Assembly: GCA_902780395.1 (NCBI GenBank)
Contig: CACZFH010000005.1
Coordinates: 1,557-65,556 of the forward strand
Direction of reading: 5' to 3'
Length of the DNA stretch: 64,000 bases
From: an uncultured Erysipelotrichaceae bacterium
GTDB taxonomy: Bacteria > Bacillota_I > Bacilli_A > RF39 > UBA660
A program made the translations under genes and the position numbers. Positions within the stretch are counted from its first letter, which is position 1, and each line of letters starts with the position of its first letter. The notes under the pieces are model-generated. The model saw only the letters and a list, made by a program, of their open reading frames with translations, did not search any database and was not told the DNA's origin. Of the stretch, positions 1 through 64,000 are shown one piece after another.

Positions 1-13
1 TTTCAAAGTCTTT

Positions 14-931
14 TCATAAATTATTAATTGAATTGTTATTATTCATTTGATTATTCATAGGTTGTTGTTGATTTACTATCGGTGGTTGGTTTAGCATTTG
101 TTCACTCATCATAGGTTGTCCAGTCATTGTTGGTTGATTTATTGGTGGTTGTTGAAACTGGCTTTGCCCCATTTGATTATATTGTGGTTGAGGCTGATTT
201 TGCTGTTGAGCTAATCTGGCTTGTTGAGCTTCTAAGGCTGGATTTCTAAATCTTGGACCATTTGTCTGAAAAGCTTGAGGATTTGGTGCTTCTTTAGGCT
301 TTTCTTCTGATGATTGAGCTAGTTTCAATTCTTCTTCAGCAAATAGTTGATAGATTACAAAGGTAAAGATAAAGATATTAATTAATCGATAACTAGTTTT
401 TGATATAATTCTAATAAAGTCAGGTGTTTTTTCTGTCACAAACACTAATCCTATATTAATCATGTAATAAACAAATGATGATAAATAAACTCCAATTTGA
501 CTAATTGTTGCTATTTGATCATTAATTTTGTGATTCATAATACTCACCATTGAAAAATACTTTAACATATCTATAACATATGTTATTGTTTCTTCAATGT
601 TTAAAATGCTTTTTGATAGTTTCATGTAACTTTGTAAACTATTCATATCTAGATTCTTTATAGAATTATTACTTATTACTAGATATACGATAGATATTAT
701 AATATATAAAGCTATTCCTAATAGCCCAATTATGGATACTGCCGATTTATTCTTTTTATAATCATAATAAAAAACCAAAAATTCTATAATCAATGTTGTT
801 ACTAATGATTCTGTGTATAATATACCCGTTGATAATTTTGAAGGTAGCTCTATATCCATTGAATTTATTATGCTTGCAATTAAAATCAAGATAAATACAA
901 TTGGCATTATTTTCATTATTTTTTTATCCAT
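14..931 (-). CDS. Multi-pass membrane protein with Q/N/P-rich low-complexity C-terminal tail
   Basis: 305-aa ORF with AGGTGAG RBS 3 nt before the ATG at 931. Several hydrophobic helices (IMPIVFILILIASII, IIGLLGIALYIIISIVYLVI). The last ~100 aa are Q/N/P/M-rich. No family recognised. Confidence 0.55.
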   Translation of the reverse strand: MDKKIMKIMPIVFILILIASIINSMDIELPSKLSTGILYTESLVTTLIIEFLVFYYDYKKNKSAVSIIGLLGIALYIIISIVYLVISNNSIKNLDMNSLQSYMKLSKSILNIEETITYVIDMLKYFSMVSIMNHKINDQIATISQIGVYLSSFVYYMINIGLVFVTEKTPDFIRIISKTSYRLINIFIFTFVIYQLFAEEELKLAQSSEEKPKEAPNPQAFQTNGPRFRNPALEAQQARLAQQQNQPQPQYNQMGQSQFQQPPINQPTMTGQPMMSEQMLNQPPIVNQQQPMNNQMNNNNSINNL

Positions 932-973
932 ATTCTCACCTTATTGTAATTTTATCTAATTTTTCTTTTTTCT

Positions 974-2203
974 TCAATAATATTTCTTCTTTTTCCGTTC
1001 ACTATCTTTCAATAATTGTAAAGAAGCTGGCTTAATTAGGGATTTTCCATATTTATTATTTATATTATCCATTGTTTTTTGAATGTTATCTTCTTTTTCT
1101 TCTTCCTTTACTTCCTCTATATTAAATAGGTTGATTTGCTCTTGTCTTTCATCTGTCAATGATGCAAACCTTACTCCAATCAATCTTATTTCATCATCTC
1201 TATAATTTTCATCTAATAATTGATAGATATTTTTTAGTATTTCTTTAGTATTCTTAGTTGGCTTTGCTAAAGAAACTTGGGCACTGTAAGTAACAAAATT
1301 TTTATTTTTAAGGATAATACCAATTGTTTTTGTATACTTTTCTTTACTTCTTAGTTCCCTAGATAATTCTTCAGTTTGTCTAAATAATACTTCTTTTATT
1401 TTTTCTTTGTCTTGATAGTTATAAGGAAGGGTTTCTGAAATGCTTATACTTTGATTTTTACTTTTCTTTGGTTCTACTTTTGAATCATCTATTCCTCTAG
1501 CGGCATTTTGTAAATACTTTCCTTGATTTTTAAAGTGCTTTTCTAATAATTTAGAGGGAGTTCGTGCTAAATCTCCTATTGTATATATATTTAATGCATT
1601 CAATTCTTTCTTTGTGCTTTTTCCACACATAAATAAATCTCCTACGTCTAGGGGCCATAATTTGCTTACTATTTCATTTTTATAGAGGGTATGTACTTTA
1701 TCTGGTTTTTCAAAATCAGAGGCCATCTTAGCACATAGTTTATTATTTCCAATTCCTATGTTTACTGTGTATCCGAAGCGTTCTTTTATTTCATTCTTGA
1801 TATTATTGGCCAATTCTGTTAGATCATCATATAAATAATTCATCCCAGTCATTTCTAGAAAACATTCATCTACTGAGAATTGCTCTAAATTAGGACTATA
1901 CTTTGATAAGTATTCCATCAATTCTTTTGATTTTTCATAGTACCATTGGTAATTTGGTGGATAGATTTCTAAATTGGGGCACTTTTTCTTGGCAGAATAA
2001 ATTGTTTCTGCGGTAATTATTCCATATTTTTTAGCTATGGGAGACTTTGCTAAAACAATTCCTCTACGTTGTTTTTCATCTCCTCCAATTATAGATGGCA
2101 CTTTCCTAATATCCTTTTTATAACCATTTTTTAGTAAATAGACAGCCGTCCAAGAAAGAAAAGCATTATTTACATCTATATGAAATATAATTCTTTCTTT
2201 CAT
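974..2203 (-). CDS. dinB: Y-family DNA polymerase IV
   Basis: Track ORF is 974..2245. I prefer the ATG at 2203 (GGAGA RBS 7 nt upstream). IFHIDVNNAFLSW, SVDECFLE and overall length are typical of DinB/UmuC-type polymerases. Confidence 0.85.
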   Translation of the reverse strand: MKERIIFHIDVNNAFLSWTAVYLLKNGYKKDIRKVPSIIGGDEKQRRGIVLAKSPIAKKYGIITAETIYSAKKKCPNLEIYPPNYQWYYEKSKELMEYLSKYSPNLEQFSVDECFLEMTGMNYLYDDLTELANNIKNEIKERFGYTVNIGIGNNKLCAKMASDFEKPDKVHTLYKNEIVSKLWPLDVGDLFMCGKSTKKELNALNIYTIGDLARTPSKLLEKHFKNQGKYLQNAARGIDDSKVEPKKSKNQSISISETLPYNYQDKEKIKEVLFRQTEELSRELRSKEKYTKTIGIILKNKNFVTYSAQVSLAKPTKNTKEILKNIYQLLDENYRDDEIRLIGVRFASLTDERQEQINLFNIEEVKEEEKEDNIQKTMDNINNKYGKSLIKPASLQLLKDSERKKKKYY

Positions 2204-2451
2204 GTAACCATCTCCTAAATAAATTATAGAACATTTTTTCGCCATTTACAAATAGAAGCAATATGAACAGTTCCAAAAAAAATTTTTTTCTTTTAAATCA
2301 AGACTATACTATCTTTCATTATCTTTTTATAGCTCTTTTTTAGAAAAGGGGAATTATAATACTATCATTTTTGTACACTTCTAGATTACATATATTTTTT
2401 CCTTTTTCATTCATAATAATATTGGAAATTCTTTTAAGGGGAGGTATTTTT

Positions 2452-2709
2452 ATGTCTATCAATAAATACGAAATAAACATTTATGAACAAATTGCTCGTA
2501 ATATCAAGAAATATAGAAATGAAGTAGGTATCACACAAGCAGAATTAGCTGAAAGAATTGGAGTTTCTCATGAATTCATTCGAAGAAATGAGTCTAAAAA
2601 GGGAAAGAAGTCTTTTTCCGTTGATACTGTTTGGAAAATATCTATTGCCTTAGATATTCAACCTGGACAATTATTTGAAATAGATTTGGATGAGTTAGTT
2701 CAACAATAA
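2452..2709 (+). CDS. XRE-family helix-turn-helix transcriptional regulator
   Basis: Track ORF is 2371..2709. Likely start is ATG 2452 after an AAGGGGAGG RBS. ITQAELAERIGVSHEFIRRNE is a classic Cro/XRE HTH. Divergent from dinB. Confidence 0.8.
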   Translation: MSINKYEINIYEQIARNIKKYRNEVGITQAELAERIGVSHEFIRRNESKKGKKSFSVDTVWKISIALDIQPGQLFEIDLDELVQQ

Positions 2710-2736
2710 AAAATACTAGGAAACTAGTATTTTTTT
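2708..2736. terminator. Bidirectional rho-independent terminator between XRE gene and ATPase gene
   Basis: Hairpin AAATACTAG-GAAA-CTAGTATTT, flanked by an A-run on one side and a T-run on the other. It sits between convergent genes. Confidence 0.65.
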
Positions 2737-4012
2737 ATATTTTATTATCTTTTAAGCAAAAGGCTGCATAAATGGGAATATATCTTATTTCTTTCTTCGT
2801 AGAGAAATTGTTTTCAGTAATACGATAAGCTTGAATAATTGTAAATTTCTTCATTAGTACGGCTAATGACTTAGCTTTAGAATTACTTTTTGTTGTTAAT
2901 TCTATAGGGATAATTTGACCATTTCTATTTTGAATTACAAAATTTACTTCAGCTTTTCCTTCAGATTGATAATAATATAGTGAGTATCCTCCATCAACTA
3001 ATGTCTTTGCTAGATGATTTTCATATAATATTTCTTTTTTATTTTCATCTGATAATAATTGCTTTCTATTGAAATGAAGCATAGTAAACAACAATCCTTC
3101 GTCACTACAATATAATTTAAAACTATCTTTATCTTTGCAAGAACTTAATGGTGATTTAATTGTTTTTATCTTATTACTTCTTGATACTATTTGATTGTTC
3201 ACTAGATAATTAATAGTGCTTTCATATTCTTTTGCTCTTTTGCCTACTCCCATTAAACCATATTGAAACTTTTTATTATCCTTTTTTAATTGTTCTGGAA
3301 TAGAATCTATAACTTCTAGACCTCTAGGTATATCTATTAATGTAGTATTAAGAGCAACTTCTTTTTTGTATACGTCTATTATTTTTTGCTTAATGGCATC
3401 TAACTCATAGCTTGTTTTTCCTTGAAGACTCTCATAGATTACTTCTGGCATTCCTCCAGTTTCAAGATACTCCATGAATAAATCAAGAGCAACTTTATGA
3501 AATGGACATGTCTTTTTCTTGGTGAATGATTCTTTTATTAGTTCAGCTAAACTTTTTTCTCCTCGTGCCCATAAATACTCTTCAAAATCCATTGAAGTCA
3601 TTCCTTTAAATTGAAGTTCTTCTCCTTTGAATTCTGATAGTTTTTCCTTTTTTGAAGTAATTGCTATAAAATGATATTTGCTATGTTCACTACCAAATAT
3701 TTTTAATCCTTTTATAATATCATTCTCAATTACATTATCTAATATAATTAAAGAGTCATCCTTTAATATTGTTTCTCCAGATAATAGAGAAAGATTTAAT
3801 ATTATCTTTTCTGTTGATCTTTCTTTTTTAAATAACCCTAGTAATTCTTTATTATTATCTGTGTTGAAATATACAGTGTTTTTATACTCTTTTTTTCCAA
3901 ATTCTAAAACAGAAAAGGTTTTTCCAATTTGTTTAGCACCATATAATACTAATGGTTTTCTAATGATATCGTTTTTCCACTTTTGATAAAATTCTTCTAT
4001 TTTACGTTCCAT
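2735..4012 (-). CDS. AAA+ ATPase (DUF4143-type ATP-binding protein)
   Basis: 425 aa. Walker A-like GAKQIGKT and Walker B-like LIILDNV. The layout matches the AAA_14/DUF4143 ATPases common in Firmicutes. Confidence 0.7.
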   Translation of the reverse strand: MERKIEEFYQKWKNDIIRKPLVLYGAKQIGKTFSVLEFGKKEYKNTVYFNTDNNKELLGLFKKERSTEKIILNLSLLSGETILKDDSLIILDNVIENDIIKGLKIFGSEHSKYHFIAITSKKEKLSEFKGEELQFKGMTSMDFEEYLWARGEKSLAELIKESFTKKKTCPFHKVALDLFMEYLETGGMPEVIYESLQGKTSYELDAIKQKIIDVYKKEVALNTTLIDIPRGLEVIDSIPEQLKKDNKKFQYGLMGVGKRAKEYESTINYLVNNQIVSRSNKIKTIKSPLSSCKDKDSFKLYCSDEGLLFTMLHFNRKQLLSDENKKEILYENHLAKTLVDGGYSLYYYQSEGKAEVNFVIQNRNGQIIPIELTTKSNSKAKSLAVLMKKFTIIQAYRITENNFSTKKEIRYIPIYAAFCLKDNKI

Positions 4013-4093
4013 TTACTGTATCCTCCTCACATATTTTATAAATTAAGTATACTTTTTAATCAATTAAAAGTCAATAAAAAAGACCTCCTGGTC

Positions 4094-4870
4094 TTAGTTT
4101 GTTATTAATGGCTTACTGAATTCTAATCTTAGTTTGTCTGCTATTGTTATGATGAATTCTGAATTAGTAGGTTTAGCTTTGTCGATATCTACACTATGTC
4201 CAAAGATATCTTCCATTAAATCCCAGTTCCCACGATTCCAACTGACTTCAATGGCATGTCTAATAGCTCTTTCCACTCTCGATACTGTTGAATCATATTT
4301 TTTTGCTATTTCTGGATACAGTTCTTTGGTAATACCTCCTATTATTTCAGGCCTTTTATATACTAGAGTAATTCCTTCTCTAATATATTGGTATCCTTTA
4401 ATATGTGATGGTACTCCTAATTCATGTAGAGTTTTTGTAATAAATACCTGCAAATTATTATGAAATAGATCAATAGTTTCCCCAATATGTTCACTAGCTG
4501 TTCTTAATTCTCTTATTTTTAATTCTAAATCTTTTAATTCAAATGGCTTTAACATTAAAAAATTAGCCCCTAGAGAAGCAACTTTATGAATTATTTCTTG
4601 AGTATTATAAGAAGTAGCAACAATTACTTTCTTATCAATTTTATTCTTATTAAGATACTCTAAAACACTTAATCCATCTTTATTAGGCATTACTAGGTCT
4701 AATAATATTATGTCAAATTCATCTTTCTTTTTATCAATCAAGAGAATTCCTTCATTGCCATCTTTGGCTTCTAATGATACTTCTATATTAGATGATTTAT
4801 TAAAATATTCTCTAATCATCCCTACTAAAGTTTCGTTATCATCAATAACTAATAGTCTTGTTTTTTCCAT
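4094..4870 (-). CDS. spo0A: Sporulation master response regulator Spo0A
   Basis: Receiver domain ([21 protein letters not shown]) plus the Spo0A-specific DNA-binding domain ([37 protein letters not shown]). Start moved from 4906 to ATG 4870 (AGGAGAG RBS). Confidence 0.9.
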
Positions 4871-4915
4871 TTTCTCTCCTCTCATCTTTTTACCACGCAT
4901 TATCATTATATAATA

Positions 4916-4960
4916 TGTCGTATAAAATTAAAAGAGAAAAAAAGAACAAGTTTTGTCGAA
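4916..4960. promoter_or_regulatory. 0A-box-like motifs upstream of spo0A
   Basis: TGTCGAA (4954-4960) is an exact TGNCGAA 0A-box core, and TGTCGTA (4916-4922) is a near match. Both lie within 100 bp upstream of spo0A. Autoregulation through 0A boxes is established in Bacillus and Clostridium. Confidence 0.4.
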
Positions 4961-4975
4961 CCTGTCTTATTATGT

Positions 4976-5671
4976 CTAATGTAATTTTTGAAGAAATATT
5001 TTTAATTTTTCTAATTTTAAACTTAGTCCCCCTAACAAATATCCGTCAATTGCTCCTATTTGCTTTAACTGTTCAATATTTTCTTCGTTGGCACTACCAC
5101 CATAGAGTATTTTAGATTTTGGAACTATTTTCTTTATTTCTGCAAATACTTCTTCTATTTGTTCATTAGTTGGAATAATTCCTGTTCCTATAGACCAAAT
5201 AGGTTCATAAGCAACTATGATTTTTTTCTTGTCTTCTTCTTTGATATCTTTAATTGCTATAGATAGTTCTTCTTTTAATACTTCTTTTACTTGATTGTTT
5301 TCTCTTTCTTTTAGAGATTCTCCTATACATAAAATGGGAGTTATATCATTTTTTAATAATTGCTTTATTTTTAAATTAATCTCTTCATTGGTTTCTCTTT
5401 GATATTCTCTTCTTTCACTATGTCCTACTATAGCATATTGTACATTGTATGATTTTAGTTGAGTAGCAGATATTTCTCCAGTATAAGCTCCATTTTCATT
5501 TATACTTACATTTTGGGAACCTATTTTTAAAGAGGAATTTGCTGCTCCTATATTTAGATAAGTGGGACATAATATGATAGTTTCTTCTGTGCTAATAGAT
5601 TCTAATCCTTTTATATATGATTCAAATTCTATTTTTTCTAAATTACTCTTATTATTTAAAGCAATAATCAT
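4976..5671 (-). CDS. tpiA: Triosephosphate isomerase
   Basis: GHSERR and AYEPIWSIGTG catalytic motifs; 231 aa. Its start overlaps the stop of the upstream glycosyltransferase gene by 4 nt. Confidence 0.9.
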   Translation of the reverse strand: MIIALNNKSNLEKIEFESYIKGLESISTEETIILCPTYLNIGAANSSLKIGSQNVSINENGAYTGEISATQLKSYNVQYAIVGHSERREYQRETNEEINLKIKQLLKNDITPILCIGESLKERENNQVKEVLKEELSIAIKDIKEEDKKKIIVAYEPIWSIGTGIIPTNEQIEEVFAEIKKIVPKSKILYGGSANEENIEQLKQIGAIDGYLLGGLSLKLEKLKIFLQKLH

Positions 5672-6903
5672 TTTAATCTCTCCTTTATTGTTTTTATTAT
5701 CTTTGAGAATATTCCGTACCTATTTTCTTCTTTCTTTTCTTTTATGGCTCTATTATATACTTCTAATACTCTCTCTCCATAGTATTTAGAACTATATGTT
5801 TCAGCTTGGATACGAGCTTGTTTGTCAAATTTTTCTAATTCTTTTGGATTATTATAAAGACGCATTATATGATCTACATATTCTTTTTCAGTTTCAAAAA
5901 ATAAACCATCTAGTTCTTCTGTTACCATACTGGAAAATGCTTCATCTCTCATACAGACAGGAACTACGTTTGAAGCCATAGCTTCTATAATAGTTAATCC
6001 TTGAGTTTCTGTTTTAGAAGCAGTTACAAAAATGTCTGCTAAATGATAATAATAAGGCATATCTTCCCAAGCTGTTTTGCCTGTAAAGATAATATTATCA
6101 GCTAATCCCAATGATTCAGCATCTTTTTCATATTTCTCTTTATCGGGGCCATCTCCAACTATTAATAATTTAATATTATTATTCTGTTCTTTAAGCTTTT
6201 TCTCCGCTCTTATTAAAAATTCAATATTCTTTTCTTTGGCTAATCTTCCTACAAATAATAATATAAAATCATCCTTGTCAATATTAAGAGTTTTTCTTAA
6301 TTCTTTCAATTCATTATTATCAATGTTTTCATCATAGAATCTTTCTACTTCTATACCTGTTGGAATGATATTTATGTTCTTTTCAAATTTGTATTTTTCT
6401 TTAAATAGCTTATAAGTTTTATTAGTAGGCACTATTAATTCTGTTGCTGTTGTTTCACAATAGAATTTCGTAAAATACTCAAGTAATTTTTTACTTGATC
6501 TTTCAAAATATCCTTTTGTAATGTAATAAATATAGTCTTCATACATTGTATGATAGGTGTGTACTAATGGAATATTATATTGCTTGGCAAATAATCTAGC
6601 AAATGTTCCAATAGCAAATTCTGTTTGAGAATGAATAACATCTAAGTTCCAACTCTTGATTTTATTTACTGCTCTAACTGGATATATACTGCTTAATCTA
6701 GAATCATAAATACCTGTTGGAATTCCTGGTATTTTTAATACTCTTTCTTTCTCATCATAATCATATTTAAAACTTTCTAGATTTGCTGTTACGACGTACA
6801 CTTCATGGCCTTGCTTTTCTAAAGCTTTTTTTAACATTATTTCGCTTGTTACTAAACCACTGATATAAGGAGTATAGGTTTCTGTAAAAATACCAATTCT
6901 CAT
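5668..6903 (-). CDS. GT4-family glycosyltransferase, diacylglycerol glycosyltransferase-like
   Basis: 411 aa. N-terminal MRIGIFTETYTPYISG and C-terminal TETQGLTIIEAMAS (E-x7-E region) are typical of GT4 glycolipid synthases (alMGS/CpoA-like). Confidence 0.75.
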   Translation of the reverse strand: MRIGIFTETYTPYISGLVTSEIMLKKALEKQGHEVYVVTANLESFKYDYDEKERVLKIPGIPTGIYDSRLSSIYPVRAVNKIKSWNLDVIHSQTEFAIGTFARLFAKQYNIPLVHTYHTMYEDYIYYITKGYFERSSKKLLEYFTKFYCETTATELIVPTNKTYKLFKEKYKFEKNINIIPTGIEVERFYDENIDNNELKELRKTLNIDKDDFILLFVGRLAKEKNIEFLIRAEKKLKEQNNNIKLLIVGDGPDKEKYEKDAESLGLADNIIFTGKTAWEDMPYYYHLADIFVTASKTETQGLTIIEAMASNVVPVCMRDEAFSSMVTEELDGLFFETEKEYVDHIMRLYNNPKELEKFDKQARIQAETYSSKYYGERVLEVYNRAIKEKKEENRYGIFSKIIKTIKERLK

Positions 6904-7901
6904 TCTTTCACCTTCTTATCTATATTAAATAGGATTCCTCCGATGATCATACCTAAATAATAAGTTATAAATCTCCATATTAATAAGACTGCTGATAATT
7001 GTGTCTTTTCAATGAAGTTACCAAAAAATTGAGTAAAACCATATTCAATTCCACCACTAGCTCCTGGGATTGGAACGAAAGCTCCTATGACATAAACATA
7101 GGCAGATGCCGTTATCGTATTAATTGCTGTTAAACTATTAAAGTTCCTCATACTATATAAAATCCATAAAGGAGTCATATATAAACATAATAAGCTAGCT
7201 ATATTTAAAACAATACCTGTTACTAATAGATTCTTTCTTTTCTTCAATTCTTTAAAACCGTTATAGTAATCTTCCAGTTTATTTTCTATGTCTTCTTTTG
7301 TTGTTTTAATTTTCATTTTTTTAGCAATGAATAATCCTATCTTACTTAATCTTTTCATCATAGATTTTGAATAAGATATTAATAATAATATAATTACAAC
7401 TGCTATATTGATAGCAAAACCTAATAATAACAGTTTTTGTAATAGTTTCACTTTAGGAAAGATATGAAATAATAAATTATACAGTACTGCTATAGTTCCA
7501 CATATTACTAAGGCAATTTGATAAAATATAAAACTTTGAATAGTTTGATTGGTAGCCTTAGTTAAAGAAAAACCATGTTCTGTTAGCATATAAACTTCCA
7601 TTGGTTGGCCACCTGTTGCAAAAGGGGTTACTCCATTAAAAAATTGAGTAATCCAAATATGTTTAATAGCTTCTTTTAAGCTATACTTTTCAGGATTATT
7701 GGCTATTTTATAATTGACATATCCCTTTAATGATAAGGAAATTGCAAAAAATACGAAAGCTACTAATATAAACTTCGTATCTATTGTTTGAAATATTTTA
7801 ATAATATCTCCTAAATCATCTTTTAGGACTATGAATAATACAAGAATTGTAATCAATATTAATACTATTGTATTTTTCTTTATATTTTTAGCAATATTCA
7901 T
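6900..7901 (-). CDS. Flippase-like membrane protein (LPG_synthase_TM / UPF0104 type)
   Basis: 333 aa with about 8 TM helices. It resembles the lysylphosphatidylglycerol-synthase TM-region family often paired with glycolipid GTs. 4-nt overlaps with both neighbours. Confidence 0.65.
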   Translation of the reverse strand: MNIAKNIKKNTIVLILITILVLFIVLKDDLGDIIKIFQTIDTKFILVAFVFFAISLSLKGYVNYKIANNPEKYSLKEAIKHIWITQFFNGVTPFATGGQPMEVYMLTEHGFSLTKATNQTIQSFIFYQIALVICGTIAVLYNLLFHIFPKVKLLQKLLLLGFAINIAVVIILLLISYSKSMMKRLSKIGLFIAKKMKIKTTKEDIENKLEDYYNGFKELKKRKNLLVTGIVLNIASLLCLYMTPLWILYSMRNFNSLTAINTITASAYVYVIGAFVPIPGASGGIEYGFTQFFGNFIEKTQLSAVLLIWRFITYYLGMIIGGILFNIDKKVKE

Positions 7902-8407
7902 GCAATCATCCTTTTATTTATTATTCTTTCTTCTTGTTCTGTTAAAAACAATATGTTACCTTGCTCTTCTCCTAAGCATTCATATCCGTTCTGTTTTAAG
8001 TATGCTATTGTTTCTTTATCTGTTGGATCAATCATAATAAAAACTTCTTCTAGGTTTAAAGTGTTTAAGGCATAATTAATTGCCAAAGAAACAATTTTTC
8101 TTCTTTTAGTAATTCCTTTTTGGGGAGATAAAGATATTCTTCCTGTCTTCATATCTTTTTCTCCTTGAATTAAGCAACTATCTATCATTGTTGCGTCTTT
8201 TTCAAGAAATAGTCTTTCTTCTATTTCATTTCTATTTTTTTTGTTCTTTAAGTATTCCTCTTCAGGGATAGATGAAACCATTTGTTTTAATTGTTCTGAT
8301 AGATTTGTTGACATTTCATTTGTTTTTTCATATTCTTTTAGCATTTGAATATGAGTATCATTATAAGGATTTACTACGTATAAACTTGATACGGACAATT
8401 TGTTCAC
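7898..8407 (-). CDS. Possible degenerate GNAT-fold protein
   Basis: 169 aa. The C-terminal half (RRKIVSLAINYALNTLNLEEVFIMIDPTDKETIAYLKQNGYE) resembles RimJ/RimL-type acetyltransferases. The match is weak. Confidence 0.35.
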   Translation of the reverse strand: MNKLSVSSLYVVNPYNDTHIQMLKEYEKTNEMSTNLSEQLKQMVSSIPEEEYLKNKKNRNEIEERLFLEKDATMIDSCLIQGEKDMKTGRISLSPQKGITKRRKIVSLAINYALNTLNLEEVFIMIDPTDKETIAYLKQNGYECLGEEQGNILFLTEQEERIINKRMIA

Positions 8408-8413
8408 CTTCTT

Positions 8414-9586
8414 TTATTTTAATGATTCAATTCCAGGTAATGTCTTTCCTTCAAGATATTCAAGAGTTGCTCCTCCACCTGTTGAAGCATGGTATACTTT
8501 TTCTTTATAACCAGCTTTAGTAGCTGCTGCTACAATATCTCCTCCACCTAAAATGGTTTTGATATTATTCTCAACTATGTATTTTAATAATTCATCTGTA
8601 TTCTTTTTATATTTTTCAAATTCATAAACTCCTAAAGGTCCATTCCAAACAACAATTTTAGCAGTATTTAGAATTTCTTCAAATAACTCTTTCGTACGAG
8701 TACCAATATCTAATCCCATTTCGTTAGAAGCTATTTCATTAATATCTTTTTCTCGATAATCTTCATCATTGGTGTATTCATTGGTAACTGCTACATCTAT
8801 TGGAAGAACTATTTTTTTAGGATATTCTTGAAGAATATTCTTACAGAATTCAATGTTTTCTTCATCTAGTAAAGATTTTCCTATTTCTTTTCCCTGGGCT
8901 TTTAAGAATGTGAATGCCATTCCTCCACCAATTAGTATTTTGTCTGCTTTCTTTACTAGGTTTTCTATAACGCCTATTTTATCGCTTACTTTGGCTCCAC
9001 CTAAAATAACGACAAATGGATGCTCTGGATTATCTAATTCTTTAAGAGCATTTAATTCTCGTTCAATTAAAAATCCTGGTGCAGATGGTAGATGAGAAGC
9101 TATACCACAGTTTGAAGCGTGGGCTCTATGGATTGTTCCAAAAGCATCATTTATAAATACTTCTCCTAAAGATGCCCAATAAGCACCTAGTTCTTCATCA
9201 TTACTACTTTCTTTTTTACCATCTAAATCTTCATATCTGGTATTTTGAACAAGAATTACATCTCCACCTTCCATGCTATCAACTAAGCTTTCTAATTCTG
9301 GTCCTCTTGTTTTTTCACAGAATAAAACATCTTTTTTTAATAATTCACTTAAGCGCTTTGCTACTGGTGATAAATCATTTTTAGCTAAATCGGCTTCTTC
9401 TTTTACTCTTCCCAAATGAGATAGTAGTATTACTTTAGCATTTTTCTCAAGACAATAATTAATGGTTTCTAAGGCTGCTACTATTCTGGTATCATCTACT
9501 ATTTTCCCTTCTTTCATTGGAACATTAAAATCACAACGAATTATTACTTTTTTATTTTCAATATTTAAATCTTTCAATTGTTTCAT
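8414..9586 (-). CDS. pgk: Phosphoglycerate kinase
   Basis: 390 aa. KVILLSHLGRVK, GGGMAFTFLKAQG and GGGDIVAA are canonical PGK motifs. Confidence 0.95.
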   Translation of the reverse strand: MKQLKDLNIENKKVIIRCDFNVPMKEGKIVDDTRIVAALETINYCLEKNAKVILLSHLGRVKEEADLAKNDLSPVAKRLSELLKKDVLFCEKTRGPELESLVDSMEGGDVILVQNTRYEDLDGKKESSNDEELGAYWASLGEVFINDAFGTIHRAHASNCGIASHLPSAPGFLIERELNALKELDNPEHPFVVILGGAKVSDKIGVIENLVKKADKILIGGGMAFTFLKAQGKEIGKSLLDEENIEFCKNILQEYPKKIVLPIDVAVTNEYTNDEDYREKDINEIASNEMGLDIGTRTKELFEEILNTAKIVVWNGPLGVYEFEKYKKNTDELLKYIVENNIKTILGGGDIVAAATKAGYKEKVYHASTGGGATLEYLEGKTLPGIESLK

Positions 9587-9610
9587 GGCTAAATTCTCCT
9601 AACTATTAAA

Positions 9611-9619
9611 ATTATACCA
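9611..9619 (-). promoter_or_regulatory. Extended -10 promoter (TGgTATAAT) for pgk
   Basis: The minus strand reads aaaaaTGGTATAATtttaatagttAGGAGAatttagccATG. It lies between the upstream terminator and the pgk RBS. Confidence 0.45.
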
Positions 9620-9670
9620 TTTTTTTTAAATTTTAAAAAGAGAAAGCATATTTTTTATTATTATATTATT

Positions 9671-9703
9671 AAAAGAAAAAAAGAGTATTGTCAACAATAC
9701 TCT
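9671..9703 (-). terminator. Rho-independent terminator after gap-SPFH unit
   Basis: Minus strand: AGAGTATTG-TTGA-CAATACTCT followed by TTTTTTTCTTTT. Confidence 0.75.
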
Positions 9704-9840
9704 AATAATGATTAATCTATTAAGAAATTAAACAATTCACTTCTTCTTTTTTATTGGCTATATCATACCATAATATTTAGAAAAACAAGCTAGTTTCTTG
9801 CTATGGTATTATTAGATATAAAAAAAGAAAATAACAAATG

Positions 9841-10608
9841 TTATCTGTTATTTTCATTTTCAAATCTTTTACTCAATCCTTCTACTGCTTTTAATACTTC
9901 GATTGGTATAGCAAAAATAATTGTATTTGATTGATCAGAACTTAAATCATTTAATGTAGATAATGTTCTTAAATGAAGTGCTCCTGGAGTAGAACCCATG
10001 GTGTTAGCAGCTTGAGCTAGGCTATTAGCAGCTTCAACTTCACCTGCAGCTTTAGTAAGAATAGCTTGTTTTTCTCTTTCTGCTTCAGCAGCTTTAGCAA
10101 TGACTCTCTTCATTTCTTCTGGTAAGCTTACGTCTTTTAACTCAACGTTTTCTACTTTGATTCCCCATGGATCAGTAGCGGCATCTATAACTTGACATAT
10201 ACCATTAGAAATTTTTTCTCTTTCACTTAATAATTCATCTAATGTTACAGATCCTACTACATTACGCATTGTAGTTTGAGCAAGTTGGCTTACTGCATAG
10301 TAATAATCTTGTACTTCACAAATTGCTTTTCCTGCATCAAAGATTTTATAATAAATTACTGCATTGATTCTAATAGAAACATTATCTTTGGTAATTGTTT
10401 CTTGTTCTGGAACATCTACAGCTTTTGTTCTGATGTCCACTTTTCTAAATGATTGAATTACTGGTAATACTATTTTCCATCCTGGGGTTAATACTTTAGT
10501 ATATTTACCAAATGTAAATAATATTCCTCTTTCATATTCATTTATTTGTTTAATTGATCCAAGAAGTATACATGCAACGATGAATAATAAAAACACTAAA
10601 CCACTCAT
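9841..10608 (-). CDS. SPFH/band-7 (stomatin/prohibitin-like) membrane protein
   Basis: 255 aa. N-terminal TM helix, then a band-7 core and a C-terminal AEAEREKQA coiled region. Confidence 0.85.
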   Translation of the reverse strand: MSGLVFLLFIVACILLGSIKQINEYERGILFTFGKYTKVLTPGWKIVLPVIQSFRKVDIRTKAVDVPEQETITKDNVSIRINAVIYYKIFDAGKAICEVQDYYYAVSQLAQTTMRNVVGSVTLDELLSEREKISNGICQVIDAATDPWGIKVENVELKDVSLPEEMKRVIAKAAEAEREKQAILTKAAGEVEAANSLAQAANTMGSTPGALHLRTLSTLNDLSSDQSNTIIFAIPIEVLKAVEGLSKRFENENNR

Positions 10609-10612
10609 TTTT

Positions 10613-11623
10613 TTATTCTCCTACTTTCATTAAAAATTTGGCAGTTCTAACCATTTGAGCTGTATAACTCATTTCATTGTCATACCATGAAACAACTTTT
10701 ACTAATTGTTTTCCATCTACTTCTAAGACACTGGTTGATAATCCATCTACTAAAGATCCACAACGTCTACCAATTACGTCACTTGATACAATTGGGTCCA
10801 TTGTAAACTCTAGGGTTTCATTAGTATGATCTTGCAATACTTTATTGATTTCTTCTACAGTTGTATTCTTTCCTAATTCTAGGGTTAAGTCAACAACTGA
10901 GCCAGTTGGAACTGGAACTCTCATAGCTGTTCCATCAAGTTTTCCAGCTAAGTTAGGGCATACTAGTCCAATAGCAGATGCTGCTCCGGTAGAAGCTGGT
11001 ACAATATTAGCTGCACATGCTCTACCGCGTCTTGCTAAATGACCTTTTTTATGAGCAATATCTAGAGAAGCTTGGTCATTTGTATATGCATGAACTGTTG
11101 TCATATATCCTTTTACAATTCCAAATTCTTTGTCTAATACATCTACTACTGGAGCTAAACAGTTTGTTGTACATGAAGCTGCGGAAATAATCTTTTCACT
11201 TCCATCTAAAATGTTATGATTTACATTATATACAACTGTTTTTAAATCTCCTTTAGCAGGTGCTGATATAATAACGTGTTTTGCTCCGGCATTGATATGT
11301 GCCATGGCTTTTTCATCACTAGTAAATAAACCTGTACATTCAAATACTACATCAATGTCCAAGTCTTTCCATGGTAATAAAGCTGGATCTTTTTCAGCAT
11401 ATACCTTTACTCTTCTTTCTCCCACTACGATGTATTCACCATCAGCATGAATTTCATCGATTCGATAATTTCTATGATTTGTATCATATTTTAATAAATA
11501 AGCAAGTTGTTCTGCATCTGTTAAATCATTTACAGCAACTACTTCAAATTCTGGACTTTCTTCCATTAATCTAAAGCATAGTCTTCCGATTCTTCCGAAT
11601 CCATTAATTGCAACTCTTATCAT
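10613..11623 (-). CDS. gap: Glyceraldehyde-3-phosphate dehydrogenase
   Basis: INGFGRIGR NAD-binding motif, ASCTTNCLAP active site, WYDNEMSY; 336 aa. Confidence 0.95.
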   Translation of the reverse strand: MIRVAINGFGRIGRLCFRLMEESPEFEVVAVNDLTDAEQLAYLLKYDTNHRNYRIDEIHADGEYIVVGERRVKVYAEKDPALLPWKDLDIDVVFECTGLFTSDEKAMAHINAGAKHVIISAPAKGDLKTVVYNVNHNILDGSEKIISAASCTTNCLAPVVDVLDKEFGIVKGYMTTVHAYTNDQASLDIAHKKGHLARRGRACAANIVPASTGAASAIGLVCPNLAGKLDGTAMRVPVPTGSVVDLTLELGKNTTVEEINKVLQDHTNETLEFTMDPIVSSDVIGRRCGSLVDGLSTSVLEVDGKQLVKVVSWYDNEMSYTAQMVRTAKFLMKVGE

Positions 11624-11815
11624 CTTTCATCCTCCTAGTTATTATTATATCCTTTTCTAATTCTCCTTTCAATCATTCTTTTTATTTTTACAAAAAAAAC
11701 GACTTTAATTGTCATTTATTCTTGAACAATGAATTCAATAGAAGTTCCAGCAACCCAGAAATCAGCATTATAATCAATTGTTATTTTTTGGGCACTAATT
11801 GGTACTTTATAAAAA

Positions 11816-11965
11816 ATGTACCCAATTGATTTCTTACCTTTTCCTAGTGTTGCTGATATATCGTTATATTGTTCATTTCAAAGGGGAACTAATGAAAGAT
11901 ACAATGCATTAGTAAGTAGATTTATTCCAAAAGGAAACTCAATGAAAAATGTGCATATGATATAG
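11816..11965 (+). pseudogene. C-terminal relic of an IS30-family transposase
   Basis: The frame reads MYPIDFLPFPSVADISLYCSFQRGTNERYNALVSRFIPKGNSMKNVHMI*. The QRGTNE..N.L..RFIPKG block matches the conserved IS30 DDE-transposase C-terminus (ERGTNENTNGLIRRFIPKG). Only ~50 codons survive. The upstream piece (11608..11829) is in another frame. Confidence 0.5.
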
Positions 11966-12015
11966 AATTAAAATATAAATAAAATGGTGCGGTTGAGATT
12001 TGAATAAAGAAAAAT

Positions 12016-12040
12016 AATATCCACAACATTTGTGGATATT
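12016..12040. terminator. Bidirectional hairpin terminator
   Basis: AATATCCACA-ACATT-TGTGGATATT followed by TTTTATT on the plus strand. It lies directly downstream of the minus-strand kinase gene stop at 12043. Confidence 0.65.
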
Positions 12041-12042
12041 TT

Positions 12043-13713
12043 TTATTCGTGAAAGTAGCCTCCACCGATAAATTCTCTAATTACAGCATCTTCTGGTATG
12101 GCATCTGCTGGGATTGGTAAGAATAATCTTAGGAATTTGATTAATCTTTTTGCTTCTTCATAATATGGAGAATCACTTTCAACAGAGTATAATAGTGGTT
12201 CTACATAGGTTTTTAATACGCCTATTTCGTAAATTGCAGCCGAGTTTACAGTAGCGTCATTATCATCTTGGAAAGGAAATACATATAATTCTTCTCCTTT
12301 TCGAACATTAGGCCATTGCTTTAAGGTATGCTCTACTTTATAGTTTCTAGTTCTATTATCTCTTACTATTCTTCTTAATAAACGATTATCAGTTGTTGAT
12401 ATTCGATTATGATTATCCATATTTAACTCTGTTAATGGAGAAATATAAATCTTGTATTTCTTTTCTCTTGGAATATTTGTTAATATTTTAGTGTCTAATG
12501 CATGAATTCCTTCAATAATTAAAATGTCATTTTCACCTAACTGCATTTCATTATGATATTCTTTCTCTCCATAGACAAAATTATAGGTAGGTATTTTTAC
12601 ATTTTCTCCTCTTAAGAGAGCAGCTACTTGTTTATCAAATAGTTTTAAGTCCATGGCTTCTAAACATTCAAAATCATAATTTCCATTTTCATCTTTAGGA
12701 TTATCTTTTCTTTCAACAAAGTAATTATCCATCTCTAATGCTTTAGGATGAAGACCAAAGCTTTCTAAAAACATGCACAGTTTCCTCGAAGTTGTTGTTT
12801 TTCCAGAAGATGATGGTCCAGCCATTAAAACTATTTTTACTTTATTCTTATGATTATTAATATCTTTGGCTATTTCCAATAATCTGTTGCTTTGAAGGGT
12901 TTCATCAATTTTTATTAAGTCATTGATTTTTCCAGTTGATACTACTCTGTTTAAATCAACAGAATTTTCTACTCCTATTATTTTTCCCCATTCTCTATAT
13001 TCTCTAAATACCTCAAACATATTTGGGTGATGTTTATACTTTGTAATATGATCTGGTATATATACAGTTGGGAATCGTAGAGTAAATCCATTACTATTAA
13101 TATAAGTTAAATCAAAATCCTTTAATTTTCCTGTTGATGGAGGCATTAAATAATAGAAATAATTATAGATATTTCCTAGTCGATAAAGTGTTATATAATT
13201 ATCAGTATTATATTTCATTGTACCGGCTTTAGTTTCGTCTCCAACTGCTTTAAAATATTTAATAGCTTCTAAACGATCAATTGTTAGTCTTGTAATTGGC
13301 ATATCTTTTCTAATAATTGCTCTCATTTCTTCTTTGATTGCTAAGAGCTTTTCTTCTGTTAATTTGAATGATGTTTGAAAGTAAATTCCTTTGTCTAGGG
13401 AATGTTGAACAATTACGTTAGCAGCTTTTCCATACAATTTTTTAACAGCATAAATTAGGACAAAAGTTAGTCCTCCAACGTGAACTCTATGTCCTTCACA
13501 AGATGTTAAGTCTAAGAATTCTACGGTACAGTTTTCTGTTAAATCATGAGATAATTCTCTCAATCGATTATTAACTCTAGCAATTAATATTGGATATTTA
13601 TTGTTTTCTTGATGTTCAATATATATTTCTTGGAGAGTTATGTTTTTACTGTACTTATATTTTTTATTATTAATGGTTACTTCTATAGTATCTATCACTA
13701 TACCACTCCTCAT
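12043..13713 (-). CDS. TGS/ThrRS-like N-terminal domain fused to uridine-kinase-family P-loop kinase
   Basis: 556 aa. Central P-loop GPSSSGKTTT and IIEGIHALD belong to the uridine/phosphoribulokinase family. The N-terminal ~270 aa resemble the TGS plus second-additional-domain region of ThrRS. Confidence 0.75.
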   Translation of the reverse strand: MRSGIVIDTIEVTINNKKYKYSKNITLQEIYIEHQENNKYPILIARVNNRLRELSHDLTENCTVEFLDLTSCEGHRVHVGGLTFVLIYAVKKLYGKAANVIVQHSLDKGIYFQTSFKLTEEKLLAIKEEMRAIIRKDMPITRLTIDRLEAIKYFKAVGDETKAGTMKYNTDNYITLYRLGNIYNYFYYLMPPSTGKLKDFDLTYINSNGFTLRFPTVYIPDHITKYKHHPNMFEVFREYREWGKIIGVENSVDLNRVVSTGKINDLIKIDETLQSNRLLEIAKDINNHKNKVKIVLMAGPSSSGKTTTSRKLCMFLESFGLHPKALEMDNYFVERKDNPKDENGNYDFECLEAMDLKLFDKQVAALLRGENVKIPTYNFVYGEKEYHNEMQLGENDILIIEGIHALDTKILTNIPREKKYKIYISPLTELNMDNHNRISTTDNRLLRRIVRDNRTRNYKVEHTLKQWPNVRKGEELYVFPFQDDNDATVNSAAIYEIGVLKTYVEPLLYSVESDSPYYEEAKRLIKFLRLFLPIPADAIPEDAVIREFIGGGYFHE

Positions 13714-13797
13714 TTTAATTTTAGTATACCATAATTTGTCATAATAAACTATGAATAAATTATATGGTTGACACTATACTAATTATAGGTGAGAATT

Positions 13798-14367
13798 ATG
13801 AATTATATTCCAATTGTTCAAGATTATGGTGGTAATAGTGATAAATGTTATGATATTTATTCAAAACTACTTAAGAATAGAATTATCTTTTTAGTTGGGG
13901 AAATTGATGATATTAATAGTAATATGATAGTTGCAGAATTACTTTATTTAGATTCTATCAACCATGATGATATTTATCTTTATATTAATTCTCCTGGTGG
14001 TAGTGTTACTAGTGGTTTTGCTATATATGATACTATGAACTATATCAAAAGTGATGTTTCTACAGTTTGTTTTGGTATGGCTGCTAGTATGGGGGCTTTC
14101 CTACTATCTAGTGGTAAGAAAGGAAAAAGACTTATTCTAAAAAATGCGGATGTGATGATTCATCAAATACTAGGAAAAAGTGAAGGGCAAGCTACTGATA
14201 TAGAAATAGCGACAAATCGGATTCTTTCTTTAAAGAAAAGAATTAATTTAATTCTCTCTAAGAATACTGGGAAAAGTATTCAAAGAATAGAAAAAGATAC
14301 AGAAAGAGATTACTATTTAACTGCTGAAGAAGCTATTTCTTATGGGATAGTTGATCATTTTGCTTAA
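13798..14367 (+). CDS. clpP: ATP-dependent Clp protease proteolytic subunit
   Basis: GMAASMGAFLL (catalytic Ser) and MIHQ (His). ATG 13798 follows an AGGTGAG RBS. The track start 13789 is a GTG inside the RBS. Confidence 0.95.
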   Translation: MNYIPIVQDYGGNSDKCYDIYSKLLKNRIIFLVGEIDDINSNMIVAELLYLDSINHDDIYLYINSPGGSVTSGFAIYDTMNYIKSDVSTVCFGMAASMGAFLLSSGKKGKRLILKNADVMIHQILGKSEGQATDIEIATNRILSLKKRINLILSKNTGKSIQRIEKDTERDYYLTAEEAISYGIVDHFA

Positions 14368-14379
14368 AAAAAAAGAGAT

Positions 14380-15318
14380 TTACTCTTTCTTCATTTTACG
14401 GAAACTATCTGCTAAATCAGATATTTTTTTTAATCTATGGTTTAATCCTGATTTAGTAATGGATTTATTTGTTTCTAAAGATATTATTTCAGCTAATTCT
14501 TTAAGAGATGCCTCTGGATATTTCTTACGATATTTTAGGGCTTCTGTTACTTTTTCATCTAGTAACATTAAGCCATCATTTTCTTCAATTATCTCAATAT
14601 CTTTTAGTTGTGAATTAGCAGTTTCAATGATTTTATCCATATTGGCTTGCTCCATATTGTTAAGACGATTGGTACTATTCTTTTTATCTCGATATACCCT
14701 TACATCTTCATAATATAAAACGGCTTTGGTAGCTCCTAATATTTTAATAAAATCACTTATTTTCTCAGCTTCTTTGATATAAATCATGTAGCCTTTTTCA
14801 CGATTTAGTATTTTTGCATTTAAATCAAACATATTTAATAATTTTTGAACCAAGATAGATTCTTGGGGTTCTCCTACTACTAACTCCATATGATATCTAG
14901 ATGTCTTGGGATCATTAATACTTCCTGAAGCTAAAAAAGCACCCCTTAAATAACCTTTTATTTCTTCATTAGAGTCTATAATATAATCTGGAAGATTCTC
15001 TAAATATTGATTTTTATCATCTAATACTCCTAATTCTTTTAAACACTTATCATTAGATATTGGTATTTTTATTTGATATAAATCTTTTTTACTAAAATTT
15101 AAATTCTCAACTACTTCAATTGTTAAATCTAAGTTGTAGAATTCTTTTATAGCATTAGCTATTCTCTCCATTATCCATTTATTCTCAGTGGACATAACTA
15201 TATTATTTCTTGTTCTAGTCCCATTATTTCTTATATACCCTGATAATTCTGCAATTAGTTCTGATTTAGAACTTTTGAAATTAGATATTTCTTCTTTAAT
15301 ACTTGTTGTGAATGACAT
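14380..15318 (-). CDS. whiA: Sporulation/cell-division regulator WhiA
   Basis: 312 aa. Degenerate LAGLIDADG-like core (GAFLASGSINDP) and a C-terminal HTH (SLKELAEIIS...SGLNHRLKKI). Immediately downstream of yvcK, as in other Firmicutes. Confidence 0.9.
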   Translation of the reverse strand: MSFTTSIKEEISNFKSSKSELIAELSGYIRNNGTRTRNNIVMSTENKWIMERIANAIKEFYNLDLTIEVVENLNFSKKDLYQIKIPISNDKCLKELGVLDDKNQYLENLPDYIIDSNEEIKGYLRGAFLASGSINDPKTSRYHMELVVGEPQESILVQKLLNMFDLNAKILNREKGYMIYIKEAEKISDFIKILGATKAVLYYEDVRVYRDKKNSTNRLNNMEQANMDKIIETANSQLKDIEIIEENDGLMLLDEKVTEALKYRKKYPEASLKELAEIISLETNKSITKSGLNHRLKKISDLADSFRKMKKE

Positions 15319-15319
15319 A

Positions 15320-16276
15320 CTAATCTCTCATTAAATAGGAAAAGATTAAGGAACTAAGTTTAAGACTATTATGCTTTAAAGTATTATCATCATCTATTAT
15401 GATTAAATCATCTTCAATTAGTTCTACTCCTATTTTTTCAATTTCTTTATAATCAATTAATACTGGATCTTTTTGTTCTTTTGTTTCATATTTCTTAGCC
15501 ATTTCAGCACTTATTTTGGTATTGCTGGCAATGACTACATCTATTTTTCTCTTATCTAGATAATTATTTAATAATTTGACATGATCTCCCACTGAAAAAT
15601 GATCTGTTTCTCCTGGTTGAGTGACAATATTACAAATGTACATTAATGGAGCTTTTGTTTTATTAAGGGCTTTTTCTACTTCTTTACATATCACATTTGG
15701 TAAGATACTAGTATATAAACTACCCATACTGAAGATTATTAAATCTGCTTCATTGATAGCTTGAATTACTTCTGGTAATACTTTTGGCTCTGTTTTGTAA
15801 TAGATTTTATTCATCTTTCTGTGGGCAAACGTGATTTCTTCTTCTCCTTCAATTACATTACCATCTTCATCTAAACCCATTAACGTAAGATCAGAATCTT
15901 CTGATATTGGTAAAACGGTATGTCTTACATCAAGAAGTTTACTTAAATGTTTAATTGATTCTTTAAGTGAACCAGTAATGTCTAACATGGCTGTTAAAAT
16001 TAAATTTCCTACAGCATGACCATCTAAATCACTAGAAGTGTGAAAACGGTATGACATCATGTCTTTGATTGGTTCATCTATTTGAGATAAATTTGTAATT
16101 ACTTTTCTAATATCTCCTACAGCTGGAGTATGAAATTCCTGTCTTAATTTTCCAGTAGAGCGTCCATTGTCTGACACAGTAATAACGGCTGTGATATCTA
16201 CTGGAAAATCTTTTAATCCTTTTAGCAAATATGAAATTCCTGTTCCTCCACCAAAAACAACTACTTTTTTATACAT
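15320..16276 (-). CDS. yvcK: YvcK/CofD-family gluconeogenesis factor
   Basis: N-terminal VVFGGGTGISYLLKGLK; 318 aa. Conserved yvcK-whiA pairing. Confidence 0.9.
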   Translation of the reverse strand: MYKKVVVFGGGTGISYLLKGLKDFPVDITAVITVSDNGRSTGKLRQEFHTPAVGDIRKVITNLSQIDEPIKDMMSYRFHTSSDLDGHAVGNLILTAMLDITGSLKESIKHLSKLLDVRHTVLPISEDSDLTLMGLDEDGNVIEGEEEITFAHRKMNKIYYKTEPKVLPEVIQAINEADLIIFSMGSLYTSILPNVICKEVEKALNKTKAPLMYICNIVTQPGETDHFSVGDHVKLLNNYLDKRKIDVVIASNTKISAEMAKKYETKEQKDPVLIDYKEIEKIGVELIEDDLIIIDDDNTLKHNSLKLSSLIFSYLMRD

Positions 16277-16290
16277 AAATCCTCCTACTT

Positions 16291-17073
16291 TTAAAAAAAT
16301 GTTTCATGATATTTTAATTCTTTATTCTTTATAATTAAGTAAACTCCTGTTCCTATAAAAATGATTGATACTATTTGGGCCATTTTAATAGTTCCTAACA
16401 TTAGGGAGTCTGACCGAAAAGATTCTATAATGAATCTTTCTATACCATACCATATAAAATATATTCCCGTTAGTTGACCTACTTTTAGATTTTGTTTCTT
16501 ACGAAATAATAGTAATACAATAAATCCAATAAATGATAGGATTGATTCATATAGAAATGTGGGCTCCCGGTATTCTCCACTTATATACATTCCTTCAATG
16601 ATAAAACTAGGCAAATGCATATTTTTTAGAAAATTTAGGGAAACTATTCTTCCATATGCTTCTCCATTAAAGAAGTTCCCCCATCTTCCGATAGATTGAG
16701 CAAGAATTAGTCCTACTACCATACAATCTAGTAGTAATATAAGATTTATTTTTTTCTTTTTGGTATACCAATATAGAAACAAGAGAGCACTTATTATTCC
16801 TCCGTGAATAGCAAGTCCACCTTCCCATATTTTAATGGCATCTAATAGGTTTTGATAATAGGATAAATTGAATAAGACATAATACAATCTAGCTCCTAGA
16901 ATTCCAATTAGAAAACCATAAAAGAGAATATTAATTAATTCTTCTGGATCCATCTTTTTTTTCTTTGTTTCTTTTATTACAATAAAACTACCAGTAAAAA
17001 GAGCAAGTAAGATAAAAATAGAATACCATTTAATTTCAAAGATTTGAAAATCTATAAATACACTTCTATCCAT
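16291..17073 (-). CDS. lgt: Prolipoprotein diacylglyceryl transferase
   Basis: 260 aa polytopic protein with GLAIHGGIISALL and GRWGNFFNGEAYG Lgt signature. Confidence 0.9.
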   Translation of the reverse strand: MDRSVFIDFQIFEIKWYSIFILLALFTGSFIVIKETKKKKMDPEELINILFYGFLIGILGARLYYVLFNLSYYQNLLDAIKIWEGGLAIHGGIISALLFLYWYTKKKKINLILLLDCMVVGLILAQSIGRWGNFFNGEAYGRIVSLNFLKNMHLPSFIIEGMYISGEYREPTFLYESILSFIGFIVLLLFRKKQNLKVGQLTGIYFIWYGIERFIIESFRSDSLMLGTIKMAQIVSIIFIGTGVYLIIKNKELKYHETFF

Positions 17074-17491
17074 GTTTTTGTACCTTTTTAATAATCTTAT
17101 TTAAAATTCGTTCCATTATAAAGTTTGTTATTGATAATAAGATTGCTACAAATAAGGCAATAAATATACTCTTTACTTCAAAATGAGGGCCTAGTATCCA
17201 ATCTACTATCTTTAATATAAAAACATTAATAAATGGATAAAATAAACCTAATGTTATTCCTGTAATAGGAATGGTTAAAATTACTAGAATTGGTTTTATA
17301 GTTTTATTTAATACATAAATTGTAAATACTATGATAGCAGACCATATAAATAGATGATTACTATCTATATAGATTGACTTAAATAAGCTTGTTACTAAAA
17401 TAAAGACAATTGTATATCCTATCATATGTAAAATCCAATCAGTTACTTTATTAATTCTTTGCTTATTCTTTTCTTTTTTGATTAATTTCAT
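17066..17491 (-). CDS. YvlD-like / phage-holin-family-4 membrane protein
   Basis: 141 aa with four TM helices. 8-nt overlap with lgt. The layout resembles YvlD/DUF360 proteins. Confidence 0.55.
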   Translation of the reverse strand: MKLIKKEKNKQRINKVTDWILHMIGYTIVFILVTSLFKSIYIDSNHLFIWSAIIVFTIYVLNKTIKPILVILTIPITGITLGLFYPFINVFILKIVDWILGPHFEVKSIFIALFVAILLSITNFIMERILNKIIKKVQKHG

Positions 17492-17501
17492 AGATTCACC
17501 C

Positions 17502-20315
17502 CTATAATAATTTCTTTAAAAATTGACCTGTGTAAGAATTATTTATTTTGGCTATTTCTTCTGGTGTTCCTACTCCGACAATTTGTCCTCCTAAATCTCC
17601 CCCTTCAGGTCCTAAATCAATAATATAATCTGCCACTTTTATTACATCTAAGTTGTGTTCAATGATTACAACGGTATCTTTATTATCTACTATTTTCTGT
17701 AAAATTGCAAGTAAGCGCTTGATATCATCTGTATGTAATCCAGTTGTTGGTTCATCTAAAATAAATAAGGTTTTTCCGGTTGCTTGTTTTTGTAATTCTT
17801 TGGCTAATTTAACTCTTTCGGCTTCTCCTCCTGATAAGGTAGGAGCACTTTGTCCTAATTTGATATAGCCTAATCCTACATCTTCTATTACTTGTAGTTT
17901 TCTTTTTATTTTTGGAACATTTTCAAAGAACTTTAAGGCTTCTGTTACTCTCATATCTAGGACTTCTGCTATATTCTTGTCTTTATATTTTATGCTAAGT
18001 GTCTCTCCATTATAACGAGTTCCGTGACAGACTTCGCATGGTACGTAAACATCTGGTAAGAAATGCATTTCTATTTTTTTTACCCCATCTCCACGGCAAG
18101 CTTCACATCTTCCACCTTTAACATTAAAAGAAAATCTATTTTTTCCAAAGCCATACATTTTAGCTTCTTTGGTAGTTGTAAAAAGTTCTCTTATATCATC
18201 AAATACACCGGTATAGGTAGCTGGATTAGACCTTGGGGTTCTTCCGATTGGATTTTGAGAAATAGCAACAATCTTATCAATATTATCTATTCCTAGTATT
18301 TTTTCATGCTTTCCTGGTTTTTCTTTACTATTATATAATTTTTGAGATAGAGCTTTTACCAATATCTCATTTATAAGGGTTGATTTTCCTGAGCCTGATA
18401 CTCCTGTGATACAGGTAAAGGTTCCAAGTGGTATTTCTACATCTATATTTTTTAAGTTATGTTCTTTGGCACCTTTAATTATTATACTTTTTTTGATACC
18501 TTTTCTTCTCTTTTTTGGAACATCAATGCATAATTTTCCACTTAAGTATTTTCCTGTAATACTATTATCATTATTCATTACTTCTTTAGGAGTTCCACAA
18601 GCAACGATTTCTCCTCCAGAATCTCCGGCGCCTGGTCCTACATCTACTAAATAATCAGCTGCTAACATGGTATCACTATCATGCTCTACTACTATAAGGG
18701 TATTTCCTAAATCTCTCATTTCTAGCAAAGAATTAATTAGTCTTTCATTGTCTCTTTGATGAAGTCCAATACTTGGTTCATCTAAAACATATAATACTCC
18801 TGTTAAGTGAGAACCAATTTGAGTTGCTAGTCTAATTCTTTGGGCTTCTCCTCCAGATAAAGTTCCTGCATTCCTACTTAATGTTAAGTAATCTAGTCCT
18901 ACATTTGACAAAAAGTGGAGTCTGTCTAAGATTTCTTTTATTACTAATTTGGCTATTTCTTTCTTTTCTTCTGATAATTTTAAATTTTCAAAGAAAGATA
19001 TAAGCTCTTTAATAGACATTTCTGTTATTTGGAATATATTTTTTTTATTTAGTTTTACAGATAAAACATTATCATTTAGACGAGCTCCGTGACAAGTTTC
19101 GCAGGTATGTTCTACCATGTAATTCTCTAACCAGTCTCTAATCCAAGTAGATGTAGTAGACATGTATCTTCTCTCTAAACGATTAATAATTCCTTCATAA
19201 TAATCTTGTTTATCTCTTTTTATACCACCACGTGTTGAATATTTTATTCTAATTAATTCATCACTTCCATATAATATGTAATTTTGAAATTTCTTAGACA
19301 ATTTAGACCATGGCTTATTCATGTCAATTTTATAGTGTTTGCATAGACATTCTAATTCCATAAATTCTATAGCTTCAGGGTCATCTGTTAATGTTTTAAT
19401 AGCACCTTCATTTAAACTTATATTTTTATTTGGAATAATCAAATCCTCATCTATTTGTAGTTTTACTCCTAATCCTTTACAATCAGGGCATGCTCCGTAA
19501 GGGGCATTGAAACTAAATAATCTTGGTTCTAATTCAGGAAGAGAGAATTCACAATGAGGACAAGCGAATTGCTCTGAAAAAACTAGTTCTTTTCCTTCTT
19601 CTCCTAATAATTGAACTACTACTTTGCCATTTGATAATTTAGTGGATTGCTCAATAGCTTCAAATAATCTTGAACGAGAATCTTCTTTTAAAACAATTCG
19701 ATCAATTACGACGTCTATTTGATCTTTCTTATTTTTTTCTAGATCAATATCTTCACTTAAGTCAACCATTTCTCCATTAATTCTTACTCGGATATAACCT
19801 TCTTTTCTTAATCTTTCTAATAATTCTTTATGTGTTCCTTTTTCACCATGAACTACCGGTGATAGTATTACTAGTTTTGTACCTAATGGATATTCTAATA
19901 TTTTATTTGTCATTTCTTCGATGCTTTGAGAAGAAATGGGAATATTATGATTTGGACAATAAGGTACTCCTACTCTAGCAAAAACAAGTCTTAAATAATC
20001 ATATATCTCTGTTACTGTTCCAACTGTTGAACGGGGATTATTGTTAGTTGTTTTCTGATCTATTGATATTGCTGGTGATAATCCTTCAATTGAGTCAACA
20101 TCTGGTTTTTCTGAACCACCTAAAAATTGTCTAGCGTATGCTGATAAGCTTTCTACGTATCTTCTTTGTCCTTCAGCATAAATAGTATCAAACGCTAAAG
20201 AAGATTTACCAGAACCTGATAAACCTGTCATTACAATTAATTTATTTTTAGGAAGTTCAATATTAATATTCTTTAAATTATTCTCTCTTGCTCCTTTTAT
20301 AATAATCTTATCCAT
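17502..20315 (-). CDS. uvrA: Excinuclease ABC subunit A
   Basis: Two ABC modules (GLSGSGKSSLAFDT, GVSGSGKSTLINE, LSGGEAQR, LSGGEAER) and zinc-finger Cys pairs. Start moved to ATG 20315 (GGTGA RBS, MDKIIIKGARENNLKNI). Confidence 0.95.
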   Translation of the reverse strand: MDKIIIKGARENNLKNINIELPKNKLIVMTGLSGSGKSSLAFDTIYAEGQRRYVESLSAYARQFLGGSEKPDVDSIEGLSPAISIDQKTTNNNPRSTVGTVTEIYDYLRLVFARVGVPYCPNHNIPISSQSIEEMTNKILEYPLGTKLVILSPVVHGEKGTHKELLERLRKEGYIRVRINGEMVDLSEDIDLEKNKKDQIDVVIDRIVLKEDSRSRLFEAIEQSTKLSNGKVVVQLLGEEGKELVFSEQFACPHCEFSLPELEPRLFSFNAPYGACPDCKGLGVKLQIDEDLIIPNKNISLNEGAIKTLTDDPEAIEFMELECLCKHYKIDMNKPWSKLSKKFQNYILYGSDELIRIKYSTRGGIKRDKQDYYEGIINRLERRYMSTTSTWIRDWLENYMVEHTCETCHGARLNDNVLSVKLNKKNIFQITEMSIKELISFFENLKLSEEKKEIAKLVIKEILDRLHFLSNVGLDYLTLSRNAGTLSGGEAQRIRLATQIGSHLTGVLYVLDEPSIGLHQRDNERLINSLLEMRDLGNTLIVVEHDSDTMLAADYLVDVGPGAGDSGGEIVACGTPKEVMNNDNSITGKYLSGKLCIDVPKKRRKGIKKSIIIKGAKEHNLKNIDVEIPLGTFTCITGVSGSGKSTLINEILVKALSQKLYNSKEKPGKHEKILGIDNIDKIVAISQNPIGRTPRSNPATYTGVFDDIRELFTTTKEAKMYGFGKNRFSFNVKGGRCEACRGDGVKKIEMHFLPDVYVPCEVCHGTRYNGETLSIKYKDKNIAEVLDMRVTEALKFFENVPKIKRKLQVIEDVGLGYIKLGQSAPTLSGGEAERVKLAKELQKQATGKTLFILDEPTTGLHTDDIKRLLAILQKIVDNKDTVVIIEHNLDVIKVADYIIDLGPEGGDLGGQIVGVGTPEEIAKINNSYTGQFLKKLL

Positions 20316-20502
20316 TAGAATCACCTGTTTCATATTATACCATATTTTCATTAATTAATACTGATTATTTTCATTATCTGCTATTAATCTAAGACATTCA
20401 CTTTTCTTATAATATTTATAGCTCTTTTTTTGCAAAATAGAAACTTGGGGATAATAGTTGTAATCTTTCTAATTTTTGTTGGAGAAGCAAATAGAACGGT
20501 TT

Positions 20503-20987
20503 TTATATTTTTTTAGTTTTTCTCTTTGCTATGAATTTTAAATCGTTTGTACCATAAGTATAGGAATTCATTATTATGGCTTTTTCTTCTTTTAGGAGAG
20601 GATAGTTAAATAAAAATGATTGCATTCTATAGGGAGGTAATTCCAAAGCGAGTTGAATGATTTCATCTCTTGATAATACTTTCAATATTTCCATTTTTTC
20701 ACACATGTAGATTTTTCCTGTGGAATCATCTAGTGATCTTTCTCCTCCATCAACACTATAATAATTACCAAATCCTTTAACTAAAGTTAAATCAATTTCT
20801 GTTTCAGTGGCTTTTAAAAATTTATAACAATCTTCAAATTGCTCACACATATGATAGCCACCTCTTTGATACTGTAGTTTATCTGTTGTAGTATAGGTTT
20901 ACCTATTTCATATTGAATGCCGTCAATATTATTGGTTAATCCTTTAAAAAATGCTTTGTAAGCTATTATTTCTTCTGGCTTATTCAT
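20503..20987 (-). pseudogene. Small conserved hypothetical gene split by a 1-nt frameshift in an A-run
   Basis: ATG 20987 gives MNKPEEIIAYKAFFKGLTNNIDGIQYEIGK, then runs out of frame at AAA (20898-20900). Adding one A would join ...EIGKTYTTTDKLQYQRGGYHMCEQFEDCYKFL... to the track ORF 20503..20850. The AYKxF...QYE.GKTY...G(F/Y)H.CE pattern recalls a small Firmicutes/phage protein family (from memory). Confidence 0.5.
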
Positions 20988-21003
20988 TCTATCACTCTCT
21001 TTT

Positions 21004-21837
21004 TTATTTTAGTTTTTCTTTAAATGTACATGATTTACATAATTCTTCACAAGGGTTTCTATCTTGAAACGATTTTTGTAATCTTTTTGTTTTCTCTTTA
21101 TTCAAGATATCTTTTAATTCTTCAGTAAAGATATTTCCTAATGGAACTAGTCCATTGGAATCTAGGCAACAAGGTACTACAGTTCCATCTACTAAAATAC
21201 CAATATGAGTTTTTAGTCCATAGCAATATCCTTTTGTTTGTTCATCTGTAATACTTGGCCAAGTAAATTCATTATCTTTATCCACATAAATATGTGGATT
21301 AATCTTTATATTTTTTTCTTTTTTTATTTTTTCCACTACATCTGGGGATAAATTATAATACTTTTTTATTTTTTCCACTATTTCTGTGGATTTTTTATCT
21401 AAGTCATTGCTTTTTAAAGTCCATAATCGATAGATAATAGTTATTCTCTCTGGAATTTCTTTTACGGAATCAAATATCTTTCCACAATAATTGGGGATAT
21501 TATTTTCAGAATGAAGAGAAATATTTATTTTATTAAGTGATTTACAACTACTTAGTATTTTTGCATATTTTGGTAATAATGTTCCATTGGTGGTTAAGTT
21601 AACTTTTAGATTATATTCTTCGGCTTTTTTTAATAAATCTATTATTTGATGATGAATAAGAGGCTCTCCTTTAATGTGTAAATATATATAGTCTGTATAA
21701 TCTTTTACCTTTTTTAAAATTGTTTCAAACTCTTCGAGTGTCATGTTTTTCCTTTTTCTTTGTACAGGGCTACAAAAACTGCAGTTAAGATTACAATTAT
21801 TGGTTATTTCAATGTATATTTTCTTATATTTTTTCAT
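21004..21837 (-). CDS. Radical SAM protein with Cys-rich (SPASM/twitch-like) C-terminus
   Basis: CNLNCSFC is a CxxxCxxC cluster motif near the N-terminus. The C-terminus has CCLDSNG and CEELCKSC. 277 aa. Confidence 0.75.
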   Translation of the reverse strand: MKKYKKIYIEITNNCNLNCSFCSPVQRKRKNMTLEEFETILKKVKDYTDYIYLHIKGEPLIHHQIIDLLKKAEEYNLKVNLTTNGTLLPKYAKILSSCKSLNKINISLHSENNIPNYCGKIFDSVKEIPERITIIYRLWTLKSNDLDKKSTEIVEKIKKYYNLSPDVVEKIKKEKNIKINPHIYVDKDNEFTWPSITDEQTKGYCYGLKTHIGILVDGTVVPCCLDSNGLVPLGNIFTEELKDILNKEKTKRLQKSFQDRNPCEELCKSCTFKEKLK

Positions 21838-21838
21838 A

Positions 21839-23788
21839 TTACATACTCTTCATTTCAAATAATATATCTCTTAATTCCATAGCTCTTTCAAAGTCTAAGT
21901 TTTTAGCAGCTTCTCTCATTTCTTGTTCAATTGTTTGCATGTTTTTCATGATTTCTTTCTTAGTTAGTTTCTTTTCTTTTCCTTCTTTTGTTTGTGCTGT
22001 ATTAGAGATTATATCTCTTATTTCTTTAATAATTGTTTTTGGTACTATGTGGTGTTCTTCATTATATTTCTCTTGAATTTTACGTCGTCTGTTAGTTTCC
22101 TCAATAGCTTCTTTCATTGAATCTGTTATTTTATCACCATACATTATGACATGTCCATTGGCATTTCTAGCACATCGTCCTACTGTTTGAATTAAACTTC
22201 TATTGCTTCTTAAGAAACCTTCTTTATCAGCGTCTAAGATTGCGATTAGTGATACTTCTGGAATATCAAGTCCTTCTCTTAGAAGGTTAATTCCTACTAA
22301 TACATCATATTTTCCACTTCTGACATCATGAATAATCTGCATTCTTTCTAGCGTTTTTACTTCACTATGAAGGTAAGCTACTTTGATATCTAACTCTTTT
22401 AAATAATTTGTTAGTTCTTCAGCCATACGAATGGTTAGGGTTGTTACTAAAACTCTTTCATTTTTATCTATTCTTAGATTTATTTCTCCTACTAAATCAT
22501 CTATTTGTCCTTCTGTCTTTCTTACTTCTATAGTTGGGTCTAACAATCCTGTTGGACGAATTATTTGCTCAACAAATTGTTGATTTGTATGTTCTAATTC
22601 TAAATCTCCTGGTGTTGCGGATACATAGATGACCTGATTTATCTTTTTTTCGAATTCTTCATATTTTAAAGGTCTATTGTCTAGGGCACTTGGTAATCTA
22701 AAACCATACTCTACTAAATTCATTTTTCTAGCTCTATCACCGTTATACATGCCTCTTACTTGAGGAAGCGTGACATGGGACTCATCTACCACTAATAAAT
22801 AATCCTCGGGGAAGAAATCCATTAATGTTGTAGGTGTTTCTCCTTTTTTTCTACCAGCCATAGGAGCGGAATAGTTCTCTATTCCAGAACAAAAACCTGT
22901 TTCTTCTAACATTTCTATATCATAATTTGTTCTTTGTTCTAGGCGTTCTGCTGCTAGCAGTTTATTTTCTTGTTTTAATTCTTGAAGTCTTTCTTGTAGT
23001 TCTTTTTTGATTCTTTCTATAGCTAGTTTTAATTTTTCATCACTAACAACAAAGTGACTAGCTGGGAAAATACTAACATTTTTTACATTGTTAGTTATCA
23101 CTCCGGTTAATGAATCTATTTCTGATATTCTATCTATTTCATCATCAAAGAATTCTATTCTATATCCAGTTAATCTTTGACCAGCAGGAATTATTTCTAA
23201 TATGTCTCCATGTACTCTAAAGGTTCCTCTTTTAAAGTCCATATCATTTCTTTCATATAACATTTCTACTAGTTTTTCTAAAACGTCATTCCTACTCATC
23301 TTTTCTCCAACTGATAGTGTTAACATTTTATTTTTATATTCTTCTACTTCTCCAATACCATATATACAAGATACACTCGAAACTACTATAACATCTCTTC
23401 TAGATATTAAAGCTGATGTAGCAGCATGGCGTAATTCATCTATTTCATCATTTATTGATGAATCTTTTTCAATATAAGTATCTGTTGAAGGTACATAAGC
23501 TTCTGGTTGATAATAATCATAGTATGATACAAAGTACTCTACTCTATTATTAGGAAATAATTCTTTTAGTTCTGAATATAATTGTCCAGCTAATGTTTTA
23601 TTATGGGCTAATACTAAAGTAGGTTTATTAGTTTCTTTTATTACATTGGCTATGGTAAAGGTCTTTCCTGTTCCTGTAGCACCTAGTAATACTTGTTCTT
23701 TTTTTCCTTCATTTAAACCTTTTACCAATTCTTTGATTGCTTTTGGTTGATCACCTGACGGGGTATAATTAGATACTAGTTCAAACAT
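21839..23788 (-). CDS. uvrB: Excinuclease ABC subunit B
   Basis: GATGTGKT Walker A, DESH box, and the C-terminal UVR domain (FERAMELRD). Start is ambiguous among 23815, 23794 and 23788. ATG 23788 has an AAGGA RBS 9 nt upstream. Confidence 0.95.
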
Positions 23789-23842
23789 TTTCATCAGTCC
23801 TTTCCATTTCTCCATTATTATATCATTAATTATTATTATTAC

Positions 23843-23867
23843 AAAAAAAGAATGAAATTAATCATTC
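23843..23867 (-). terminator. Rho-independent terminator upstream of uvrB promoter
   Basis: Minus strand: GAATGA-TTAATT-TCATTC followed by TTTTTTTG, directly after the stop of the 218-aa gene. Confidence 0.65.
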
Positions 23868-23871
23868 CCTT

Positions 23872-24528
23872 TTATATTAGTAATAATAAAAGTAGTAGAA
23901 GGAATATTATTCCTATAATAATTCCTAGTGATGAGGCAATTGACATAGTGCTAGCATATCCTTTATTACCATTGTTATTTGTCTTCACCATGACTTTTGA
24001 TGGACTCTCTTTAGACATAGGTGGAGGTCCTATTTTTTTACTTTCATCACTTTTCATCATTTCTTGAAGTTCATTTATTGAATCATCCTTAGGTTTTGGA
24101 GTTATTACCATACTTCCAGATGGAGATGTACTATATATTGATGTACTTTCTTTTTTCTCTGGTTGTGGTGTTATTACCATGCTTCCGGATGGAGACGTTT
24201 CATATCTTGAAGTACTTTCTTTTTTCTCTGGTTGTGGAGTTATTACCAAACTTCCGGATGGAGATGTTTCATATCTTGAAGTACTTTCTTTAGGTCTCAT
24301 TTCTTCTGAAATTACTTCTCCTTTTTCAGCTAACTCTTTCTTATACTTAGCTATTAACATATCAATTTCTTCTTTTATTTCTTCAAGTGTTTTTGGACTT
24401 TCTATTACTTCTACTATTATTTCTTTTATTATTTCATCGTTTAAGTTATGTTCTTTGCCTTTTTTAATAGCATATTCCATGATTAGTCCTTGTTTAGTTT
24501 CTTCTTCTGAACGATCCATGATTAGCAT
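23872..24528 (-). CDS. Tail-anchored protein with three 23-aa tandem repeats
   Basis: 218 aa. Acidic helical N-terminus, three copies of ESTSRYETSPSGS(L/M)VITPQPEKK, and a hydrophobic anchor IIIGIIFLLLLLLLLI at the extreme C-terminus. Confidence 0.6.
   Translation of the reverse strand: MLIMDRSEEETKQGLIMEYAIKKGKEHNLNDEIIKEIIVEVIESPKTLEEIKEEIDMLIAKYKKELAEKGEVISEEMRPKESTSRYETSPSGSLVITPQPEKKESTSRYETSPSGSMVITPQPEKKESTSIYSTSPSGSMVITPKPKDDSINELQEMMKSDESKKIGPPPMSKESPSKVMVKTNNNGNKGYASTMSIASSLGIIIGIIFLLLLLLLLI
24101..24297. repeat. About 2.9 copies of a 69-bp coding tandem repeat
   Basis: Units start at 24101, 24170 and 24239 (gttattaccaTRCTTCCRGATGGAGAYGT...ctggttgtgg) with only a few substitutions. 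They encode the 23-aa protein repeat. Confidence 0.85.
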
Positions 24529-24665
24529 CTCCTTTTACTATTTCTTATTATTATTATTTCATTTTAATAAAAATGTGTCAATTATTATCTATTGTTACTT
24601 TACACTAAAAAATGCAATAGTTTCCTATTGCATTTTATTCAGTATCAGCCATTAATAATACTCGA

Positions 24666-25391
24666 TTAAACGTTTATGTCAACACCGGCCATTCCATCAT
24701 ATACACCATATGCATTTCCATAGAATGAGAATACATTTCCATACCCACCTAGTGAGAAACTATATAACTTACTTACTGCTAAAGTAGTATCTTGGGTTGC
24801 ATGTTGATAACTTCCATAGATTGTTCCACCAGTCGTGGTTGTAAGAATTTGATTGATTACTAAATTCGTACCTGATGGTAATAAGACAGAGTTACCAAGT
24901 CCATTATAGGCGGTTTTTAAGTTAGAAAAACTATTTGAGCCTGTACTTGCATGTACTACTGTAGATTGATGTGATATTAACGATACACCACTGAAGTATG
25001 CCCCAATTACATCATAACTTCTGATGGTTGGATTAACATACCAAGTAGCTACTATACTAACTACGCAAGTTGAAGAACAAGCAGCAGCAATTTTAATATT
25101 CTTAGAGTTTGTTGAATGACTTTGTGATCTAGTTTGACCAATTTGATCATTATTTTTTACAATTAACTTTCTACTAAGAAGATCAGAATTTGTAAATTCT
25201 TCATATTGCTCTTGAGTCATATTATCTACATATTCTTCCCAATAAAAGTTCACTAAGAAATTATATTCTGCTTCTGTTAACTCTATCCCATTAGGAGTAG
25301 TATAATATACTTCTTTAGCATATGTATTTATACTTATTCCCATCATAGCAATAGCAAGTATCATCATTCCTAGTATTTTCTTCTTCATCAT
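24666..25391 (-). CDS. Secreted protein of unknown function
   Basis: Signal peptide MMKKKILGMMILAIAMMGISINTYA|KE. The C-terminal half is G/S/T/Y-rich and looks beta-type. No family recognised. Confidence 0.6.
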   Translation of the reverse strand: MMKKKILGMMILAIAMMGISINTYAKEVYYTTPNGIELTEAEYNFLVNFYWEEYVDNMTQEQYEEFTNSDLLSRKLIVKNNDQIGQTRSQSHSTNSKNIKIAAACSSTCVVSIVATWYVNPTIRSYDVIGAYFSGVSLISHQSTVVHASTGSNSFSNLKTAYNGLGNSVLLPSGTNLVINQILTTTTGGTIYGSYQHATQDTTLAVSKLYSFSLGGYGNVFSFYGNAYGVYDGMAGVDINV

Positions 25392-25424
25392 ATTCCTCCT
25401 TTCATCTTCATTGTAGAAAAATAA

Positions 25425-25457
25425 TTAAAAATAGGGTAGAACTTGTTAAGTTCTACC
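25425..25457 (-). terminator. Rho-independent terminator after membrane XRE regulator gene
   Basis: GGTAGAAC-N7-GTTCTACC hairpin, followed on the minus strand by a U-rich tract (CTATTTTTAATTATTTTT). Confidence 0.65.
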
Positions 25458-26501
25458 TTATTCTAAAACATATTTACTTATATCTTTATTGATATGTTCT
25501 TGACACTTTTTTATAGATAACGACTCATCAGAGCAATGATAATAGTTGTTGTTTAATAGAATATACCAAATAATTTCATTATTCTTTTTCATTATTATCT
25601 CATCAAGATCTTCAGAGTAAATAATTTGATCTTCTTCTGATATAGTCAGGATATAGGAGTTATTTACTTTTTCACCTCTTTCTTTGATTATTTGAACTGC
25701 TTTTTCATTTTTAACATTTTCTTCTTCGTTCTTATCTATTACACTTGTTTTTATATAATCCTTTTTTGAAAATAAATAATTATCATTCAAAAAATCTTGT
25801 TTATACTCTAATTTTAGTATTTCTATTTCTTGATTATCATATAATATTAAAATATAAGATTCAGTTATTAATTTTTTTTGATTCTCTATTAAAATATTTT
25901 CATCATAACCATAGATATCTATTATTGTTTTATCAATATCTTTATCTTCAAATATTGTTGTTTCTTTTCCATTTTCAATAATATATAATCTAACACTTTT
26001 TATTTCATGATTATTTCTATTTTGTATTTTTCCTATTTTTAAATAACTTTTCTGTTTTGTTACTAATAGTAGACCATCTAGTATATCAAATTCTTTCCCA
26101 TCACCATTTATGGTGTATACTTTAATTGTTTTATATGAATTTATGAAGTAGTATCCCAAAAAACAGGTTATTAAAACAAATATAATAACTATAAAAGTAT
26201 TTAGTAATATTTTTACTACTCTAGTTTTCTTATTATGTTCATCGACTATTGATAATGTAGTTCTTTCTAATTCTTTTATCGTGTTTGTTTCTTTTCTTTC
26301 ACCATTTAGGAGTTCATTAATGGTAACATCAAATATTTCACTTAATCTTATTAAAGTGGATGAATCAGGTATTGTTTGACCTCTTTCCCATTTACTTACT
26401 GCTTGTCTACTAATTGGTATTTTATCTGCTAACTGATATTGACTTAAGTGGTTTTCAGTTCTTAATTTGAAGATAAATTTCCCTATCTTATTTGGATTCA
26501 T
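25458..26501 (-). CDS. Membrane-anchored XRE-family regulator with extracytoplasmic domain
   Basis: N-terminal HTH (LSQYQLADKIPISRQAVSKWERGQ), a single TM helix (LLNTFIVIIFVLITCFLGYYFI), then a ~220-aa C-terminal domain. Confidence 0.75.
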   Translation of the reverse strand: MNPNKIGKFIFKLRTENHLSQYQLADKIPISRQAVSKWERGQTIPDSSTLIRLSEIFDVTINELLNGERKETNTIKELERTTLSIVDEHNKKTRVVKILLNTFIVIIFVLITCFLGYYFINSYKTIKVYTINGDGKEFDILDGLLLVTKQKSYLKIGKIQNRNNHEIKSVRLYIIENGKETTIFEDKDIDKTIIDIYGYDENILIENQKKLITESYILILYDNQEIEILKLEYKQDFLNDNYLFSKKDYIKTSVIDKNEEENVKNEKAVQIIKERGEKVNNSYILTISEEDQIIYSEDLDEIIMKKNNEIIWYILLNNNYYHCSDESLSIKKCQEHINKDISKYVLE

Positions 26502-26563
26502 ACTACATTCACCTAGAATTAGTATATGAATTATTTACTATTTCTTAAATTCACTTGTAGTAT

Positions 26564-26596
26564 ACAAAAAAAGAATAGTTTTCTATTCTTTTTTAG
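26564..26596. terminator. Bidirectional terminator after M23 peptidase gene
   Basis: AAGAATAG-TTTT-CTATTCTT with an A-run upstream and a T-run downstream. Confidence 0.75.
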
Positions 26597-27816
26597 CGAT
26601 TTGACCAACCTGATGGTAAAGCAACATAGTTTGCAGGATTTCTAGATGCTGATTTTGCATAACTTTCCCAAGTACAGCCTCCAAATTCTGATTTCCAATC
26701 ACATATTGTTATTTCCATATGTAGATGTGGGCCTGTCGAATTACCAGTTGATCCCATTTGTCCAATTTGGGTTGTATGAGTTACAAATTGTCCTACATTA
26801 ACACTCCAACTTCTTAAGTGAGCATAAGTTGAATATATATATTGACCGTTATAATTATGTTTAATTTTTATTACAAGAGCTCCAGCTGGATCATAATACT
26901 TAGCTGTTACAACTCCAGAAGCAATTGGATAGATGGCAATACTCTTATTTGAACTACTTAAATCTACTCCAATATGTCCAGAACAAACACCTTTCCATCT
27001 GATGTAGGTACCACATCCACTATAAGATTGAGTAATATATCCATGTTCCATTGGTCTATAAAAACCATTGGTACTTGGTACAGATACTCCACCTGCTCCA
27101 CCACTTGAACTTTTATTTCTCTGACTTATTCGATAAATGCAAGCATTTATATCTTCAGAATCACCACAACCTAACTTTTTGGCATAATTTAATTGTTCTT
27201 TGGCTGATTTTAATTGTTCTTCAATACTTGGCATTCCGGCTTTGATATTAGCATTATCTAGTTCAAGATGAGATTGTTTTTCTTCTAATTCTTCTTTTAA
27301 TTCTTTTAATTGATTCTCTTTTTCAGTTAATTCTTTTTGCTTAGCTTGATTCTTTTTAATTAGCTCTTCTAGTTCCTTCATTAAATTATCATTATATTCT
27401 GTTAATTGTTCAACAATAGATAATCGATAAATCATATCGGTAATATCATTAGCTCCGAAGGCATACTCTAAGTATGAATTTTCACCATCGGCAATCTGAT
27501 AATATGAAATTATGCTCTTGCTTTCTTCACTTTTTCTATTTATTTCTTCTTCACATTCTTCTATTTCTCTTTGAAGAGTGGCTATTTCTTCTTCCGTTTT
27601 TCTTATGTTTGTCTCTATAGTTGATATTTGATTTTTTATTTTTTTGATTTCTTCTTCATTAGTTGCGATTTTAGACTTTCTTTCTTCTAATTCTTTTGTG
27701 TATTTGGAAACTTCTGCTTCAAATTCTTTAATGTTTTTGGCACTTGTATCAATCGGTAGTGCGATGAAAGATACAATAGCTAATAGAATAGAAGTTCCTA
27801 CTAATATTTTTTTCAT
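26593..27816 (-). CDS. Coiled-coil M23/LytM peptidoglycan hydrolase (FtsEX partner type, PcsB/EnvC-like)
   Basis: Signal peptide, ~200 aa of E/K-rich coiled coil, and an M23 domain with GHIGVDL (HxxxD) and GPHLHMEI (HxH). Its start shares nt 27816 with the ftsX stop. Confidence 0.85.
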   Translation of the reverse strand: MKKILVGTSILLAIVSFIALPIDTSAKNIKEFEAEVSKYTKELEERKSKIATNEEEIKKIKNQISTIETNIRKTEEEIATLQREIEECEEEINRKSEESKSIISYYQIADGENSYLEYAFGANDITDMIYRLSIVEQLTEYNDNLMKELEELIKKNQAKQKELTEKENQLKELKEELEEKQSHLELDNANIKAGMPSIEEQLKSAKEQLNYAKKLGCGDSEDINACIYRISQRNKSSSGGAGGVSVPSTNGFYRPMEHGYITQSYSGCGTYIRWKGVCSGHIGVDLSSSNKSIAIYPIASGVVTAKYYDPAGALVIKIKHNYNGQYIYSTYAHLRSWSVNVGQFVTHTTQIGQMGSTGNSTGPHLHMEITICDWKSEFGGCTWESYAKSASRNPANYVALPSGWSNR

Positions 27817-28715
27817 TATATTTTTAAATATTTCTTAACAGCACTTGCACTACCTATCATACCAACTAAAATACCAATAGCAACTATAGCTATAGATGCT
27901 TGATAAATAAATGGTTCTGGTTTAATTAGTTGTATTAAGCGAGAATATAAGTATCCATCAAAATGACGATAAAAAGCATAGTACCCATATGTTGTTACTA
28001 AAACAGGAACAATGGATCCTAATAGTCCTAATATCATTCCTTCTATGATAAATGGTAATTTGATTGTTAAATTACTTGCTCCTACAAGTCTCATAATGCC
28101 AATTTCTTTTCTTCTGGCAGATATTGTTAGTTTTATTGTATTAATTATTAGGAATACTGTTACTAATATTAAGCCAATTACTATTCCGTAAGTCACTTTT
28201 TCTACGGATGCAAAGGCTTTTACCATTTTATCTACCATACCTTCTCCATATCTTACTACGGCTACTTTATCTATTTTTTCTATTTTTAATGCTGTTTCTT
28301 TTATTTGATTAATATTTTTTACTTTAACTTGATAAGTATCTTTTAAAGGGCTTTCATCTTCTTCCCAGTTATTTAGTACTGTTTTAAAAACCTCTGACTC
28401 TGATTGCATTTTTTCTTTTATTTCTTTTTTTGTTTGATATGTGTACTTTTCAACATTAGAAATTTTTTTTATTTCTTTTTCTACTTCAATAGCATCTTCT
28501 GCAGTAGCATCATTTTTTAAAAAAACTACTATTGTCATATCTTTTTCTATTGCTTCAGTAAAGTTTTTTACATTTAAAGATGCCATGATACCTATAGCTA
28601 CTATAATTAATGTAATTGTTATACATGATATAGAAGCTAATGATAAAGAAAAGTTTCTTATTACACTTTTAACAGCATCACGGATGCTTCTTCCTAACAT
28701 TCTAAATGGTTTCAT
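27816..28715 (-). CDS. ftsX: Cell-division ABC transporter permease-like protein FtsX
   Basis: 299 aa. One TM helix, a large extracellular loop, then three C-terminal TM helices. 4-nt overlap with ftsE. Confidence 0.9.
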   Translation of the reverse strand: MKPFRMLGRSIRDAVKSVIRNFSLSLASISCITITLIIVAIGIMASLNVKNFTEAIEKDMTIVVFLKNDATAEDAIEVEKEIKKISNVEKYTYQTKKEIKEKMQSESEVFKTVLNNWEEDESPLKDTYQVKVKNINQIKETALKIEKIDKVAVVRYGEGMVDKMVKAFASVEKVTYGIVIGLILVTVFLIINTIKLTISARRKEIGIMRLVGASNLTIKLPFIIEGMILGLLGSIVPVLVTTYGYYAFYRHFDGYLYSRLIQLIKPEPFIYQASIAIVAIGILVGMIGSASAVKKYLKI

Positions 28716-29401
28716 TCGGCATACGTTCCTTTCTGTTTAAATTTGACTAAGTGTCCATCTTTTAGAGTAATAACTTGTTTTTTCATTTTATTAACGATTT
28801 CTTTATCATGAGTAGCCATGATAATGGTTGTTCCTCTTGTTTTATTAATACTATCTAGTACTCTCATGATTTCCATACTCTTTTCTGGGTCTAAGTTGCC
28901 GGTAGGCTCATCACATAGTAATAGTTTTGGATCATTTACAATTGCTCTGGCAATTGCTACTCTTTGTTGCTCTCCTCCTGATAAATTATCTGGATATTCA
29001 TGTACTTTGTTTTTTAATCCTACATCTTCTAAAGCTTTTAATACCTTTATTCTTATAATATCTCTCTTCTCACCTATGCACTCTAATGCAAATGCTACGT
29101 TTTCATAGACAGTTAATTTTGGTAATAACCGATAATCTTGAAAAACAATACCTAGTTTTCTTCTTAATTTATAAACTTTCTTATTCTTCAATTTAGCAAC
29201 GTCTAAACCTCCTACAATTACTTGACCTTTAGTAGGTTTTTCCTCTCTATATAACATCTTTATTAAAGTACTTTTACCACTTCCTGACCCTCCAATTACA
29301 AATACAAAGGATCCTTTTTCTATGGCTAAATTTAAATCATAAATGGCTGTTACTCCATTTTTATATTTTTTTTCGACATTTTTTATTCTTATTAAATCCA
29401 T
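28712..29401 (-). CDS. ftsE: Cell-division ATP-binding protein FtsE
   Basis: GGSGSGKST Walker A, LSGGEQQR signature, LLLCDEPTGNLD Walker B; 229 aa. Confidence 0.9.
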   Translation of the reverse strand: MDLIRIKNVEKKYKNGVTAIYDLNLAIEKGSFVFVIGGSGSGKSTLIKMLYREEKPTKGQVIVGGLDVAKLKNKKVYKLRRKLGIVFQDYRLLPKLTVYENVAFALECIGEKRDIIRIKVLKALEDVGLKNKVHEYPDNLSGGEQQRVAIARAIVNDPKLLLCDEPTGNLDPEKSMEIMRVLDSINKTRGTTIIMATHDKEIVNKMKKQVITLKDGHLVKFKQKGTYAE

Positions 29402-29524
29402 TTATTTATTCACCACCTTTTCTATACTGCCTCTATTAAATGAATTTGGGACTCTCAAAATTCTCTTTTCCACCCTATAATTATTATATCATAAGATAGC
29501 TAGGGTTTAAAGCTCTTTGTTGAT

Positions 29525-29548
29525 AAAAAAAGAATTCTATTGAATTCT
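29525..29548 (-). terminator. Rho-independent terminator after YitT genes
   Basis: Minus strand: AGAATTC-AATA-GAATTCT followed by TTTTTTAT, directly after the stop at 29550. Confidence 0.7.
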
Positions 29549-29549
29549 C

Positions 29550-30407
29550 TTATTTTGCTCCTTCTACTTGGTAAGAATCTGTTGCTACAAAGAAGGCTTC
29601 TTTATCAATAGTCTTGATACCTTCTGTTAATTTATAATAGTCAGATGAAGGGATAACAGTTAAAATTACTTTTCTCTTATCCTCAAGAAAACCACCTTTT
29701 ACATTAAATGTTGTTACGGTGTGATGAAGATTGTTTATTATATAATCTTTAATTTCTTCTTCTTTATGAGTCATTATATAAAAGGCTTTGTTGGTTGATA
29801 TTCCTAATAATACTCTATCCATAACTATATTGTTAATATACAAGTAAATGATAGCATATAGAGCATTGGTTGTTCCAAAGAAAAAAGCACCTATTAAAAC
29901 AATAATTACATTTATGATCATACTACTTTTAGCAATTGATATTTGAAATTTTTCATATAATACTTGTGATATTACAGGAAATCCACCATTACTATAACCA
30001 CTTTTATACATTAAACCATTAGCTACACCACTTAATACTCCAGCAAATAGTACTACTAACAATACGTCAGATGTATCTATCATAAATTGAGTGCTGATGT
30101 TTGATGTCATTTTTACCATTAGTGGATATAGAAAACTAGCTAGTAGGGTTCCTGTTGTTCTTTCTACTCCTAAATACATGAAACTAATAATACAGCAAGC
30201 TAATGATAAAATTAAAATCATCAAAGCTGGATCTATATCATATAAATAGTGTGTTATGGTTGCTATTCCTCCAGTACCTCCTGTAACTAAGCTTAATGGT
30301 AATAAGAATAAATTGTAAACGATAGCGCTTAGTAATATGGCTACTAAGATTAAGATAATTCTAACTAGTCTGTTCTTTTTTAAAATAAGTTCTTTAATAT
30401 CTTTCAT
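29550..30407 (-). CDS. YitT-family membrane protein (DUF161 + DUF2179)
   Basis: 285 aa. Five to six TM helices plus a C-terminal soluble DUF2179-like domain (VTTFNVKGGF...ILTVIPSSDYYKL...VATDSYQVEG). Confidence 0.8.
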   Translation of the reverse strand: MKDIKELILKKNRLVRIILILVAILLSAIVYNLFLLPLSLVTGGTGGIATITHYLYDIDPALMILILSLACCIISFMYLGVERTTGTLLASFLYPLMVKMTSNISTQFMIDTSDVLLVVLFAGVLSGVANGLMYKSGYSNGGFPVISQVLYEKFQISIAKSSMIINVIIVLIGAFFFGTTNALYAIIYLYINNIVMDRVLLGISTNKAFYIMTHKEEEIKDYIINNLHHTVTTFNVKGGFLEDKRKVILTVIPSSDYYKLTEGIKTIDKEAFFVATDSYQVEGAK

Positions 30408-31291
30408 TGGCTACTCCCTCCAAATACTTCATAACTATCTGTAATAATGTAAAATGCTTCTTCATCGATTGCCTTAATTCCTTCTTTTAATTGATAATAA
30501 TCTTTGGTAGGTAAAACTGTCATTAATACATTTTCATAGTTCTTTTTATAACCACCTTTACCACTAAATACTGTGATACCATATCCTAGCTTTTTGATAA
30601 TGAAATCTCTTATTTCATCTTCTTTATTCGTTACTATCATAAACATCTTATTATCAGATACTCCTAATACAACTCTATCTGATATTAGACTAATTATATA
30701 AAGCATTAGAATGGAATACATCATATTATTAATTCCAAAGATAATGCCAGAGGCTAATACAATCAATCCATCACTCATTAACATACTTTTGCCCATGCTT
30801 GTTTTGCCATATTTGCAAATTATTTGATTGATTATATCTGTTCCTCCAGTAGTAAAACCTGCTCTAAATACCATTCCTGCTCCAAATCCATAGATTATTC
30901 CTCCGAATATCGCAGACAATAATACTTGAGAAGTATCAATTTGAAGCCAGATATTAATATTCTCTGTTAATGAAATAAAAGTTGGTAGTAATAGAGAGCC
31001 TAGAATAGTAGCTCTTGTCTTTTCTTTTCCTAATAATATATAACTTGTTATTAATAAGAAAATATTTAAAATAAAGATTATCATTGAATTAGAAAATCCA
31101 AAAAGACGATTTATAATTATAGCTAATCCACCAACGTTACCTGGAACTAAATTATTAGGTACAACAAAGATATTATAAGCTAGTGAGATGATAAAACAAC
31201 CTATTATAAATTCCGTAGTACGTTTTACTATTGATTTTCGATTAATGTATTCCATAAAACGAATATCTTTGGTTTTTGAAAATAAATTCAT
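30404..31291 (-). CDS. YitT-family membrane protein, tandem paralogue
   Basis: 295 aa with the same architecture (ITVFSGKGGY...LMTVLPTKDYYQL...IITDSYEVFG). 4-nt overlap with the downstream paralogue. Confidence 0.8.
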   Translation of the reverse strand: MNLFSKTKDIRFMEYINRKSIVKRTTEFIIGCFIISLAYNIFVVPNNLVPGNVGGLAIIINRLFGFSNSMIIFILNIFLLITSYILLGKEKTRATILGSLLLPTFISLTENINIWLQIDTSQVLLSAIFGGIIYGFGAGMVFRAGFTTGGTDIINQIICKYGKTSMGKSMLMSDGLIVLASGIIFGINNMMYSILMLYIISLISDRVVLGVSDNKMFMIVTNKEDEIRDFIIKKLGYGITVFSGKGGYKKNYENVLMTVLPTKDYYQLKEGIKAIDEEAFYIITDSYEVFGGSSQ

Positions 31292-31292
31292 A

Positions 31293-32394
31293 TTACTTCC
31301 CCTTTTTTAAATTACTTTCTATAAAAATGTCTATTTCTCCATCTAATACTTTGGATACATTGCTTGTTTCCACATTTGTTCTATGATCTTTTACCATAGA
31401 ATATGGATGTAATACATAACTTCTTATTTGAGAGCCAAATTCTATATTAGCTTGATCTCCTTTAATACCTTTCAATTCTTGCTCTTGTTCTTCAATCTTT
31501 TTTAATAATAATTTATTTTTTAATACTTTTAAGGCTTGCTCTTTATTTTGTATTTGGCTTCTTTCGTTTTGACATGTAACTACTATTTTGCTTGGTATAT
31601 GGGTAATTCGAACAGCTGAGTCTGTAGTATTAACTCCTTGGCCTCCGGCTCCTGTTGAACGGTATACATCTATTTTTAAATCTTTTTCATCTATTTCTAT
31701 AGTGGTATCTTGTTCTATTTCTGGGGTTACTTCAACTGAGGCAAAAGAAGTATGTCTTCTGTTATTGGAATCAAAAGGAGACAATCTTACTAGCCTATGA
31801 ACACCTTTTTCATTTTTTAGATATCCATAAGCATTTAATCCTTTTACTTGGATGGATACACTTTTAATTCCTGCTTCTTCTCCTTCTTGATAATCTAGTA
31901 ATGTTACTTTGTATTTCTTCTTTTCACACCAACGAAGATACATTCTATAAAGCATACTAGCCCAGTCACAAGATTCTGTTCCTCCGGCTCCTGGATGAAT
32001 ATCTACAATACAATTATTTTTATCATAAGGTCCAGATAATAATACTAATAATTTTAATTCACTTAAATCTTTTTCTATTGTTTTTGTATTATCTTCTATT
32101 TCTTTTAATATTGTTTCATCTGGTTCTGTTACCATTAAAGCTATCATTTCTTTATTAGTTGCTATATCTTGATTTAATGATTCTACTTGATTAACTAGTT
32201 CTTTTAGATTATTTAGTTCTAGTAAGACTTCTTCACTTTTATTGTGATCATTCCAAAAGTCTGGTTTTTCGGTTATTTCTTGAAGATTCTTAATTCTTTC
32301 TATTTTTTTAGGAAAGTCAAAGTGACCTCCTAAGCTCATTTATTTCTTTTTCAAATGATTCTAACATTCTATTTACTTCTTTAATATCTATCAT
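31293..32394 (-). CDS. prfB: Peptide chain release factor 2, expressed via programmed +1 frameshift
   Basis: Frame 0 runs 32394..32320 (MIDIKEVNRMLESFEKEINELRRSL) and stops at TGA 32317-32319. The +1 frame continues DFPKKIERIK... to 31293. SPF (RLSPFDS) and GGQ (GAGGQGVNT) motifs are present. The track shows only 31293..32339. Confidence 0.9.
32316..32331 (-). promoter_or_regulatory. RF2 autoregulatory +1 frameshift site
   Basis: AGGAGG (32326-32331, internal SD-like), then TCA, then CTT TGA C (32316-32322). This has the same geometry as the E. coli AGGGGG-UAU-CUU-UGA-C cassette. Confidence 0.85.
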
Positions 32395-32428
32395 TTTAAG
32401 ACCTCTTTTCAAGTATTTTTCCATTGTT

Positions 32429-32457
32429 ATTTTATCATAATTTTTTCATTTACTCAA
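32429..32457 (-). promoter_or_regulatory. Candidate sigma-A promoter for prfB
   Basis: Minus strand: TTGAGT (32452-32457), 17-nt spacer ending in TGa, TAAAAT (32429-32434). Located ~35 nt upstream of the ATG at 32394. Confidence 0.5.
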
Positions 32458-32551
32458 TTATTGATTTTTTTAGTATTTTTTTTCTTTTTTGACATATATT
32501 AGTATTGAGGAAGGTTCACTAAGTTTTGTGAAGATCCTCTATATATAGATT

Positions 32552-32578
32552 AAGGAGCTCTTTGGAGCTCCTTTTTTT
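32552..32578. terminator. Strong hairpin between hypothetical operon and prfB promoter
   Basis: AAGGAGCTC-TTTG-GAGCTCCTT. The T-run (TTTTTTT) is on the plus-strand side, while the minus-strand side has a weaker U tract. It probably ends the minus-strand 174-aa/39-aa unit. Confidence 0.55.
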
Positions 32579-32696
32579 ATTCTTCATCTTCATTTATTAT
32601 TTCAAACATTAACTTATTCTCTTTTTCTTGTAACTGAATGATTTCTTCCTTTAGTTTTTTTATTTCTTGAACTACTTCATCTATTAACTCTTTCAT
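32577..32696 (-). CDS. Possible 39-aa coiled-coil-like small protein
   Basis: MKELIDEVVQEIKKLKEEIIQLQEKENKLMFEIINEDEE. Its ATG overlaps the TGA of the upstream 174-aa ORF (ATGA). Below the ORF-track size cutoff. Coding status is uncertain. Confidence 0.3.
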   Translation of the reverse strand: MKELIDEVVQEIKKLKEEIIQLQEKENKLMFEIINEDEE

Positions 32697-33217
32697 TTTG
32701 CTACTCTTCTTTCTATATCATTAGATGTTGGAAAATTTGAAATTAGTTTTCCTATTTTTTCGGTTCTTACTTCTAATTCTTTCTTTTTTTGTGATAGTCT
32801 TTTCAATTCTTCTTTCTTTTCTTCTAAGTATGGATTTTCACCATAAGACTTATTATAAGATAATAATAGTAAATCTATTTTATTTTTTGTATCTTTTGAT
32901 AGACTCTCTAATTGACTCATTCCTTCTAATATAGTTACTAGTTTGACGTCTTGATAATTATCATTTTTTCTTTTATATGTTTCATAATAGGCTTTAATCT
33001 TTTTTTGTTCATATGGAAAGTCTTTGATAAAACCCATTCTTGAGAACATTAGAGAAACAGATTCTTCCTCTATTGAATCAATAATACTAGCAGGTTCGTC
33101 TAATTTTACGTCTATTATTAAACTTTCATGTAAAAATTGGAAACGTATCATATCAATGAATGCTAATAATTCATTTCTAATTTTGGGGCTTTTAATATGA
33201 TTTAGTATTTCTTCCAT
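32693..33217 (-). CDS. Hypothetical helical protein
   Basis: 174-aa ORF, K/E-rich and predicted helical. No recognisable motif. Confidence 0.5.
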   Translation of the reverse strand: MEEILNHIKSPKIRNELLAFIDMIRFQFLHESLIIDVKLDEPASIIDSIEEESVSLMFSRMGFIKDFPYEQKKIKAYYETYKRKNDNYQDVKLVTILEGMSQLESLSKDTKNKIDLLLLSYNKSYGENPYLEEKKEELKRLSQKKKELEVRTEKIGKLISNFPTSNDIERRVAK

Positions 33218-33535
33218 TTGTTTTTGATCTAAAACTTGTGATACATACTTTATTTTTGCTTGTAAAAACTTATTATAAAAGCTCCAATATGTATTAAAGC
33301 CATATCTATTTTACTATAGTCATTTTCCATGATAACTCTCCTTCTGTTTATTATATCATTTATATCATTATTTTTCTTTCTCTTCTAGTAATTTGGAATG
33401 AAGAACCACTCTCTTTTTTCCTTCATTTAAGCAGCTAGGCAAAGTAATTGTCTTATCATTTTTATTATTTCTAGAACGAATTAAACAGGTTTATGTTCTT
33501 ATAAATGTATTGTTGTTTATATTTTTATAATATAA

Positions 33536-33564
33536 AATATAAAAAGATAGGATGCTTCCTATTT
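33536..33564 (-). terminator. Rho-independent terminator of the phosphofructokinase gene
   Basis: Minus strand: ATAGGA-AGCA-TCCTAT (includes the TAG stop) followed by CTTTTTATATTTT. Confidence 0.6.
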
Positions 33565-34788
33565 CTTTAAATTTATATGTTGAGGAATTCCATCTTTGTA
33601 GATTTGTTTTACTTCTCCTTGAATTAGTGGTTTTAGGTAGTCTACTAGTTCTTCTTTTACGTAATTGTTATCTACATCAATCCATTCTAATGGTATTTTT
33701 TTCTCTATGTTAGCTATTTTATGGATGTCATCAAATACTTCATATTTTATTTTATATGGATTGTTAGAGATTCTTTTCATATAAACCATTTTCCCAGATT
33801 CATTCTTGGCTGCCAAATCGGCTCCTTTCATTCCACAGTGATAAGCCTCATCTAAATCAGTTTTTGAAGCTAGATGAGCGGCAGCTCTTTGAAGGGTTGA
33901 AAGGGTAATAGCTCTTGTTTTAACATTTAGTTTTTCTTTTAATATTTTACTTAAAATATCAGCACAACCTGCTAATTCTTTATGACCAAATGAATCTACT
34001 AATAAATTAGAGTCTGTTAATTCACAAATAAATTGATCATCTTCTGTTTTAATTCCTTCTGATAAGGCAATTACAATGGATGATTTCTTTTTTAGTAATT
34101 CTTTTGTTTCTTCTACAAAGGTATCTATATTAAAGGGAATCTCTGGTAAATAGATGGCATCTACTCCCATACTTGATTCATCTTTGGCTAAAGATGCGGC
34201 TGATGTTAGCCAACCAGCATGTCTTCCCATTATTTCGACAATTGCTATGGTTGGTTTGGTATTTCCATAACAATTATTATCTTGGATAATTTCTCTTAGG
34301 GTTGTTGCTATATATTTGCAAGCACTTCCAAAGCCGGGACAGTGATCGGTTATTGGTAAATCATTATCAATTGTTTTGGGTACTCCTATAAAGTTTTGTT
34401 TTTTCTTATTATCTTTAGCATAATCCGATAAAGACTCTACGGTATCCATTGAATCATTTCCACCTATATAGATAAAAGAATCAATAGCATGTTTATCTAA
34501 AATATCAAACACCTTTTCATATGTTTCTTCATGCTCTTTTATACTTCCTAGTTTAAATCGACATGTTCCTAAAAAGCTAGATGGGGTTCTTTTTAATAAT
34601 TCTAAGTTGTTTTTATCTTCAAAATATTCATCTAAGTCAATAATTTGTTCTTGTAATAGACCTTCTATTCCGTTTAACATACCATAAACTTTGAAGCCTT
34701 TTTTCTTAGCTTCATAATACACTCCTGCTAGAGATGCATTTATTACTGAAGTTGGTCCTCCTGATTGCCCTACAATTAATTTTTTCAT
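33559..34788 (-). CDS. 6-phosphofructokinase, PPi-dependent type by active-site signature
   Basis: 409 aa. GQSGGPTSVINASLAG, GGNDS (Asp at the E. coli G104 position) and PKTIDND (Lys at the G124 position). Confidence 0.8.
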   Translation of the reverse strand: MKKLIVGQSGGPTSVINASLAGVYYEAKKKGFKVYGMLNGIEGLLQEQIIDLDEYFEDKNNLELLKRTPSSFLGTCRFKLGSIKEHEETYEKVFDILDKHAIDSFIYIGGNDSMDTVESLSDYAKDNKKKQNFIGVPKTIDNDLPITDHCPGFGSACKYIATTLREIIQDNNCYGNTKPTIAIVEIMGRHAGWLTSAASLAKDESSMGVDAIYLPEIPFNIDTFVEETKELLKKKSSIVIALSEGIKTEDDQFICELTDSNLLVDSFGHKELAGCADILSKILKEKLNVKTRAITLSTLQRAAAHLASKTDLDEAYHCGMKGADLAAKNESGKMVYMKRISNNPYKIKYEVFDDIHKIANIEKKIPLEWIDVDNNYVKEELVDYLKPLIQGEVKQIYKDGIPQHINLKK

Positions 34789-34821
34789 TTTATACCTCCA
34801 TTTCAGTAATTATTATATATG

Positions 34822-34846
34822 AAAAAAAAAGAAATGTATATTTCTT
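34822..34846 (-). terminator. Rho-independent terminator after rdgB
   Basis: Minus strand: AGAAAT-ATAC-ATTTCT followed by TTTTTTTTTC. Confidence 0.65.
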
Positions 34847-34929
34847 TTCCCATAATTCTTAGTTGTTTAATACTTGATTAATTACTTATAATCCTTTTAA
34901 TATAGATTATAGTTTTTACTTTTATGTGG

Positions 34930-35493
34930 TTACATTTTAGCAAATTGCTCTTTTAAATTCTTAAGAGCAACTGCTCTGGCACTTATCACGTTTTTTTCTT
35001 CTTTTGTTAATTCTGCTAAAGTTAGACCATTGGGTAATTCAAATATTTCATCAAAACCAAAGCCATTTTCACCACGACAATCTTTGGAAATATAACCATC
35101 TAGTTTTCCTTCACTTACTATTAGTTCATCACCATTATAGTACACTATAGCACAAACCATTTGGGCGCTTCTATCCTCATATTTATTTGTTTCTTTTATT
35201 AAATACTCATTTCTCATTCTATCGGTGGCTTCTTCTCCTAAAAAACGATGGGTCATTACTCCTGGAAAATCATTTAAACATTTAACGCAAAGCCCAGAAT
35301 CATCAGCAATTGTTTCCTCTTTTACTATTTCATATATTTCCATAGCTTTTTTCTTAGCATTTTCTATAAAAGTATCCTGATTTTCTTCTATTTCTATGTC
35401 AATATTCTTATCTTTTAAAGAATAAATTTTCTTATCTTGAAATAATTTTTTAAACTCTTCAATTTTACCTTTATTATTTGTTGCGATTACCAT
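34930..35493 (-). CDS. rdgB: Non-canonical purine NTP pyrophosphatase (RdgB/HAM1)
   Basis: ATNNKGKIEEF N-terminus and FGFDEIF motif; 187 aa. Confidence 0.85.
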   Translation of the reverse strand: MVIATNNKGKIEEFKKLFQDKKIYSLKDKNIDIEIEENQDTFIENAKKKAMEIYEIVKEETIADDSGLCVKCLNDFPGVMTHRFLGEEATDRMRNEYLIKETNKYEDRSAQMVCAIVYYNGDELIVSEGKLDGYISKDCRGENGFGFDEIFELPNGLTLAELTKEEKNVISARAVALKNLKEQFAKM

Positions 35494-35533
35494 AACTATT
35501 TAGCTCCTTTATTAATATGCTTATAATTATATA

Positions 35534-35914
35534 TTAAATATCTTTTTTATTCATTAACTCATTTAATTCATTGTATGAATTATTTATTTCTTTTTCTATT
35601 ATTCTTAATTGATTATTCCATGATGGTTCTTGATAAGAATTATTATTCTTTTCTAATGTATTATTCCAAAAGTTACCCGTTTCAAATTTATTATTTATTC
35701 CATTTGAAATGACATAGGATACAATTACTAATACTAATCCAGAAATGACGCAAAGATTATTATTTAAGAGTAATCCAATAATTGCTATCAAAAGAGATAA
35801 AGTTATTAATAATAATCCTATTTTTCTTAATATTAAAAACCTTTTTCTTTGCCATTCTATAGCTTTTATTTTTCTTTTTAATACTTCTATTTTATAATTA
35901 TTATCATTATTCAT
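35534..35914 (-). CDS. Small membrane protein, unknown function
   Basis: 126 aa. Two adjacent TM helices (LLLITLSLLIAIIGLLL, ISGLVLVIVSYVI) flanked by N-rich tails. Confidence 0.5.
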   Translation of the reverse strand: MNNDNNYKIEVLKRKIKAIEWQRKRFLILRKIGLLLITLSLLIAIIGLLLNNNLCVISGLVLVIVSYVISNGINNKFETGNFWNNTLEKNNNSYQEPSWNNQLRIIEKEINNSYNELNELMNKKDI

Positions 35915-35925
35915 ATTAGTTTCCT

Positions 35926-36576
35926 TTATCTTTTTTTACACAATTTTTTTGTTTTTTTATCTACATTTAAATCTATCCAGTAATGCAATGGTTCATTTTC
36001 ATTATTATCAAATACTATATTATAATTAAAACTTACCACTTTGTATTCATTTATTCCTATATACTCATTTGTGGCATGTTTGATTTGTTCATATGTTAGT
36101 GTTTCTTTATCCTCTTTGGCTAAATGCTTGATCAAAATTAATTTTACAAAAACATTTCCATCTTCCCAAGATATTTCATCTTTCACTGAGATACGATATG
36201 GTTTATCCTTTCCATAATAATTTATAATGGCTTCATCTACTTCTTGTGGGGTAAGACTAATTGTATGATGAGATTCATTTTTTGCTGGCAAATCCCATGA
36301 TGCATCATAATTTCTCTTGTTATTCATTTCTTTATATTTATTTATTACTTCTTGAAAGTTATGACATTTATTAATACCTTTTTCGGTAAATAGTACCGCT
36401 TCTTCTAAAGAATTAAAATTCATATTTAAGTACATTTCATTATTATCTTTAATTCTTAATTGGTAATAAGTACCAATACTACTATTGATTATAGTAATGT
36501 TTACACAAAATTTCATTAAGGATATTGACAACTCATTACCTTTAACATACCAATGATTTAATTCCATTATACTCAT
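35926..36576 (-). CDS. Hypothetical protein
   Basis: 216-aa ORF, 11 nt upstream of the next gene. No motif recognised. Confidence 0.5.
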   Translation of the reverse strand: MSIMELNHWYVKGNELSISLMKFCVNITIINSSIGTYYQLRIKDNNEMYLNMNFNSLEEAVLFTEKGINKCHNFQEVINKYKEMNNKRNYDASWDLPAKNESHHTISLTPQEVDEAIINYYGKDKPYRISVKDEISWEDGNVFVKLILIKHLAKEDKETLTYEQIKHATNEYIGINEYKVVSFNYNIVFDNNENEPLHYWIDLNVDKKTKKLCKKR

Positions 36577-36664
36577 ATTAATCCTCTATTTTTCGTTCTT
36601 CTTTCTAAACTAATAAATCTATATAATCTTCATTCAACTAATGCCATTATAACATTTTTTCTAA

Positions 36665-36687
36665 TAAAAAAACAGGATTAACCTGTT
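36665..36687 (-). terminator. Rho-independent terminator
   Basis: Minus strand: AACAGG-TTAAT-CCTGTT followed by TTTTTTATT. Confidence 0.65.
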
Positions 36688-36841
36688 TATCTTATTATTT
36701 ACTGTCTCGCTTCATTATCATTAGTAGAAATGATATTTTTTTTCATTGCCTCCCAATTCATTTCTTTTTACATTATATTGAGTATTCTATTTCCATTTGT
36801 AATTTATCATCTTCTAAAACTTTACTACCTTAATTTTTTTA

Positions 36842-37324
36842 TTATAATTTTCTGAAATCATTTAGGTTAGTATCTTTATCTTTAATAACATCATCTGAAG
36901 TATTAAGCATATCTTCTAACATAGCTTGATCTTTTGCATCATTTGTTTTATCGTCATACTTACTAGAATCATTATCTATTACCATTTCTTTTTCAAGTCT
37001 ATTCTCTTTTCTAATTAAGTTTTTTCTTTCCACTTCTAGCTCAATAGATGGAAATCTCTCTTGATAATCTTTTATTAATTTGGCTATATGTTCTTCACTA
37101 ACTTCATATAATCCAAAATCAGGATCTCTTCTGAATTTAGCTTGGTCTGCACCTAAGCCAATTAAGGTTTTACTATCTAGGTAGGTACTTCCGTGTTGAT
37201 CATAGTAAACTTCTACTATCATCTTCTGTTGATTTATTACATATTTACCAACTTCATTTTCTATTTTCTTAGATGGTTCAACTCTTTTTTCAGGCTCCAA
37301 TCCTATTACCATTTCTTCTCTCAT
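36842..37324 (-). CDS. Hypothetical acidic protein
   Basis: 160-aa ORF. No motif recognised. Confidence 0.5.
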   Translation of the reverse strand: MREEMVIGLEPEKRVEPSKKIENEVGKYVINQQKMIVEVYYDQHGSTYLDSKTLIGLGADQAKFRRDPDFGLYEVSEEHIAKLIKDYQERFPSIELEVERKNLIRKENRLEKEMVIDNDSSKYDDKTNDAKDQAMLEDMLNTSDDVIKDKDTNLNDFRKL

Positions 37325-37425
37325 TTTTTTACCTCATCTTTCTTAATTTTAGTATATCATTATTCTATTCTGTTTCAAAATGATTTTACTTTTATTAGTG
37401 TAAAGTAAAAGAATAATGATTCATA

Positions 37426-39093
37426 TTATGGAGTTGAAGCTGATACTTGTATTTTCATGTCGGATAAAGTTCCTTTTATCATACGACCATAATTACCGTT
37501 TGATTCGATATTACAACCAAATGTTGCTGGTATATTGAAAGTATTACTTACTGGATAATTTGAAAAGTTATTTGTGTCACTTAATGGAGTAATACTATCA
37601 AAATCTACTTGATAATAGAATTCCATACCTTTTTTGATAATATTTATTCTATGAATTGTTAAAGGTAAATAAACTTGGGCTACTGTCCCTGTACCATCCT
37701 TCATAGCCATTTCATATCTATTTCCACTTAGTCTCAACATAAGTCCTGGATATGTGCTATTAGATTCATCTTTTATATTAAAGAGTGTGGCTTGTTTTAC
37801 TTGGTTGCTGCTGGTAAATTCATCTATTGTGAAAGTGACAACAAAGCTTTTTTGATAATTAGTAGAATTTAATAATTCCACTCCAGTATCAATTATGTTA
37901 GCACTAGTTCCATCAAAGACATGAGCTCCTGATGAGGAATAAGCAACCGTCATAGTTTCATTCATAAAGTCTGCTATTTCTTGATCAATTATATCATAAG
38001 GAATACCTGTTGGTTCGGTTACTCTAACATATAAATTAGCTAAATCTCCGATTAAAAAACGATCAGAATTTGGTACTCCAGCTGGAGATAAAGCAGTTCC
38101 TATGGTTAATGGATTGTCAAAAGTTGGAATAGTAGTAAGATCTGTAACATATACATCTGACCCTCCATTAATAGAATAGAATACTTTATTACTAATTTTC
38201 TTAAGGACAAAAGATTGAATATCCTCTGGGTTCCATTTTAACTTTTTATTATTTACTCCTGTTCCAACCTGAAGATACCATTTGCCATCTTCAATTCTAA
38301 AGACAACTCCTGGATATGGTGAAGCATCATTTATGCTATCAAATATAGTATCTACTTTACCAGTACGGAAACGAGATGGGTCAATGTTGTCAACTGTGAA
38401 TCCTATTTCAAAATCATTATCGTGATTTTCAGCACTAAACAAGGAAATACCTGTATTAATATAATCAATATGTTGGCCGTTGGCACAATCTCCAACAATA
38501 TCATTATTTTCTCCATTGAATTCACAAATACTAGATATTTCATATTCTTCAATGGCTTGGCCATCAAATTTAAAATTTAAATAGGAATTTAAAACTCTTT
38601 CATCATAATGTTGCTGTTGTTCTTTATACTTAAATGTTAAATTGGCAACTATTGTTTCATTAGGATCAATAGTGTCTCCAATACTAATTCCCGTAACTTC
38701 AAAATCTATATCTTCATTGTCATAAAAGTTACTATCATAAACAACTCCTTTAAATTCTTTAGCGGAATTTGTTAAATTAATTATACTAACTTGATATGTA
38801 ATAGAAGAATTTGGGTCATCCCTTAATGTTATTGTAGAATCTACCATGGATTTATAATATGTATTTATATTTGAATTAGAAACATCAGCATTATTATTTG
38901 ATAAATAAGTAACATTACTAATTACTACTCCTGTCTGTCCAGAAGCTGAAGCTACTCCAGATAGTGATAAATCTATTCCAGTAATATTGGCATAACCAAT
39001 TCCCATAATTAAGGTCACAATAATGATTAAGCCTAATAATTTAGGTGTAATACTAATATGTGATAAATACTTTTTTATTTTTTTCATATTCAT
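37426..39093 (-). CDS. Secreted/signal-anchored protein with two LamG (concanavalin-like) type domains
   Basis: 555 aa with an N-terminal anchor (LLGLIIIVTLIMGIGYA). Two similar C-terminal modules end in ...PLTIGTALSPAG...RFLIGDLANLYVRV and ...IPATFGCNIESNG...MIKGTLSDMKIQV, as in Laminin_G_3 domains. Confidence 0.55.
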   Translation of the reverse strand: MNMKKIKKYLSHISITPKLLGLIIIVTLIMGIGYANITGIDLSLSGVASASGQTGVVISNVTYLSNNNADVSNSNINTYYKSMVDSTITLRDDPNSSITYQVSIINLTNSAKEFKGVVYDSNFYDNEDIDFEVTGISIGDTIDPNETIVANLTFKYKEQQQHYDERVLNSYLNFKFDGQAIEEYEISSICEFNGENNDIVGDCANGQHIDYINTGISLFSAENHDNDFEIGFTVDNIDPSRFRTGKVDTIFDSINDASPYPGVVFRIEDGKWYLQVGTGVNNKKLKWNPEDIQSFVLKKISNKVFYSINGGSDVYVTDLTTIPTFDNPLTIGTALSPAGVPNSDRFLIGDLANLYVRVTEPTGIPYDIIDQEIADFMNETMTVAYSSSGAHVFDGTSANIIDTGVELLNSTNYQKSFVVTFTIDEFTSSNQVKQATLFNIKDESNSTYPGLMLRLSGNRYEMAMKDGTGTVAQVYLPLTIHRINIIKKGMEFYYQVDFDSITPLSDTNNFSNYPVSNTFNIPATFGCNIESNGNYGRMIKGTLSDMKIQVSASTP

Positions 39094-39242
39094 TCTCCTT
39101 ATAGGCTATCTTCTTTATTATTTTATCACGTTATTATTTTTTTTTCCATAATTTGAATAAATTGTTTAAGAATTGTTTGTTGATTGTAGTCTTTTTTTGT
39201 TTTATAATTACCTTAGTATTTCATAATATGTAGGGTGATAAT

Positions 39243-41966
39243 ATGAGTAATAAAGATCAATTATTTAGTTATTTTAACCTTTCTTTTGATGAAAATGACT
39301 TAAATCTCCAAGATGCATCATTTAATCTCTTAAATCAGATTATTGAAAAAATAGTTATTTTAAGGTACAAAAAAAGTCTTGATTCGTTTAAATATTCTAG
39401 TACAGGCGATATATACGAAGAATTATTTTCATTGTATTCATCAAAAAACTCAAAAGAACAAGTAGAGTTATTTGCAAAAGAAATATATGAATATATAGGA
39501 GAGGTTGTTCCTCTTTCTAGAATTATAACTGATATTGAGTCATGTTTAGAATATTTGTCATTTATGTCAGGTGTATACTCTCCTACGTCATTAACTGAAA
39601 AACTAAGCGAGACAATTCAAGGTGATGATTATGAAAGCGCCTATAGCATTATTAGTCAATCTTTTAAAAACAATCGCTTTTATCATGAAATAATAGGATA
39701 CAATCTTATACAATATATAACAAAAAACGATGATAATTTTCAAAAACTTGTTATTGCAATAACAAAAGATATTGAAAAATTACATAAAAGTAATCCTAAT
39801 TATATCCAAGATTTAAAATATCAACAGGAAACACATCCTAATAAGTATTTGGATTTGAATATTATTCAAAATATTCAAAATCAAAAATACCAAGAAGTAG
39901 CTGGTGTGATTGCTAAAAAAATAATCGATAATAAGGATTATCATGAGTTAACTGCCTTTATAGATAGTTTTATGGAGGAAGGTGGCAAAGACTTCATTAG
40001 TTTTATAGCTTCTAAAACAATGGATCCAATTAGTCTGTTCTGCAATAAAGTTTTAAATCATGCTGAAGATAAATGGAAGAGAGAAGAAACTGAAAAGATT
40101 AAAGCTAGTACCAAAGGGCACTTAAAGGTAACAGAAAAGTTAAAAAATAGATATTATAAATCACGTCTCATGGAATATATTGAACATTGTATTAAAGATG
40201 AAATATATACCGCTCTTGATTTTGATAGTCAAGAAAGTATGAAATCTTATTTAAAAACGGAAATAGAAAAATCATTGCAAAATCTTTTAGCAAGTAAAAA
40301 ACAGAAACCAAAAACTAACCTAGATTCGACTATTTTGTTGGAAATATTACAAAATGACTTTCTTAGTAGTGGTAAAATAAATGAAGATTTTATAATATAT
40401 GAATATCAAAATAAAACGGGAGTTACAATCTCAAAAGAAGACGCAAAGAATATTGCTAATAAAGTTAATTATTTAAGATATAGATTTATGAAAAATGTGG
40501 AAGAAAGGTTTGATTTTCATATTTCTGATAATTGGTTTGATACCAACAAAAAGGACTTTGATTTTAATGTAACTAATTTTGGTGTTGTTGATAATACTAG
40601 AATACAAAAAGTTGTTTCTATGTTACGAGAAAAAATTGATGAAGAGGAAGCTAAAAAAATACTTCATAATAAAAATATAAAAGATGTTGTATTTTTACTT
40701 CCATTTGTCGGATTAGTTGAAGAATTGGATATAGACTCTTTCTTTAATATTCTTATGCACATTGATGAAATTGAAGAAGTATTAAGAAAAACAAATGAGA
40801 TTCAAAAAGGAGAATCTTCTCTTATTCTTTTGAAAAAATTAAATAATGTTATTGATATAGCTCGGGGATTATCTAGAACTAATAATGGCTTTAAAATTGC
40901 TTTAGGGGATACTGTTTTATCTAAAATACCTGATTTTGAAACAGACATATATATGGAATATTATATTGATATGATTAATGGTCCTAGAAAGAGTATTCCA
41001 CCTATAAATATGACAATTCAAAATAGACACTATAACTCTGGTGATTCATTAGATCCTAATCGATTACTTTTAGAATTTTATCCTAAAGATTCCATAAATT
41101 CATGTGTAAAAATTGGTTCTGGAACTAGCAATAATGCCTTATTAGAAGATTCTGGAGATGCTATTCTAGTTAGAAATAACAAAAATGAAATCATTACTAG
41201 AGTTCTAGTCTATCGAAGAGGTAATGTAGTTCAATTAATTTCTAAGGTAGCTGATATCCCTGTTTCTGATTTACAGGTATATGAAGAAATTGCTAAATAT
41301 ATTATTCAACAAGCAAGAGAAAAGCAGGATAATATAGACTTTGTATTTATTAATCAAGATTCTATTTTAGGTAATACTGATCAATACGTCAAAGTAGATG
41401 ATGGTGATTTCAAAGAATCATTTCCTCATGCTGATACTGTTGGTAGTGCTTATTTATTGTGTTCCAAAGAAGAATATACTGATGATAAAGCGATTAAGGG
41501 CAAATTAGATTTTAAAGCAAAGCCTTTGGCTACCTATGAAGAATATAGGCAAGATGTTATAGTTGCTACAGATAGTAATAATACTAAAAGGATAAATGAT
41601 TATAAGTATACAAGTTTAGATAGTATTGAAGAAAAAGTAATGAGATTAAGAATTATTAAAAAGACTATGGATACAGTTGGTACTTTTTCTAACAATACTG
41701 ATTTTAAAGAATTAAAAAAGGGATTAGATGGTATTGAGAGATTTATTCCCATTGAATATGAAAAAGTTGTGTTAGGAGAAGATTGGTATATTGCAATCAA
41801 AAAAGATGGAACTGTGGAAGAATTAAAGCTACCAAGAAAAAATAAACTTGAGATGAAGAAAGAGATTCAGATGGCTAAAGAAAAATTGGGAATTGATTTA
41901 GATATTATGTTTATGGAACAAAATCATCAAGCAACTGATTCTTATAATAAGAGAAATTCTTATTAG
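39243..41966 (+). CDS. Large orphan protein (907 aa)
   Basis: One of only four plus-strand genes. GGGTGA RBS. No signal peptide. Helical N-terminal two-thirds and a mixed C-terminal domain. No family recognised. Confidence 0.6.
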   Translation: MSNKDQLFSYFNLSFDENDLNLQDASFNLLNQIIEKIVILRYKKSLDSFKYSSTGDIYEELFSLYSSKNSKEQVELFAKEIYEYIGEVVPLSRIITDIESCLEYLSFMSGVYSPTSLTEKLSETIQGDDYESAYSIISQSFKNNRFYHEIIGYNLIQYITKNDDNFQKLVIAITKDIEKLHKSNPNYIQDLKYQQETHPNKYLDLNIIQNIQNQKYQEVAGVIAKKIIDNKDYHELTAFIDSFMEEGGKDFISFIASKTMDPISLFCNKVLNHAEDKWKREETEKIKASTKGHLKVTEKLKNRYYKSRLMEYIEHCIKDEIYTALDFDSQESMKSYLKTEIEKSLQNLLASKKQKPKTNLDSTILLEILQNDFLSSGKINEDFIIYEYQNKTGVTISKEDAKNIANKVNYLRYRFMKNVEERFDFHISDNWFDTNKKDFDFNVTNFGVVDNTRIQKVVSMLREKIDEEEAKKILHNKNIKDVVFLLPFVGLVEELDIDSFFNILMHIDEIEEVLRKTNEIQKGESSLILLKKLNNVIDIARGLSRTNNGFKIALGDTVLSKIPDFETDIYMEYYIDMINGPRKSIPPINMTIQNRHYNSGDSLDPNRLLLEFYPKDSINSCVKIGSGTSNNALLEDSGDAILVRNNKNEIITRVLVYRRGNVVQLISKVADIPVSDLQVYEEIAKYIIQQAREKQDNIDFVFINQDSILGNTDQYVKVDDGDFKESFPHADTVGSAYLLCSKEEYTDDKAIKGKLDFKAKPLATYEEYRQDVIVATDSNNTKRINDYKYTSLDSIEEKVMRLRIIKKTMDTVGTFSNNTDFKELKKGLDGIERFIPIEYEKVVLGEDWYIAIKKDGTVEELKLPRKNKLEMKKEIQMAKEKLGIDLDIMFMEQNHQATDSYNKRNSY

Positions 41967-41967
41967 T

Positions 41968-42004
41968 AAAAGAGATCTACAATTTGTTTTGTAGATCTCT
42001 TTTT
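41968..42004. terminator. Bidirectional terminator between convergent genes
   Basis: AAAGAGATCTACAA-TTTGTT-TTGTAGATCTCTTT, a 14-bp perfect stem with U tracts on both strands. Confidence 0.8.
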
Positions 42005-42875
42005 ATCTTTTTTGAACATATTTTTCTATTGTTTCTTTATCCGGCATAGTACTTCTATCTATACTTTCTAACATTTTTTCTCTATCATATGGTACTAAAA
42101 CCTCTTCTATGTCATAGCCACCATCTACTCTCTCTTTGATAATTATATAAGATGCTGTATTATTGGGATCCTTATCATATCCTATTCCTAGGGCTCTTAT
42201 TGTTCTTACTCTAATTTTACCATCATCGGTTAGATATCTAAAATGAGCATGTCCTTGAATGATTTCATCATAATAATCTACTTGCTTTCCTTCAAAAATT
42301 GGGTCTTCTTTAGCAGATAAATATCCTTTATTTTCTGGTCTATCATCTTTGAGCATTCTTTCTAGTTCTTTTTTTTGAATTTCACTATTTGTACGGTAGA
42401 ATTGTCTTCCCGGCTCTCTAAAACCTTTTTTCATTGCATTTTGATAGTTCCCAACTCCATAGACTCCATGGTCTAACCTAACATCATTGGCAAAATGGCA
42501 AAGACCAATCTTTTTATTTCCAACATACAAGTCAAAGCTATGTTTATTTTTTTTTAACAACTCTACTTGTTCTTCAGTTAATTGAGCAAGAGTCCAGGCT
42601 TCACTTCTTCTTTTTTTTTCAGTGAAATAAAAGGCAAATGGTTCTATTCCAAGAGCAACATATTCTTCATTATTACCATTTATCATATGAACATTATGCT
42701 CAATTAATAATTCTAGTACTTCTTTAGGATTTGGTCCTGTACCTATATTATCACCTAAAGAATAAATTTCTGTAATTCCTCTTCTTTTTATATCTTCTAA
42801 TACTGCGATTGCTGGTTCTAATAAACCATGTACATCTGCAAATATAGCTATTTGTCTACCTGTATATTGTTCCAT
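42003..42875 (-). CDS. Calcineurin-like metallophosphoesterase
   Basis: Ordered motifs DVHG, GDNIGTG, GNNEE, CH and GHAH; 290 aa. Confidence 0.8.
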   Translation of the reverse strand: MEQYTGRQIAIFADVHGLLEPAIAVLEDIKRRGITEIYSLGDNIGTGPNPKEVLELLIEHNVHMINGNNEEYVALGIEPFAFYFTEKKRRSEAWTLAQLTEEQVELLKKNKHSFDLYVGNKKIGLCHFANDVRLDHGVYGVGNYQNAMKKGFREPGRQFYRTNSEIQKKELERMLKDDRPENKGYLSAKEDPIFEGKQVDYYDEIIQGHAHFRYLTDDGKIRVRTIRALGIGYDKDPNNTASYIIIKERVDGGYDIEEVLVPYDREKMLESIDRSTMPDKETIEKYVQKR

Positions 42876-42919
42876 AATATCACCAATTATATTATAAAAT
42901 AAAAAATAAAAAGAGAAAA

Positions 42920-43114
42920 CTATTTTTTTCTCCCTTTATTAGCATAATCCACATATGTATATTGTCCAAGTTTATCAAGCATTTCATCTGTAATGTTTTT
43001 TTCATTATCAGGTGATTCTTTTACTACACTAATCATTTTTTTTATGTATTCATCTGTTGTATTTTCAAAAATAATATTCATAGCTTTATCTAAGCCTTCT
43101 CTATTTTTTCCCAT
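42920..43114 (-). CDS. 64-aa protein translationally coupled to the giant gene
   Basis: Track ORF is 42920..43162. Likely start is ATG 43114 (GGAGAA RBS inside the giant gene), overlapping the giant ORF stop (43101-43103) by 14 nt. Confidence 0.5.
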   Translation of the reverse strand: MGKNREGLDKAMNIIFENTTDEYIKKMISVVKESPDNEKNITDEMLDKLGQYTYVDYANKGRKK

Positions 43115-46100
43115 TATTGTTTTCTCCTTCCTTAATAGGATTTTCTCTTCTAATACTAGCAATATATCCTTTTATTTGTTCTATACAAATATGTTTTCTT
43201 TGAACTATTTTTTCTAGTATTATTTCAGGATGTTCTTTATTTAAAGATTCTGCATATGGCCTAAATATTGCTTCATATTCAATATCCGTCATTTCTTCTA
43301 AAATGGCAAGAGCTTTATCAATTACAGAAAAATCTAGGTCTATTTCTCCAGTTTGATATCTTTCAAATAAATATTGGTAGATTGGAATTCTACTAGGGCC
43401 ATTAGGTACATAACTAAACCTTGGATCTAGAGTCTCAATATCATCGATAAATCTAAATGCTTGCTCTTTATCTACTCCTCTTACATTGTCATTACTATCG
43501 ACAATAAAATTACCTACATAACAATCAAAGTTGCATACTAAGAAGTCTACTACATATTCTTGGAGTAATTGTCTTTTCTTTTTAGGATCTAGTTCTCCTC
43601 TATTTTTTATCCAATCATGTAATTCATCTCTATTCTCGCCTAAGGTTATTTTTTCTTGTTTGGCTACTCGCAATTCGCCTTTACCTAGTACTTCAACTGC
43701 CACTGCTGTATCTGGTGAGATAATTTTTTGGAGTTTGGCTACTGCTTTTTGGACTTCTGCTCTATATGGTTGACTTCTTAATTGCTTTTTATCTACGGAT
43801 GGTTTTAATAGTGACTCTTTTTCTCCTTCTTGTAGTTTAAACATAATACCTGTTTCACCCATATTTGCGTATTCCATCTTTATTATTTCTGCTTCCGAAA
43901 CACTTTTTGCTAAGGCTATTGTGTGAATGATTAAATCTACTTTTCTGATAATTTGTTTGTTATTTGGCTCACTTATCCTATTAGCTAACTGACGAACTAA
44001 TAATAATTGTTTAAGCATTTCTTTGTAATCAATTTTGCCCTCTTCATAGCTTTTCTTTATACAATCAATACAGAAATTAATTGTTGTATCCAATCTTTCT
44101 CCAACTATCCCATTATACATAACATTATATATGCCTTCTTGGGTTGCTCTTTCACTCATGCTTTCTTTAGCAGCTCTATACCTAGCTCCTTTAAGCTCTT
44201 CATACTTTTGCATATTAACTCTTATGATAGGTATTCCAAAGTAATCTGCTGCTCTTACTTGATCTTCATTTGGTTCTAGTCCAGTACATAGAATAGCTTT
44301 TGGCATGACTCCTGCTCGGTAACCAACCACTTCATTATAACTTCCATTTTCACTAGAACAGGTTATTTGATTTAAACTGTTTAAATCGGTATACCTATTA
44401 TTGTTAAATGTTGGTTCCAAGGTATGACCACCATGTTGGGACATTAAGTCTCTACAATACATATATAATAAGAAGTCCTCTGGTAAATCATCAAAAATAT
44501 AGACTACACCATCTGGATCATCTTTGTTTAAAAACCAAAAGCCTCGATCTGATATAGATGATGTAGATAATGTAGATGCTCCATCTAATTTAGTCCATAA
44601 AGATGGATTTTTTAATAACTTAGTAAACAAATCACTCATAGTTGAGTCAAAGTGAAAGAGACGATGAACTACAAAATTAAATGGTTCTTCATCCATATCA
44701 ATTATTGTATAGGTTGCCTCTTTTTGTTGTCCACGATAATCAATTATGGTCTTTCTTTGTTCACTTGTCTTACTTTTTTGTTTTTCTTTTAAAGTATCAA
44801 TTTTTGTTAAATTGGAATTAATTTGATAATTATATAATTTTCTTACTTTTAAAGTAATATTATGTACTATATCAGAATAATCAAGAACATGACCTTTTGT
44901 TTCTATGCCAAGTCTAATTAATTGCTTCAATTCATCTATATTATCTGTTTCTAGTACTTCTTTCATTAAAAGTATTACTTTTACTTCTTCAACGGTAAAA
45001 CTAAGTGACTTAGCAATATCTTCTCCATATTTTTCTTTAATGGTATATAGAGCATAATTAATTTGAGGAAAGTTGTCTAATTGATAATCATTAAAGAAGC
45101 TTTCAAATATATTAAGTTCAGTAAAACCAAATACGGTAACAAAATATTCTCTTATATCATGTATATTTGAAGATTTCAGTTTTTCTTTAGCATATTGTTC
45201 AACTACTTCATCATATCTTGTTAACTCTTCTTTTGTTTTTACATTATATGGATTATTATTCATAATTATTTTTGTTAAGTTTGATACTTCTTCAGGAGTT
45301 AATTCTTTATCAACGATATCTTTTATTAACGGTTTACAGTTTTCAAAATATTTGAATGCAAAATGAAGAAGTTTGTCATCATCTTCAAAAATATGATGTT
45401 TTTGAATTATTTCTATATAGGCTTTGGCAAGATCTAATTCGCCATTTTTTATAATATTTATTATTATTTTATCTGCTTCAGAATTATACTTCATTAAGTC
45501 TGCAGATTTTTTTAATCCTAAAGCTGGAACAACATGTTTTACTAATTCATATGAAAAGACTTCATTCTTTTCTAAAGTATTAACTTTTCCATACTCTTCT
45601 AATAATCGCTTAGCATTATCTCTTATTTTTATTTGTTCTTCTGTAAGTAATGATTCATCTACTTTTAGTAATAATTCAAAATAATTCTTGTAAATTATGT
45701 TAGGATTTTGATTTAAAAGATTAATGAATCCTTCTATTATTTTCTTATCAAAAGTAAAATACAACTCTTTTGATAATACTAAATCTAGGACTTGAATCAT
45801 TAAATCAGAATTATTATTATCAAAGCTATCTAAAGAAATAATTTTCTTTACTCTTTCGATACCCATAATTTTTAAACTGATAGAGCTAGGGTTTTTTATA
45901 TGTTTTATTACATCATCATCAATTATTGATAAATCTGCATAGTTAAGTGCATAAGTATAATTATCTAAAGCTATTTTTAAAGCTTCTTTATCTTTATGCA
46001 TTAATAATAGATAACTAAATAATTGGCCTTTTTTACTTAAAGCCTTATAACATAAATCTTTATAGTTAGTAACATCTATTGGAACATCTAGAATTTGATC

Positions 46101-49100
46101 AATATTTTTTTCTAATACTATATCTATAATTTCTTTATCTTTCTTTAATTCTACTGGTAAAATCTTATATAATTTTGTATCATATATAATAATTTTTAAA
46201 ACTATTTCTTTATCTGACAATACCTCAGGTACATCATTAGCTAATGAATATAACTTTTTAGGGTCTTTCCTAATTAATTCTTTCGTTTTTTCTATAATTT
46301 TTTCATCTTTATCTTCCCCTTGAATAAATGAAATCATAACTAATGGATTAGATTCATAATTATTTTTTGCTAAATGAGATGCTTCAGATACTAAGCCATG
46401 ATTTTTAAGCCATTCTAAGCATTCTTTTTTATATTCTGTTGTTGCAAATAATTCACCTATTTTTTTTAGTTGCTCTTCAGGTGATAGCTTTTCCAATGAT
46501 TTTAGATTAATCAAGAAATATATTTTGACTGAATCAGAAGAAGCATTCTTTATAGTTTCATAGTCTGCTGATGTATAACCATATCTACCTATAATACGGA
46601 GTACAGTTGGCTTATATAGTGTTGATAACATAATAGCACTGATAAACCTTTCTTTATGTTTTTCGTAAATTTCATCGAATAATATACTTAATTCTTCTAG
46701 ATGAGCTTCATAACTGACATTTCCTATACTTTTGAATAATCTTTCAAAGTTCTTTTCATTCCATATTTCTGCTGGAATAGGTTTCTTATTTTGAATGGCA
46801 TAAGAAATTGCTAATGTTGAACTATTTTCATTTACTTTATAACCATGTTCGAAAGCTTGCTTGATTACATCATCAGGAAGATATGATTTTTTATCAATTA
46901 CTTTAGGGTAATCAGTAATAACTATTCTACATATTCTTTCTGTTATTAAATCATTTGGAAGATACTTAACTATTTCATGATAGGATTCAACTAAATTGAT
47001 TCTTTCTTCTGTATCGAGATTATTAAATAAGACTGCTACTTTCTGAATATCTTTTTTAGCTATTACTTCAACTATATCCTTTTTAGTTGCATCGTCACAG
47101 GTTAATAATTGAAAGATTTCAGGTTCTTTCATTATACAATCTATTATTAATGATTTTTCTTTCTCATAATCATCTAATAGATAAATAACGAATCTTGGAT
47201 TTGATTTTATATGAGTTTTAATTATCTCTTTTTCTTCAGTGGTAAAAGTAATAGATGGTATTTTACTAGATAGAAATTGACTATTCTCTATGGTATCTAT
47301 TTTTGGCATATATCCAGCTAATAAAGCTTTTTTTAGAACTTTTTCGTCTCCAGCAAATTGATAGAATCTAACAAATCTTGGATTCCCTTTTTCTACCATA
47401 TTACTAATTATAATCTTAAGAGACTCTGCTGATATATTTACTTTTCTCTGTAATACTTTTTCTATCTTTTCTGGATCAAGATTATCAATAATGGAAGTTA
47501 AGGTGTCTGAATCTTGAAGTAATGTTTCAAGATTTAAATATTGTAAAAGTTCTAGTTCGCTGTCTTTTAGTTTTATTATTAAACGAGTCATATCTATTCT
47601 GCAATATTCAGCTATATAGCTAATTTTATCTTTTGGTATTTTTAATCGATATAATAACGTTAAAAAATCTTCACCATGCTCAAGTAAAATGGAATGTGCT
47701 TGAAAAGCTTCTTTAATATCATCTATATATCCCTCTTCTACTAGTTTTCCTAATATTTCAATATTGAATATAGGTACTTTTCTAAAATCTTCTATGGAAT
47801 AGTTCCTCTTTTTTAATATTTCTAGACTTTCTGGGTCTGTTACTACATATTCTTGTAAAGCTACTATTTCATATTTACCCTGACTTATATAGTATCTTAT
47901 TATTAAGTCTTGAACATTCCTATCAAATGGCCAAAAATCGTCATAAGGTATTTTACCATTTAATCCTTTGTAATATTCTGCTGCCACCATTGTTTCTTCT
48001 TCTTTGCTGATGTTGCTTGTGTCCAGATATTTTATAGCTTCAAGATGACCTTCTTGTAAAAATTTAATTACATCTTTGCAATTAATTACCCTTCCATAGT
48101 AATTATTATCAATACATTTTTTTATTGTTTCATATGGAATATTGGCTTTAACTGCTAAAGAAATTGTTTCTGCATTTGCATTTTTTTCTAACCTATCCAT
48201 TATTTCTTCAATAGGAGGTATTACAAATTTATCTTTTAGTATTCTTAATTCTTTTAATTCTTCTGGTAAAGCATCGTATTGTTCTTCAGTTATGTCATCT
48301 AAACCTAATTCTCTTAAAATAGGCCTTTTTGCTTCTTCATATACGTGTTCAAAGACATCATAATGGCCTTCTTTAATTAATTTTATTGCTGATTCTTTAT
48401 TTATTATAACATTAGGCTTTAGGCTTTTTATTGATAGAAAGTCTTCATATGTAATATTACTAATTTCTTTTTCAGTTACTGAATTTTTTATTAATAAAGC
48501 TCTGGCATCTCCTTTTCTAATAAATGTTTTAAGTAAATTATTATCATAACGAGGACTTTTTAAATAATCCTCTAAAGTAAAGCCTAGTGACACTACTTTC
48601 TCAGCTACTTCTTGGGATAAATCATGATTAAAATTAATAGTATCCTTTTTCCCTAATAAATAATAGATAATATCTAATGTTTCTGATTTTATATTTACAT
48701 TAGTAGTTTTTAATAAACTATAGACATAATCAAATGATTCAAGATTTGTATATAAATCATGAATACGTCTTAGATGTTCATATCTTCCTTGAGATACTAG
48801 ATATTTATTATAGGCAAGAGATTCTACTAGATGGGAACTTCTTTTTTCAAGTTCTTTTAAATCTATCCCACTTTTTATTAATATTTCTACTATTTCTTGT
48901 GTGATTGCTTCTGGTTTAGCATATTCTATGGCTTTATATTCTCCTTTATTAAGTAATAGTTTTAAAATATGTGGACTTTTATGATAGTCTCCATTTATGC
49001 TTATATAATCTTCAATATTAAAATCATCTACCATAGATAATAATTCTTCTGAAGGATCAGATGCAAAAACTATATATTTAGGTCCATATAAACTAATTAA

Positions 49101-49808
49101 TTTTTTTACTTTTTCCATATCTGTTATTACAGAGCATTTTCTTCGTTTAGATAATAATAATATTTTATCAAGTATTACTTGCGTATCTGGTAAATTTTCA
49201 TCTAATAAAGCTTCTACTAATTTTTTTGTATTAGTATATTTTATTAGTAAATCATGGTTCCCTTTTCGTAAATCTTCCAAAACAAGGAACAAGCATCCAT
49301 CTATTCTATTATTTATTATATAATCATAGAATTCTTTATCTATTACTCCATTAGTTGTTTTCAACGAAACTGCATATTTCATTAGTTCTTCATTAGGATA
49401 AAAGCCTTGATTTCTGATAATTTCATCTATGGTATACCCCATACTCAAATAGAAATCAATATCATCTTTTGAAATAACAATTGTGAAATCATCTAAATAT
49501 TCTATTTTATCTTTATAATATTTGAAAATATCATGATATATATTTTTGGGAAGAAAGAGTTGTAAAATTATAAGAATTTCTATTAATTCATTTTTTGGTA
49601 TTTTTTCTAATTTTAGGGAAGGTATAAGTTCTGGATTTGATAAATATTCACTAAGAAATGAGAAATACTTTTTAGATATTTCTTCTCTTCTAGTCGAGTT
49701 GTTTTCAGAAATTATTTCATTAATATCGGTATCTGGCCCCAATATTTCACTTATATTATCTTTAAAGTATTTAATTTCATCATATATTCTTTTTACTATA
49801 TCTTCCAT
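43101..49808 (-). CDS. Giant 2235-aa cytoplasmic repeat protein with C-terminal PI3/PI4-kinase-like catalytic motif
   Basis: AGGTGG RBS and no signal peptide. Degenerate helical modules end in L(I/V)xEG(H/Y)xxxI(K/E)(Y/H). DUF4116-like repeats occupy the middle. The C-terminus has VVDFLVCNFDCYVGNFIV...VRGVDKEQAF (nt 43449-43547), which matches type-II PI4K spacing (DYLIRNTDRGNDNWLI...IDNGLAF). Confidence 0.75.
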   Translation of the reverse strand: MEDIVKRIYDEIKYFKDNISEILGPDTDINEIISENNSTRREEISKKYFSFLSEYLSNPELIPSLKLEKIPKNELIEILIILQLFLPKNIYHDIFKYYKDKIEYLDDFTIVISKDDIDFYLSMGYTIDEIIRNQGFYPNEELMKYAVSLKTTNGVIDKEFYDYIINNRIDGCLFLVLEDLRKGNHDLLIKYTNTKKLVEALLDENLPDTQVILDKILLLSKRRKCSVITDMEKVKKLISLYGPKYIVFASDPSEELLSMVDDFNIEDYISINGDYHKSPHILKLLLNKGEYKAIEYAKPEAITQEIVEILIKSGIDLKELEKRSSHLVESLAYNKYLVSQGRYEHLRRIHDLYTNLESFDYVYSLLKTTNVNIKSETLDIIYYLLGKKDTINFNHDLSQEVAEKVVSLGFTLEDYLKSPRYDNNLLKTFIRKGDARALLIKNSVTEKEISNITYEDFLSIKSLKPNVIINKESAIKLIKEGHYDVFEHVYEEAKRPILRELGLDDITEEQYDALPEELKELRILKDKFVIPPIEEIMDRLEKNANAETISLAVKANIPYETIKKCIDNNYYGRVINCKDVIKFLQEGHLEAIKYLDTSNISKEEETMVAAEYYKGLNGKIPYDDFWPFDRNVQDLIIRYYISQGKYEIVALQEYVVTDPESLEILKKRNYSIEDFRKVPIFNIEILGKLVEEGYIDDIKEAFQAHSILLEHGEDFLTLLYRLKIPKDKISYIAEYCRIDMTRLIIKLKDSELELLQYLNLETLLQDSDTLTSIIDNLDPEKIEKVLQRKVNISAESLKIIISNMVEKGNPRFVRFYQFAGDEKVLKKALLAGYMPKIDTIENSQFLSSKIPSITFTTEEKEIIKTHIKSNPRFVIYLLDDYEKEKSLIIDCIMKEPEIFQLLTCDDATKKDIVEVIAKKDIQKVAVLFNNLDTEERINLVESYHEIVKYLPNDLITERICRIVITDYPKVIDKKSYLPDDVIKQAFEHGYKVNENSSTLAISYAIQNKKPIPAEIWNEKNFERLFKSIGNVSYEAHLEELSILFDEIYEKHKERFISAIMLSTLYKPTVLRIIGRYGYTSADYETIKNASSDSVKIYFLINLKSLEKLSPEEQLKKIGELFATTEYKKECLEWLKNHGLVSEASHLAKNNYESNPLVMISFIQGEDKDEKIIEKTKELIRKDPKKLYSLANDVPEVLSDKEIVLKIIIYDTKLYKILPVELKKDKEIIDIVLEKNIDQILDVPIDVTNYKDLCYKALSKKGQLFSYLLLMHKDKEALKIALDNYTYALNYADLSIIDDDVIKHIKNPSSISLKIMGIERVKKIISLDSFDNNNSDLMIQVLDLVLSKELYFTFDKKIIEGFINLLNQNPNIIYKNYFELLLKVDESLLTEEQIKIRDNAKRLLEEYGKVNTLEKNEVFSYELVKHVVPALGLKKSADLMKYNSEADKIIINIIKNGELDLAKAYIEIIQKHHIFEDDDKLLHFAFKYFENCKPLIKDIVDKELTPEEVSNLTKIIMNNNPYNVKTKEELTRYDEVVEQYAKEKLKSSNIHDIREYFVTVFGFTELNIFESFFNDYQLDNFPQINYALYTIKEKYGEDIAKSLSFTVEEVKVILLMKEVLETDNIDELKQLIRLGIETKGHVLDYSDIVHNITLKVRKLYNYQINSNLTKIDTLKEKQKSKTSEQRKTIIDYRGQQKEATYTIIDMDEEPFNFVVHRLFHFDSTMSDLFTKLLKNPSLWTKLDGASTLSTSSISDRGFWFLNKDDPDGVVYIFDDLPEDFLLYMYCRDLMSQHGGHTLEPTFNNNRYTDLNSLNQITCSSENGSYNEVVGYRAGVMPKAILCTGLEPNEDQVRAADYFGIPIIRVNMQKYEELKGARYRAAKESMSERATQEGIYNVMYNGIVGERLDTTINFCIDCIKKSYEEGKIDYKEMLKQLLLVRQLANRISEPNNKQIIRKVDLIIHTIALAKSVSEAEIIKMEYANMGETGIMFKLQEGEKESLLKPSVDKKQLRSQPYRAEVQKAVAKLQKIISPDTAVAVEVLGKGELRVAKQEKITLGENRDELHDWIKNRGELDPKKKRQLLQEYVVDFLVCNFDCYVGNFIVDSNDNVRGVDKEQAFRFIDDIETLDPRFSYVPNGPSRIPIYQYLFERYQTGEIDLDFSVIDKALAILEEMTDIEYEAIFRPYAESLNKEHPEIILEKIVQRKHICIEQIKGYIASIRRENPIKEGENNNGKK

Positions 49809-49883
49809 ATTACCACCTATTATTATTTTATCATATTAGGTTTAAAAGAAATATACGTATTATTTATTTTTTTCATTAAGAAT

Positions 49884-49910
49884 AATAAAAACTAGCAATC
49901 TTTGTGCTAG
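49884..49910 (-). terminator. Rho-independent terminator after proS
   Basis: Minus strand: CTAGCA-CAAAGAT-TGCTAG followed by TTTTTATTATT. Confidence 0.6.
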
Positions 49911-49926
49911 CTTTTACTTTTACTTT

Positions 49927-51195
49927 TTATTTTAATTTATCCAATATATTTTCTATGGTTACTATAGTAATAGTATTATTCTTAACGTCTTCAATTTCAT
50001 AGTTAATTCCATCAAACCTATTTCCAAGAATAATCATTTTAGGAGTCCCTAAAACATATACATCATTTATTTTTGAACCAATAGATAAATTTTCTCTATC
50101 ATCTATTATTGATTGAATGTTATTATCTAGTAAATAGTAATATAATTTTTCTGCTGCTTCTTTATTTTTTTCATTATAAATAATATGAACTTTGTATGGG
50201 GCAATATTATATGGTAAAACAAAACCTTTTATTTTGTTATTATCTTTGATAATGTTATTCTCTATTAGGCAAGCAATAATTCTTCCTAGACCAATTCCAT
50301 AACAACCCATATAATATGGTTTTTTCTCGTTGTTTTCATCGGTATAGTAAAGGCCCATACTCTCAGAATATTTGGTTCCTAATTGGAAGTTATTTCCTAA
50401 TTCAATGGCACTATATTCTTTTAAATCATTTATATCTACTATTCCTAATTGTTTTAGATATTCATCTTTATTTTGAAAGCTTAAAACTTCTTTATTAATA
50501 CCAATATCATTCTTTTCATCATATAAAATTTTATCTTCTCCTAAATCGGTTATTGCTTGAAATTCTTCAGCAACTTTTCCACCTATGACACCATTATCAC
50601 TTACTGTTGGGATAATTTTGATACCTATTCTTTTAAATATATTTAAATAAACTTGGTGCATTAATTTATAAGATTTTTGCATATCTTCTTCTGTTTTATC
50701 AAAAGAATAGGCATCCATCATAACAAATGTTCTTGGTCTAAATAAATAACCTCTAGTTCTTATTTCTTTTCTAAATTTTTCGTTTATTTGGTAGTATATT
50801 GCTGGAAGATTTTTATATGATTCTAACCTGTTAGAACCAAATATAGTTGCACACTCTTCAGCGGTTGGAGCAAGTCCATATTCTCCTAAGTTATTTTTGA
50901 GAGTAAACATTATGTCTCCTTCTTTAGTATAGGTATCCCATCTATTAGATTGCTCCCAAATCTTTTTAGGTTGCAATTTAGGAAATTCCACTTGAATACA
51001 ATCGGCTTTATCTAACTCTTCTATAATTATACTTTCAACATTTCTTTCTAATTTAGTCCATAGATTACCATAACCATATATACCACTTTCATATTGATAT
51101 AGTTCACCTAATTTCATTAAAATATCTTGGCCAGAATATTTTTTATCAACATCATTAAAATTTATTTTTTTGATATTTAATTTATTTAATCTCAT
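49927..51195 (-). CDS. proS: Prolyl-tRNA synthetase, bacterial type lacking the INS editing domain
   Basis: Motif 2 is FRKEIRTRGYLFRPRTFVMMDAYSF and motif 3 is GCYGIGLGRIIA; APTAEE is present. Only ~135 aa separate motifs 2 and 3 (about 280 in E. coli ProRS). Total length is 422 aa. Confidence 0.85.
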   Translation of the reverse strand: MRLNKLNIKKINFNDVDKKYSGQDILMKLGELYQYESGIYGYGNLWTKLERNVESIIIEELDKADCIQVEFPKLQPKKIWEQSNRWDTYTKEGDIMFTLKNNLGEYGLAPTAEECATIFGSNRLESYKNLPAIYYQINEKFRKEIRTRGYLFRPRTFVMMDAYSFDKTEEDMQKSYKLMHQVYLNIFKRIGIKIIPTVSDNGVIGGKVAEEFQAITDLGEDKILYDEKNDIGINKEVLSFQNKDEYLKQLGIVDINDLKEYSAIELGNNFQLGTKYSESMGLYYTDENNEKKPYYMGCYGIGLGRIIACLIENNIIKDNNKIKGFVLPYNIAPYKVHIIYNEKNKEAAEKLYYYLLDNNIQSIIDDRENLSIGSKINDVYVLGTPKMIILGNRFDGINYEIEDVKNNTITIVTIENILDKLK

Positions 51196-51272
51196 ATTAT
51201 ATTTCCTTTCTATTATTTATTTTATTAAGAAAGTCATCGGTCGTTTATAAACATACATAAATATCACTCCTT

Positions 51273-51511
51273 AAAAAATAAAAAGGATAGCACTTAAGGA
51301 GTCAATATATGACGGTGCCATCCTTTTATTATCTTTATTAATATAACGGTTGTAGACCGAAAATGTTTACATTTCACTCTGAAGGTAGGAATTAGATAGT
51401 ATCATAACTTGTTTTCACTATACCAAGTTCACTTTATATGCTTAACTAAGTAATAGTCCTTCGTCATTGATTTATGAATTTGATTTTATCACTTTTTTAG
51501 ATACTTGTAAA
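51273..51511 (-). promoter_or_regulatory. T-box leader (proline specifier) with promoter, antiterminator and terminator
   Basis: Promoter is TTTACA-17-TAAAAT (51506-51511 / 51483-51488). Stem I base pairs GAAGG with CCUUC, and the specifier is CCU-A (51387-51389). The antiterminator is AAGGA[UGGCACC]GUCA-UAUAU-UGAC-UCCUU. The competing terminator is AAAGGAUGGCAC/GUGCUAUCCUUU plus a U-run. Confidence 0.8.
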
Positions 51512-51617
51512 TAACATAAAAACTGATATTCATTTAATTAATAAATGCTATTATTGATAAAATATATTTATTTTTTATAATTTCTATAATAATATCCATA
51601 ATAGGAAGATATGTAAA

Positions 51618-51930
51618 ATGAATAAAAGAAGAACTATTAATATTATAATCTTTTTATTAGTGTTGGTTATGCTTATCTAAATTCAAATGTTACAATTAAT
51701 GGCTCTTCTACTATTGCATCAAGTCGTTGGAATGTTTATTTGGATAATGTCCAAGTAAAGAATGGCTCAGTTGAAGCATCAACACCTTCTATAGTAAATC
51801 ATCAACTGTTACTTGTATCGGTCCTAATATTTCAGAATATGCTGCTACTGATAGCTATATAGATTCTGGAATAGCTAATGATTGTGAATGTTATATTCAT
51901 GTAGGTGGTATTGCAGCTTGTACTTGCTGA
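51618..51930 (+). pseudogene. Decayed gene, N-terminus paralogous to the 555-aa secreted protein
   Basis: ATG 51618 gives MNKRRTINIIIFLLVLVMLI*. The reading continues in a second frame (VGYAYLNSNVTINGSSTIASSRWNVYLDNVQVKNGSVEAS...) and then a third (...CECYIHVGGIAACTC*). At least two frameshifts. The GYA...NG motif resembles residues 30-60 of the 37426..39093 product. Confidence 0.5.
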
Positions 51931-51956
51931 TGAATCTATAATTATATATTTAAAAA

Positions 51957-51986
51957 TAAAAAAGCTATTTTTTTAGCTTTTTTATT
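51957..51986. terminator. Bidirectional terminator
   Basis: AAAAGCTA-TTTTTT-TAGCTTTT with A and T runs on both sides, between the pseudogene and the stop of the 367-aa gene. Confidence 0.65.
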
Positions 51987-51987
51987 A

Positions 51988-53091
51988 TTATCTATGCTGG
52001 TATGAAACAGGTTTAACATGTTGGTCATCATATACAATTCTGTATTTATTATTAATATAGTTTGTAATATTATCAATATAGTTCAAATCTATAATATCTT
52101 TTTCTGCACATTCTATAACCCAATCCAACTTTAATTCTGGGTTGTTAATTGAATCTATTATGCTATATATTTCTCTCTGTTCTAAGTTTTGAATTTCTTT
52201 CCTTAAAAAATCATTTTTAAAGGCGTCTTCTTTCTCTTGTTCTTTTCGAATCTCTTTATTTGAATATTTATTATTCTTTCTTTTTTTCTTATCGCTATAA
52301 TATTTTATACTTGAAGCAACAATATTAACAACAGTTAATCCACCATTGTTTTTTTCTTTATTAGCATTTAATATTGCTACAATATTAGCATCTTCTAAAC
52401 ATTGCTTTTTGTATTTTGTCTTCATTGTTAAGACTAGTTCTTTAAATTCTTCATAAGTATTAGAAGCTAATCTATCTGCATTTTCTTTAATAAATGACAA
52501 TTTATCTTTGTCATCTTTATATGTTTTTACAAGTTCACATATATCAGAAAAATACAGTAAACTTTTTATTTGTTCATCATTTATACAGTCTTTTTTCATT
52601 TGGTAATTCATTGAACTAAGGATATTCTTTAATGCTTCATGGTAACGATAAATTAAATATTCATTATCTAATCCTAGTAATCTAATTTTTTTTGAATCAT
52701 TAATTATTTTGTTATTTATATAGTCAAATTTTACTTGATTGGCATCTTCTTCATTATATGAGGCAATTATTAAAGCTTCATTATCTATAGAAAGCTTTCC
52801 TTCAATTCTCTTGTCCTTAAGATATTTTGTTTTCTTAGTATCCTCTTTAATAGAGCTTATCATAATTGCTAAATCTTCTCCATCAAAGAAGTTATTATTA
52901 ATACCTTCTTCTAAAGCTGTTTCTATATTATCACTTTCTTTATATGAGGCAATAACTTTGGCATAGGTATGATATCTTTTATCATTTAATAATATTTCTT
53001 TTATTCTATTATCATTCATGCAATCTTTTTTTATAGAATCAGACTCTATTGATAATATTGGCTTATCTCTGTGACAAGAGTCTAAATACAA
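51988..53091 (-). CDS. Hypothetical helical repeat protein (367 aa)
   Basis: Recurring K(K/Q)(D/Q)C(M/I/L)(N/E)D..I motif (KKDCMNDNRIKEIL, KKDCINDEQIKSLL, KKQCLEDANIVAIL). No family recognised. Confidence 0.5.
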   Translation of the reverse strand: MYLDSCHRDKPILSIESDSIKKDCMNDNRIKEILLNDKRYHTYAKVIASYKESDNIETALEEGINNNFFDGEDLAIMISSIKEDTKKTKYLKDKRIEGKLSIDNEALIIASYNEEDANQVKFDYINNKIINDSKKIRLLGLDNEYLIYRYHEALKNILSSMNYQMKKDCINDEQIKSLLYFSDICELVKTYKDDKDKLSFIKENADRLASNTYEEFKELVLTMKTKYKKQCLEDANIVAILNANKEKNNGGLTVVNIVASSIKYYSDKKKRKNNKYSNKEIRKEQEKEDAFKNDFLRKEIQNLEQREIYSIIDSINNPELKLDWVIECAEKDIIDLNYIDNITNYINNKYRIVYDDQHVKPVSYQHR

Positions 53092-53128
53092 TAAAACTTC
53101 TGGTATAATACATTCTCTTTTTTCTTTA

Positions 53129-53698
53129 TCAGTCTTTTTTTTTAGTTATTCTTTTAATTACTTTTATTTTGTCTTCAAATTTTGTGTTTTTTAATATAGT
53201 AGATATTGTTTCATCAGAAAATATTTTTTCAATAAACACATGAGAGTGAAACGAAAAAATTGTTTTTATTAAAGATTTTGTATCATATGGTTCTTTACCA
53301 TTTTCAGGTTCTTCATATACAAATATTTCCTTATACTTATTAAAAACAGCAGCTTTTATTTCATCTGATTCTATGTTAGAAATAATACTTGCTACATAAT
53401 CATAATAGTCATTTCTATTGTTGATTATTTGGTTATAAATAAAATTGTTTTGATAAATATATGTATTAATTATCTCATCATCTTCTAGTTGCCTTATTAA
53501 TATTAGTAATCCTATAAATGAATAATAAAGATTTTCTGGATTTTCTTCTATTGTTTTTGTTAGTAATTGTATTAGCTTTTTAATTCCATCTTTGGTTTTT
53601 ACTAGTTCTTGTAGTTCTTCAAAGTTAAGCTCTGTTTTTTTCATTATTTCATCATAATATAATAAAACTTTTCCATCATTAAATTCTATTAAATTCAT
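53129..53698 (-). CDS. Hypothetical helical protein (189 aa)
   Basis: ORF with an RBS. No motif recognised. Confidence 0.5.
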   Translation of the reverse strand: MNLIEFNDGKVLLYYDEIMKKTELNFEELQELVKTKDGIKKLIQLLTKTIEENPENLYYSFIGLLILIRQLEDDEIINTYIYQNNFIYNQIINNRNDYYDYVASIISNIESDEIKAAVFNKYKEIFVYEEPENGKEPYDTKSLIKTIFSFHSHVFIEKIFSDETISTILKNTKFEDKIKVIKRITKKKD

Positions 53699-53763
53699 TA
53701 TAGTATTTCTCCTTTTTTCATGATGATCATGTCATATTTTACTTAATTATGCAAAAATGATGA

Positions 53764-54678
53764 TTAATAAGTTATTTCATTATTAATAAACTTTATAGCT
53801 TCCGTTGCAGCTATGGCCCCATCAGAAGTTGCTGTAACTAATTGTCTTACTTCTTTGGTACGATTATCTCCAGCTACGAATATTCCTCTAACATTAGTAT
53901 TACAATTTTCTCCGGCAATTATATAACCAGAATTATCTAACTTAACTAACTTTCCAAAATTTTCATTTTCTGGTATTCTTCCTACTGCAATAAAGAGACC
54001 TTCAACTTCTATTATTCTTTTACTTCCATCTTTGTTAGTTATTTCAATACTTTCTAATTTATCATTGGCATTAAGCTTGGTAACATTACTATTATAAATG
54101 AATTCCATATTTTCTTTATCTTTTAATTGATTTAGCGTTGATTCTGCTCCTCTAAATTCATCTCTTCTATGAATTAAATATACTTTATTGACTATGTCTG
54201 TTAAATATAAAGCATCTTCAAGGGCAGTATTGCCACCACCAACAACTGCAACATTTTTTTTCTTGTAAAAGGCTCCATCACATGTAGCACAATAACTAAC
54301 TCCTTTTCCGATAAGTTCATTTTCATTTTCAATTCCTAGTTTTCTATTTTCTGAACCAGTTGCTAAAATAAGAGCTTTTGCTGCATATTTATTCTTGGTT
54401 GTTATTACTTCTTTAGTTTCATGATTATCTTTAATATCTACTACTTTTTCATAGATTATTTCTGCTCCTAAGTCTTTTACTTGATTATATAGTTTTGTTG
54501 CAAAGTCAAAACCAGAAATATGGGCTTCTACGGGGTAGTTTTCTATATCGAGGGTATTAATAATTTGTCCACCATAAGTTTTGGCTTCTAAAACTAATAC
54601 TTTTTTTGAGGCACGTCTAGCATATATTGCTGCTGTTAGTCCAGCAGGACCGGCTCCTACTATAATAATATCGTACAT
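53764..54678 (-). CDS. trxB: Thioredoxin reductase
   Basis: GAGPAGLTAAIYA FAD motif, CATCDG redox-active disulfide, GGGNTALE NADPH motif. Confidence 0.95.
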   Translation of the reverse strand: MYDIIIVGAGPAGLTAAIYARRASKKVLVLEAKTYGGQIINTLDIENYPVEAHISGFDFATKLYNQVKDLGAEIIYEKVVDIKDNHETKEVITTKNKYAAKALILATGSENRKLGIENENELIGKGVSYCATCDGAFYKKKNVAVVGGGNTALEDALYLTDIVNKVYLIHRRDEFRGAESTLNQLKDKENMEFIYNSNVTKLNANDKLESIEITNKDGSKRIIEVEGLFIAVGRIPENENFGKLVKLDNSGYIIAGENCNTNVRGIFVAGDNRTKEVRQLVTATSDGAIAATEAIKFINNEITY

Positions 54679-54992
54679 TATTCTCCCCCAATCATATCCT
54701 CTATAGCATCTTTTGACATTAGGCCTACATTTCTTTTAATTTCTTTTCCGTCTTTAAAGACTATAAGACATGGGATTGATGAAACATTGTACTTTTCAGC
54801 TAGTTCATCTTCATCATCAACATTAATAGATACAATTTTTGCACTATCATTATTAGCTGCTACTTCCTCAAGTATTGGTTTTAACATTTTACATGGTCCA
54901 CACCAGTTAGCATTAAAATCTGCTAGAACTTGTTTTTCACTTCCTAATACCTCTTTATCAAAATTATCTTTATTTACTTCTATAATTGTCAT
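54678..54992 (-). CDS. trxA: Thioredoxin
   Basis: WCGPCK active site; 104 aa. 1-nt overlaps with both neighbours. Confidence 0.9.
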   Translation of the reverse strand: MTIIEVNKDNFDKEVLGSEKQVLADFNANWCGPCKMLKPILEEVAANNDSAKIVSINVDDEDELAEKYNVSSIPCLIVFKDGKEIKRNVGLMSKDAIEDMIGGE

Positions 54993-55438
54993 TATTTTTC
55001 CTCCTTTAAAACATTTAATAATACTTTATAAATAAGTGAATAGAGCATTTCAATTTCCTTGTCTGATAAATCAATACATTTAGCCATACTATCAGGAATT
55101 GCTAATGCTTTTTCTTTAAGATTAATTCCTTTTTCGGTAATTGTTACTTCTAAATTTCTTTCATCTTTTGTTGATCTAACTCTAGTTATATATCCCTTTT
55201 TTTCTAATTTCTTAAGAAGTGGTGTTAAAGTTCCTGAGTCAAGTAATAATGCTTGACTAAGCTCCTTAACATTACTTGAATGTTTTTCCCAAAAATACAT
55301 CATAACTATATATTGCGTGTATGTTAAGTCTAGTTTTTCTAGAAGTGGTGTATATTTATGTATTATTTCTTTAGAACATAAATAGATTGGAAAACATAAT
55401 TGATTTTTTAATGTTAGAGAATCATATTTTGATTCCAT
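54992..55438 (-). CDS. MarR-family regulator, OhrR-like (N-terminal sensing Cys)
   Basis: 148 aa. LKNQLCFPIY matches the conserved OhrR LCF(A)LY cysteine context. Winged-helix core. Confidence 0.75.
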   Translation of the reverse strand: MESKYDSLTLKNQLCFPIYLCSKEIIHKYTPLLEKLDLTYTQYIVMMYFWEKHSSNVKELSQALLLDSGTLTPLLKKLEKKGYITRVRSTKDERNLEVTITEKGINLKEKALAIPDSMAKCIDLSDKEIEMLYSLIYKVLLNVLKEEK

Positions 55439-55451
55439 AGTACCTCACTCC

Positions 55452-55991
55452 CTATATTAGTTCTTGTAAATCTTTTTCTATTTCACTAGGATCAAAAGTT
55501 GGATTATATCTTTTTATGGCATTACCTTCTTTATCCACTAAAAATTTAGTAAAATTCCAAACTATATCACCTTTTTTAGTACAAGTTGTACTTATTTTGG
55601 CAATTGCCTTCATAGCCATTTTATTCTTAAGACCTTTTGCTTCTTCATTAGGTTGTTGCTCTTTTAAAATAGTAAAAACTTGACTTTCATTTTCTCCATT
55701 AACATCAATTTTAGCAAATTGATCAAATTGAGTTTTATACTTAGCTGTACAAAATTCATGAATTTCATCGTTATCTCCTGGTGCTTGGTGTCCAAATTGA
55801 TTACATGGAAAATCTAATATTTCAAAACCTTGATCATGATATTTTTCATATAACTTCTCTAATCCTTCATATTGAGGGGTAAAGCCACATCCAGTAGCAG
55901 TATTAACTACTAGAGATACTTTTCCTTTTAAAGATTTTAAATCAAACTCTTCTCCATTTCTCTTTTTAACTGTTAAATCATAAATGTTCAT
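55452..55991 (-). CDS. Glutathione peroxidase-family thiol peroxidase
   Basis: NTATGCGFTPQY (peroxidatic Cys) and FPCNQFGHQAPG motifs. Confidence 0.9.
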   Translation of the reverse strand: MNIYDLTVKKRNGEEFDLKSLKGKVSLVVNTATGCGFTPQYEGLEKLYEKYHDQGFEILDFPCNQFGHQAPGDNDEIHEFCTAKYKTQFDQFAKIDVNGENESQVFTILKEQQPNEEAKGLKNKMAMKAIAKISTTCTKKGDIVWNFTKFLVDKEGNAIKRYNPTFDPSEIEKDLQELI

Positions 55992-56073
55992 TTAAATATC
56001 CCTCCTTTTCGTTTGTATACAATTTAATTTTATCAAATATATTTCTTTATTACAAATACTTTTTTATCTTAGA

Positions 56074-56104
56074 TAAAAAAAATAAGATGTTATTGCATCT
56101 TATT
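56074..56104 (-). terminator. Rho-independent terminator
   Basis: Minus strand: AATAAGATG-CAATAA-CATCTTATT followed by TTTTTTTTATC. Confidence 0.65.
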
Positions 56105-56150
56105 TCAGACTGTTGACAAAGTAAAATTTTGTTAATAGTCTTTTTATTGC

Positions 56151-56249
56151 CTAAAACTCTTTATCATTTTGCAACTGTAATGTATCATCATTTTTAATAT
56201 TTTGGGGTTTTAATACTTCAGAATGCCTCATAAAGTATAGTGTTGTCAT
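56151..56249 (-). pseudogene. Possible N-terminal stub of a histidine-phosphatase (PGM-family) gene
   Basis: GGAAGTGA RBS, then MTTLYFMRHSEVLKPQ...*, 32 aa. LYFMRHSE matches the RHG/RHxE start of histidine phosphatases. It is truncated by TAG and followed by the terminator. Confidence 0.3.
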
Positions 56250-56452
56250 GTTATCACTTCCTTATTATTATTATTATATCATAGTTATTTTATTTCAAAA
56301 ATATCTTTGAAAAGTCATCTATAGTGTTTCAGAACATAGACTAGATATATATTAGACTATATTATCAGTTTTATTCTTAATAATTAGTAACTTTTAAAAA
56401 TTATAAAAATAATATAATATGAAAAAAATGATATAATAGAATTGGTGTTTAT

Positions 56453-58090
56453 ATGGAAATTAAAGAATTTAAAAGATTATTATCAAAAGCTGAGCAAGTA
56501 GTTGAGATAGGAGTAAAAAAAGGTTATTTTGAAGAAACTAGAAAAGAAGAACTTGCAAAAAAACTAGCAACTATATTTAACAATGGTATTGTTTATGACA
56601 TACCAGGTAGAGCAACATACGGTAGATACTCTCCAAGCGAGAGAAAATTATATTTTAATGTTAAAGTATTTCAAAGTGAAGAAGAAGCCTTGGTTTATAT
56701 TCTTCATGAAATTAAACATGGTCTAGATCATTATGATGATCAAATAGGATTTGAATATCATAGTGAAGGAACTGGAATAAATGAAGGTGCTACTCAAAGA
56801 TTTGCAACCGATATTGCTGAAGAAATACTTCAAATAAAATTTCAAAGAGAGACTCGTTCTTCTCTAGGTATTAATCTTAAAACCCACTTAGATGAATATC
56901 AAATAGAAGATCGATTAAACGAATTATTATGTATTGCATTGGGGATTAGTATGGAAGAATTTATTAAAATGCAAAATGATCCACAAAAAGAAAAATTTAA
57001 GAATATTATTGTTAAATTTAATCAATATGCTAGTTTTGAAGTATTTAAAAAATTATTAGATAAAATTTATAAGATTCAAGAAAAAACATGGGTTGATGCA
57101 AATAATAATTTGTTAGAAGAAGAAAAAGAACCGACTCCTGAACAAACACAAAAAGCTATAGATTTAATAAGCCAATGTAAAAGGATTTTAATACAATATG
57201 CCAAAAAAGCTAATCCAAAAGCCGTAGAAATCATAGAAAAAGAATCTTTTATAGCAAAGGATAAATATGGTGAAATTATTAGGACCTCTGATGTTGAATT
57301 AGATAATAATTCAGAAAGTTCTAAATTATTAGATGAACTATCAGATTTAAGTATCATTAGTCAATCAGAATATCTTGATTATCAAAAAAATGTTTTGAGT
57401 CAAATTATTAGTAAGACCATAAGTAATGACTGTGATATAGTATTTGTTACAGGGTTTAGATATGGATTTGAAAATGACGATAAAATAGTTTATTTTAGAA
57501 AAGGTGATTATTATTTTAAACTAATAATTCCAATGAATAATGATGGAACTATGGATTTAGAAAACTTTGATGTTCAGAAAGTAAATGATATAAATGAAAT
57601 AAAAGAAGAAATTGAGGATTGCGAATATGAATTTGGTATTGTAGCTAATGGTCCAGAATATGCAAAAATTTTACAAATGTGTGGAGAAGAATTAAGAGCT
57701 AAAAGTGTAATTAAGAAATGGGATTATTATTTAAGTAGACAAGATGAATTAGCTGAAATTATAAAAAGAGTATCTCAAATAGATGATACAACTAATGAAG
57801 AACTCGAGCAATTAGCAGAAGTGGTCGAAGAAGGAAGAATGGACCTTCAAGCTAAACAAGAAATTTCTGATACAACAATAACTATTAGTTTTAATAGTAT
57901 TATTATAGATGAAAATGGTATATTATTTATAAATCCATATGGAGGTATGGAATTAGTTGCTCCAGAAGAGGAAGAAAAATATTTATCCAAAGTAAGAGAA
58001 GCTGTAGCTTCTGGAGAATTATTATTAACTAAAAACCAATTAAAGCTTTTAGAATCTTTCAGTAATAATATGGCTTCTAAAAAAGGGTAA
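56453..58090 (+). CDS. Cytoplasmic putative zinc metalloprotease (gluzincin motif)
   Basis: 545 aa with no signal peptide. HEIKH (res 85-89) is followed 21 residues later by GINEGATQRF. Compare thermolysin HELTH...GAINEAISDIF. Extended -10 TGATATAAT upstream. Confidence 0.55.
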   Translation: MEIKEFKRLLSKAEQVVEIGVKKGYFEETRKEELAKKLATIFNNGIVYDIPGRATYGRYSPSERKLYFNVKVFQSEEEALVYILHEIKHGLDHYDDQIGFEYHSEGTGINEGATQRFATDIAEEILQIKFQRETRSSLGINLKTHLDEYQIEDRLNELLCIALGISMEEFIKMQNDPQKEKFKNIIVKFNQYASFEVFKKLLDKIYKIQEKTWVDANNNLLEEEKEPTPEQTQKAIDLISQCKRILIQYAKKANPKAVEIIEKESFIAKDKYGEIIRTSDVELDNNSESSKLLDELSDLSIISQSEYLDYQKNVLSQIISKTISNDCDIVFVTGFRYGFENDDKIVYFRKGDYYFKLIIPMNNDGTMDLENFDVQKVNDINEIKEEIEDCEYEFGIVANGPEYAKILQMCGEELRAKSVIKKWDYYLSRQDELAEIIKRVSQIDDTTNEELEQLAEVVEEGRMDLQAKQEISDTTITISFNSIIIDENGILFINPYGGMELVAPEEEEKYLSKVREAVASGELLLTKNQLKLLESFSNNMASKKG

Positions 58091-58116
58091 TAAACCTTAT
58101 CAAGATTATAACAATC

Positions 58117-58153
58117 AAAAAAGTGGAAACACTGTCTATGTGTCCACTTTTTT
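58117..58153. terminator. Bidirectional terminator between convergent genes
   Basis: AAAAAGTGGA..CAC-loop-GTG.TCCACTTTTTT. Confidence 0.65.
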
Positions 58154-58205
58154 GCAACTGCAGATTTTGCTACTAACTATTTTATTAAAATACATTTGTT
58201 TATTA

Positions 58206-58760
58206 TTATAAATATTTCAAATCTTCTTCAGCAAATTCTAAAATATAGCTGTCATTATTGTATTTTAATAAGTCTTTATTAATATTTTTATTATCAGTTC
58301 TTACTATAAAAGAATTTTCATAATTGATATTTTTAAAATAATAATTTCCTTCATCACTATTAATACTTTCAAACAGTCCTGCTTGTGGATCCATAACAAA
58401 TACTTCATTATCAATATTTAGTAAAAGAAATTCGTGTCCTCCAGAAGATTTTTGCCAATTAATATGACAATAAAATCTTTTGCCTTTTAACACTTTTTTT
58501 ATTAATTCTTGCTTATTATCAAACTTTATTTTCCGATGGTATTTAACAATATTTGCATTTGCATATTTAAAAATAATGTCTCTAGGTGAGTAAACCGGTC
58601 TAGGTAATACATTAATGTTTCTGAATTGTGCTTCTGCACACCAAACGCATAGTAAGCAATTTTGATTACCAACCGGTTCTTTTCTATCTTTTTCAACTTT
58701 ACTTTTTATTATATTTGAAATATTTTTTGCTAAAAGTATAGTATTACTATTTTTTTTCAC
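58206..58760 (-). CDS. Stand-alone papain-fold domain protein (toxin glutamine-deamidase/Tox-PL1-like)
   Basis: 184 aa. GTG start after an AGGTGA RBS. NQNCLLCVWCAEAQFRN (NC..C....E...R), then SGGHEFLLL and VMDPQAG, giving Cys/His/Asp in the order and context I recall for the Gln_amidase papain-fold toxin family. Confidence 0.45.
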   Translation of the reverse strand: MKKNSNTILLAKNISNIIKSKVEKDRKEPVGNQNCLLCVWCAEAQFRNINVLPRPVYSPRDIIFKYANANIVKYHRKIKFDNKQELIKKVLKGKRFYCHINWQKSSGGHEFLLLNIDNEVFVMDPQAGLFESINSDEGNYYFKNINYENSFIVRTDNKNINKDLLKYNNDSYILEFAEEDLKYL

Positions 58761-58933
58761 TGTATCACCTGTAACAATTGTACCATAGATTTTTAATAAT
58801 ATTATATTTATATAATTAAAATGGCTTCAAATGAGAGAAAAATATCTATACTCTTTTTTTAATGTTATTGTTTTAGAAACTTCTTTATATTTAGAGAATA
58901 ATAATTTTTCACTATTTATCACTAATCATTATA

Positions 58934-58970
58934 GCTGGTGGTATCTAATTTTCTTTTTTAATACTTTTTC
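58934..58970. repeat. Conserved intergenic element, copy E1
   Basis: GCTGGTGGTATCTAAttttCTTTTTTAATACTTTTTC. Matches E2 at 14/15 and 19/20 positions. About 105 bp upstream of the predicted -35 (TTGAAG, 58825-58830) of the 184-aa gene. Confidence 0.7.
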
Positions 58971-59127
58971 TTCTAAATATCTATTTTATTCTTCGTCAAA
59001 TTGATTAATTCTTAATTCTTCATATAATACTTTTATAATTTTTTGCAATTTTTGTTCATCCATAAAATCACCTATTATTAAATAGTTTTAACATATATTT
59101 TCTTTTTATCTTTGTTAATGAAAGCAA

Positions 59128-60141
59128 TTAGCTTACCTCAACATAATTTTCATCATACTTTTCATAGATATAAGATGTTTGATTACTTCCCTTAATATGA
59201 TAAAAATTACATATCTCCGTATTTTTCAAGCAAGCTTTAGTCACTGTATAAACTATAGAGTCAGAAGACTTAACAGTCCCATCTATATTCAAAGTAAAAC
59301 GATCTAGAATAACAGGATTAACAAAATCTAACCTATCATCCGAATCTGTAAAGTATGTTTCAAGATTAAAATTTCTATAGACTATTGGTTTTTCTCCCGC
59401 CATAAAAGAATTCTTACGATGTGCAAAAACATAATGCCCTTTTTTATCATAATGAATGATTTTTATAACTTGAGTCTTCGTTGTGATAATTTGATTATGT
59501 TTATTATATGAATACTTTTCTTTATATTGCTTGTCTTCATTGCTTGAATACATATAGCCATCATCTTTAAAGACAATATCTCCCTCTGCTGGTTGAAAAT
59601 TAGAAAAAGAAACATTAACAAACTCAGGATAAGAAACAGATTTAGTTAAATAAAAACCATAACCTATAAAAATTAAGGATACACTCAATATAACAAAAAC
59701 TATTTTATAAGAAAAAGAAATATGACAATCTTCTTTCTTTTTTTTCTGGAACAAAATTACTAACAAATAAATCGCAATGATATTAGCAAAAATAAGCAAT
59801 ATGCAGATAAAATCTTTCATATATTGCTTAAAAGATAATAAATTAATAACTAATAATCCTATTACTGGTGAAAAAGTACTAAGAATAGCTAAAATCGACA
59901 CAATATTTTTATCTTTTGTAAGTGCATCCACACTAACTGCAAAAGACCATAAGAAAATAGGAATTGCAAAAATAAAAAAGTAGATATAAAACAAAAATAA
60001 TAAAGAATAAAAAAAATCCGTACCTTCAAAGAAAATACCTAATAAAATAAATAATATAGGAGTTAACCCTAAAATAATTCCTAATATTCCCTTTTCTTTA
60101 CTCTCCTTTACTAGTTCTGATTTAGCTTTTTCTGGATTCAT
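59128..60141 (-). CDS. Membrane protein with C-terminal soluble domain
   Basis: 337 aa. About 6 TM helices in the first 170 aa, then a beta-rich domain. No family recognised. Confidence 0.55.
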   Translation of the reverse strand: MNPEKAKSELVKESKEKGILGIILGLTPILFILLGIFFEGTDFFYSLLFLFYIYFFIFAIPIFLWSFAVSVDALTKDKNIVSILAILSTFSPVIGLLVINLLSFKQYMKDFICILLIFANIIAIYLLVILFQKKKKEDCHISFSYKIVFVILSVSLIFIGYGFYLTKSVSYPEFVNVSFSNFQPAEGDIVFKDDGYMYSSNEDKQYKEKYSYNKHNQIITTKTQVIKIIHYDKKGHYVFAHRKNSFMAGEKPIVYRNFNLETYFTDSDDRLDFVNPVILDRFTLNIDGTVKSSDSIVYTVTKACLKNTEICNFYHIKGSNQTSYIYEKYDENYVEVS

Positions 60142-60156
60142 ATCAACACCTTCTTT

Positions 60157-60450
60157 TTATTCATATTCATAAATAGTATTTTTATTATACACAATGACCT
60201 GAGGAACTTTTCCTTTAGAGAACTCTACAAATGTATCCGTAATTTCTCCTTGAACATAATCATGTAATTGTTGGATAATTAATGCTTCTACCTCATTAGA
60301 TGTAATAGCTTCTTGTCCCTCTTCAGCCAAAATATTTACTTTATTTTCATATATTTTTAAATCTTTTGTTATCTGGTATTTTTCATAGTTTTTAGAAGAG
60401 ATACTAATATTAACCATTTTAGATTTAGGAACGATTGTTAAATTATCCAT
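60157..60450 (-). CDS. Small soluble protein upstream of the membrane protein
   Basis: Track ORF is 60157..60459. ATG 60450 follows an AAGGTG RBS. 97 aa. Promoter ATGACA-18-TATAAT with a TG extension at about 60490-60518. Confidence 0.5.
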   Translation of the reverse strand: MDNLTIVPKSKMVNISISSKNYEKYQITKDLKIYENKVNILAEEGQEAITSNEVEALIIQQLHDYVQGEITDTFVEFSKGKVPQVIVYNKNTIYEYE

Positions 60451-60616
60451 TTTTAACACCTTGTTTTTAGTTTTACTTCTAATTTAATTATATCATATTT
60501 TTGGAATTGCTGTCATGAACTATTATGCGTTTAAGTTTGGCACTTTTTCGTCAATGGTTTTGTTAAATCATTATACTTTCTCTCTTTTATTATTTCTTTT
60601 TCACTTCTTATCCATG

Positions 60617-60680
60617 GCTGATGGTATCTAAAAAGGTATCTAAAATACTTTTTTAATGCTTTTTCGCAATTTTTTAGTAA
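60617..60680. repeat. Conserved intergenic element, copy E2
   Basis: GCTGATGGTATCTAAAAAGGTATCTAAAATACTTTTTTAATGCTTTTTCGCAATTTTTTAGTAA. Two direct GGTATCTAAAA units 12 bp apart. About 105 bp upstream of the -35 of the 97-aa/337-aa operon. Confidence 0.7.
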
Positions 60681-60684
60681 GTTT

Positions 60685-61608
60685 TTATATTTGTCCATTA
60701 TATTTATACAATTTTTTTACTATTGGTGAATATTCTACTTTTGATAAATCTTTTGACTTTTTTTCAGCAATATACTTTGTTAAATACATACTTTGTATAA
60801 GCATCTGGTAATCATTTAATATTTGATCTTCAAATTTTGAATCAATAATGACAATTCTACTATAATAATGTTTTAGTTCCTCTAACATCATTCTATCAAA
60901 TTCAGTATTCCTATTATAATAAATTGCTATACCATTATAATTAATACCAAGTGTACTTCTTCCATGGCAATAAGAATACTTATCATGAACTATTGGTATT
61001 CCAATTCCAGATTCAACCATAGTTGATTCTAAGTATTTTGATGCTGTGCTTGTATCATAGCCACTAAATATTTCATAGACGTCACTTTCTAAATCAAAAT
61101 TGAATGGTGATTCTTCTATACAATCTAATATTAGACTATCTTGTCCATTCAAATAATAATTTATTAATATACTTACTGGAATTAATGTTGCACCAAGTGA
61201 TATAAAACTTCTTTCTTTATCAATAGTAGTATTATATTTTAAATATGTTACATCACTATCATCAAACGAATTATTGGATAGCAAATATTTTCTCAATCCT
61301 TTTAAAAATGATAATTCTACTTCATAATTATTTCCACTATAGCTACATGCTACTACATTTCTAAATGTGTCATTATTTCGATATAAAAAATCTCTTGGTT
61401 CACTATTTATTGAAATGATACCATTTTTAGCATTAATAACCTTAGCTCCAAATTCACTTACTACACTTGATCCTCCAACACCACTAAATAATGTTGGCTC
61501 ATCCAATTTAGATAATTCATTTCTAATAAACTCTAAATCAGTATTATCTAATGAATCAACTACCCTTTCTTTTAAAAAATCAAAATTTGTTTTCATGTCC
61601 TTTTCCAT
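60685..61608 (-). CDS. Hypothetical protein partnered with WYL regulator (weak SIS-like G-x-G-x-S motif)
   Basis: Track ORF is 60685..61626. ATG 61608 follows an AGGAGA RBS. 307 aa. LFSGVGGSSVVSEFGAKV loosely recalls a SIS phosphosugar-binding loop. Otherwise an orphan. Confidence 0.5.
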   Translation of the reverse strand: MEKDMKTNFDFLKERVVDSLDNTDLEFIRNELSKLDEPTLFSGVGGSSVVSEFGAKVINAKNGIISINSEPRDFLYRNNDTFRNVVACSYSGNNYEVELSFLKGLRKYLLSNNSFDDSDVTYLKYNTTIDKERSFISLGATLIPVSILINYYLNGQDSLILDCIEESPFNFDLESDVYEIFSGYDTSTASKYLESTMVESGIGIPIVHDKYSYCHGRSTLGINYNGIAIYYNRNTEFDRMMLEELKHYYSRIVIIDSKFEDQILNDYQMLIQSMYLTKYIAEKKSKDLSKVEYSPIVKKLYKYNGQI

Positions 61609-61660
61609 AAAAAAATCTCCTTTCAAGTTAAATATAACTCAAAAGGAGGAAGTATTTCGT

Positions 61661-62263
61661 CTACTCATACTTTTCATTTAATAATTCATATTTTATTATT
61701 CTCTTTAACTCAAAATGTCTAATGTCTTGCTTCTTTTCACAAAATGCTGCGCAATACCAACCATATTGAAATAAAAACATTTCTGCTGGATCTATTACTC
61801 TTTCGTTTTCACCTTTACCATAAGAGTAATATAATATTTTAACTTTCCTCTTTTCTTTTATAGCTCTTGTTAATAAATTATATTTCTTATCTGTTTCATC
61901 TTTTAAATTTAATTCCTTTTCTTCTTGTTTACTTCCTATATATACACCTTTAATTTTATCTTGAAGCAGTATAAGTTCATCTTTTATGTCTTTAGCTTTT
62001 TCATTAGCAATATATCTATCTAATAATTTGGCATCTTTCATTTTGAATTTTCTAACAGGCATACGAACTGATTGGTTTAATACATATCCACCATATGGTC
62101 CCATTATTGTATCAATGTATATTCCTGCTTTTTCTAAATCTTCTTTATATGCTCTAATCATTCTCTCAGAAACTTCAAGTTTATTAGAAAGTTCATTTAT
62201 GCTATATTTTCTTCCGGACTGTAATAACTGGAGCATCGTTAATACGTTGGATATTTTAGACAT
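61661..62263 (-). CDS. WYL-domain transcriptional regulator (HTH + WYL)
   Basis: Track start is 62305; ATG 62263 follows a GGTGG RBS. N-terminal HTH (NVLTMLQLLQSGRKYSINELSNKLEVSERMIRAYKEDL) and a C-terminal WYL-type segment (VIDPAEMFLFQYGWYCAAFCEKKQDIRHFELKRI). Confidence 0.8.
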   Translation of the reverse strand: MSKISNVLTMLQLLQSGRKYSINELSNKLEVSERMIRAYKEDLEKAGIYIDTIMGPYGGYVLNQSVRMPVRKFKMKDAKLLDRYIANEKAKDIKDELILLQDKIKGVYIGSKQEEKELNLKDETDKKYNLLTRAIKEKRKVKILYYSYGKGENERVIDPAEMFLFQYGWYCAAFCEKKQDIRHFELKRIIKYELLNEKYE

Positions 62264-62307
62264 AAAACCACCCATATAAATTATATCACATTTTTTATCT
62301 TTCAAAA

Positions 62308-62366
62308 ATACCTATGAAAGGGTATCTAAAGTGAAATTTTAGTAATTTTTCGCAATTTTTTAGCAA
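62308..62366. repeat. Conserved intergenic element, copy E3
   Basis: ATACC-N8-GGTATCTAAAGTGAAATTTTAGTAATTTTTCGCAATTTTTTAGCAA. Shares GGTATCTAAA (10/10) and TTTTTCGCAATTTTTTAG (18/18) with E2. Abuts the TGaTATAAT promoter (62280-62288) of the WYL gene. Confidence 0.7.
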
Positions 62367-62413
62367 AGAAAAAACTTGCTTTTCCCTCCCTTATTTTATG
62401 CCGGTTTGCGAGT

Positions 62414-62554
62414 TTATTTGCCGTAGCACTGCTTATATTTCTTGCCCGATCCACATGCGGGCCAAATTAGTATATTATCCATACTTATAATATTATGAGT
62501 ATTTCCTTTATTTTCAAGGGTTTGTGGACAGGTAACTTTTTGTATTTTAAATAT
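62414..62554 (-). pseudogene. Relic encoding a degenerate SEC-C metal-binding motif
   Basis: The minus frame reads ...SMDNILIWPACGSGKKYKQCYGK* (stop 62414-62416). Compare the SEC-C consensus CPCGSGKKYKxCCG. Two of the four Zn ligands are lost, there is no RBS, and only 46 open codons remain. This accounts for the locally GC-rich patch. Confidence 0.4.
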
Positions 62555-62561
62555 TCATCTA

Positions 62562-62583
62562 ATGTGCACAAAATGTGCACAAA
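62562..62583. promoter_or_regulatory. Perfect tandem duplication of an 11-mer containing the palindrome TGTGCACA
   Basis: ATGTGCACAAA ATGTGCACAAA. Each unit holds an 8-bp palindrome. Located in the intergenic region between the HNH-like gene and the WYL locus. Confidence 0.35.
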
Positions 62584-62660
62584 TTTCTAGCATATCCTAT
62601 TTTTCTTTGTCACATACATTGTATTATAGATAGTATAAATAATCAATAATATTGATTTGA

Positions 62661-63254
62661 TTATAATTTGTTATATACTTTTTTTACAATTTGTCTATCC
62701 CAACCTATTGAAAGTCTTTCTTTATTAATAAAAAGTTTTAATAACGGTTTTTCTTCAACTATATTTAAAAAATATTTAAGAATATAAACATAATCATCAA
62801 AATTATTTTCAATTAAACTATATATTTTAATTAAATGAGGCTGTTTAAATTCATAGCCATTATAATAATCATTTATTTGAGGACACAAGAAATTTACTGC
62901 TCCACCTATTCCTTGTAATTCCATCTTATTAGCATCTTTATTTTTGGGTTCTTCAACAATTTTAACATGTAGTATTAAGTGTTCTAATGCATTACAATAA
63001 ACTAGTCTATCCGCTTTTTGATATTCAAATGGATTATTAGGAGCAAATTTATCATTACTTAACATGATTGCTTTGTCTTCATCAATATGATGGCAATAGA
63101 GTCCTTCACTTGTTCTAGAAACTTTTGAATTTTTTGATTTGCATGATTCTGTACAGAAGTAATCATACTTTGCCGGTCCATACTTTTTTAGTAAATACTC
63201 AACTAATTCGCTATATGTCATATCTAATTGTTTTTTTATCTCAATACTTTCCAT
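62661..63254 (-). CDS. Hypothetical protein with HNH-like His/Asn pattern
   Basis: 197 aa. GLYCHHIDEDK...NNPFEYQKADRLVYCNALEHLILH loosely fits an HNH beta-beta-alpha pattern (HH...N...H). Low confidence. Confidence 0.35.
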   Translation of the reverse strand: MESIEIKKQLDMTYSELVEYLLKKYGPAKYDYFCTESCKSKNSKVSRTSEGLYCHHIDEDKAIMLSNDKFAPNNPFEYQKADRLVYCNALEHLILHVKIVEEPKNKDANKMELQGIGGAVNFLCPQINDYYNGYEFKQPHLIKIYSLIENNFDDYVYILKYFLNIVEEKPLLKLFINKERLSIGWDRQIVKKVYNKL

Positions 63255-63265
63255 TTTTTCACCTC

Positions 63266-63991
63266 TTATTTGTTTATTGTTTTAATTATCTCTTCACCAT
63301 GAGTTTTAATCTTAATTGCTGTTAGTATATTAGCATTTTTAAGTTCTTCAACTGTTTTAGGCCTCAATTCAACTAATTTATCTAATTCTTCATTTGTAAA
63401 TACATAGTACGCAGGAATATTCATTTCATTTGATCTGTTTTTTCTAAATTCAATTAATTTATCTTTTAAATCATCTTTTATTGAAATACTAATATTATTG
63501 CAATATTTTTCTTTGTAATAATCATAATAGTTAATTTCCTCCTTAGCAGATAAATCAACATATGATTGAGCCATTTCTTCCATACCTTTTTTAGATTCAA
63601 GATATTCATCATTACCTCTATGATCTATATCATATTCAATTTGTCTAATTAAAGCATCTGCTCTTAGTATTTTATATTTCATCTCTTTTGGAGCTCTGTT
63701 TGTGTTTAATATAGTATCTTGATTAGCTGCTACAACCAATATTCTTCTATAATAATCAAAATTCTTTGAGGCAAAGAACTTCTTAATAGCTGACGAATTG
63801 CTTTCCCATATTTTTCTAATTACTTCTCTTTGAGCCTCAACTTGCCTTAAAGGAGAATACATTCCCTTTTTTATCTTCTTACCATTAATACTAAATTCTC
63901 TAATAAAATCTCCTTTATCAGTTACAGTGATATTACCAACCAAATTTTTGCATTCAACATAATAAGTATATACTGGAGTAATAATTACATG
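63266..63991 (-). CDS. NERD-domain protein with C-terminal HRDC-like helical domain; N-terminus interrupted at window edge
   Basis: The frame is open from 63991 (HVIITPVYTYYVECKNLVGNITV is the NERD core, cf. viE.Kn..G.i). It is preceded by an in-frame TAG at 63992-63994. The C-terminus IEFRKNRSNEMNIPAYYVFTNEELDKLVELRPKTVEELKN is HRDC-like. Confidence 0.6.
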   Translation of the reverse strand, partial: HVIITPVYTYYVECKNLVGNITVTDKGDFIREFSINGKKIKKGMYSPLRQVEAQREVIRKIWESNSSAIKKFFASKNFDYYRRILVVAANQDTILNTNRAPKEMKYKILRADALIRQIEYDIDHRGNDEYLESKKGMEEMAQSYVDLSAKEEINYYDYYKEKYCNNISISIKDDLKDKLIEFRKNRSNEMNIPAYYVFTNEELDKLVELRPKTVEELKNANILTAIKIKTHGEEIIKTINK

Positions 63992-64000
63992 CTATTTCAT

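Follow-up and report, generated by a model that had tools for sequence, protein, structure and literature searches.

A kinase-like domain of a bacterial and phage family at the end of a giant, predicted helical-repeat protein from an uncultured gut Bacillota bacterium

Protein-kinase-like (PKL) folds are not confined to protein kinases and also carry out AMPylation, glutamylation, and the phosphorylation of lipids or small molecules. Among bacterial representatives, the HipA-family Ser/Thr kinases, such as HipA of E. coli and CtkA of H. pylori (PDB 3akk/3akl), display a bilobal PKL fold. Fusions to the phage head protein MuF are viewed as head-packaged, injected effectors, for which the T7 kinase is a precedent (PMC5512222, PMC9503650). 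A kinase clade described among such 'polyvalent proteins' occurs in Verrucomicrobia and Bacteroidetes, retains H-x-D and has lost its C-lobe (PMC5512222). The 'Tox-Peptide Kinase' of Zhang et al. 2012, found in Firmicutes, carries the motifs DxH, YKP[KR], DxHxEN, and DxE (PMC3482391).

The window analyzed here, a stretch of 64,000 nucleotides from an uncultured gut Bacillota bacterium, contains an ORF with an ATG start for a protein of 2,235 aa, here called the giant (Table 1). This ORF is a real gene: an identical protein is present on 12 contigs, seven full-length homologues share 98-44% identity with it and further ones about 30%. Fragmentation of the ORF in relatives, which the earlier note had named as a refutation of its reading, was looked for, and the frame was found unbroken down to about 30% identity. 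The giant is under strong purifying selection, its conservation climbing from 0.45 at the N-terminus, the most variable part, to 0.75 at the C-terminus, the most conserved one. The genes around it are housekeeping genes and the locus does not lie within a prophage. As had been claimed, there is no signal peptide, and no transmembrane segment was found either, the N-terminus being hydrophilic and Kyte-Doolittle means over 19 residues reaching no more than 1.36. Judged from its sequence, the giant is predicted to be a cytoplasmic, chromosomally inherited multidomain enzyme.

The stop codon of the giant is overlapped by a small conserved ORF of 64 aa, whose relatives were found at loci L001 (E 1e-31), L004 (5e-5), and L008 (0.013) as well as L078 and L079, with the overlap always kept. 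A gene for a calcineurin-like metallophosphoesterase follows, no terminator was found before it, and it is the apparent last gene of the giant's operon. A metallophosphoesterase also lies downstream of the giant in L078, this synteny being confined to close relatives.

Table 1. Features of the giant gene and its surroundings (nucleotide positions in the window; residues of the giant).
Feature	Residues	Positions	Strand	Basis or remark
Terminator-like hairpin separating the giant gene from the prolyl-tRNA synthetase (ProRS) gene upstream		49884..49918	-	Consensus scan only
Shine-Dalgarno GGTGG, 5 nt upstream of the giant's ATG		49813..49817	-	Read from sequence
Giant ORF, 2,235 aa		43101..49808	-	Intact in homologues P0001-P0010 and L001-L009
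Eight ~50-aa helical modules, G-[YF]-T-x-E-D-[YF] ... L-[IV]-x-E-G-x-Y	255-825	47334..49046	-	Motif/HMM tiling
Best DUF4116 repeat	1199-1237	46098..46214	-	Pfam PF13475, E 7.6e-7, 29 bits vs. cut-off of 24.9
Conserved pre-domain	1375-1689	44742..45686	-	Begins the conserved C-terminal core
'Mid' domain, 286 aa, lineage-restricted	1690-1975	43884..44741	-	Alignment A3
PKL (PI3K/PI4K/HipA-type) domain	1975-2235	43104..43886	-	AF2, Foldseek, alignments A2 and A5
Catalytic segment including K-E-Q-x-F	D2088-F2118	43455..43547	-	Invariant or >=90% conserved in A2/A5
64-aa ORF, sharing 14 nt with the end of the giant ORF		42920..43114	-	Conserved; called independently by gene finders
Calcineurin-like metallophosphoesterase, 290 aa		42003..42875	-	Pfam Metallophos and Metallophos_2; PDB 3rqz, 3qfm
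Terminator-like hairpin, 15-bp stem, closing the operon		41968..42003	+	Convergent with a 907-aa gene

The label 'helical repeat scaffold' for the N-terminal 1,690 residues is a prediction taken solely from sequence periodicity and DUF4116. The repeat arrays and DUF4116-like repeats proposed in the earlier note were borne out, and all motif strings that it quoted were located where it had placed them: LLNKGEYKAIEYA at residue 285, LIKEGHYDVFEHV at 477, FLQEGHLEAIKYL at 583, YISQGKYEIVALQ at 640, LVEEGYIDDIKEA at 689, the DUF4116-like string from residue 1200, and, near the C-terminus, LLKP at 2000, AEVQKA at 2017, DFLVCNFDCYVGNFIV at 2088, and GVDKEQAF at 2111. The giant holds 10 copies of the repeat motif, against 0.36 +/- 0.6 (maximum 3) in 2,000 shuffles, as counted by a regular expression set post hoc from the same data that it scores; the HMM of the modules was likewise built from the very copies it scores, so its E-values are circular. 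Glycine and aromatic positions of the motif are invariant among giant orthologues. The best DUF4116 repeat passes Pfam's own threshold, and a second, weaker stretch lies near it. From residue 1375 on, the C-terminal core is common to all members of the giant family, even where their N-termini fail to align.

The AF2 model of the last ~260 residues revealed a confident PKL fold (pLDDT 88.4, pTM 0.86). In the PDB, every one of the 32 Foldseek matches at E<=1e-3 is a kinase, among them RIPK2 (1.8e-4), PI3K gamma (2.4e-4), and CtkA (3e-4), the last with the best query-normalised TM-score (TMq 0.49-0.55); TM-scores to solved kinases are only 0.35-0.55. Searched against BFVD, the domain matched gp16 of phage Onyinye (E 1.4e-9, TMq 0.73) and phage proteins that UniProt labels 'PI3K/PI4K catalytic domain-containing' (E 7e-7). 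The catalytic segment comprises D2088, N2093, D2095, N2100, and D2113, with K2002 of LLKP upstream of it, and over 20 sequences sharing less than 38% identity each catalytic residue is either invariant or conserved to at least 90%; these residues are also in register with those of HipA and PI4K2A. On the giant itself, no kinase-family sequence model was significant and no Pfam kinase matched at E<=1; its relatives showed sub-threshold Pfam matches in kinase families only, namely PI3_PI4_kinase (5.3e-5, 0.0055, 0.024), HipA_C, and HipA_2. A C-terminal PKL-fold domain with a catalytic loop of the PI3K/PI4K/HipA type is thereby supported.

The kinase-like family, for which there is no Pfam model, comprises 1,507 clusters at 50% identity, and the phyletic survey that had been proposed for the C-terminal domain returned 77 bacterial species loci and 126 viral-contig stretches. 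In 78 of 80 viral contigs (IMG/VR), a MuF head-protein domain directly precedes the kinase-like domain within one ORF of ~1,140 aa. Mycobacteriophage members are fused to ADP-ribosyltransferases (ARTs), as in McProf gp54 and Onyinye gp16, both of which carry the full kinase-like domain (family HMM, E 1e-45 and 1.7e-40). The main habitat of the family is phage head-packaged fusions of MuF or minor capsid protein, kinase-like domain, and often ART. Since the family is large, occurs in prokaryotes and phages, and has phage MuF as its commonest partner, the description of the domain as a eukaryote-like fold was not supported; the MuF fusions and the mycobacteriophage ART fusions argue for a module of phages and bacteria and against import from eukaryotes. 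The giant shares the very same kinase-like domain with the MuF/minor-capsid fusion effectors (PMC5512222, PMC5576092), but it has no MuF, portal, or ART domain, is located outside a prophage, and no viral homologues were found for its remaining 1,975 residues. The polyvalent-protein clade of PMC5512222 appears to differ from the kinase clade of the giant. Compared by its listed motifs only, the Tox-Peptide Kinase resembles the family consensus L-[FY]-K-P, D-[ST]-[HK]-x-[EG]-N, D-K-E, and the Foldseek matches of the giant's domain include a lanthipeptide-synthetase kinase (8sam); unlike the MuF or giant-scaffold contexts of the present family, the Tox-Peptide Kinase was reported with PVC secretion (PMC3482391).

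The reading that we consider most likely, with moderate confidence, is that the giant acts in the cytoplasm as a protein kinase carried on a helical-repeat scaffold. By fold and conserved residues, its C-terminal 260 residues would form a catalytically active, ATP-using phosphotransferase of the PKL superfamily, in which Lys2002 on strand 3 would hold the ATP phosphates, Asp2095 would serve as catalytic base, and Asn2100 and Asp2113 would bind Mg2+. The substrate is probably protein, phosphorylated on Ser/Thr, because the characterised folds closest to the domain (HipA/CtkA, eukaryote-type protein kinases (ePKs), and PI3K) and the use of the family as phage effectors both point this way. More speculatively, the scaffold may recruit or position substrates, the mid domain with its invariant Ser/Thr-rich loop could either be catalytic in its own right or serve as a phospho-acceptor for regulation, and the activity might be modulated or reversed by the 64-aa protein, through translational coupling made together with the giant, and by the metallophosphoesterase of the same operon.

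A HipA-like growth-arrest toxin of the toxin-antitoxin or abortive-infection type, checked by the co-translated 64-aa protein and with a scaffold sensing phage or stress, seems unlikely. The top TM-score is that of CtkA, hhalign to HipA 290-340 placed the motif h-D-W-L-x-x-N-x-D-x-H-x-x-N-F in register with 'QWLIGATDGHAKNF...YD' of HipA and its catalytic residues D309, N314, and D332 (P 0.0015, probability 16.6%), and there are weak HipA_C matches in relatives; furthermore, small conserved ORFs over a stop codon occur in many toxin-antidote pairs, and the phage members of the family are conflict effectors. However, HipA_C is not above its Pfam threshold in the giant, there is neither a HipA N-terminal domain nor a HipB-like HTH partner, D-K-E-Q-x-F replaces the Mg-Asp context of HipA, and the domain bears a distinct helical extension at its C-terminus, in which an R-K motif is conserved, and is embedded in a protein of 2,235 aa. 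No PADLOC model fits the giant or its neighbours, and the gene, in its housekeeping surroundings, is kept at full length over deep divergence and is not patchy or mobile. None of the other architectures of the kinase-like family has the 64-aa ORF, which is therefore not cognate to the kinase domain in itself.

Similarly improbable is a PKL fold with other or no chemistry, as a pseudokinase or scaffold, an AMPylase or glutamylase (SelO, SidJ), or a small-molecule or nucleotide kinase, with the mid domain as the possible catalytic centre. Non-kinase transfers by PKL folds are general knowledge, and the catalytic loop of the giant, D-C-Y-V-G-N, lacks the Lys at +2 of the catalytic Asp that is present in many relatives (D-T-K-x-E-N). 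The mid domain, seen only in the giant lineage, is conserved to the same degree as the kinase-like domain and reveals enzyme-like invariant polar residues (H1715-R1716, a G-A-S-T-x-S-x-S-S-x-S loop at 1743-1753, N1825-E1826, R1831, and C1841). It matched nothing among Pfam and PDB sequences, hhalign to ART gave a probability of 0.3%, and its AF2 model (pLDDT 67, conserved core below 50) found no match in Foldseek. On the other side, K2002, D2095, N2100, and D2113 are kept and nearly invariant over the 20 divergent sequences, there is no positive sign of alternative chemistry, and a dead domain is argued against by the retention of the canonical nucleotide, Mg, and catalytic positions.

That the giant is a type-II PI4-kinase homologue, a eukaryote-like phosphoinositide kinase on a repeat scaffold as the earlier note had suggested, is very doubtful. 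In favour of it, the N-x-D-x4-N spacing could be confirmed, the D-x4-N-x-D-x4-N loop being in register with PI4K2A (PDB chain 4hnd; LDYIIRNTDRGNDNWLI against VDFLVCNFDCYVGNFIV), while the supposed D-x4-AF is in fact D-x3-AF, which fits IDNGLAF. Fold matches extend to the gamma, alpha, beta, and delta forms of PI3K (E 2e-4 to 1e-3) and to the phage proteins carrying the PI3K/PI4K label, and some relatives show the weak PI3_PI4_kinase matches. The Cys in place of the catalytic-loop Arg is present, but this position varies across the family (C/S/T/G/N/A). The distance from Asn to Asp is 13 residues in the giant versus 33 in PI4K2A. A spacing of 13 is also that of canonical protein kinases and PI3K. 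The giant has no PF00454 match at E<=1 and no helical or C2 accessory domains of PI3K/PI4K, HipA_C outnumbers PI3_PI4 among its relatives (4/20 vs. 2/20), and the family is overwhelmingly phage and bacterial. Phosphoinositide synthesis is not known from Bacillota. As no Pfam kinase model was passed and PI4K2A and PI4K2B are missing from the top 50 structural matches, the kinase fold is supported and membership in the type-II PI4-kinases is not. Protein kinases of the HipA/CtkA type are no more distant than lipid kinases, and the data speak neither for nor against a lipid-kinase function.

Least probable of all is a non-classically exported, polymorphic-toxin-like protein, for which the 64-aa ORF would encode the immunity protein: although large size, a C-terminal enzymatic domain common to MuF polymorphic toxins, and a small ORF directly behind would fit, there is no recognised trafficking domain (LXG, WXG, MuF, RHS) or signal peptide, no alternative C-terminal cassettes were seen, and a conserved C-terminus with a variable N-terminus is the reverse of polymorphic toxins. 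Returning to the giant as a predicted cytoplasmic protein kinase, its kinase-like domain is a bacterial and phage domain and not a eukaryote-like one; what differs in this Bacilli lineage is that the module ends a putative helical-repeat scaffold of ~1,700 aa, behind a second conserved domain.

The C-terminal domain of the 2,235-aa giant protein (residues 1975-2235) has a kinase fold, as the earlier note had proposed, and this was revealed by structure prediction alone and not by sequence methods; neither the full-length protein nor its C-terminal profiles (A2 and A5, two alignments of the kinase-like family) gave a significant kinase match in Pfam, NCBIfam or the PDB sequences. The AF2 model, built from the 14-sequence alignment A2, reached a pLDDT of 88.4 and a pTM of 0.86, and all 32 Foldseek matches of the domain in the PDB at E ≤ 1e-3 were kinases (probability 1.00, TM 0.35-0.55), including RIPK2, PI3K gamma, alpha, beta and delta, RNase L, a lanthipeptide-synthetase kinase and H. 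pylori CtkA, a HipA-like protein which gave the best TM-scores (0.49-0.55). The top match in BFVD was gp16 of Mycobacterium phage Onyinye (E 1.4e-9, TM normalised to the query 0.73), followed by phage and haloviral proteins labelled ‘PI3K/PI4K catalytic domain-containing’ in UniProt (E 7e-7 and below). Model and matches both display the bilobal fold of the protein-kinase-like (PKL) superfamily. Among the 20 family members of A5, which share less than 38% identity, a Gly-rich loop LGGxG, R-A-x-x-Q-E, L-F-K-P with the strand-3 lysine (K2002 in the window protein), E-x-V-x-D-W-L-x-x-N-x-D-x4-N-F (D2088, N2093, D2095 and N2100) and G-I-D-K-E-Q-x-F (D2113) are conserved, which, judged from the alignment, are the positions expected of a kinase. 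The PKL catalytic set, namely the ATP lysine, the catalytic Asp, an Asn five residues after it and, some 13-20 residues on, an Asp that binds Mg, is present as K2002, D2095, N2100 and D2113, all at least 90% conserved in A2/A5. We read the C-terminus as a PKL domain with a complete predicted catalytic apparatus, probably close to HipA and PI3K-PI4K within the superfamily, and not demonstrably a member of any named family.

The narrower assignment to type-II PI4-kinases was not supported. In a comparison with PI4K2A (PDB chain 4hnd), the catalytic loop does lie in register (LDYIIRNTDRGNDNWLI against VDFLVCNFDCYVGNFIV), covering D, N, D, N and the hydrophobic positions, and D-x3-AF is present, but the loop Asn-to-Asp distance is 33 residues in PI4K2A and 13 in the window protein. 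Chains of PI4K2A and PI4K2B were absent from the top 50 Foldseek PDB matches, where PI3K, RIPK2 and CtkA were found. A lipid kinase, to which the PI3K matches would point, is an unlikely alternative; the window protein showed no match to PF00454 (PI3_PI4_kinase; gathering score 27.1 bits) at E ≤ 1, and relatives matched it below the gathering score, with E-values of 5.3e-5, 0.0055 and 0.024 (15 bits for the last). A HipA-type toxin-antidote or defence module is likewise of low probability, though likelier than a lipid kinase. The window segment aligned by hhalign in register with residues 290-340 of E. coli HipA (P 0.0015, probability 16.6%, single-sequence template), pairing D2095, N2100 and D2113 with D309, N314 and D332, which we take to be the catalytic-loop positions of HipA. 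The window domain itself did not match HipA_C (PF07804; threshold 30.5 bits), weak matches being confined to Onyinye gp16 (E 0.0021, 18.2 bits) and four of 20 relatives (E ≥ 0.023), with one to HipA_2 at 0.096; kinase families were the only ones weakly matched by relatives in Pfam. Pfam domains corresponding to the HipA N-terminal domain or a HipB-type HTH partner were found neither in the giant nor in its neighbours, and PADLOC-DB 2.0 defence models matched neither the giant nor five of the six neighbours tested, the sole match being SduA on a 64-aa ORF at chance level (E 0.0045). An alternative PKL chemistry or a pseudokinase is about as improbable as the HipA-type module, the catalytic residues being so well kept. 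As predicted from fold and residues, the domain would be an active ATP-dependent phosphotransferase, most likely acting on proteins, because its neighbours are HipA/CtkA and ePKs and the family has a phage-effector role.

Coordinates of the giant gene, its neighbourhood and selected relatives (window positions unless a related locus, L0xx or L1xx, is named)
Feature	Position	Strand	Remarks
Giant ORF	43101-49808	-	2,235 aa, ATG start
Ser/Thr-rich loop of the mid domain	residues 1743-1753, within 43884-44741	-	G-A-S-T-L-S-T-S-S-I-S; AF2 confidence very low
64-aa ORF	42920-43114	-	14-nt overlap with the end of the giant gene
Homologues of the 64-aa ORF	L078:16720-16911; L079:8365-8574; L001/L004/L008 ~8747-8977
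Operon-closing hairpin	41968-42003		15-bp stem
Upstream ProRS gene	49927-51195	-	422 aa
Neighbour ORFs of 555, 907, 367 and 189 aa	37426-41966, 51988-53698	-, +, -, -	no Pfam or PADLOC match
Viral MuF-kinase ORFs (L086-L165)	e.g. L088:34-3453		MuF ~1-350, kinase-like ~360-620, C-terminal extension ~520 aa
Protein with C-terminal ADP-ribosyltransferase	L011:1512-10694		3,061 aa; kinase-like domain 2166-2401, ADP-ribosyltransferase 2936-3050

The ‘eukaryote-like’ reading of the fold in the earlier note was not borne out either, as the domain is spread over bacteria and phages; from its occurrence in Bacillota genomes, viral contigs and MuF fusions (MuF being a phage head-protein domain), it is a prokaryotic/phage conflict-type module. 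Searched exhaustively by HMM, 1.84 billion representatives contained 1,507 clusters reaching E ≤ 1e-3, of which 407 reached ≤ 1e-30. At the 50% identity level the family numbers 1,500 clusters or more, and no Pfam, PHROG or NCBIfam model covers the domain. A scan of GTDB species genomes yielded 77 loci, almost all from gut Bacillota (Bacilli, ‘Tenericutes’, Candidatus Coprovivens, Clostridia, Oscillospiraceae and Lachnospiraceae). The architectures range from stand-alone domains of ~270 aa through ~570-690-aa proteins, ~950-aa tandem doubles and a class of ~1,120-1,290 aa with Phage_Mu_F N-terminal to the kinase-like domain to giants of 2,214-2,350 aa, which are confined to the Bacilli group. 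Pfam matches in 24 large relatives were to Phage_Mu_F (3), Phage_min_cap2 (2), ADPrib_exo_Tox (2), NUDIX (1) and Rho_N (1). Tandem doubles (~930-1,010 aa; L054, L056, L061-L064, L067, L068 and L070) came from Lachnospiraceae, Agathobaculum and Hungatella MAGs, and some multi-copy relatives have lost the catalytic Asp in one copy (e.g., S-N-H-G-S-T-G-D-N), which suggests kinase/pseudokinase pairs. In a Bacilli MAG from goat omasum, the domain occurs together with a C-terminal ADP-ribosyltransferase (ART) in a protein N-terminally unrelated to the window giant.

In IMG/VR, the domain is encoded in 126 viral stretches, as scanned with the A2 profile, A5 being too divergent for this purpose. A MuF-like N-terminus followed by the kinase-like domain in one ~1,140-aa ORF was seen in 78 of the 80 loci fetched; the C-terminal extension of these ORFs had no Pfam match in the members scanned (P0018 and L017), and they appear to make up a class of phage head fusions that is abundant yet undescribed. 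Among cultured mycobacteriophages, McProf gp54 combines VG15, the kinase-like domain and ART and is encoded between the portal and scaffold genes, while Onyinye gp16 consists of the kinase-like domain and ART and its gene adjoins the terminase gene. In both, and in Phrappuccino gp195, the kinase-like domain is complete and unannotated, the GenBank labels being ‘ADP-ribosyltransferase’, ‘minor capsid fusion’ or ‘hypothetical’. MuF fusions are considered head-packaged proteins that are delivered with the DNA (PMC5512222, PMC9503650, PMC5576092). The hallmarks and hosts of the kinase clade of PMC5512222 differ from those of the kinase-like family, kinases are not mentioned in the MuF-toxin survey PMC5576092, and the motifs listed for the ‘Tox-Peptide Kinase’ in PMC3482391 resemble those of the family.

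With MuF polymorphic toxins and polyvalent proteins, the window protein has just the C-terminal domain in common. It matched neither Phage_Mu_F nor a PHROG head protein, its gene is surrounded by housekeeping genes (ProRS, thioredoxin, thioredoxin reductase, MarR, PFK and Ham1) and not by prophage head genes, and neither the N-terminal 1,690 residues nor the mid domain (residues 1690-1975) had viral homologues; homologues of the N-terminal and pre-kinase regions were absent both from viral contigs and from the other architectures. As the N-terminus is hydrophilic and the top 19-residue hydrophobicity window scored just 1.36, the protein has no signal peptide, as previously described, and no membrane segment; it is a cytoplasmic protein in a chromosomal setting, and an exported toxin, the reading suggested by the MuF fusions, is improbable.

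The giant ORF is real, its gene carrying a GGTGG Shine-Dalgarno sequence 5 nt 5' of the start and a hairpin lying between it and the upstream ProRS gene. It is intact in seven full-length homologues (98-44% identity) and in others at ~30%, and an identical protein was found on 12 assembled contigs, so that fragmentation in relatives, which by the earlier note would have refuted its reading, does not apply. The peptide strings quoted earlier from the protein were all recovered in place. Its ‘L(I/V)xEGxY’ repeat occurs in 10 copies against 0.36 expected from shuffles, and eight ~50-aa modules tile residues 255-825, both statistics being post hoc; the key Gly and aromatic positions of the modules are invariant among orthologues. 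The proposed DUF4116 repeats (PF13475) scored above the Pfam gathering score (29 bits vs 24.9, E 7.6e-7, two stretches) and were likewise found in the orthologues. Conservation increases toward the C-terminus, the conserved core being residues ~1375-2235, from where several family members become alignable; for six relatives with non-aligning N-termini, Pfam was uninformative.

Within this core, the mid domain is the second strongly conserved domain of the giant (alignment A3), with H1715-R1716, a G-A-S-T-x-S-x-S-S-x-S loop, N1825-E1826, R1831 and C1841 as invariants. It showed no similarity to Pfam at E ≤ 10 (10 members) or in a PDB profile search, and its profile found no relatives outside the giant lineage among 5.8 billion proteins. 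The AF2 model was poor (pLDDT 67, core <50) and had no Foldseek match. The H-R / S-T-S / N-E pattern had raised the possibility of an ART, which was rejected: hhalign of A3 against eight ART domains of the same family context gave a probability of 0.3%, and none of 10 members had an ART match in Pfam at E ≤ 10. The invariant Ser/Thr-rich loop immediately precedes the kinase domain and might either accept a phosphate or serve to bind one.

Downstream of the giant gene, a conserved 63-69-aa ORF (MGKNREGLDKAMNIIFENTTDEYIKKMISVVKESPDNEKNITDEMLDKLGQYTYVDYANKGRKK; 64 aa in the window) always overlaps the giant stop codon (L001, L004, L008, L078 and L079), which suggests translational coupling. A programmed frameshift joining the two was rejected, the stop/start overlap being 1 nt in L078 and L079 versus 14 nt in the window. 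The small ORF had no informative family match and no HTH match, and it is absent from the other architectures of the kinase-like family. Next follows, without an intervening terminator, a 290-aa calcineurin-like metallophosphoesterase (nearest PDB relatives 3rqz and 3qfm); the three genes appear to form one minus-strand operon, of which 41968-43114 is the stretch from the 64-aa ORF to a strong closing hairpin, and a kinase/phosphoesterase pairing is possible. The metallophosphoesterase gene keeps its third place in closer relatives only. Beyond ~55% identity, the 64-aa ORF is the sole conserved neighbour, so the context yields little on function. The upstream ProRS is short; compared with bacterial ProRS chains (567-579 aa) in a PDB search, its best stretch covered only residues ~17-274, and the insertion (editing) domain may therefore be absent. 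This low-GC (~27%) lineage is poorly annotated, as four neighbour ORFs illustrate.

Returning to the phosphotransferase reading, it is speculative that the repeats form a scaffold for substrates or for localisation, that the mid domain is either a second enzyme or a regulatory element phosphorylated on its Ser/Thr loop, and that the 64-aa protein and the phosphoesterase are modulators. Taken as a whole, we regard it as possible, albeit somewhat doubtful, that a large Pfam-less kinase family near the HipA/PI3K-PI4K branch, routinely packaged by phages via MuF and injected, was captured by one reduced-genome clade of gut Bacilli. In this view it is fused there to a 1,700-aa scaffold of repeats and to a new enzymatic domain lacking detectable relatives, has a 64-aa protein as its dedicated partner, and makes up a novel cytoplasmic signalling/conflict machine.

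New here are a Pfam-less PKL family in an unprecedented giant architecture and an extra orphan domain, and the tempting reading of a ‘eukaryote-like lipid kinase in a Firmicute’ is corrected. The kinase-like domain is abundant in gut phages and Bacillota, yet phage annotators have left it hidden under ‘ADP-ribosyltransferase’ or ‘minor capsid’ labels. Most worth pursuing are the phage-effector kinase family and the 286-aa mid domain, which may represent a genuinely new fold or enzyme. If the kinase-like domain is active, the MuF-kinase fusions would be a widespread class of kinases that are injected and modify the host, much as T7 gp0.7 does, and the giant would illustrate how a module of this kind can take on a conserved cellular role.

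Follow-up and report, generated by a model that had tools for sequence, protein, structure and literature searches.

Three repeats (E1, E2, and E3) beside a WYL regulator gene in a 64-kb window (the whole stretch of DNA that was analyzed) are real and most likely represent leftover arms of recombination sites, not the switch of the regulator. The favored explanation, to which a probability of roughly three in four is assigned, is that they correspond to the arms of att-type junctions that divide small cassettes from each other in an island targeted to secA. Such a hypervariable island would be built by site-specific integration into the 3' end of secA that codes for the SEC-C motif. The incoming element would carry a presumed attP with matching arms in three segments. 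The first, a P arm, would have repeated TTAGATAnn sites at ~100–140 nt distance to the core; the core itself would duplicate the final ~13 secA codons; and the P' arm would comprise a terminator of the secA type, an A/T-rich box, one or two TTAGATAnn sites, and a promoter that faces outward. Strand exchange by a tyrosine integrase would take place at the core, around CATGTGG, in the real secA or in any displaced copy. With a new end brought in by the element and the old one displaced downstream, the secA gene would remain intact, and repeated rounds would produce arrays of the order cargo, P arm, core, P' arm, cargo. E3 would then represent the P' arm, with its promoter, that precedes the cassette of the WYL and 307-aa genes, E2 the P arm of that cassette after deletion of the core and the next P' arm, and E1 a more eroded P arm behind the unit with the 97-aa and 337-aa genes. 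The decayed junctions at E1 and E2 are presumably inactive scars today.

The repeats and their surroundings in the window

All three repeats were found where an earlier sequence-only reading had placed them. The sequence TTTTTCGCAATTTTTTAG occurs exactly twice in the window, once each in E2 and E3, which confirms the 18-nt identity reported for this pair; only 0.86 matches are expected in the window even if up to three mismatches are allowed. A repeat search of the window aligned E2 with E3 over 50 nt (80% identity) and E1 with E2 over 31 nt (87% identity), and returned no extended inverted repeat spanning E1, E2, or E3. The TTAGATACC sites are common to the three repeats, and motifs of this family are confined to 58.9–62.4 kb of the window; the exact form GGTATCTAAA occurs three times, every copy within E2 or E3, and the E1 variant is GGTATCTAAT. 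The kinship of the E1 and E2 blocks holds, but the second block matches at 17 of 18 positions over CTTTTTTAATRCTTTTTC and not at 19 of 20. Similarly, the positions of the elements stand but their limits do not, as homology reaches 60527 for E2 and ~58905 for E1. The 12-bp direct repeat described for E2 and the ATACC-N8-GGTAT arrangement described for E3 are present, and E1 and E2 contain direct repeats only. The half-site alone is not over-represented in the window (12 seen versus 8 expected with up to one mismatch), and scans of the window with Rfam and for tRNAs gave no match. The 18-mer alone was rejected as a probe for the family, as a contig scan with it returned 102 single matches in unrelated taxa that reflect chance in A/T-rich DNA.

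Table 1. Features of the putative island in window coordinates
Feature	Position	Strand	Basis or remark
Right (P) arm of the upstream cassette (NERD-HRDC and 197-aa genes)	62459..62613	-	Homology
Two TGTGCACAT sites in this P arm	62562-62570, 62573-62581		112-123 nt upstream of the core
Core, displaced copy of the secA 3' end	62414..62458	-	C-terminal peptide match
Strain-level breakpoint in the core	at or near 62445-62457		Sequence CATGTGGATCGGG
Eroded remnant of the secA terminator hairpin, travels with the core	62369..62413	-	Homology
E3, site-bearing portion of the WYL cassette's left (P') arm	62308..62366	-	Homology
E3 box CTAAAAAATTGCGAAAAA	62346-62363	-	A/T-rich 18-nt box
E3 TTTAGATACC site, single	62321-62330		84 nt past the core stop codon
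Extended -10 box TGTGATATAAT (outward promoter, inner P' arm end)	62280..62290	-	Drives the WYL gene
Cargo of the WYL cassette (WYL and 307-aa genes)	60685..62263	-	
WYL regulator gene	61661-62263	-	Pfam WYL and HTH_11
307-aa gene	60685-61608	-	Weak SIS-like match (phosphoglucose-isomerase SIS models)
E2 extended, right (P) arm of the WYL cassette	60527..60690	-	Alignment with P arms of other genomes
E2 box; two TTTAGATACC sites	60660-60677; 60623-60644	-	
Promoter-like site of the next cassette (ATGACA-18-TATAAT with TG)	60487..60516	-	Directly past the truncated P arm
Cargo of the next unit (97/100-aa gene and 337-aa membrane-protein gene)	59128..60459	-	
E1, eroded right (P) arm	58905..58970	-	Alignment with P arms of loci L139, L197, L199
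E1 TTAGATACC site, single; conserved stretch CAGCTATAATGATTAGTGATAAATAGTGAAAAA	58940-58948; 58905-58937	-	
Last cargo gene of the array, 184 aa	58206..58760	-	

The core upstream of E3 is not preceded by a long reading frame and provides the window's sole SEC-C match (table 1). The terminator remnant that accompanies it is homologous to the stretch behind the real secA in three related loci (L201, L090, and L192); the L201 copy folds at -15 kcal/mol, and the window copy folds no better than shuffled sequences (z = -0.37). The distance from the core to the E3 site falls within the 40–100 nt downstream peak of the family described below. An arm of the E3 type is located directly behind the real secA in L090 and L201, and in L090 and L223 the same type of arm with its promoter sequence stands in front of unrelated genes. 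In strain L244 the P arm on the other side of the core is preceded by another cargo gene (radical SAM) and is homologous from GTGACAAAG onward, and L139 contains TGTGCACA sites downstream of the real secA too.

Both E1 and E2 align with P arms from other genomes. The E2 arm stops at 60527, precisely where intact copies run on into the CATGTGG core, and the junction is devoid of core, terminator, and next P' arm; E1 equally has no core behind it. The promoter-like site past E2 has the top score of the region and its -35 (60511-60516) is 107 nt from the E2 sites, in agreement with the reported distance. The spacing of ~105 nt between E1 or E2 and the next promoter would arise because it corresponds to the length of an arm up to its missing core. 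The 97/100-aa and 337-aa proteins gave no family matches. For the 184-aa gene, a papain-fold assignment is in line with a match to a glutamine deamidase toxin (Pfam PF15644), but the match is weak (E = 0.0039) and under the curated cut-off. Scans with PADLOC, PHROGs, and NCBIfam around the WYL gene recognized no known defense system, and the cargo proteins of the window were not found in the other fetched loci, save for one weak NERD-HRDC match.

The secA-end family and its cassettes in related genomes

The element family is large and confined to uncultured gut Bacilli. The exact tandem site TTTAGATACCTTTTTAGATACC was found in 55 genome stretches, all from gut Bacilli-like metagenome-assembled genomes (MAGs), and the gene most often found beside it is secA (21 loci), flanked by hpf on the upstream and prfB on the downstream side. 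The real secA ends in the SEC-C motif peptide and is followed by a terminator and then by an arm with box and sites, the sites often forming a 2 + 2 palindrome. A total of 143 SEC-C cores were identified in 1.5 Mb, consisting of 32 within long secA frames and 111 displaced fragments. The geometry around these cores is fixed: TTAGATA sites peak 100–140 nt upstream of the core (78 of the 111 displaced cores) and 40–100 nt downstream of the stop codon (64 of the 111 displaced cores and 22 of the 32 real secA genes). Of the 123 tandem sites in the loci fetched through this motif, 81 are positioned at arm distance from a strict match to the core, and within the window and the fetched loci the motifs do not display the genome-wide scatter of a MITE- or REP-like dispersed repeat. 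The displaced cores retain their peptide through synonymous changes (including Ser AGT/TCC/TCG), which shows past selection as coding sequence. A structured RNA was considered for the G+C-richer stretch past the sites and rejected, as the stretch is a copy of the secA end with synonymous codon changes.

Overall, 64 cassettes of 0.7–4.5 kb are delimited by consecutive cores. The two arms of a cassette are paired: P' and P arm carry a matching TAGATAnn suffix in 44 of 51 cases, compared with 23 ± 2.5 under shuffling (44 was reached in 0 of 2000 shuffles), and the site types alternate between neighboring cassettes. Other arm types contain repeated motifs of their own (TGTGCACAT and TTGTTTGTAAA) at an equal distance from the core. 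The arrays can be dense, with up to ~7 junctions within 11 kb in L107.

Contigs of further strains were found by look-ups of the 197-aa, 337-aa, and 307-aa proteins (an exact look-up of the WYL protein returned no contig). The strain comparison proposed in the sequence-only reading reveals that gene units swap as cassettes between strains of the same species. Past the shared P arm and core, the WYL cassette is present in the window, L237, and L244, whereas PLD and other genes follow in L239 and NUDIX and other genes in L240. The window and L240 are identical through catgtggatcggg and then diverge, which places the breakpoint inside the core, and everything downstream of this breakpoint is exchanged among the strains of the window's species. 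In all three genome pairs that could be assessed, the same cassette had differing neighbors on both flanks. No strain variants at the E2 or E1 junction were found among contigs with identical proteins. Counter to the favored explanation, in the window's species no secA is located within ~10 kb upstream, where an IS110 transposase and a metal ATPase are encoded, indicating that the array is anchored on a displaced core or has been moved.

A prophage provides further examples of the junction. Four different left flanks meet this one prophage at a single nucleotide position, with the junction CATGT/GGGAGTGGTCGC... (CATGT/GGG) in two real secA genes (779-aa frames) and two displaced cores, and the prophage supplies GSGRKFKQCCGK and the stop to the two real genes. 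The core is shared with the 3' end of the target gene, which the prophage restores, and the displaced core of the window (62414-62458) likewise matches secA ends. The tyrosine integrase of the prophage is 99% identical across L250, L251, L252, and L232, adjoins an S24 repressor and a cro-like gene, and has two TTAGATAAG sites ~60 nt from its stop codon. A search of viral contigs for AG-type tandems did not yield the opposite (attR) end of the mapped prophage; it returned the known left ends and 51 chance matches without cores. An integrase gene lies beside a junction in L232, L250-252, L201, L189, and L131, and integrase fragments were found in L104, L108, L110, and L120. The L201 integrase carries Arm-DNA-bind_4 and SAM_3 domains and is located directly behind a displaced core, with a repeated arm motif of its own. 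These integrases probably bind the TTAGATAnn motifs as arm-type sites. A point against the favored explanation is that the majority of cassettes in the relatives contain no integrase gene, and none was found in the visible part of the window's island; the integrase-less cassettes may have been moved in trans.

Alternative explanations for the repeats

The best of the alternatives, which nevertheless has a small probability, is a passive lineage-specific intergenic repeat that spread alongside fragments of the secA end through duplication and homologous recombination, with no dedicated recombinase or binding protein involved. The absence of an integrase from most cassettes, the erosion of many copies (E1 and E2 included), and the location of the breakpoints in sequence common to all copies, where homologous recombination is also possible, agree with such a repeat. 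Counting against it are the fixed distance between sites and core on both sides, the matched and alternating site variants, the other arm types with motifs at equal distance, the integrase genes that abut cores, and the prophage with four left flanks.

Slightly less probable is a promoter or regulatory module in which the box and the TTAGATACC sites bind a transcription factor, from the host or borne by a cassette, that controls the outward promoters, and are only carried along by mobile DNA. The sites of the P' arm do lie directly upstream of a conserved promoter, and the 2 + 2 palindrome behind the real secA resembles an operator, but P-arm copies such as E1 and E2 are located downstream of cargo and upstream of a terminator-bearing core instead of at promoters, and variant pairing of arms is expected of recombination ends, not of promoters.

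The sequence-only reading had preferred a shared operator through which the WYL protein binds the GGTATCT sites of E1–E3 and co-regulates three units, an explanation that is now improbable. WYL-HTH regulators of defense islands (BrxR/CapW family) autoregulate via sites upstream of their own genes, and the WYL protein of the window, with its HTH_11 and WYL domains, likewise stands at the head of a variable gene cluster; the short inverted repeat in E3 and the ~30 nt that separate E3 from the WYL -10 box would also suit an operator. However, the repeats do not accompany the WYL gene from locus to locus and are accounted for as junction arms. A TAGATACC-like site is present within 200 nt upstream in only 9 of 79 WYL loci and in 9 of the 33 loci with a WYL protein at least 80% identical, and ~50 loci with the exact tandem site contain no WYL gene in the fetched stretch; of all 57 loci with this site, only L107, L139, and L207 do (L207 and L139 are on one contig). 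The pair of WYL and 307-aa genes is kept in ~70 loci, and the conserved gene order stops precisely at E2 on one side and a little upstream of the WYL -10 box on the other, where homology with the WYL orthologues ends. The inverted half of E3 varies in orthologous arms (GGTAT, GGTGT, GGATAT, GTCAT, GTTGT) and E1 and E2 contain only direct repeats, so that the conserved dyad expected for a dimeric HTH protein is not seen. Furthermore, an identical arm and promoter drives unrelated genes elsewhere, and E1 and E2 are positioned past the stop codon of the preceding gene, as P arms are. The second option of that reading, cassette-boundary or recombination sites, is the one favored by the strain swapping and the core geometry, and an attractive but unsupported regulon model is thereby replaced by a testable recombination model. 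A regulator could use the TTAGATACC sites in addition to their proposed role in recombination.

A coding element is highly implausible, be it for a small protein or for a leader peptide (for example the 55-aa frame at 60531-60698, which crosses E2), as the frame is broken or shifted in the L105, L107, and L139 copies and in many family members and has no family matches, even though its ATG overlaps the stop codon of the 307-aa gene and E1–E3 have similar translations (LLKNCEK.LKK.FRY).

Relation to known integration systems

The lambda attP has a similar layout of repeated arm sites. The junctions described here share with lambda-type att sites a short core common to the target, sites ~100–140 nt to one side and 40–100 nt to the other, an integrase with an arm-binding N-terminal domain (L201), and an integrase gene beside the P' arm of the prophage; binding of the arm sites by the integrase is a prediction. 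They differ in the SEC-C-coding target in secA, in the mostly 1–3 kb single-gene units without integrase, and in the additional A/T-rich box. Arrays that grow by tandem accretion at the 3' end of a conserved gene are known: CIME/ICE elements at the fda gene of Streptococcus thermophilus, and islands in tRNA or tmRNA genes that leave 3' fragments displaced, for example the ssrA islands of Dehalococcoides (PMC3146451; IME review, PMC5704250). The island resembles such arrays in the restored target end, the displaced 3' fragment left per insertion, the att-separated organization, and the integrase-less derivatives, but its cassettes are unusually small and numerous and the pattern extends across many species of uncultured gut Bacilli. 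The literature searched contained no report of secA, or of its SEC-C-coding end as an integration target, serving as an attachment site. Integron arrays are similar in having same-strand, mostly single-gene cassettes with recombination sites between them and a content that differs by strain. Unlike in integrons, an attC-type imperfect hairpin is lacking and neither an IntI-type integrase nor an attI platform was seen; each junction has the order arm, core, arm and holds a fragment of a protein gene, and each cassette has a promoter in its P' arm.

A broader proposal, put forward tentatively and with somewhat less than even odds, is that uncultured gut Bacilli carry an integron-like cassette system based on lambda-type att sites. 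Hundreds of 1–3 kb promoter-bearing and mostly single-gene micro-cassettes without integrase, with matched arm types (TTAGATA-CC, -CG, -AG, -CA, and others), would be moved in trans by phage or island integrases into the secA end and its displaced copies, forming a lineage-wide exchange platform for defense, toxin, and accessory genes in which the pair of WYL and 307-aa genes is one circulating cassette. If cassettes do move in trans, this would be a second route, beside integrons, to the exchange of single-gene cassettes. The analysis shows a poorly known group of gut bacteria maintaining a dense and fast-changing array of tiny cassettes at the end of secA, and the repeats would be a practical marker for accessory and defense genes in MAGs. 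The repeats also break MAG assemblies.

The repeats beside the WYL gene and the operator reading

The three repeat copies E1, E2 and E3, placed beside a WYL regulator gene by the sequence-only reading, were confirmed at their positions. The window has exactly two copies of the 18-mer TTTTTCGCAATTTTTTAG, one in E2 and the other in E3 (<1 copy expected even with three mismatches), and all three exact copies of GGTATCTAAA lie inside E2 and E3, with E1 holding a copy with one mismatch. A repeat search returned 50 nt of similarity at 80% identity between E2 and E3 and 31 nt at 87% identity between E1 and E2. Since all genes in the repeat region are on the minus strand, the element is described in that sense: CTAAAAAATTGCGAAAAA, ~20 nt, one or two TTTAGATACC sites in 12-bp phase and then (c)tCAGCTA. 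Rfam and tRNA scans of the window matched no known RNA at the repeats. A coding element was considered, as a 55-aa frame spans E2 and translations of E1–E3 give similar peptides, and was rejected because the E2 frame is disrupted in the orthologous copies (L105, L107 and L139, loci fetched from related genomes) and in many other family members. Between the 337-aa gene and E1 there is a separate 25-aa frame (MDEQKLQKIIKVLYEELRINQFDEE*, 58986–59063, minus strand) that has a plausible ribosome-binding site; a box-like stretch within the frame (59030–59053) shares 87% identity with the box region of E3.

Relatives of the WYL protein (HTH_11 and WYL domains), with identities reaching 96%, were found at 80 loci in uncultured gut “Bacilli/Tenericutes/Erysipelotrichaceae” MAGs, and the WYL gene forms a conserved two-gene module with the next, 307-aa gene in ~70 species-level genomes. 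The 307-aa protein shows a weak SIS/phosphoglucose-isomerase-like match, the module matched none of the defence-system models, and the operon of more distant relatives continues with a Ham1/ITPase-family gene (L179, 8001–10181). A shared operator of the WYL regulator, the reading first favoured for the repeats, is unsupported: the 200 nt preceding the WYL gene contain a TAGATACC-like site in only 9 of 79 loci (9 of 33 where the WYL protein is ≥80% identical), the upstream DNA of loci without it is unrelated, and only three of 57 tandem-bearing loci have a WYL gene within the fetched stretch (L107, L139 and L207, the last two being one contig). The 55 genome stretches that contain the exact tandem TTTAGATACCTTTTTAGATACC all belong to this same gut MAG group. 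DNA homology of the module to the window extends from the WYL −10 box (~62288) to the 307-aa stop codon (~60685), limits that fall exactly between E3 and E2.

Probable cassette junctions at displaced secA ends

The gene most often found beside the tandem site is secA, flanked by hpf upstream and prfB downstream. Real secA genes share a 20-residue C-terminal end; on their 3′ side comes a terminator hairpin and, beyond it, the box with TTAGATACC sites. Many other copies consist of two TTAGATACC sites, ~110–130 nt, a short secA-end fragment, a terminator and again box and sites. These fragments encode a 14-residue peptide with no long frame upstream; the peptide is kept through synonymous changes, including Ser AGT/TCC/TCG, and the fragments therefore derive from functional secA ends. 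Each such secA 3′ end (SEC-C motif) is termed a core, the preceding right arm P and the following left arm P′. Over 1.5 Mb of fetched loci, TTAGATA lies ≤300 nt upstream of one of the 32 cores in long secA frames and ≤300 nt downstream of the stop in 22 (mostly at 20–100 nt); for the 111 displaced cores the counts are 78 upstream, with a sharp peak at 100–140 nt, and 64 downstream, with a peak at 40–100 nt. After many real secA genes (L229, L222, L225, L091 and L103, ~80–140 nt past the stop) the sites form a 2 + 2(3) palindrome, TTTAGATACC TT TTTGGATACC ttccgctga GTATCTAAAAGGTATCTAGATACC, followed by a conserved stretch of ~150 nt containing GTGTCCAGTGCCAAAATGACA.

Features of the window read as parts of cassette junctions
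Feature	Position	Strand	Remark
P arm of upstream cassette	62459–62613	−	
Displaced secA core	62414–62458	−	
Eroded terminator remnant	62369–62413	−	
E3 box and site	62321–62363	−	
Extended −10 box	62280–62290	−	
WYL and 307-aa genes	60685–62263	−	
E2, P arm of WYL cassette	60527–60690	−	
E1, eroded P arm	58905–58970	−	keeps one site and ~33 nt of conserved arm (alignment)

E2 ends in AAACGC, from which intact P arms (L139, L197 and L199) run on in the alignment into CATGTGG; in the window the next predicted promoter stands in place of this CATGTGG core, and the terminator at E2 has been lost. The ~105-nt gap that the sequence-only reading saw between E1 or E2 and the promoter that follows is the normal site-to-core distance, with the core now deleted.

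Cassettes, paired arms and integrases

Consecutive cores bound 64 distinct cassettes of 0.7–4.5 kb (median ~1.45 kb), mostly with one gene. In 44 of 51 cassettes one TAGATAnn suffix is common to both arms, P′ behind the left core and P ahead of the right one (23 ± 2.5 by shuffling; none of 2000 shuffles reached 44), and types alternate between adjacent cassettes, as in CC|CG|CC|AG (L196). In all three genome pairs with both flanks assessable, one cassette lies between differing neighbours on both sides. Other repeated motifs occupy the same arm distance, TGTGCACAT in the window and L139 and TTGTTTGTAAA beside the L201 integrase. In the window the tandem TGTGCACAT TT TGTGCACAT (62562–62581, minus strand), each unit holding the palindrome GTGCAC, lies 112–123 nt upstream of the displaced core, and four copies directly follow the real secA in L139; it resembles a type of arm site that another cassette family would use. 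The P′ arm includes a predicted outward promoter, TTTTTGAAAGATAAAAAATATGATATAAT, which would drive the WYL gene in the window and unrelated genes in L090 and L223. The TTAGATAnn-type sites are putative protein-binding sites. In one viral-catalogue contig (L231, 5621–10707) the R, M and S genes of a complete type I restriction-modification system directly precede a junction of CC type that has a secA-end core, so defence genes travel in cassette-type units.

The viral contig L232 reads cargo, CC-type P arm, core, terminator, two TTAGATAAG sites, tyrosine integrase, S24 repressor and cro-like gene, and its integrase is found at 99% identity in three MAGs (L250, L251 and L252). In L250 and L252 the phage-derived sequence GGGAGTGGTCGCAAGTTCAAGCAATGTTGTGGTAAATAA follows the CATGT of two different real secA genes (open frames of 779 aa), and in L251 and L232 it is attached to two different displaced cores. 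The L201 integrase (Arm-DNA-bind_4, SAM_3 and catalytic domains) directly follows a displaced core, and integrase fragments lie between core and WYL gene in L104, L108, L110 and L120. The visible part of the window's island contains no integrase gene, and a search for the right end of the mapped prophage did not recover it. The proposed system would work in the manner of lambda-type integration at a conserved gene's 3′ end, where elements accrete in tandem and derivatives without an integrase occur. Comparable 3′-end accretion is described for CIME/ICE arrays and tRNA or tmRNA islands (PMC5704250, PMC3146451); integron arrays have a similar layout, but the secA-end system lacks attC and IntI. 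The literature searched yielded no description of secA serving as an attachment site.

Cassette swapping between strains

Same-species contigs were picked by identical proteins, and one of them matches the window at 99.7% identity. The TGTGCACAT P arm and the core start are common to all of them, and the contigs differ beyond: the E3 arm and WYL cassette follow the core in the window, L237 and L244, a PLD gene and others in L239, and a palindromic CC-type arm with a NUDIX gene in L240, where identity to the window runs to catgtggatcggg inside the core and divergence follows. In L244 a radical-SAM gene precedes the same P arm, replacing the NERD-HRDC and 197-aa genes. The strain comparison that the sequence-only reading had proposed reveals cassette swapping at the junction and supports its second suggestion, that the repeats are cassette-boundary or recombination sites. 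Part of the swapping could be due to homologous recombination at the conserved cores.

No secA was found within 10 kb upstream of the island in the best-matching contig; its place is taken, in the window's species, by a transposase of the IS110 family and a heavy-metal ATPase (L237, 4839–6041). The prfB gene, which usually closes the secA–prfB variable region in relatives, is 26 kb away (31305–32267, minus strand), and the island locus may be rearranged in this species. Over its final ~10 bases the window departs from contig ERZ913632 scaffold_328, to which it is 99.7% identical elsewhere. A 332-aa NERD-HRDC gene runs beyond the end of the window, and the 225-aa “HRDC” frame (63266–64000, minus strand) represents its C-terminal two thirds; the adjoining 197-aa gene encodes a SAV1803-related protein.

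What the first reader, a model, noticed from the sequence alone, without database searches (positions are those of the whole stretch)
60685..62263. WYL regulator plus 307-aa orphan as a two-gene module
WYL-domain HTH regulators (BrxR/CapW-type) are established gatekeepers of phage-defence operons. Here the WYL gene is followed 52 nt later by an orphan protein with only a faint SIS-like G-x-G-x-S loop. The pair is bracketed by elements E3 and E2. I do not recognise the partner from any named defence system.
Basis: partly seen in the sequence, partly recalled or inferred. Interest (0 to 1): 0.65.

Follow-up and report, generated by a model that had tools for sequence, protein, structure and literature searches.

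The report
WYL regulator, RNA hairpin, SIS enzyme
A small WYL-type regulator gene and a very divergent sugar-phosphate-isomerase-like enzyme gene, joined by a conserved RNA hairpin that hides the enzyme's ribosome-binding site, form an uncharacterised operon widespread in uncultured gut bacteria, and an anti-phage role is possible but not shown.

Summary
On the minus strand, a 200-aa wHTH-WYL regulator (61661-62263) is followed 52 nt later by a 307-aa protein (60685-61608), with 80%-identical 50-nt repeats on both sides.

The partner is not an orphan. It has more than 1,500 homologues. A confident AlphaFold model (pLDDT 94.9) is a double-SIS fold like GlmS-isomerase, NagB-II and FrlB. The phosphate loops and the catalytic Glu/His pair, 16 residues apart, are invariant.

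The pairing is strongly conserved. A full WYL gene lies directly upstream in 69 of 80 species-level loci. Relatives with about 30% identity keep the pairing and add a PfkB kinase or a Ham1 NTP pyrophosphatase, either as a neighbour or fused.

A new finding is that the 52-nt spacer encodes a conserved terminator-like RNA hairpin that buries the SIS Shine-Dalgarno. It occurs in 81 loci, shows strong covariation, and has no Rfam family.

The evidence on defence is mixed. The window's clade places the pair in a hypervariable secA-prfB hotspot with SoFic, RhuM-like genes and integrases. Against that, there is no PADLOC, phage or plasmid hit, sequence conservation is housekeeping-like, and distant relatives sit in housekeeping contexts.

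My best reading is a signal-gated enzyme operon acting on phosphosugars or nucleotide-derived metabolites. Defence remains an untested rival.

The parts
61661..62263 (-). WYL regulator gene, 200 aa, with architecture wHTH (HTH_11) - helical linker - WYL. The protein ends 8 residues after the WYL domain, so it has no WCX domain.
   Evidence: Pfam and PADLOC hits. The nearest PDB matches cover the WYL domain only: PafBC at 4.5e-8, and BrxR and CapW at 0.003-0.35. Identity is 41-65% across lineages in which the SIS proteins share only about 30%.
60685..61608 (-). Gene for a 307-aa divergent double-SIS enzyme of the GlmS-isomerase / NagB-II / FrlB type.
   Evidence: AF2 model with pLDDT 94.9 and pTM 0.93. 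Foldseek against PDB gives TM 0.72-0.77 to 2aml, 8fdb, 8eym, 1mos and 2vf4, and also finds FrlB 3eua/8glr. A family profile hits FrlB 3eua at E 2.7e-5. G45, G46, S47, E199, H215 and G216 are invariant.
61606..61663 (-). Conserved leader RNA. It runs UAG-ACGAAAUAcUUC, then a 14-bp hairpin (61617-61648), then a U7 tract and the AUG. The 3' arm of the stem is the SIS Shine-Dalgarno (AAAGGAG). The hairpin is terminator-like and sequesters the RBS.
   Evidence: Terminator scan. RNA fold of -19.7 kcal/mol with z = -4.26. Covariance model R1 finds one hit per locus in 81 of 91 sources. 95% of cells are paired and 12 of 14 pairs show changes on both sides. There are 92 G-U/U-G cells against 5 A-C/C-A cells. 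No Rfam family matches.
62280..62288 (-). TG-extended -10 promoter element (TGATATAAT), 16 nt upstream of the WYL ATG. The 5' UTR is very short, with the RBS GGTGG.
   Evidence: Read from the sequence. The same TGATATAA box is kept upstream of WYL in most loci, although the sequence further upstream is not conserved.
62317..62366 (-). Upstream copy of the repeated 'E' element (AAAAATTGCGAAAAA ... TTTAGATACC).
60631..60680 (-). Downstream copy of the 'E' element, immediately after the SIS stop codon. It carries a tandem TTTAGATACC.
   Evidence: Same-strand copies also lie upstream of unrelated genes in other loci. It is therefore a hotspot or promoter element, not a part specific to this module.
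62414..62482 (-). Degenerate relic of the secA 3' end (MDNILIWPACGSGKKYKQCYGK*). It marks the ancestral order secA -> WYL -> SIS.
   Evidence: Translation, compared with the SecA C-termini ...CPCGSGKKYKQCCGK* in related loci.

Best explanation
The locus is a two-gene operon belonging to a widespread, so far undescribed operon family with the layout wHTH-WYL regulator -> conserved leader hairpin -> double-SIS enzyme. Other lineages add a PfkB-family kinase or a Ham1-type NTP pyrophosphatase.

Shown:
- The gene pair and the RNA hairpin co-occur across the whole family.
- The 307-aa protein has the GlmS-isomerase/FrlB fold. Its phosphate-binding serines and its general-base Glu and general-acid His, exactly 16 residues apart, are invariant. 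It is therefore most likely a working enzyme that isomerises, deaminates or deglycates a phosphorylated sugar.
- The SIS ribosome-binding site forms the 3' arm of a terminator-like stem, so expression of the enzyme is off by default at the RNA level.

Inferred:
- The WYL protein senses a nucleic-acid-type signal, as its characterised relatives do (single-stranded DNA from damage or infection). It then relieves the block, either at its own promoter or at the conserved leader.
- The enzyme converts a phosphosugar or a nucleotide-derived sugar phosphate. In relatives that substrate is supplied by the kinase (from a sugar or nucleoside) or by the Ham1 enzyme (from a non-canonical NTP).
- The operon is therefore a signal-gated metabolic or nucleotide-housecleaning response. 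It is mostly inherited vertically at the secA-prfB locus, rather than being a demonstrated phage-defence system.
For: Module conservation:
- A full-length WYL gene lies directly upstream on the same strand in 69 of 80 species-representative loci.
- The same pairing is seen in the 89%-identical loci L001-L008.

Conservation in relatives with 25-40% identity:
- WYL -> PfkB::SIS fusion (L089).
- WYL -> Ham1::SIS fusion (L091; L119, with a second Ham1).
- WYL-SIS-Ham1 (L094-96).
- WYL-SIS-PfkB (L099 and L100).
- WYL-PfkB-SIS-HD (L098).
- The fusion domains were confirmed by Pfam.

Enzyme:
- AF2 model and Foldseek search and a family profile against PDB.
- Invariant GGS47, E199 and H215.
- Published work states that GlmS, FrlB and FraB share a catalytic Glu and His exactly 16 residues apart, plus conserved S46/S91/S93/G94 (PMC10285752; PMC12359202).

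Hairpin:
-.
- The motif is absent from the six loci that lack an intact WYL gene: L018, L054, L064, L065, L069, and L037, which retains only a WYL remnant.

Housekeeping-like behaviour:
- Mean pairwise identity is 69% for SIS, 68.5% for PrfB and 79% for WYL.
- Spearman correlation of SIS with PrfB identities is 0.59.
- There are no relatives in GenBank phages, PLSDB plasmids or IMG/VR, and the SIS protein has no PADLOC hit.

The SIS gene persists without WYL in a subclade. This argues that it is not a toxin needing its partner.

Metatranscriptome contigs cover both genes and cross the spacer. This is weak evidence, because the library type is uncertain.
Against: - No substrate, ligand or phenotype is known, and the window's version has no kinase or NTPase partner nearby. 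The only Ham1 homologue in the window is 25 kb away.
- All characterised WYL regulators control DNA-damage or defence genes (papers listed), not metabolism.
- In the window's clade the pair sits in a hypervariable island. There are 280 distinct non-housekeeping neighbour clusters within +/-5 genes. These include SoFic (neighbour cluster seen in 11 loci; representative E 2e-90), PDC-S05/RhuM, PDC-S23 and integrases. In the window itself the neighbours are a NERD-HRDC gene and a papain-fold toxin-like gene.
- Tight default-off gating is what one expects for a harmful effector.
- The covariation alignment was fitted to the model structure, so it leans towards that structure.
Confidence: 0.5

Rival explanations
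1. A dedicated anti-phage defence system. WYL acts as gatekeeper and keeps the SIS effector silent. On infection, the WYL domain senses single-stranded nucleic acid and the enzyme is made. The enzyme then depletes or converts an essential phosphosugar or nucleotide-derived metabolite, for example a fructose-6-P / glucosamine-6-P type precursor, or it destroys or creates a nucleotide signal. This stops phage growth or aborts the infection.
For: - WYL regulators of the BrxR/CapW family gate BREX, CBASS and other systems and sense ssDNA (papers PMC9122601, PMC9122588 and PMC11662680, listed).
- The pair lies in a hypervariable hotspot with SoFic, RhuM-like/PDC-S05, PDC-S23 and integrases.
- In the window, a NERD-HRDC gene and a toxin-like gene are nearby.
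- The terminator/RBS hairpin imposes tight default-off control.
- A Ham1-like protein (KomB) is a nucleotide-sensing component of the Kongming system, and the operon Ham1 matches the KomB chain at E 7.8e-13.
Against: - The SIS protein has no PADLOC hit.
- No copies occur on phages, plasmids or viral contigs.
- Sequence conservation equals that of RF2, and inheritance partly follows the host.
- Distant relatives lie among housekeeping genes such as ileS, rpsO-pnp and ATP synthase.
- The SIS gene survives without WYL in a subclade.
- The regulator lacks the WCX domain of the defence-associated family.
- No rigorous enrichment test was possible.
Confidence: 0.25
2. An ordinary catabolic pathway for amino sugars or Amadori compounds, analogous to FrlB/FrlD or AgaS/LacC. 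A PfkB kinase and a double-SIS deglycase or deaminase feed a dietary sugar derivative into glycolysis, and the WYL protein is merely the local repressor.
For: - The fold and catalytic dyad match FrlB, FraB, NagB-II and AgaS.
- PfkB kinases are adjacent or fused in several relatives.
- JGI names one fusion 'FrlB-like'.
- The hosts are gut organisms.
Against: - No transporter or PTS genes accompany the pair in any locus examined.
- The window's version has no kinase.
- The kinases cannot be assigned to any characterised subfamily; all NCBIfam scores are far below the curated cut-offs.
- The recurrent Ham1 NTP pyrophosphatase partner, including fusions, has no place in sugar catabolism.
- No WYL regulator is known to control a catabolic operon.
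Confidence: 0.12
3. The SIS protein is not an enzyme here. It is a ligand-sensing or protein-binding partner, as in RpiR/MurR sensor domains, GKRP or DiaA, and it works together with the WYL protein as a two-component regulator of other genes.
For: SIS domains do serve as sensors in RpiR/MurR regulators (the MurR SIS appears among the PDB hits). WYL and SIS identities co-vary (Spearman 0.77).
Against: - The catalytic Glu and His and the phosphate loop are invariant across 57 diverse members.
- Fusions are to enzymes (PfkB, Ham1), not to DNA-binding domains.
- The SIS gene persists alone in some genomes.
Confidence: 0.05
4. A toxin-antitoxin-like pair, in which the WYL protein neutralises or represses a toxic SIS protein and so stabilises a mobile island.
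For: A small regulator gene lies upstream of a tightly gated second gene, inside an island region.
Against: - The SIS gene occurs without WYL.
- The pair is absent from plasmids and phages.
- It sits at a conserved chromosomal position with housekeeping-like conservation.
- The fold is that of an enzyme with metabolic partners.
Confidence: 0.03

Closest known systems
BrxR / CapW family of wHTH-WYL-WCX transcriptional repressors of BREX, CBASS and other defence systems
   Same: An N-terminal winged HTH plus a WYL domain. The gene lies directly upstream of, and on the same strand as, the gene it presumably controls. It is often found in variable islands.
   Different: - The window protein has 200 aa, against 291-299 aa for the solved BrxR and CapW chains.
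- It stops 8 residues after the WYL domain, so it has no WCX dimerisation/allostery domain.
- The downstream gene is not a known defence gene.
- The conserved cis-element lies between the regulator and its target as an RNA hairpin, not as a palindromic operator in the promoter.
FrlB / FraB deglycases with the FrlD / FraD PfkB kinases, and the wider GlmS-isomerase, NagB-II and AgaS double-SIS enzymes
   Same: - Two SIS subdomains, Ser-rich phosphate loops, and a catalytic Glu and His 16 residues apart.
- In relatives, partnership with a PfkB kinase.
   Different: - Only 11-16% identity to solved structures.
- The window protein does not reach the Pfam SIS threshold.
- No transporter accompanies it, and no GntR/RpiR-type regulator.
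- A Ham1 NTP pyrophosphatase serves as an alternative partner.
- It is regulated by a WYL protein and an RNA hairpin.
Kongming (KomA/KomB/KomC) nucleotide-signalling defence system
   Same: A Ham1-like non-canonical purine NTP pyrophosphatase fold is used in a multi-gene system outside normal housecleaning. The operon Ham1 of L094 matches the KomB chain at E 7.8e-13.
   Different: There is no deaminase and no SIR2 effector. The window's own module has no Ham1 gene. The operon Ham1 is closer to archaeal XTP/dITP pyrophosphatases (E 1.7e-25).
Protein- or ligand-controlled terminator/RBS-sequestering leaders (PyrR, TRAP, LicT-type attenuation) and the RNA-binding WYL1 accessory protein of Cas13d
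   Same: A terminator-like stem contains the Shine-Dalgarno of the regulated gene. It is preceded by an invariant single-stranded stretch that could be a protein-binding site. WYL domains bind single-stranded nucleic acids (own knowledge, and the papers).
   Different: No competing antiterminator structure was found; one candidate helix showed no covariation. No binding data exist. The leader is only about 57 nt long and has no Rfam family.

Membership tests
WYL-domain transcription factor, BrxR/CapW type (wHTH-WYL-WCX) | N-terminal winged helix-turn-helix | tested here: met
   Pfam HTH_11 at aa 8-60, E 5.3e-9, score above the gathering threshold.
WYL-domain transcription factor, BrxR/CapW type (wHTH-WYL-WCX) | WYL domain | tested here: met
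   Pfam WYL at aa 128-192, E 8.7e-18. PADLOC WYL model at E 7.9e-30.
WYL-domain transcription factor, BrxR/CapW type (wHTH-WYL-WCX) | C-terminal WCX extension domain | tested here: not met
   The protein ends at aa 200, 8 residues after the WYL domain. All 20 aligned homologues end at the same point or add at most 10 residues. Solved BrxR and CapW chains are 291-299 aa.
WYL-domain transcription factor, BrxR/CapW type (wHTH-WYL-WCX) | Sits upstream of a recognised defence system | tested here: not met
   The downstream 307-aa protein has no PADLOC family at E<=0.1.
WYL-domain transcription factor, BrxR/CapW type (wHTH-WYL-WCX) | Binds single-stranded DNA through the WYL domain and represses its operon | not testable with these tools
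   This needs EMSA or anisotropy measurements and reporter assays.
Double-SIS enzymes of the GlmS-isomerase / NagB-II / FrlB / AgaS type | Two tandem SIS (alpha-beta-alpha) subdomains | tested here: met
   AF2 model with pLDDT 94.9. Foldseek TM 0.72-0.77 over the full length to 2aml, 8fdb, 1mos and 2cb0.
Double-SIS enzymes of the GlmS-isomerase / NagB-II / FrlB / AgaS type | Phosphate-binding Ser/Thr loops (G-x-G-x-S and S-x-S-G) | tested here: met
   GGS47 is invariant. S89-Y-S91-G92 is conserved in the family alignments. The counterparts S46, S91, S93 and G94 are reported for FrlB.
Double-SIS enzymes of the GlmS-isomerase / NagB-II / FrlB / AgaS type | Catalytic Glu (general base) and His (general acid) exactly 16 residues apart | tested here: met
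   E199 and H215 are invariant in 57 diverse members. They align with the E...HG motif of FrlB 3eua. The rule is stated in PMC10285752.
Double-SIS enzymes of the GlmS-isomerase / NagB-II / FrlB / AgaS type | Passes the Pfam SIS (PF01380) gathering score | tested here: not met
   The window protein has no Pfam hit at E<=0.1. Distant family members do pass (gathering score 25): P0220 at 32.8 bits, P0241 at 32.0, P0227 at 27.7 and P0188 at 32.5.
Double-SIS enzymes of the GlmS-isomerase / NagB-II / FrlB / AgaS type | Measured isomerase, deaminase or deglycase activity | not testable with these tools
   This needs an enzyme assay.
FrlB/FrlD-type fructosamine utilisation locus | Adjacent PfkB kinase plus transporter and GntR-type regulator | tested here: not met
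   The window has no PfkB gene. No transporter accompanies the pair in any locus. The regulator is WYL.
Named anti-phage defence system (PADLOC-DB v2) | Effector protein matches a system model | tested here: not met
   The SIS protein matches 0 families. Only the generic WYL models hit the regulator.
Cis-regulatory RNA: intrinsic terminator / RBS-sequestering hairpin | Stable stem followed by a U-tract, with the Shine-Dalgarno inside the stem | tested here: met
   14-bp stem, U7 tract, and AAAGGAG in the 3' arm. Fold energy -19.7 kcal/mol, z = -4.26.
Cis-regulatory RNA: intrinsic terminator / RBS-sequestering hairpin | Pairing kept by compensatory changes, with RNA-type strand asymmetry | tested here: met
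   - 95% of cells paired, against about 50% when the partner is slid.
- 12 of 14 pairs have changes on both sides.
- 65 cells show compensatory change, against 16.5 in shuffles.
- 92 G-U cells against 5 A-C cells.
- Caveat: the alignment was fitted to the model.
Cis-regulatory RNA: intrinsic terminator / RBS-sequestering hairpin | Actual termination or translational control in vivo | tested here: inconclusive
   Metatranscriptome contigs cross the hairpin, but the libraries are of uncertain type and contigs carry no depth profile.

The most novel reading that the evidence does not exclude
The minimal wHTH-WYL protein may act on RNA. Its Sm-like WYL domain would bind the invariant single-stranded GACGAAAUA stretch, and/or the hairpin with its U-tail, on its own transcript. 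On sensing a nucleotide or single-stranded nucleic-acid signal, it would switch the terminator/RBS hairpin and so turn on the enzymes. The enzymes (double-SIS with a PfkB kinase or a Ham1 NTPase) would then form a previously unknown pathway that destroys or transforms a non-canonical nucleotide or its sugar phosphate. That pathway would serve either genome housecleaning or a new nucleotide-centred anti-phage immunity.
Probability: 0.15. Interest if true: 0.8.

Novelty: new variant of a known kind. Interest (0 to 1): 0.58.

Why it matters
WYL regulators are emerging as the sensors that link nucleic-acid damage or infection to bacterial responses. Only the long wHTH-WYL-WCX class has been studied, and only with DNA operators.

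This locus defines three things:
- A compact WYL class that is more conserved than its target.
- An unannotated double-SIS enzyme family (253 clusters at 50% identity) that is tied to a kinase or to a non-canonical-NTP pyrophosphatase.
- A conserved leader hairpin with no Rfam entry.

Together these give a directly testable system for asking what WYL domains sense and how they act. They also point to a possible new branch of nucleotide or phosphosugar metabolism, or of immunity, in abundant but uncultured gut Bacilli.

Tried and rejected
- **Single-sequence searches for the 307-aa protein.** Pfam, PHROGs, PADLOC and PDB gave nothing useful. Only profiles and structure resolved it.
- **RNAalifold on the plain MAFFT alignment of spacers.** It predicted no structure, because indels put the stems out of register. 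This was solved with a covariance model.
- **The 'E' repeats as a WYL operator or as the ends of a mobile cassette.** Rejected. Most loci with near-identical WYL proteins lack them upstream of WYL. In other loci they precede unrelated genes.
- **A small helix (AAGUAU/AUACUU) spanning the WYL stop codon.** No covariation between the Lys codon and the spacer base, so dropped.
- **Internal promoter in the spacer.** The spacing does not fit.
- **Phage, plasmid and viral-contig homologues.** None found. The 17-mer motif hits in IMG/VR were spurious; the best one lies inside a phage structural gene.
- **Scan of metagenome contigs with a distant sub-alignment.** It returned only one locus.
- **The ~115-aa N-terminal extension of the 424-aa variants.** No Pfam or PDB similarity.
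- **Assigning the PfkB kinases to a substrate class.** This failed; all NCBIfam scores were far below the cut-offs.
- **Strain-level presence/absence of the module.** All 9 contigs sharing the window's TrxB showed the same arrangement, so the test was uninformative.
Full report
**Observation.** The window has about 27% G+C, and nearly all of its genes are on the minus strand. At the given coordinates there are two minus-strand genes.
- The first runs from ATG 62263 to the stop at 61661-61663 and encodes 200 aa. Pfam finds HTH_11 (aa 8-60) and WYL (aa 128-192), and a full-length PADLOC 'WYL' model matches at E 7.9e-30.
- After a 52-nt spacer, the second runs from ATG 61608 to the stop at 60685-60687 and encodes 307 aa.
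- A 50-nt direct repeat with 80% identity lies just upstream of the first gene (62317-62366) and just downstream of the second (60631-60680).

The one correction concerns 'orphan'. The 307-aa protein has no Pfam, PHROG or PADLOC family. It does have 1,529 homologues in the 90%-clustered collection and 253 clusters at 50% identity. Nearly all come from uncultured gut or rumen organisms and are named 'hypothetical'.

**What the 307-aa protein is.**
- An alignment of 57 diverse members gave an AlphaFold model with pLDDT 94.9 and pTM 0.93.
- Foldseek against the PDB returns only double-SIS proteins over the full length: Lmo0035 (2aml), NagB-II (8fdb/8eym), the GlmS isomerase domain (1mos, 2vf4), FrlB (3eua, 8glr) and the archaeal GlcN6P deaminase (2cb0). 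TM scores are 0.72-0.77 at 11-16% identity.
- A family profile finds FrlB (3eua) at E 2.7e-5.
- Several distant members pass the Pfam SIS threshold themselves.
- The invariant residues are G45, G46, S47, E199, H215 and G216.
- In GlmS, FrlB and FraB the general-base Glu and general-acid His are 'exactly 16 amino acids apart', and the phosphate is held by S46/S91/S93/G94 (PMC10285752; PMC12359202).
- E199 and H215 are 16 apart and align with the E...HG of 3eua. GGS47 and S89-x-S91-G92 match the serine loops.

The protein is therefore most likely a working phosphosugar isomerase, deaminase or deglycase of a new, very divergent subfamily.

**The pair is a conserved module.**
- A scan of one genome per GTDB species found 192 relatives. 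The best 80 loci are almost all MAGs labelled Bacilli, Tenericutes, Erysipelotrichaceae or 'Clostridium sp. CAG:594'.
- A full-length WYL gene lies directly upstream on the same strand in 69 of the 80.
- Of the remaining loci, some are cut by contig ends or carry remnants, and five have none.
- The regulator is unusually conserved. It shows 41-65% identity between lineages whose SIS proteins share only about 30%, and the HTH region is nearly invariant.

**The wider family links the SIS enzyme to nucleotide or sugar phosphorylation.** Family members carry N-terminal fusions to a PfkB kinase (about 650 aa) or to a Ham1 NTP pyrophosphatase (493-543 aa). Gene neighbourhoods of relatives with 25-40% identity show these layouts:
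- WYL -> PfkB::SIS (L089).
- WYL -> Ham1::SIS (L091).
- WYL -> Ham1::SIS -> Ham1 (L119).
- WYL-SIS-Ham1 (L094-96).
- WYL-SIS-PfkB (L099, and L100 followed by a PAP2 gene).
- WYL-PfkB-SIS-HD (L098).

Only two relatives lacked WYL. L092 sits behind Glf and a HAD protein, which is a glycan-like context. L097 is the other. The kinases cannot be assigned to a known substrate class. The Ham1 proteins resemble archaeal XTP/dITP pyrophosphatases and, more weakly, KomB of the Kongming system. A kinase and an NTP pyrophosphatase can both generate a monophosphorylated product. That is the simplest way to reconcile the two alternative partners, but it is an inference.

**A conserved leader RNA (new here).**
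- The 52-nt spacer reads UAG-ACGAAAUACUUC-[CUCCUUUUGAGUUA-UAUU-UAACUUGAAAGGAG]-AUUUUUUU-AUG.
- The terminator scan flags it. It folds at -19.7 kcal/mol, with z = -4.26 against shuffles.
- The 3' arm of the stem is the Shine-Dalgarno of the SIS gene.
- The 33 other distinct spacers with the short ~57-nt layout fold the same way.
- A covariance model built from eight sequences finds exactly one hit per locus in 81 of 91 sources, always just after the WYL gene. These include the distant operons L090/91, L094, L098 and L100.
- On that alignment 95% of cells pair, against about 50% when the partner is slid. Twelve of 14 pairs change on both sides. Compensated cells number 65, against 16.5 in shuffles. 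The caveat is that the alignment was fitted to the model.
- G-U/U-G cells outnumber A-C/C-A cells 92 to 5. This is what pairing in RNA of the sense strand predicts. It is not what a DNA palindrome read by a dimeric protein predicts.
- The single-stranded 5' stretch (U)AGACGAAAUA is nearly invariant. It is kept even where the stop codon has moved (L051, L067 type) or where another gene precedes it (L070).
- The six loci without an intact WYL gene (five have none; L037 keeps only a remnant) have no motif.
- Rfam has no such family.
- By contrast, the promoter region upstream of WYL is not conserved beyond a TG-extended -10 box.

The conserved regulatory element of this family therefore sits between the regulator and its target. 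By default it blocks expression of the enzyme. What opens it is unknown. The WYL protein, whose relatives bind single-stranded nucleic acids (papers), is the obvious candidate.

**Genomic context.**
- In many species the order is hpf-secA-[WYL-SIS]-prfB-ftsEX.
- On both sides of the pair there is extreme variability. Within +/-5 genes there are 280 distinct non-housekeeping protein clusters.
- The commonest neighbour is SoFic (neighbour cluster seen in 11 loci; its representative scores E 2e-90 against the PADLOC model). Others include RhuM/PDC-S05, PDC-S23, phage-type integrases, GNAT, NUDIX and HD proteins.
- In the window a degenerate relic of the secA 3' end (MDNILIWPACGSGKKYKQCYGK*, 62414-62482) still precedes the WYL promoter.
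- Upstream of the relic lie a SAV1803-like gene and a NERD-HRDC gene. Downstream lie strain-specific genes, including a papain-fold toxin-like protein.
- The pair therefore looks like a resident of the secA-prfB interval around which mobile cargo accumulates, rather than cargo itself.
- Consistent with that, mean pairwise identity is 69% for SIS and 68.5% for PrfB, and 79% for WYL. SIS identities correlate with PrfB identities at rho 0.59, compared with 0.89 for PrfB against SecA.
- No relatives exist in GenBank phages, PLSDB plasmids or IMG/VR. The structural matches in viruses are giant-virus GlmS enzymes.
- Distant operons sit among housekeeping genes: ileS, rpsO-pnp and atp.
- Metatranscriptome contigs from rumen and gut samples cover both genes and cross the spacer. 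The library types are uncertain, so this is only weak evidence for co-transcription.

**Interpretation.** The best-supported reading is a signal-gated enzyme operon.
- A compact WYL sensor-regulator and a default-off leader hairpin control a catalytically competent double-SIS enzyme.
- In relatives the enzyme works together with a kinase or a non-canonical-NTP pyrophosphatase.
- That points to a phosphosugar or a nucleotide-derived sugar phosphate as the substrate.

The defence reading remains a serious rival (about 0.25). In its favour are the WYL precedent, the island context, the tight gating and the Kongming precedent for Ham1. Against it are the housekeeping-like conservation, the absence from mobile elements, the housekeeping contexts of distant relatives and the survival of SIS without WYL. 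A plain FrlB/FrlD-like catabolic role is less likely, because there are no transporters, the Ham1 link is unexplained and WYL control would be unusual. Sensor-only and toxin-antitoxin readings are unlikely.

**Comparison with known systems.**
- The regulator is a WYL protein, but it fails the WCX criterion of the BrxR/CapW family.
- The enzyme meets the fold and active-site criteria of the GlmS/FrlB superfamily, but not the Pfam threshold and not the FrlB locus layout.
- The leader meets the criteria for a terminator/RBS hairpin with covariation, but it has no described family.
- I found no paper that connects WYL with SIS, PfkB or Ham1.

I therefore rate it a new variant of known kinds. It combines a WYL-gated operon, a new effector family and a new cis-element, and it is of moderate to high interest because every step is directly testable.

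Noticed in passing
window 62414-62482 (-): A 22-codon mini-ORF, MDNILIWPACGSGKKYKQCYGK*. It is a degenerate copy of the SecA C-terminal zinc motif (...CPCGSGKKYKQCCGK* in related genomes). It looks like a scar showing that secA once lay directly upstream of the WYL gene and that DNA was later inserted at the secA 3' end.
   Followed up: partly
window 62317-62366, 60631-60680, about 58940-59053, 56273-56326 (all minus strand); also L010, L018, L020, L023: A repeated intergenic element (AAAAATTGCGAAAAA ... one or two copies of TTTAGATACC) that is always on the gene strand. It precedes successive unrelated gene cassettes in this hotspot. It could be a shared promoter/operator or a recombination site. 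It is not specific to the WYL module.
   Followed up: partly
window 63266-64000 (-) and 62661-63254 (-): The 225-aa ORF at the window edge is the C-terminal part of a 332-aa NERD + HRDC protein, seen whole in L116. The gene next to it is a SAV1803-related protein (NCBIfam E 8e-49). Both lie between the secA relic and the rest of the chromosome.
   Followed up: partly
window 58206-58760 (-), 59128-60141 (-), 60157-60459 (-), 56453-58090 (+): Strain-specific genes lie downstream of the pair. They are singletons among 88 related loci. They comprise a weak papain-fold glutamine-deamidase toxin match (E 0.004), a 337-aa multi-pass membrane protein, a 100-aa protein, and a 545-aa protein with an HExxH motif and a weak SprT match on the opposite strand. 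This may be a toxin/immunity-type cassette.
   Followed up: no
L022, L024-L034, L036, L038, L039, L041, L045, L050, L077 (the 424-aa form of the SIS protein): About 18 of the 80 loci carry a ~115-aa N-terminal extension on the SIS protein, rich in Cys, Tyr and Trp. It has no Pfam or PDB similarity. In these loci the leader hairpin precedes the extended ORF.
   Followed up: partly
L054, L065 (also L064, L069): A subclade keeps the SIS gene at the secA-prfB locus but has lost both the WYL gene and the leader hairpin. In L054 and L065 a 496-510-aa protein with an XRE-type HTH follows the SIS gene instead.
   Followed up: no
window 34930-35493 (-); L071 about 6035-6643, L074 about 5180-5710: The window encodes a Ham1/RdgB homologue 25 kb from the module, with 34% identity to the operon-linked Ham1 of L094. 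In two related loci a Ham1 gene lies 2-4 genes upstream of WYL.
   Followed up: no
window 61664-61693 (last 10 codons of the WYL gene): This stretch has the lowest synonymous-site diversity of the whole WYL gene (0.41 bits, against 0.5-1.2 elsewhere). The constrained RNA element may therefore extend into the coding 3' end.
   Followed up: partly
L098 6021-6092: In the WYL-PfkB-SIS-HD operon the leader hairpin is followed by a 23-codon small ORF before the kinase gene, which has its own ribosome-binding site. This could be a leader peptide or an assembly frameshift.
   Followed up: no
window 43101-49808 (-): A 2,235-aa protein whose only recognisable feature is one DUF4116 repeat. It is followed by a class II aminoacyl-tRNA-synthetase-like gene (49927-51195). 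A gpx-marR-trx-trxB redox operon lies at 53764-55991.
   Followed up: no
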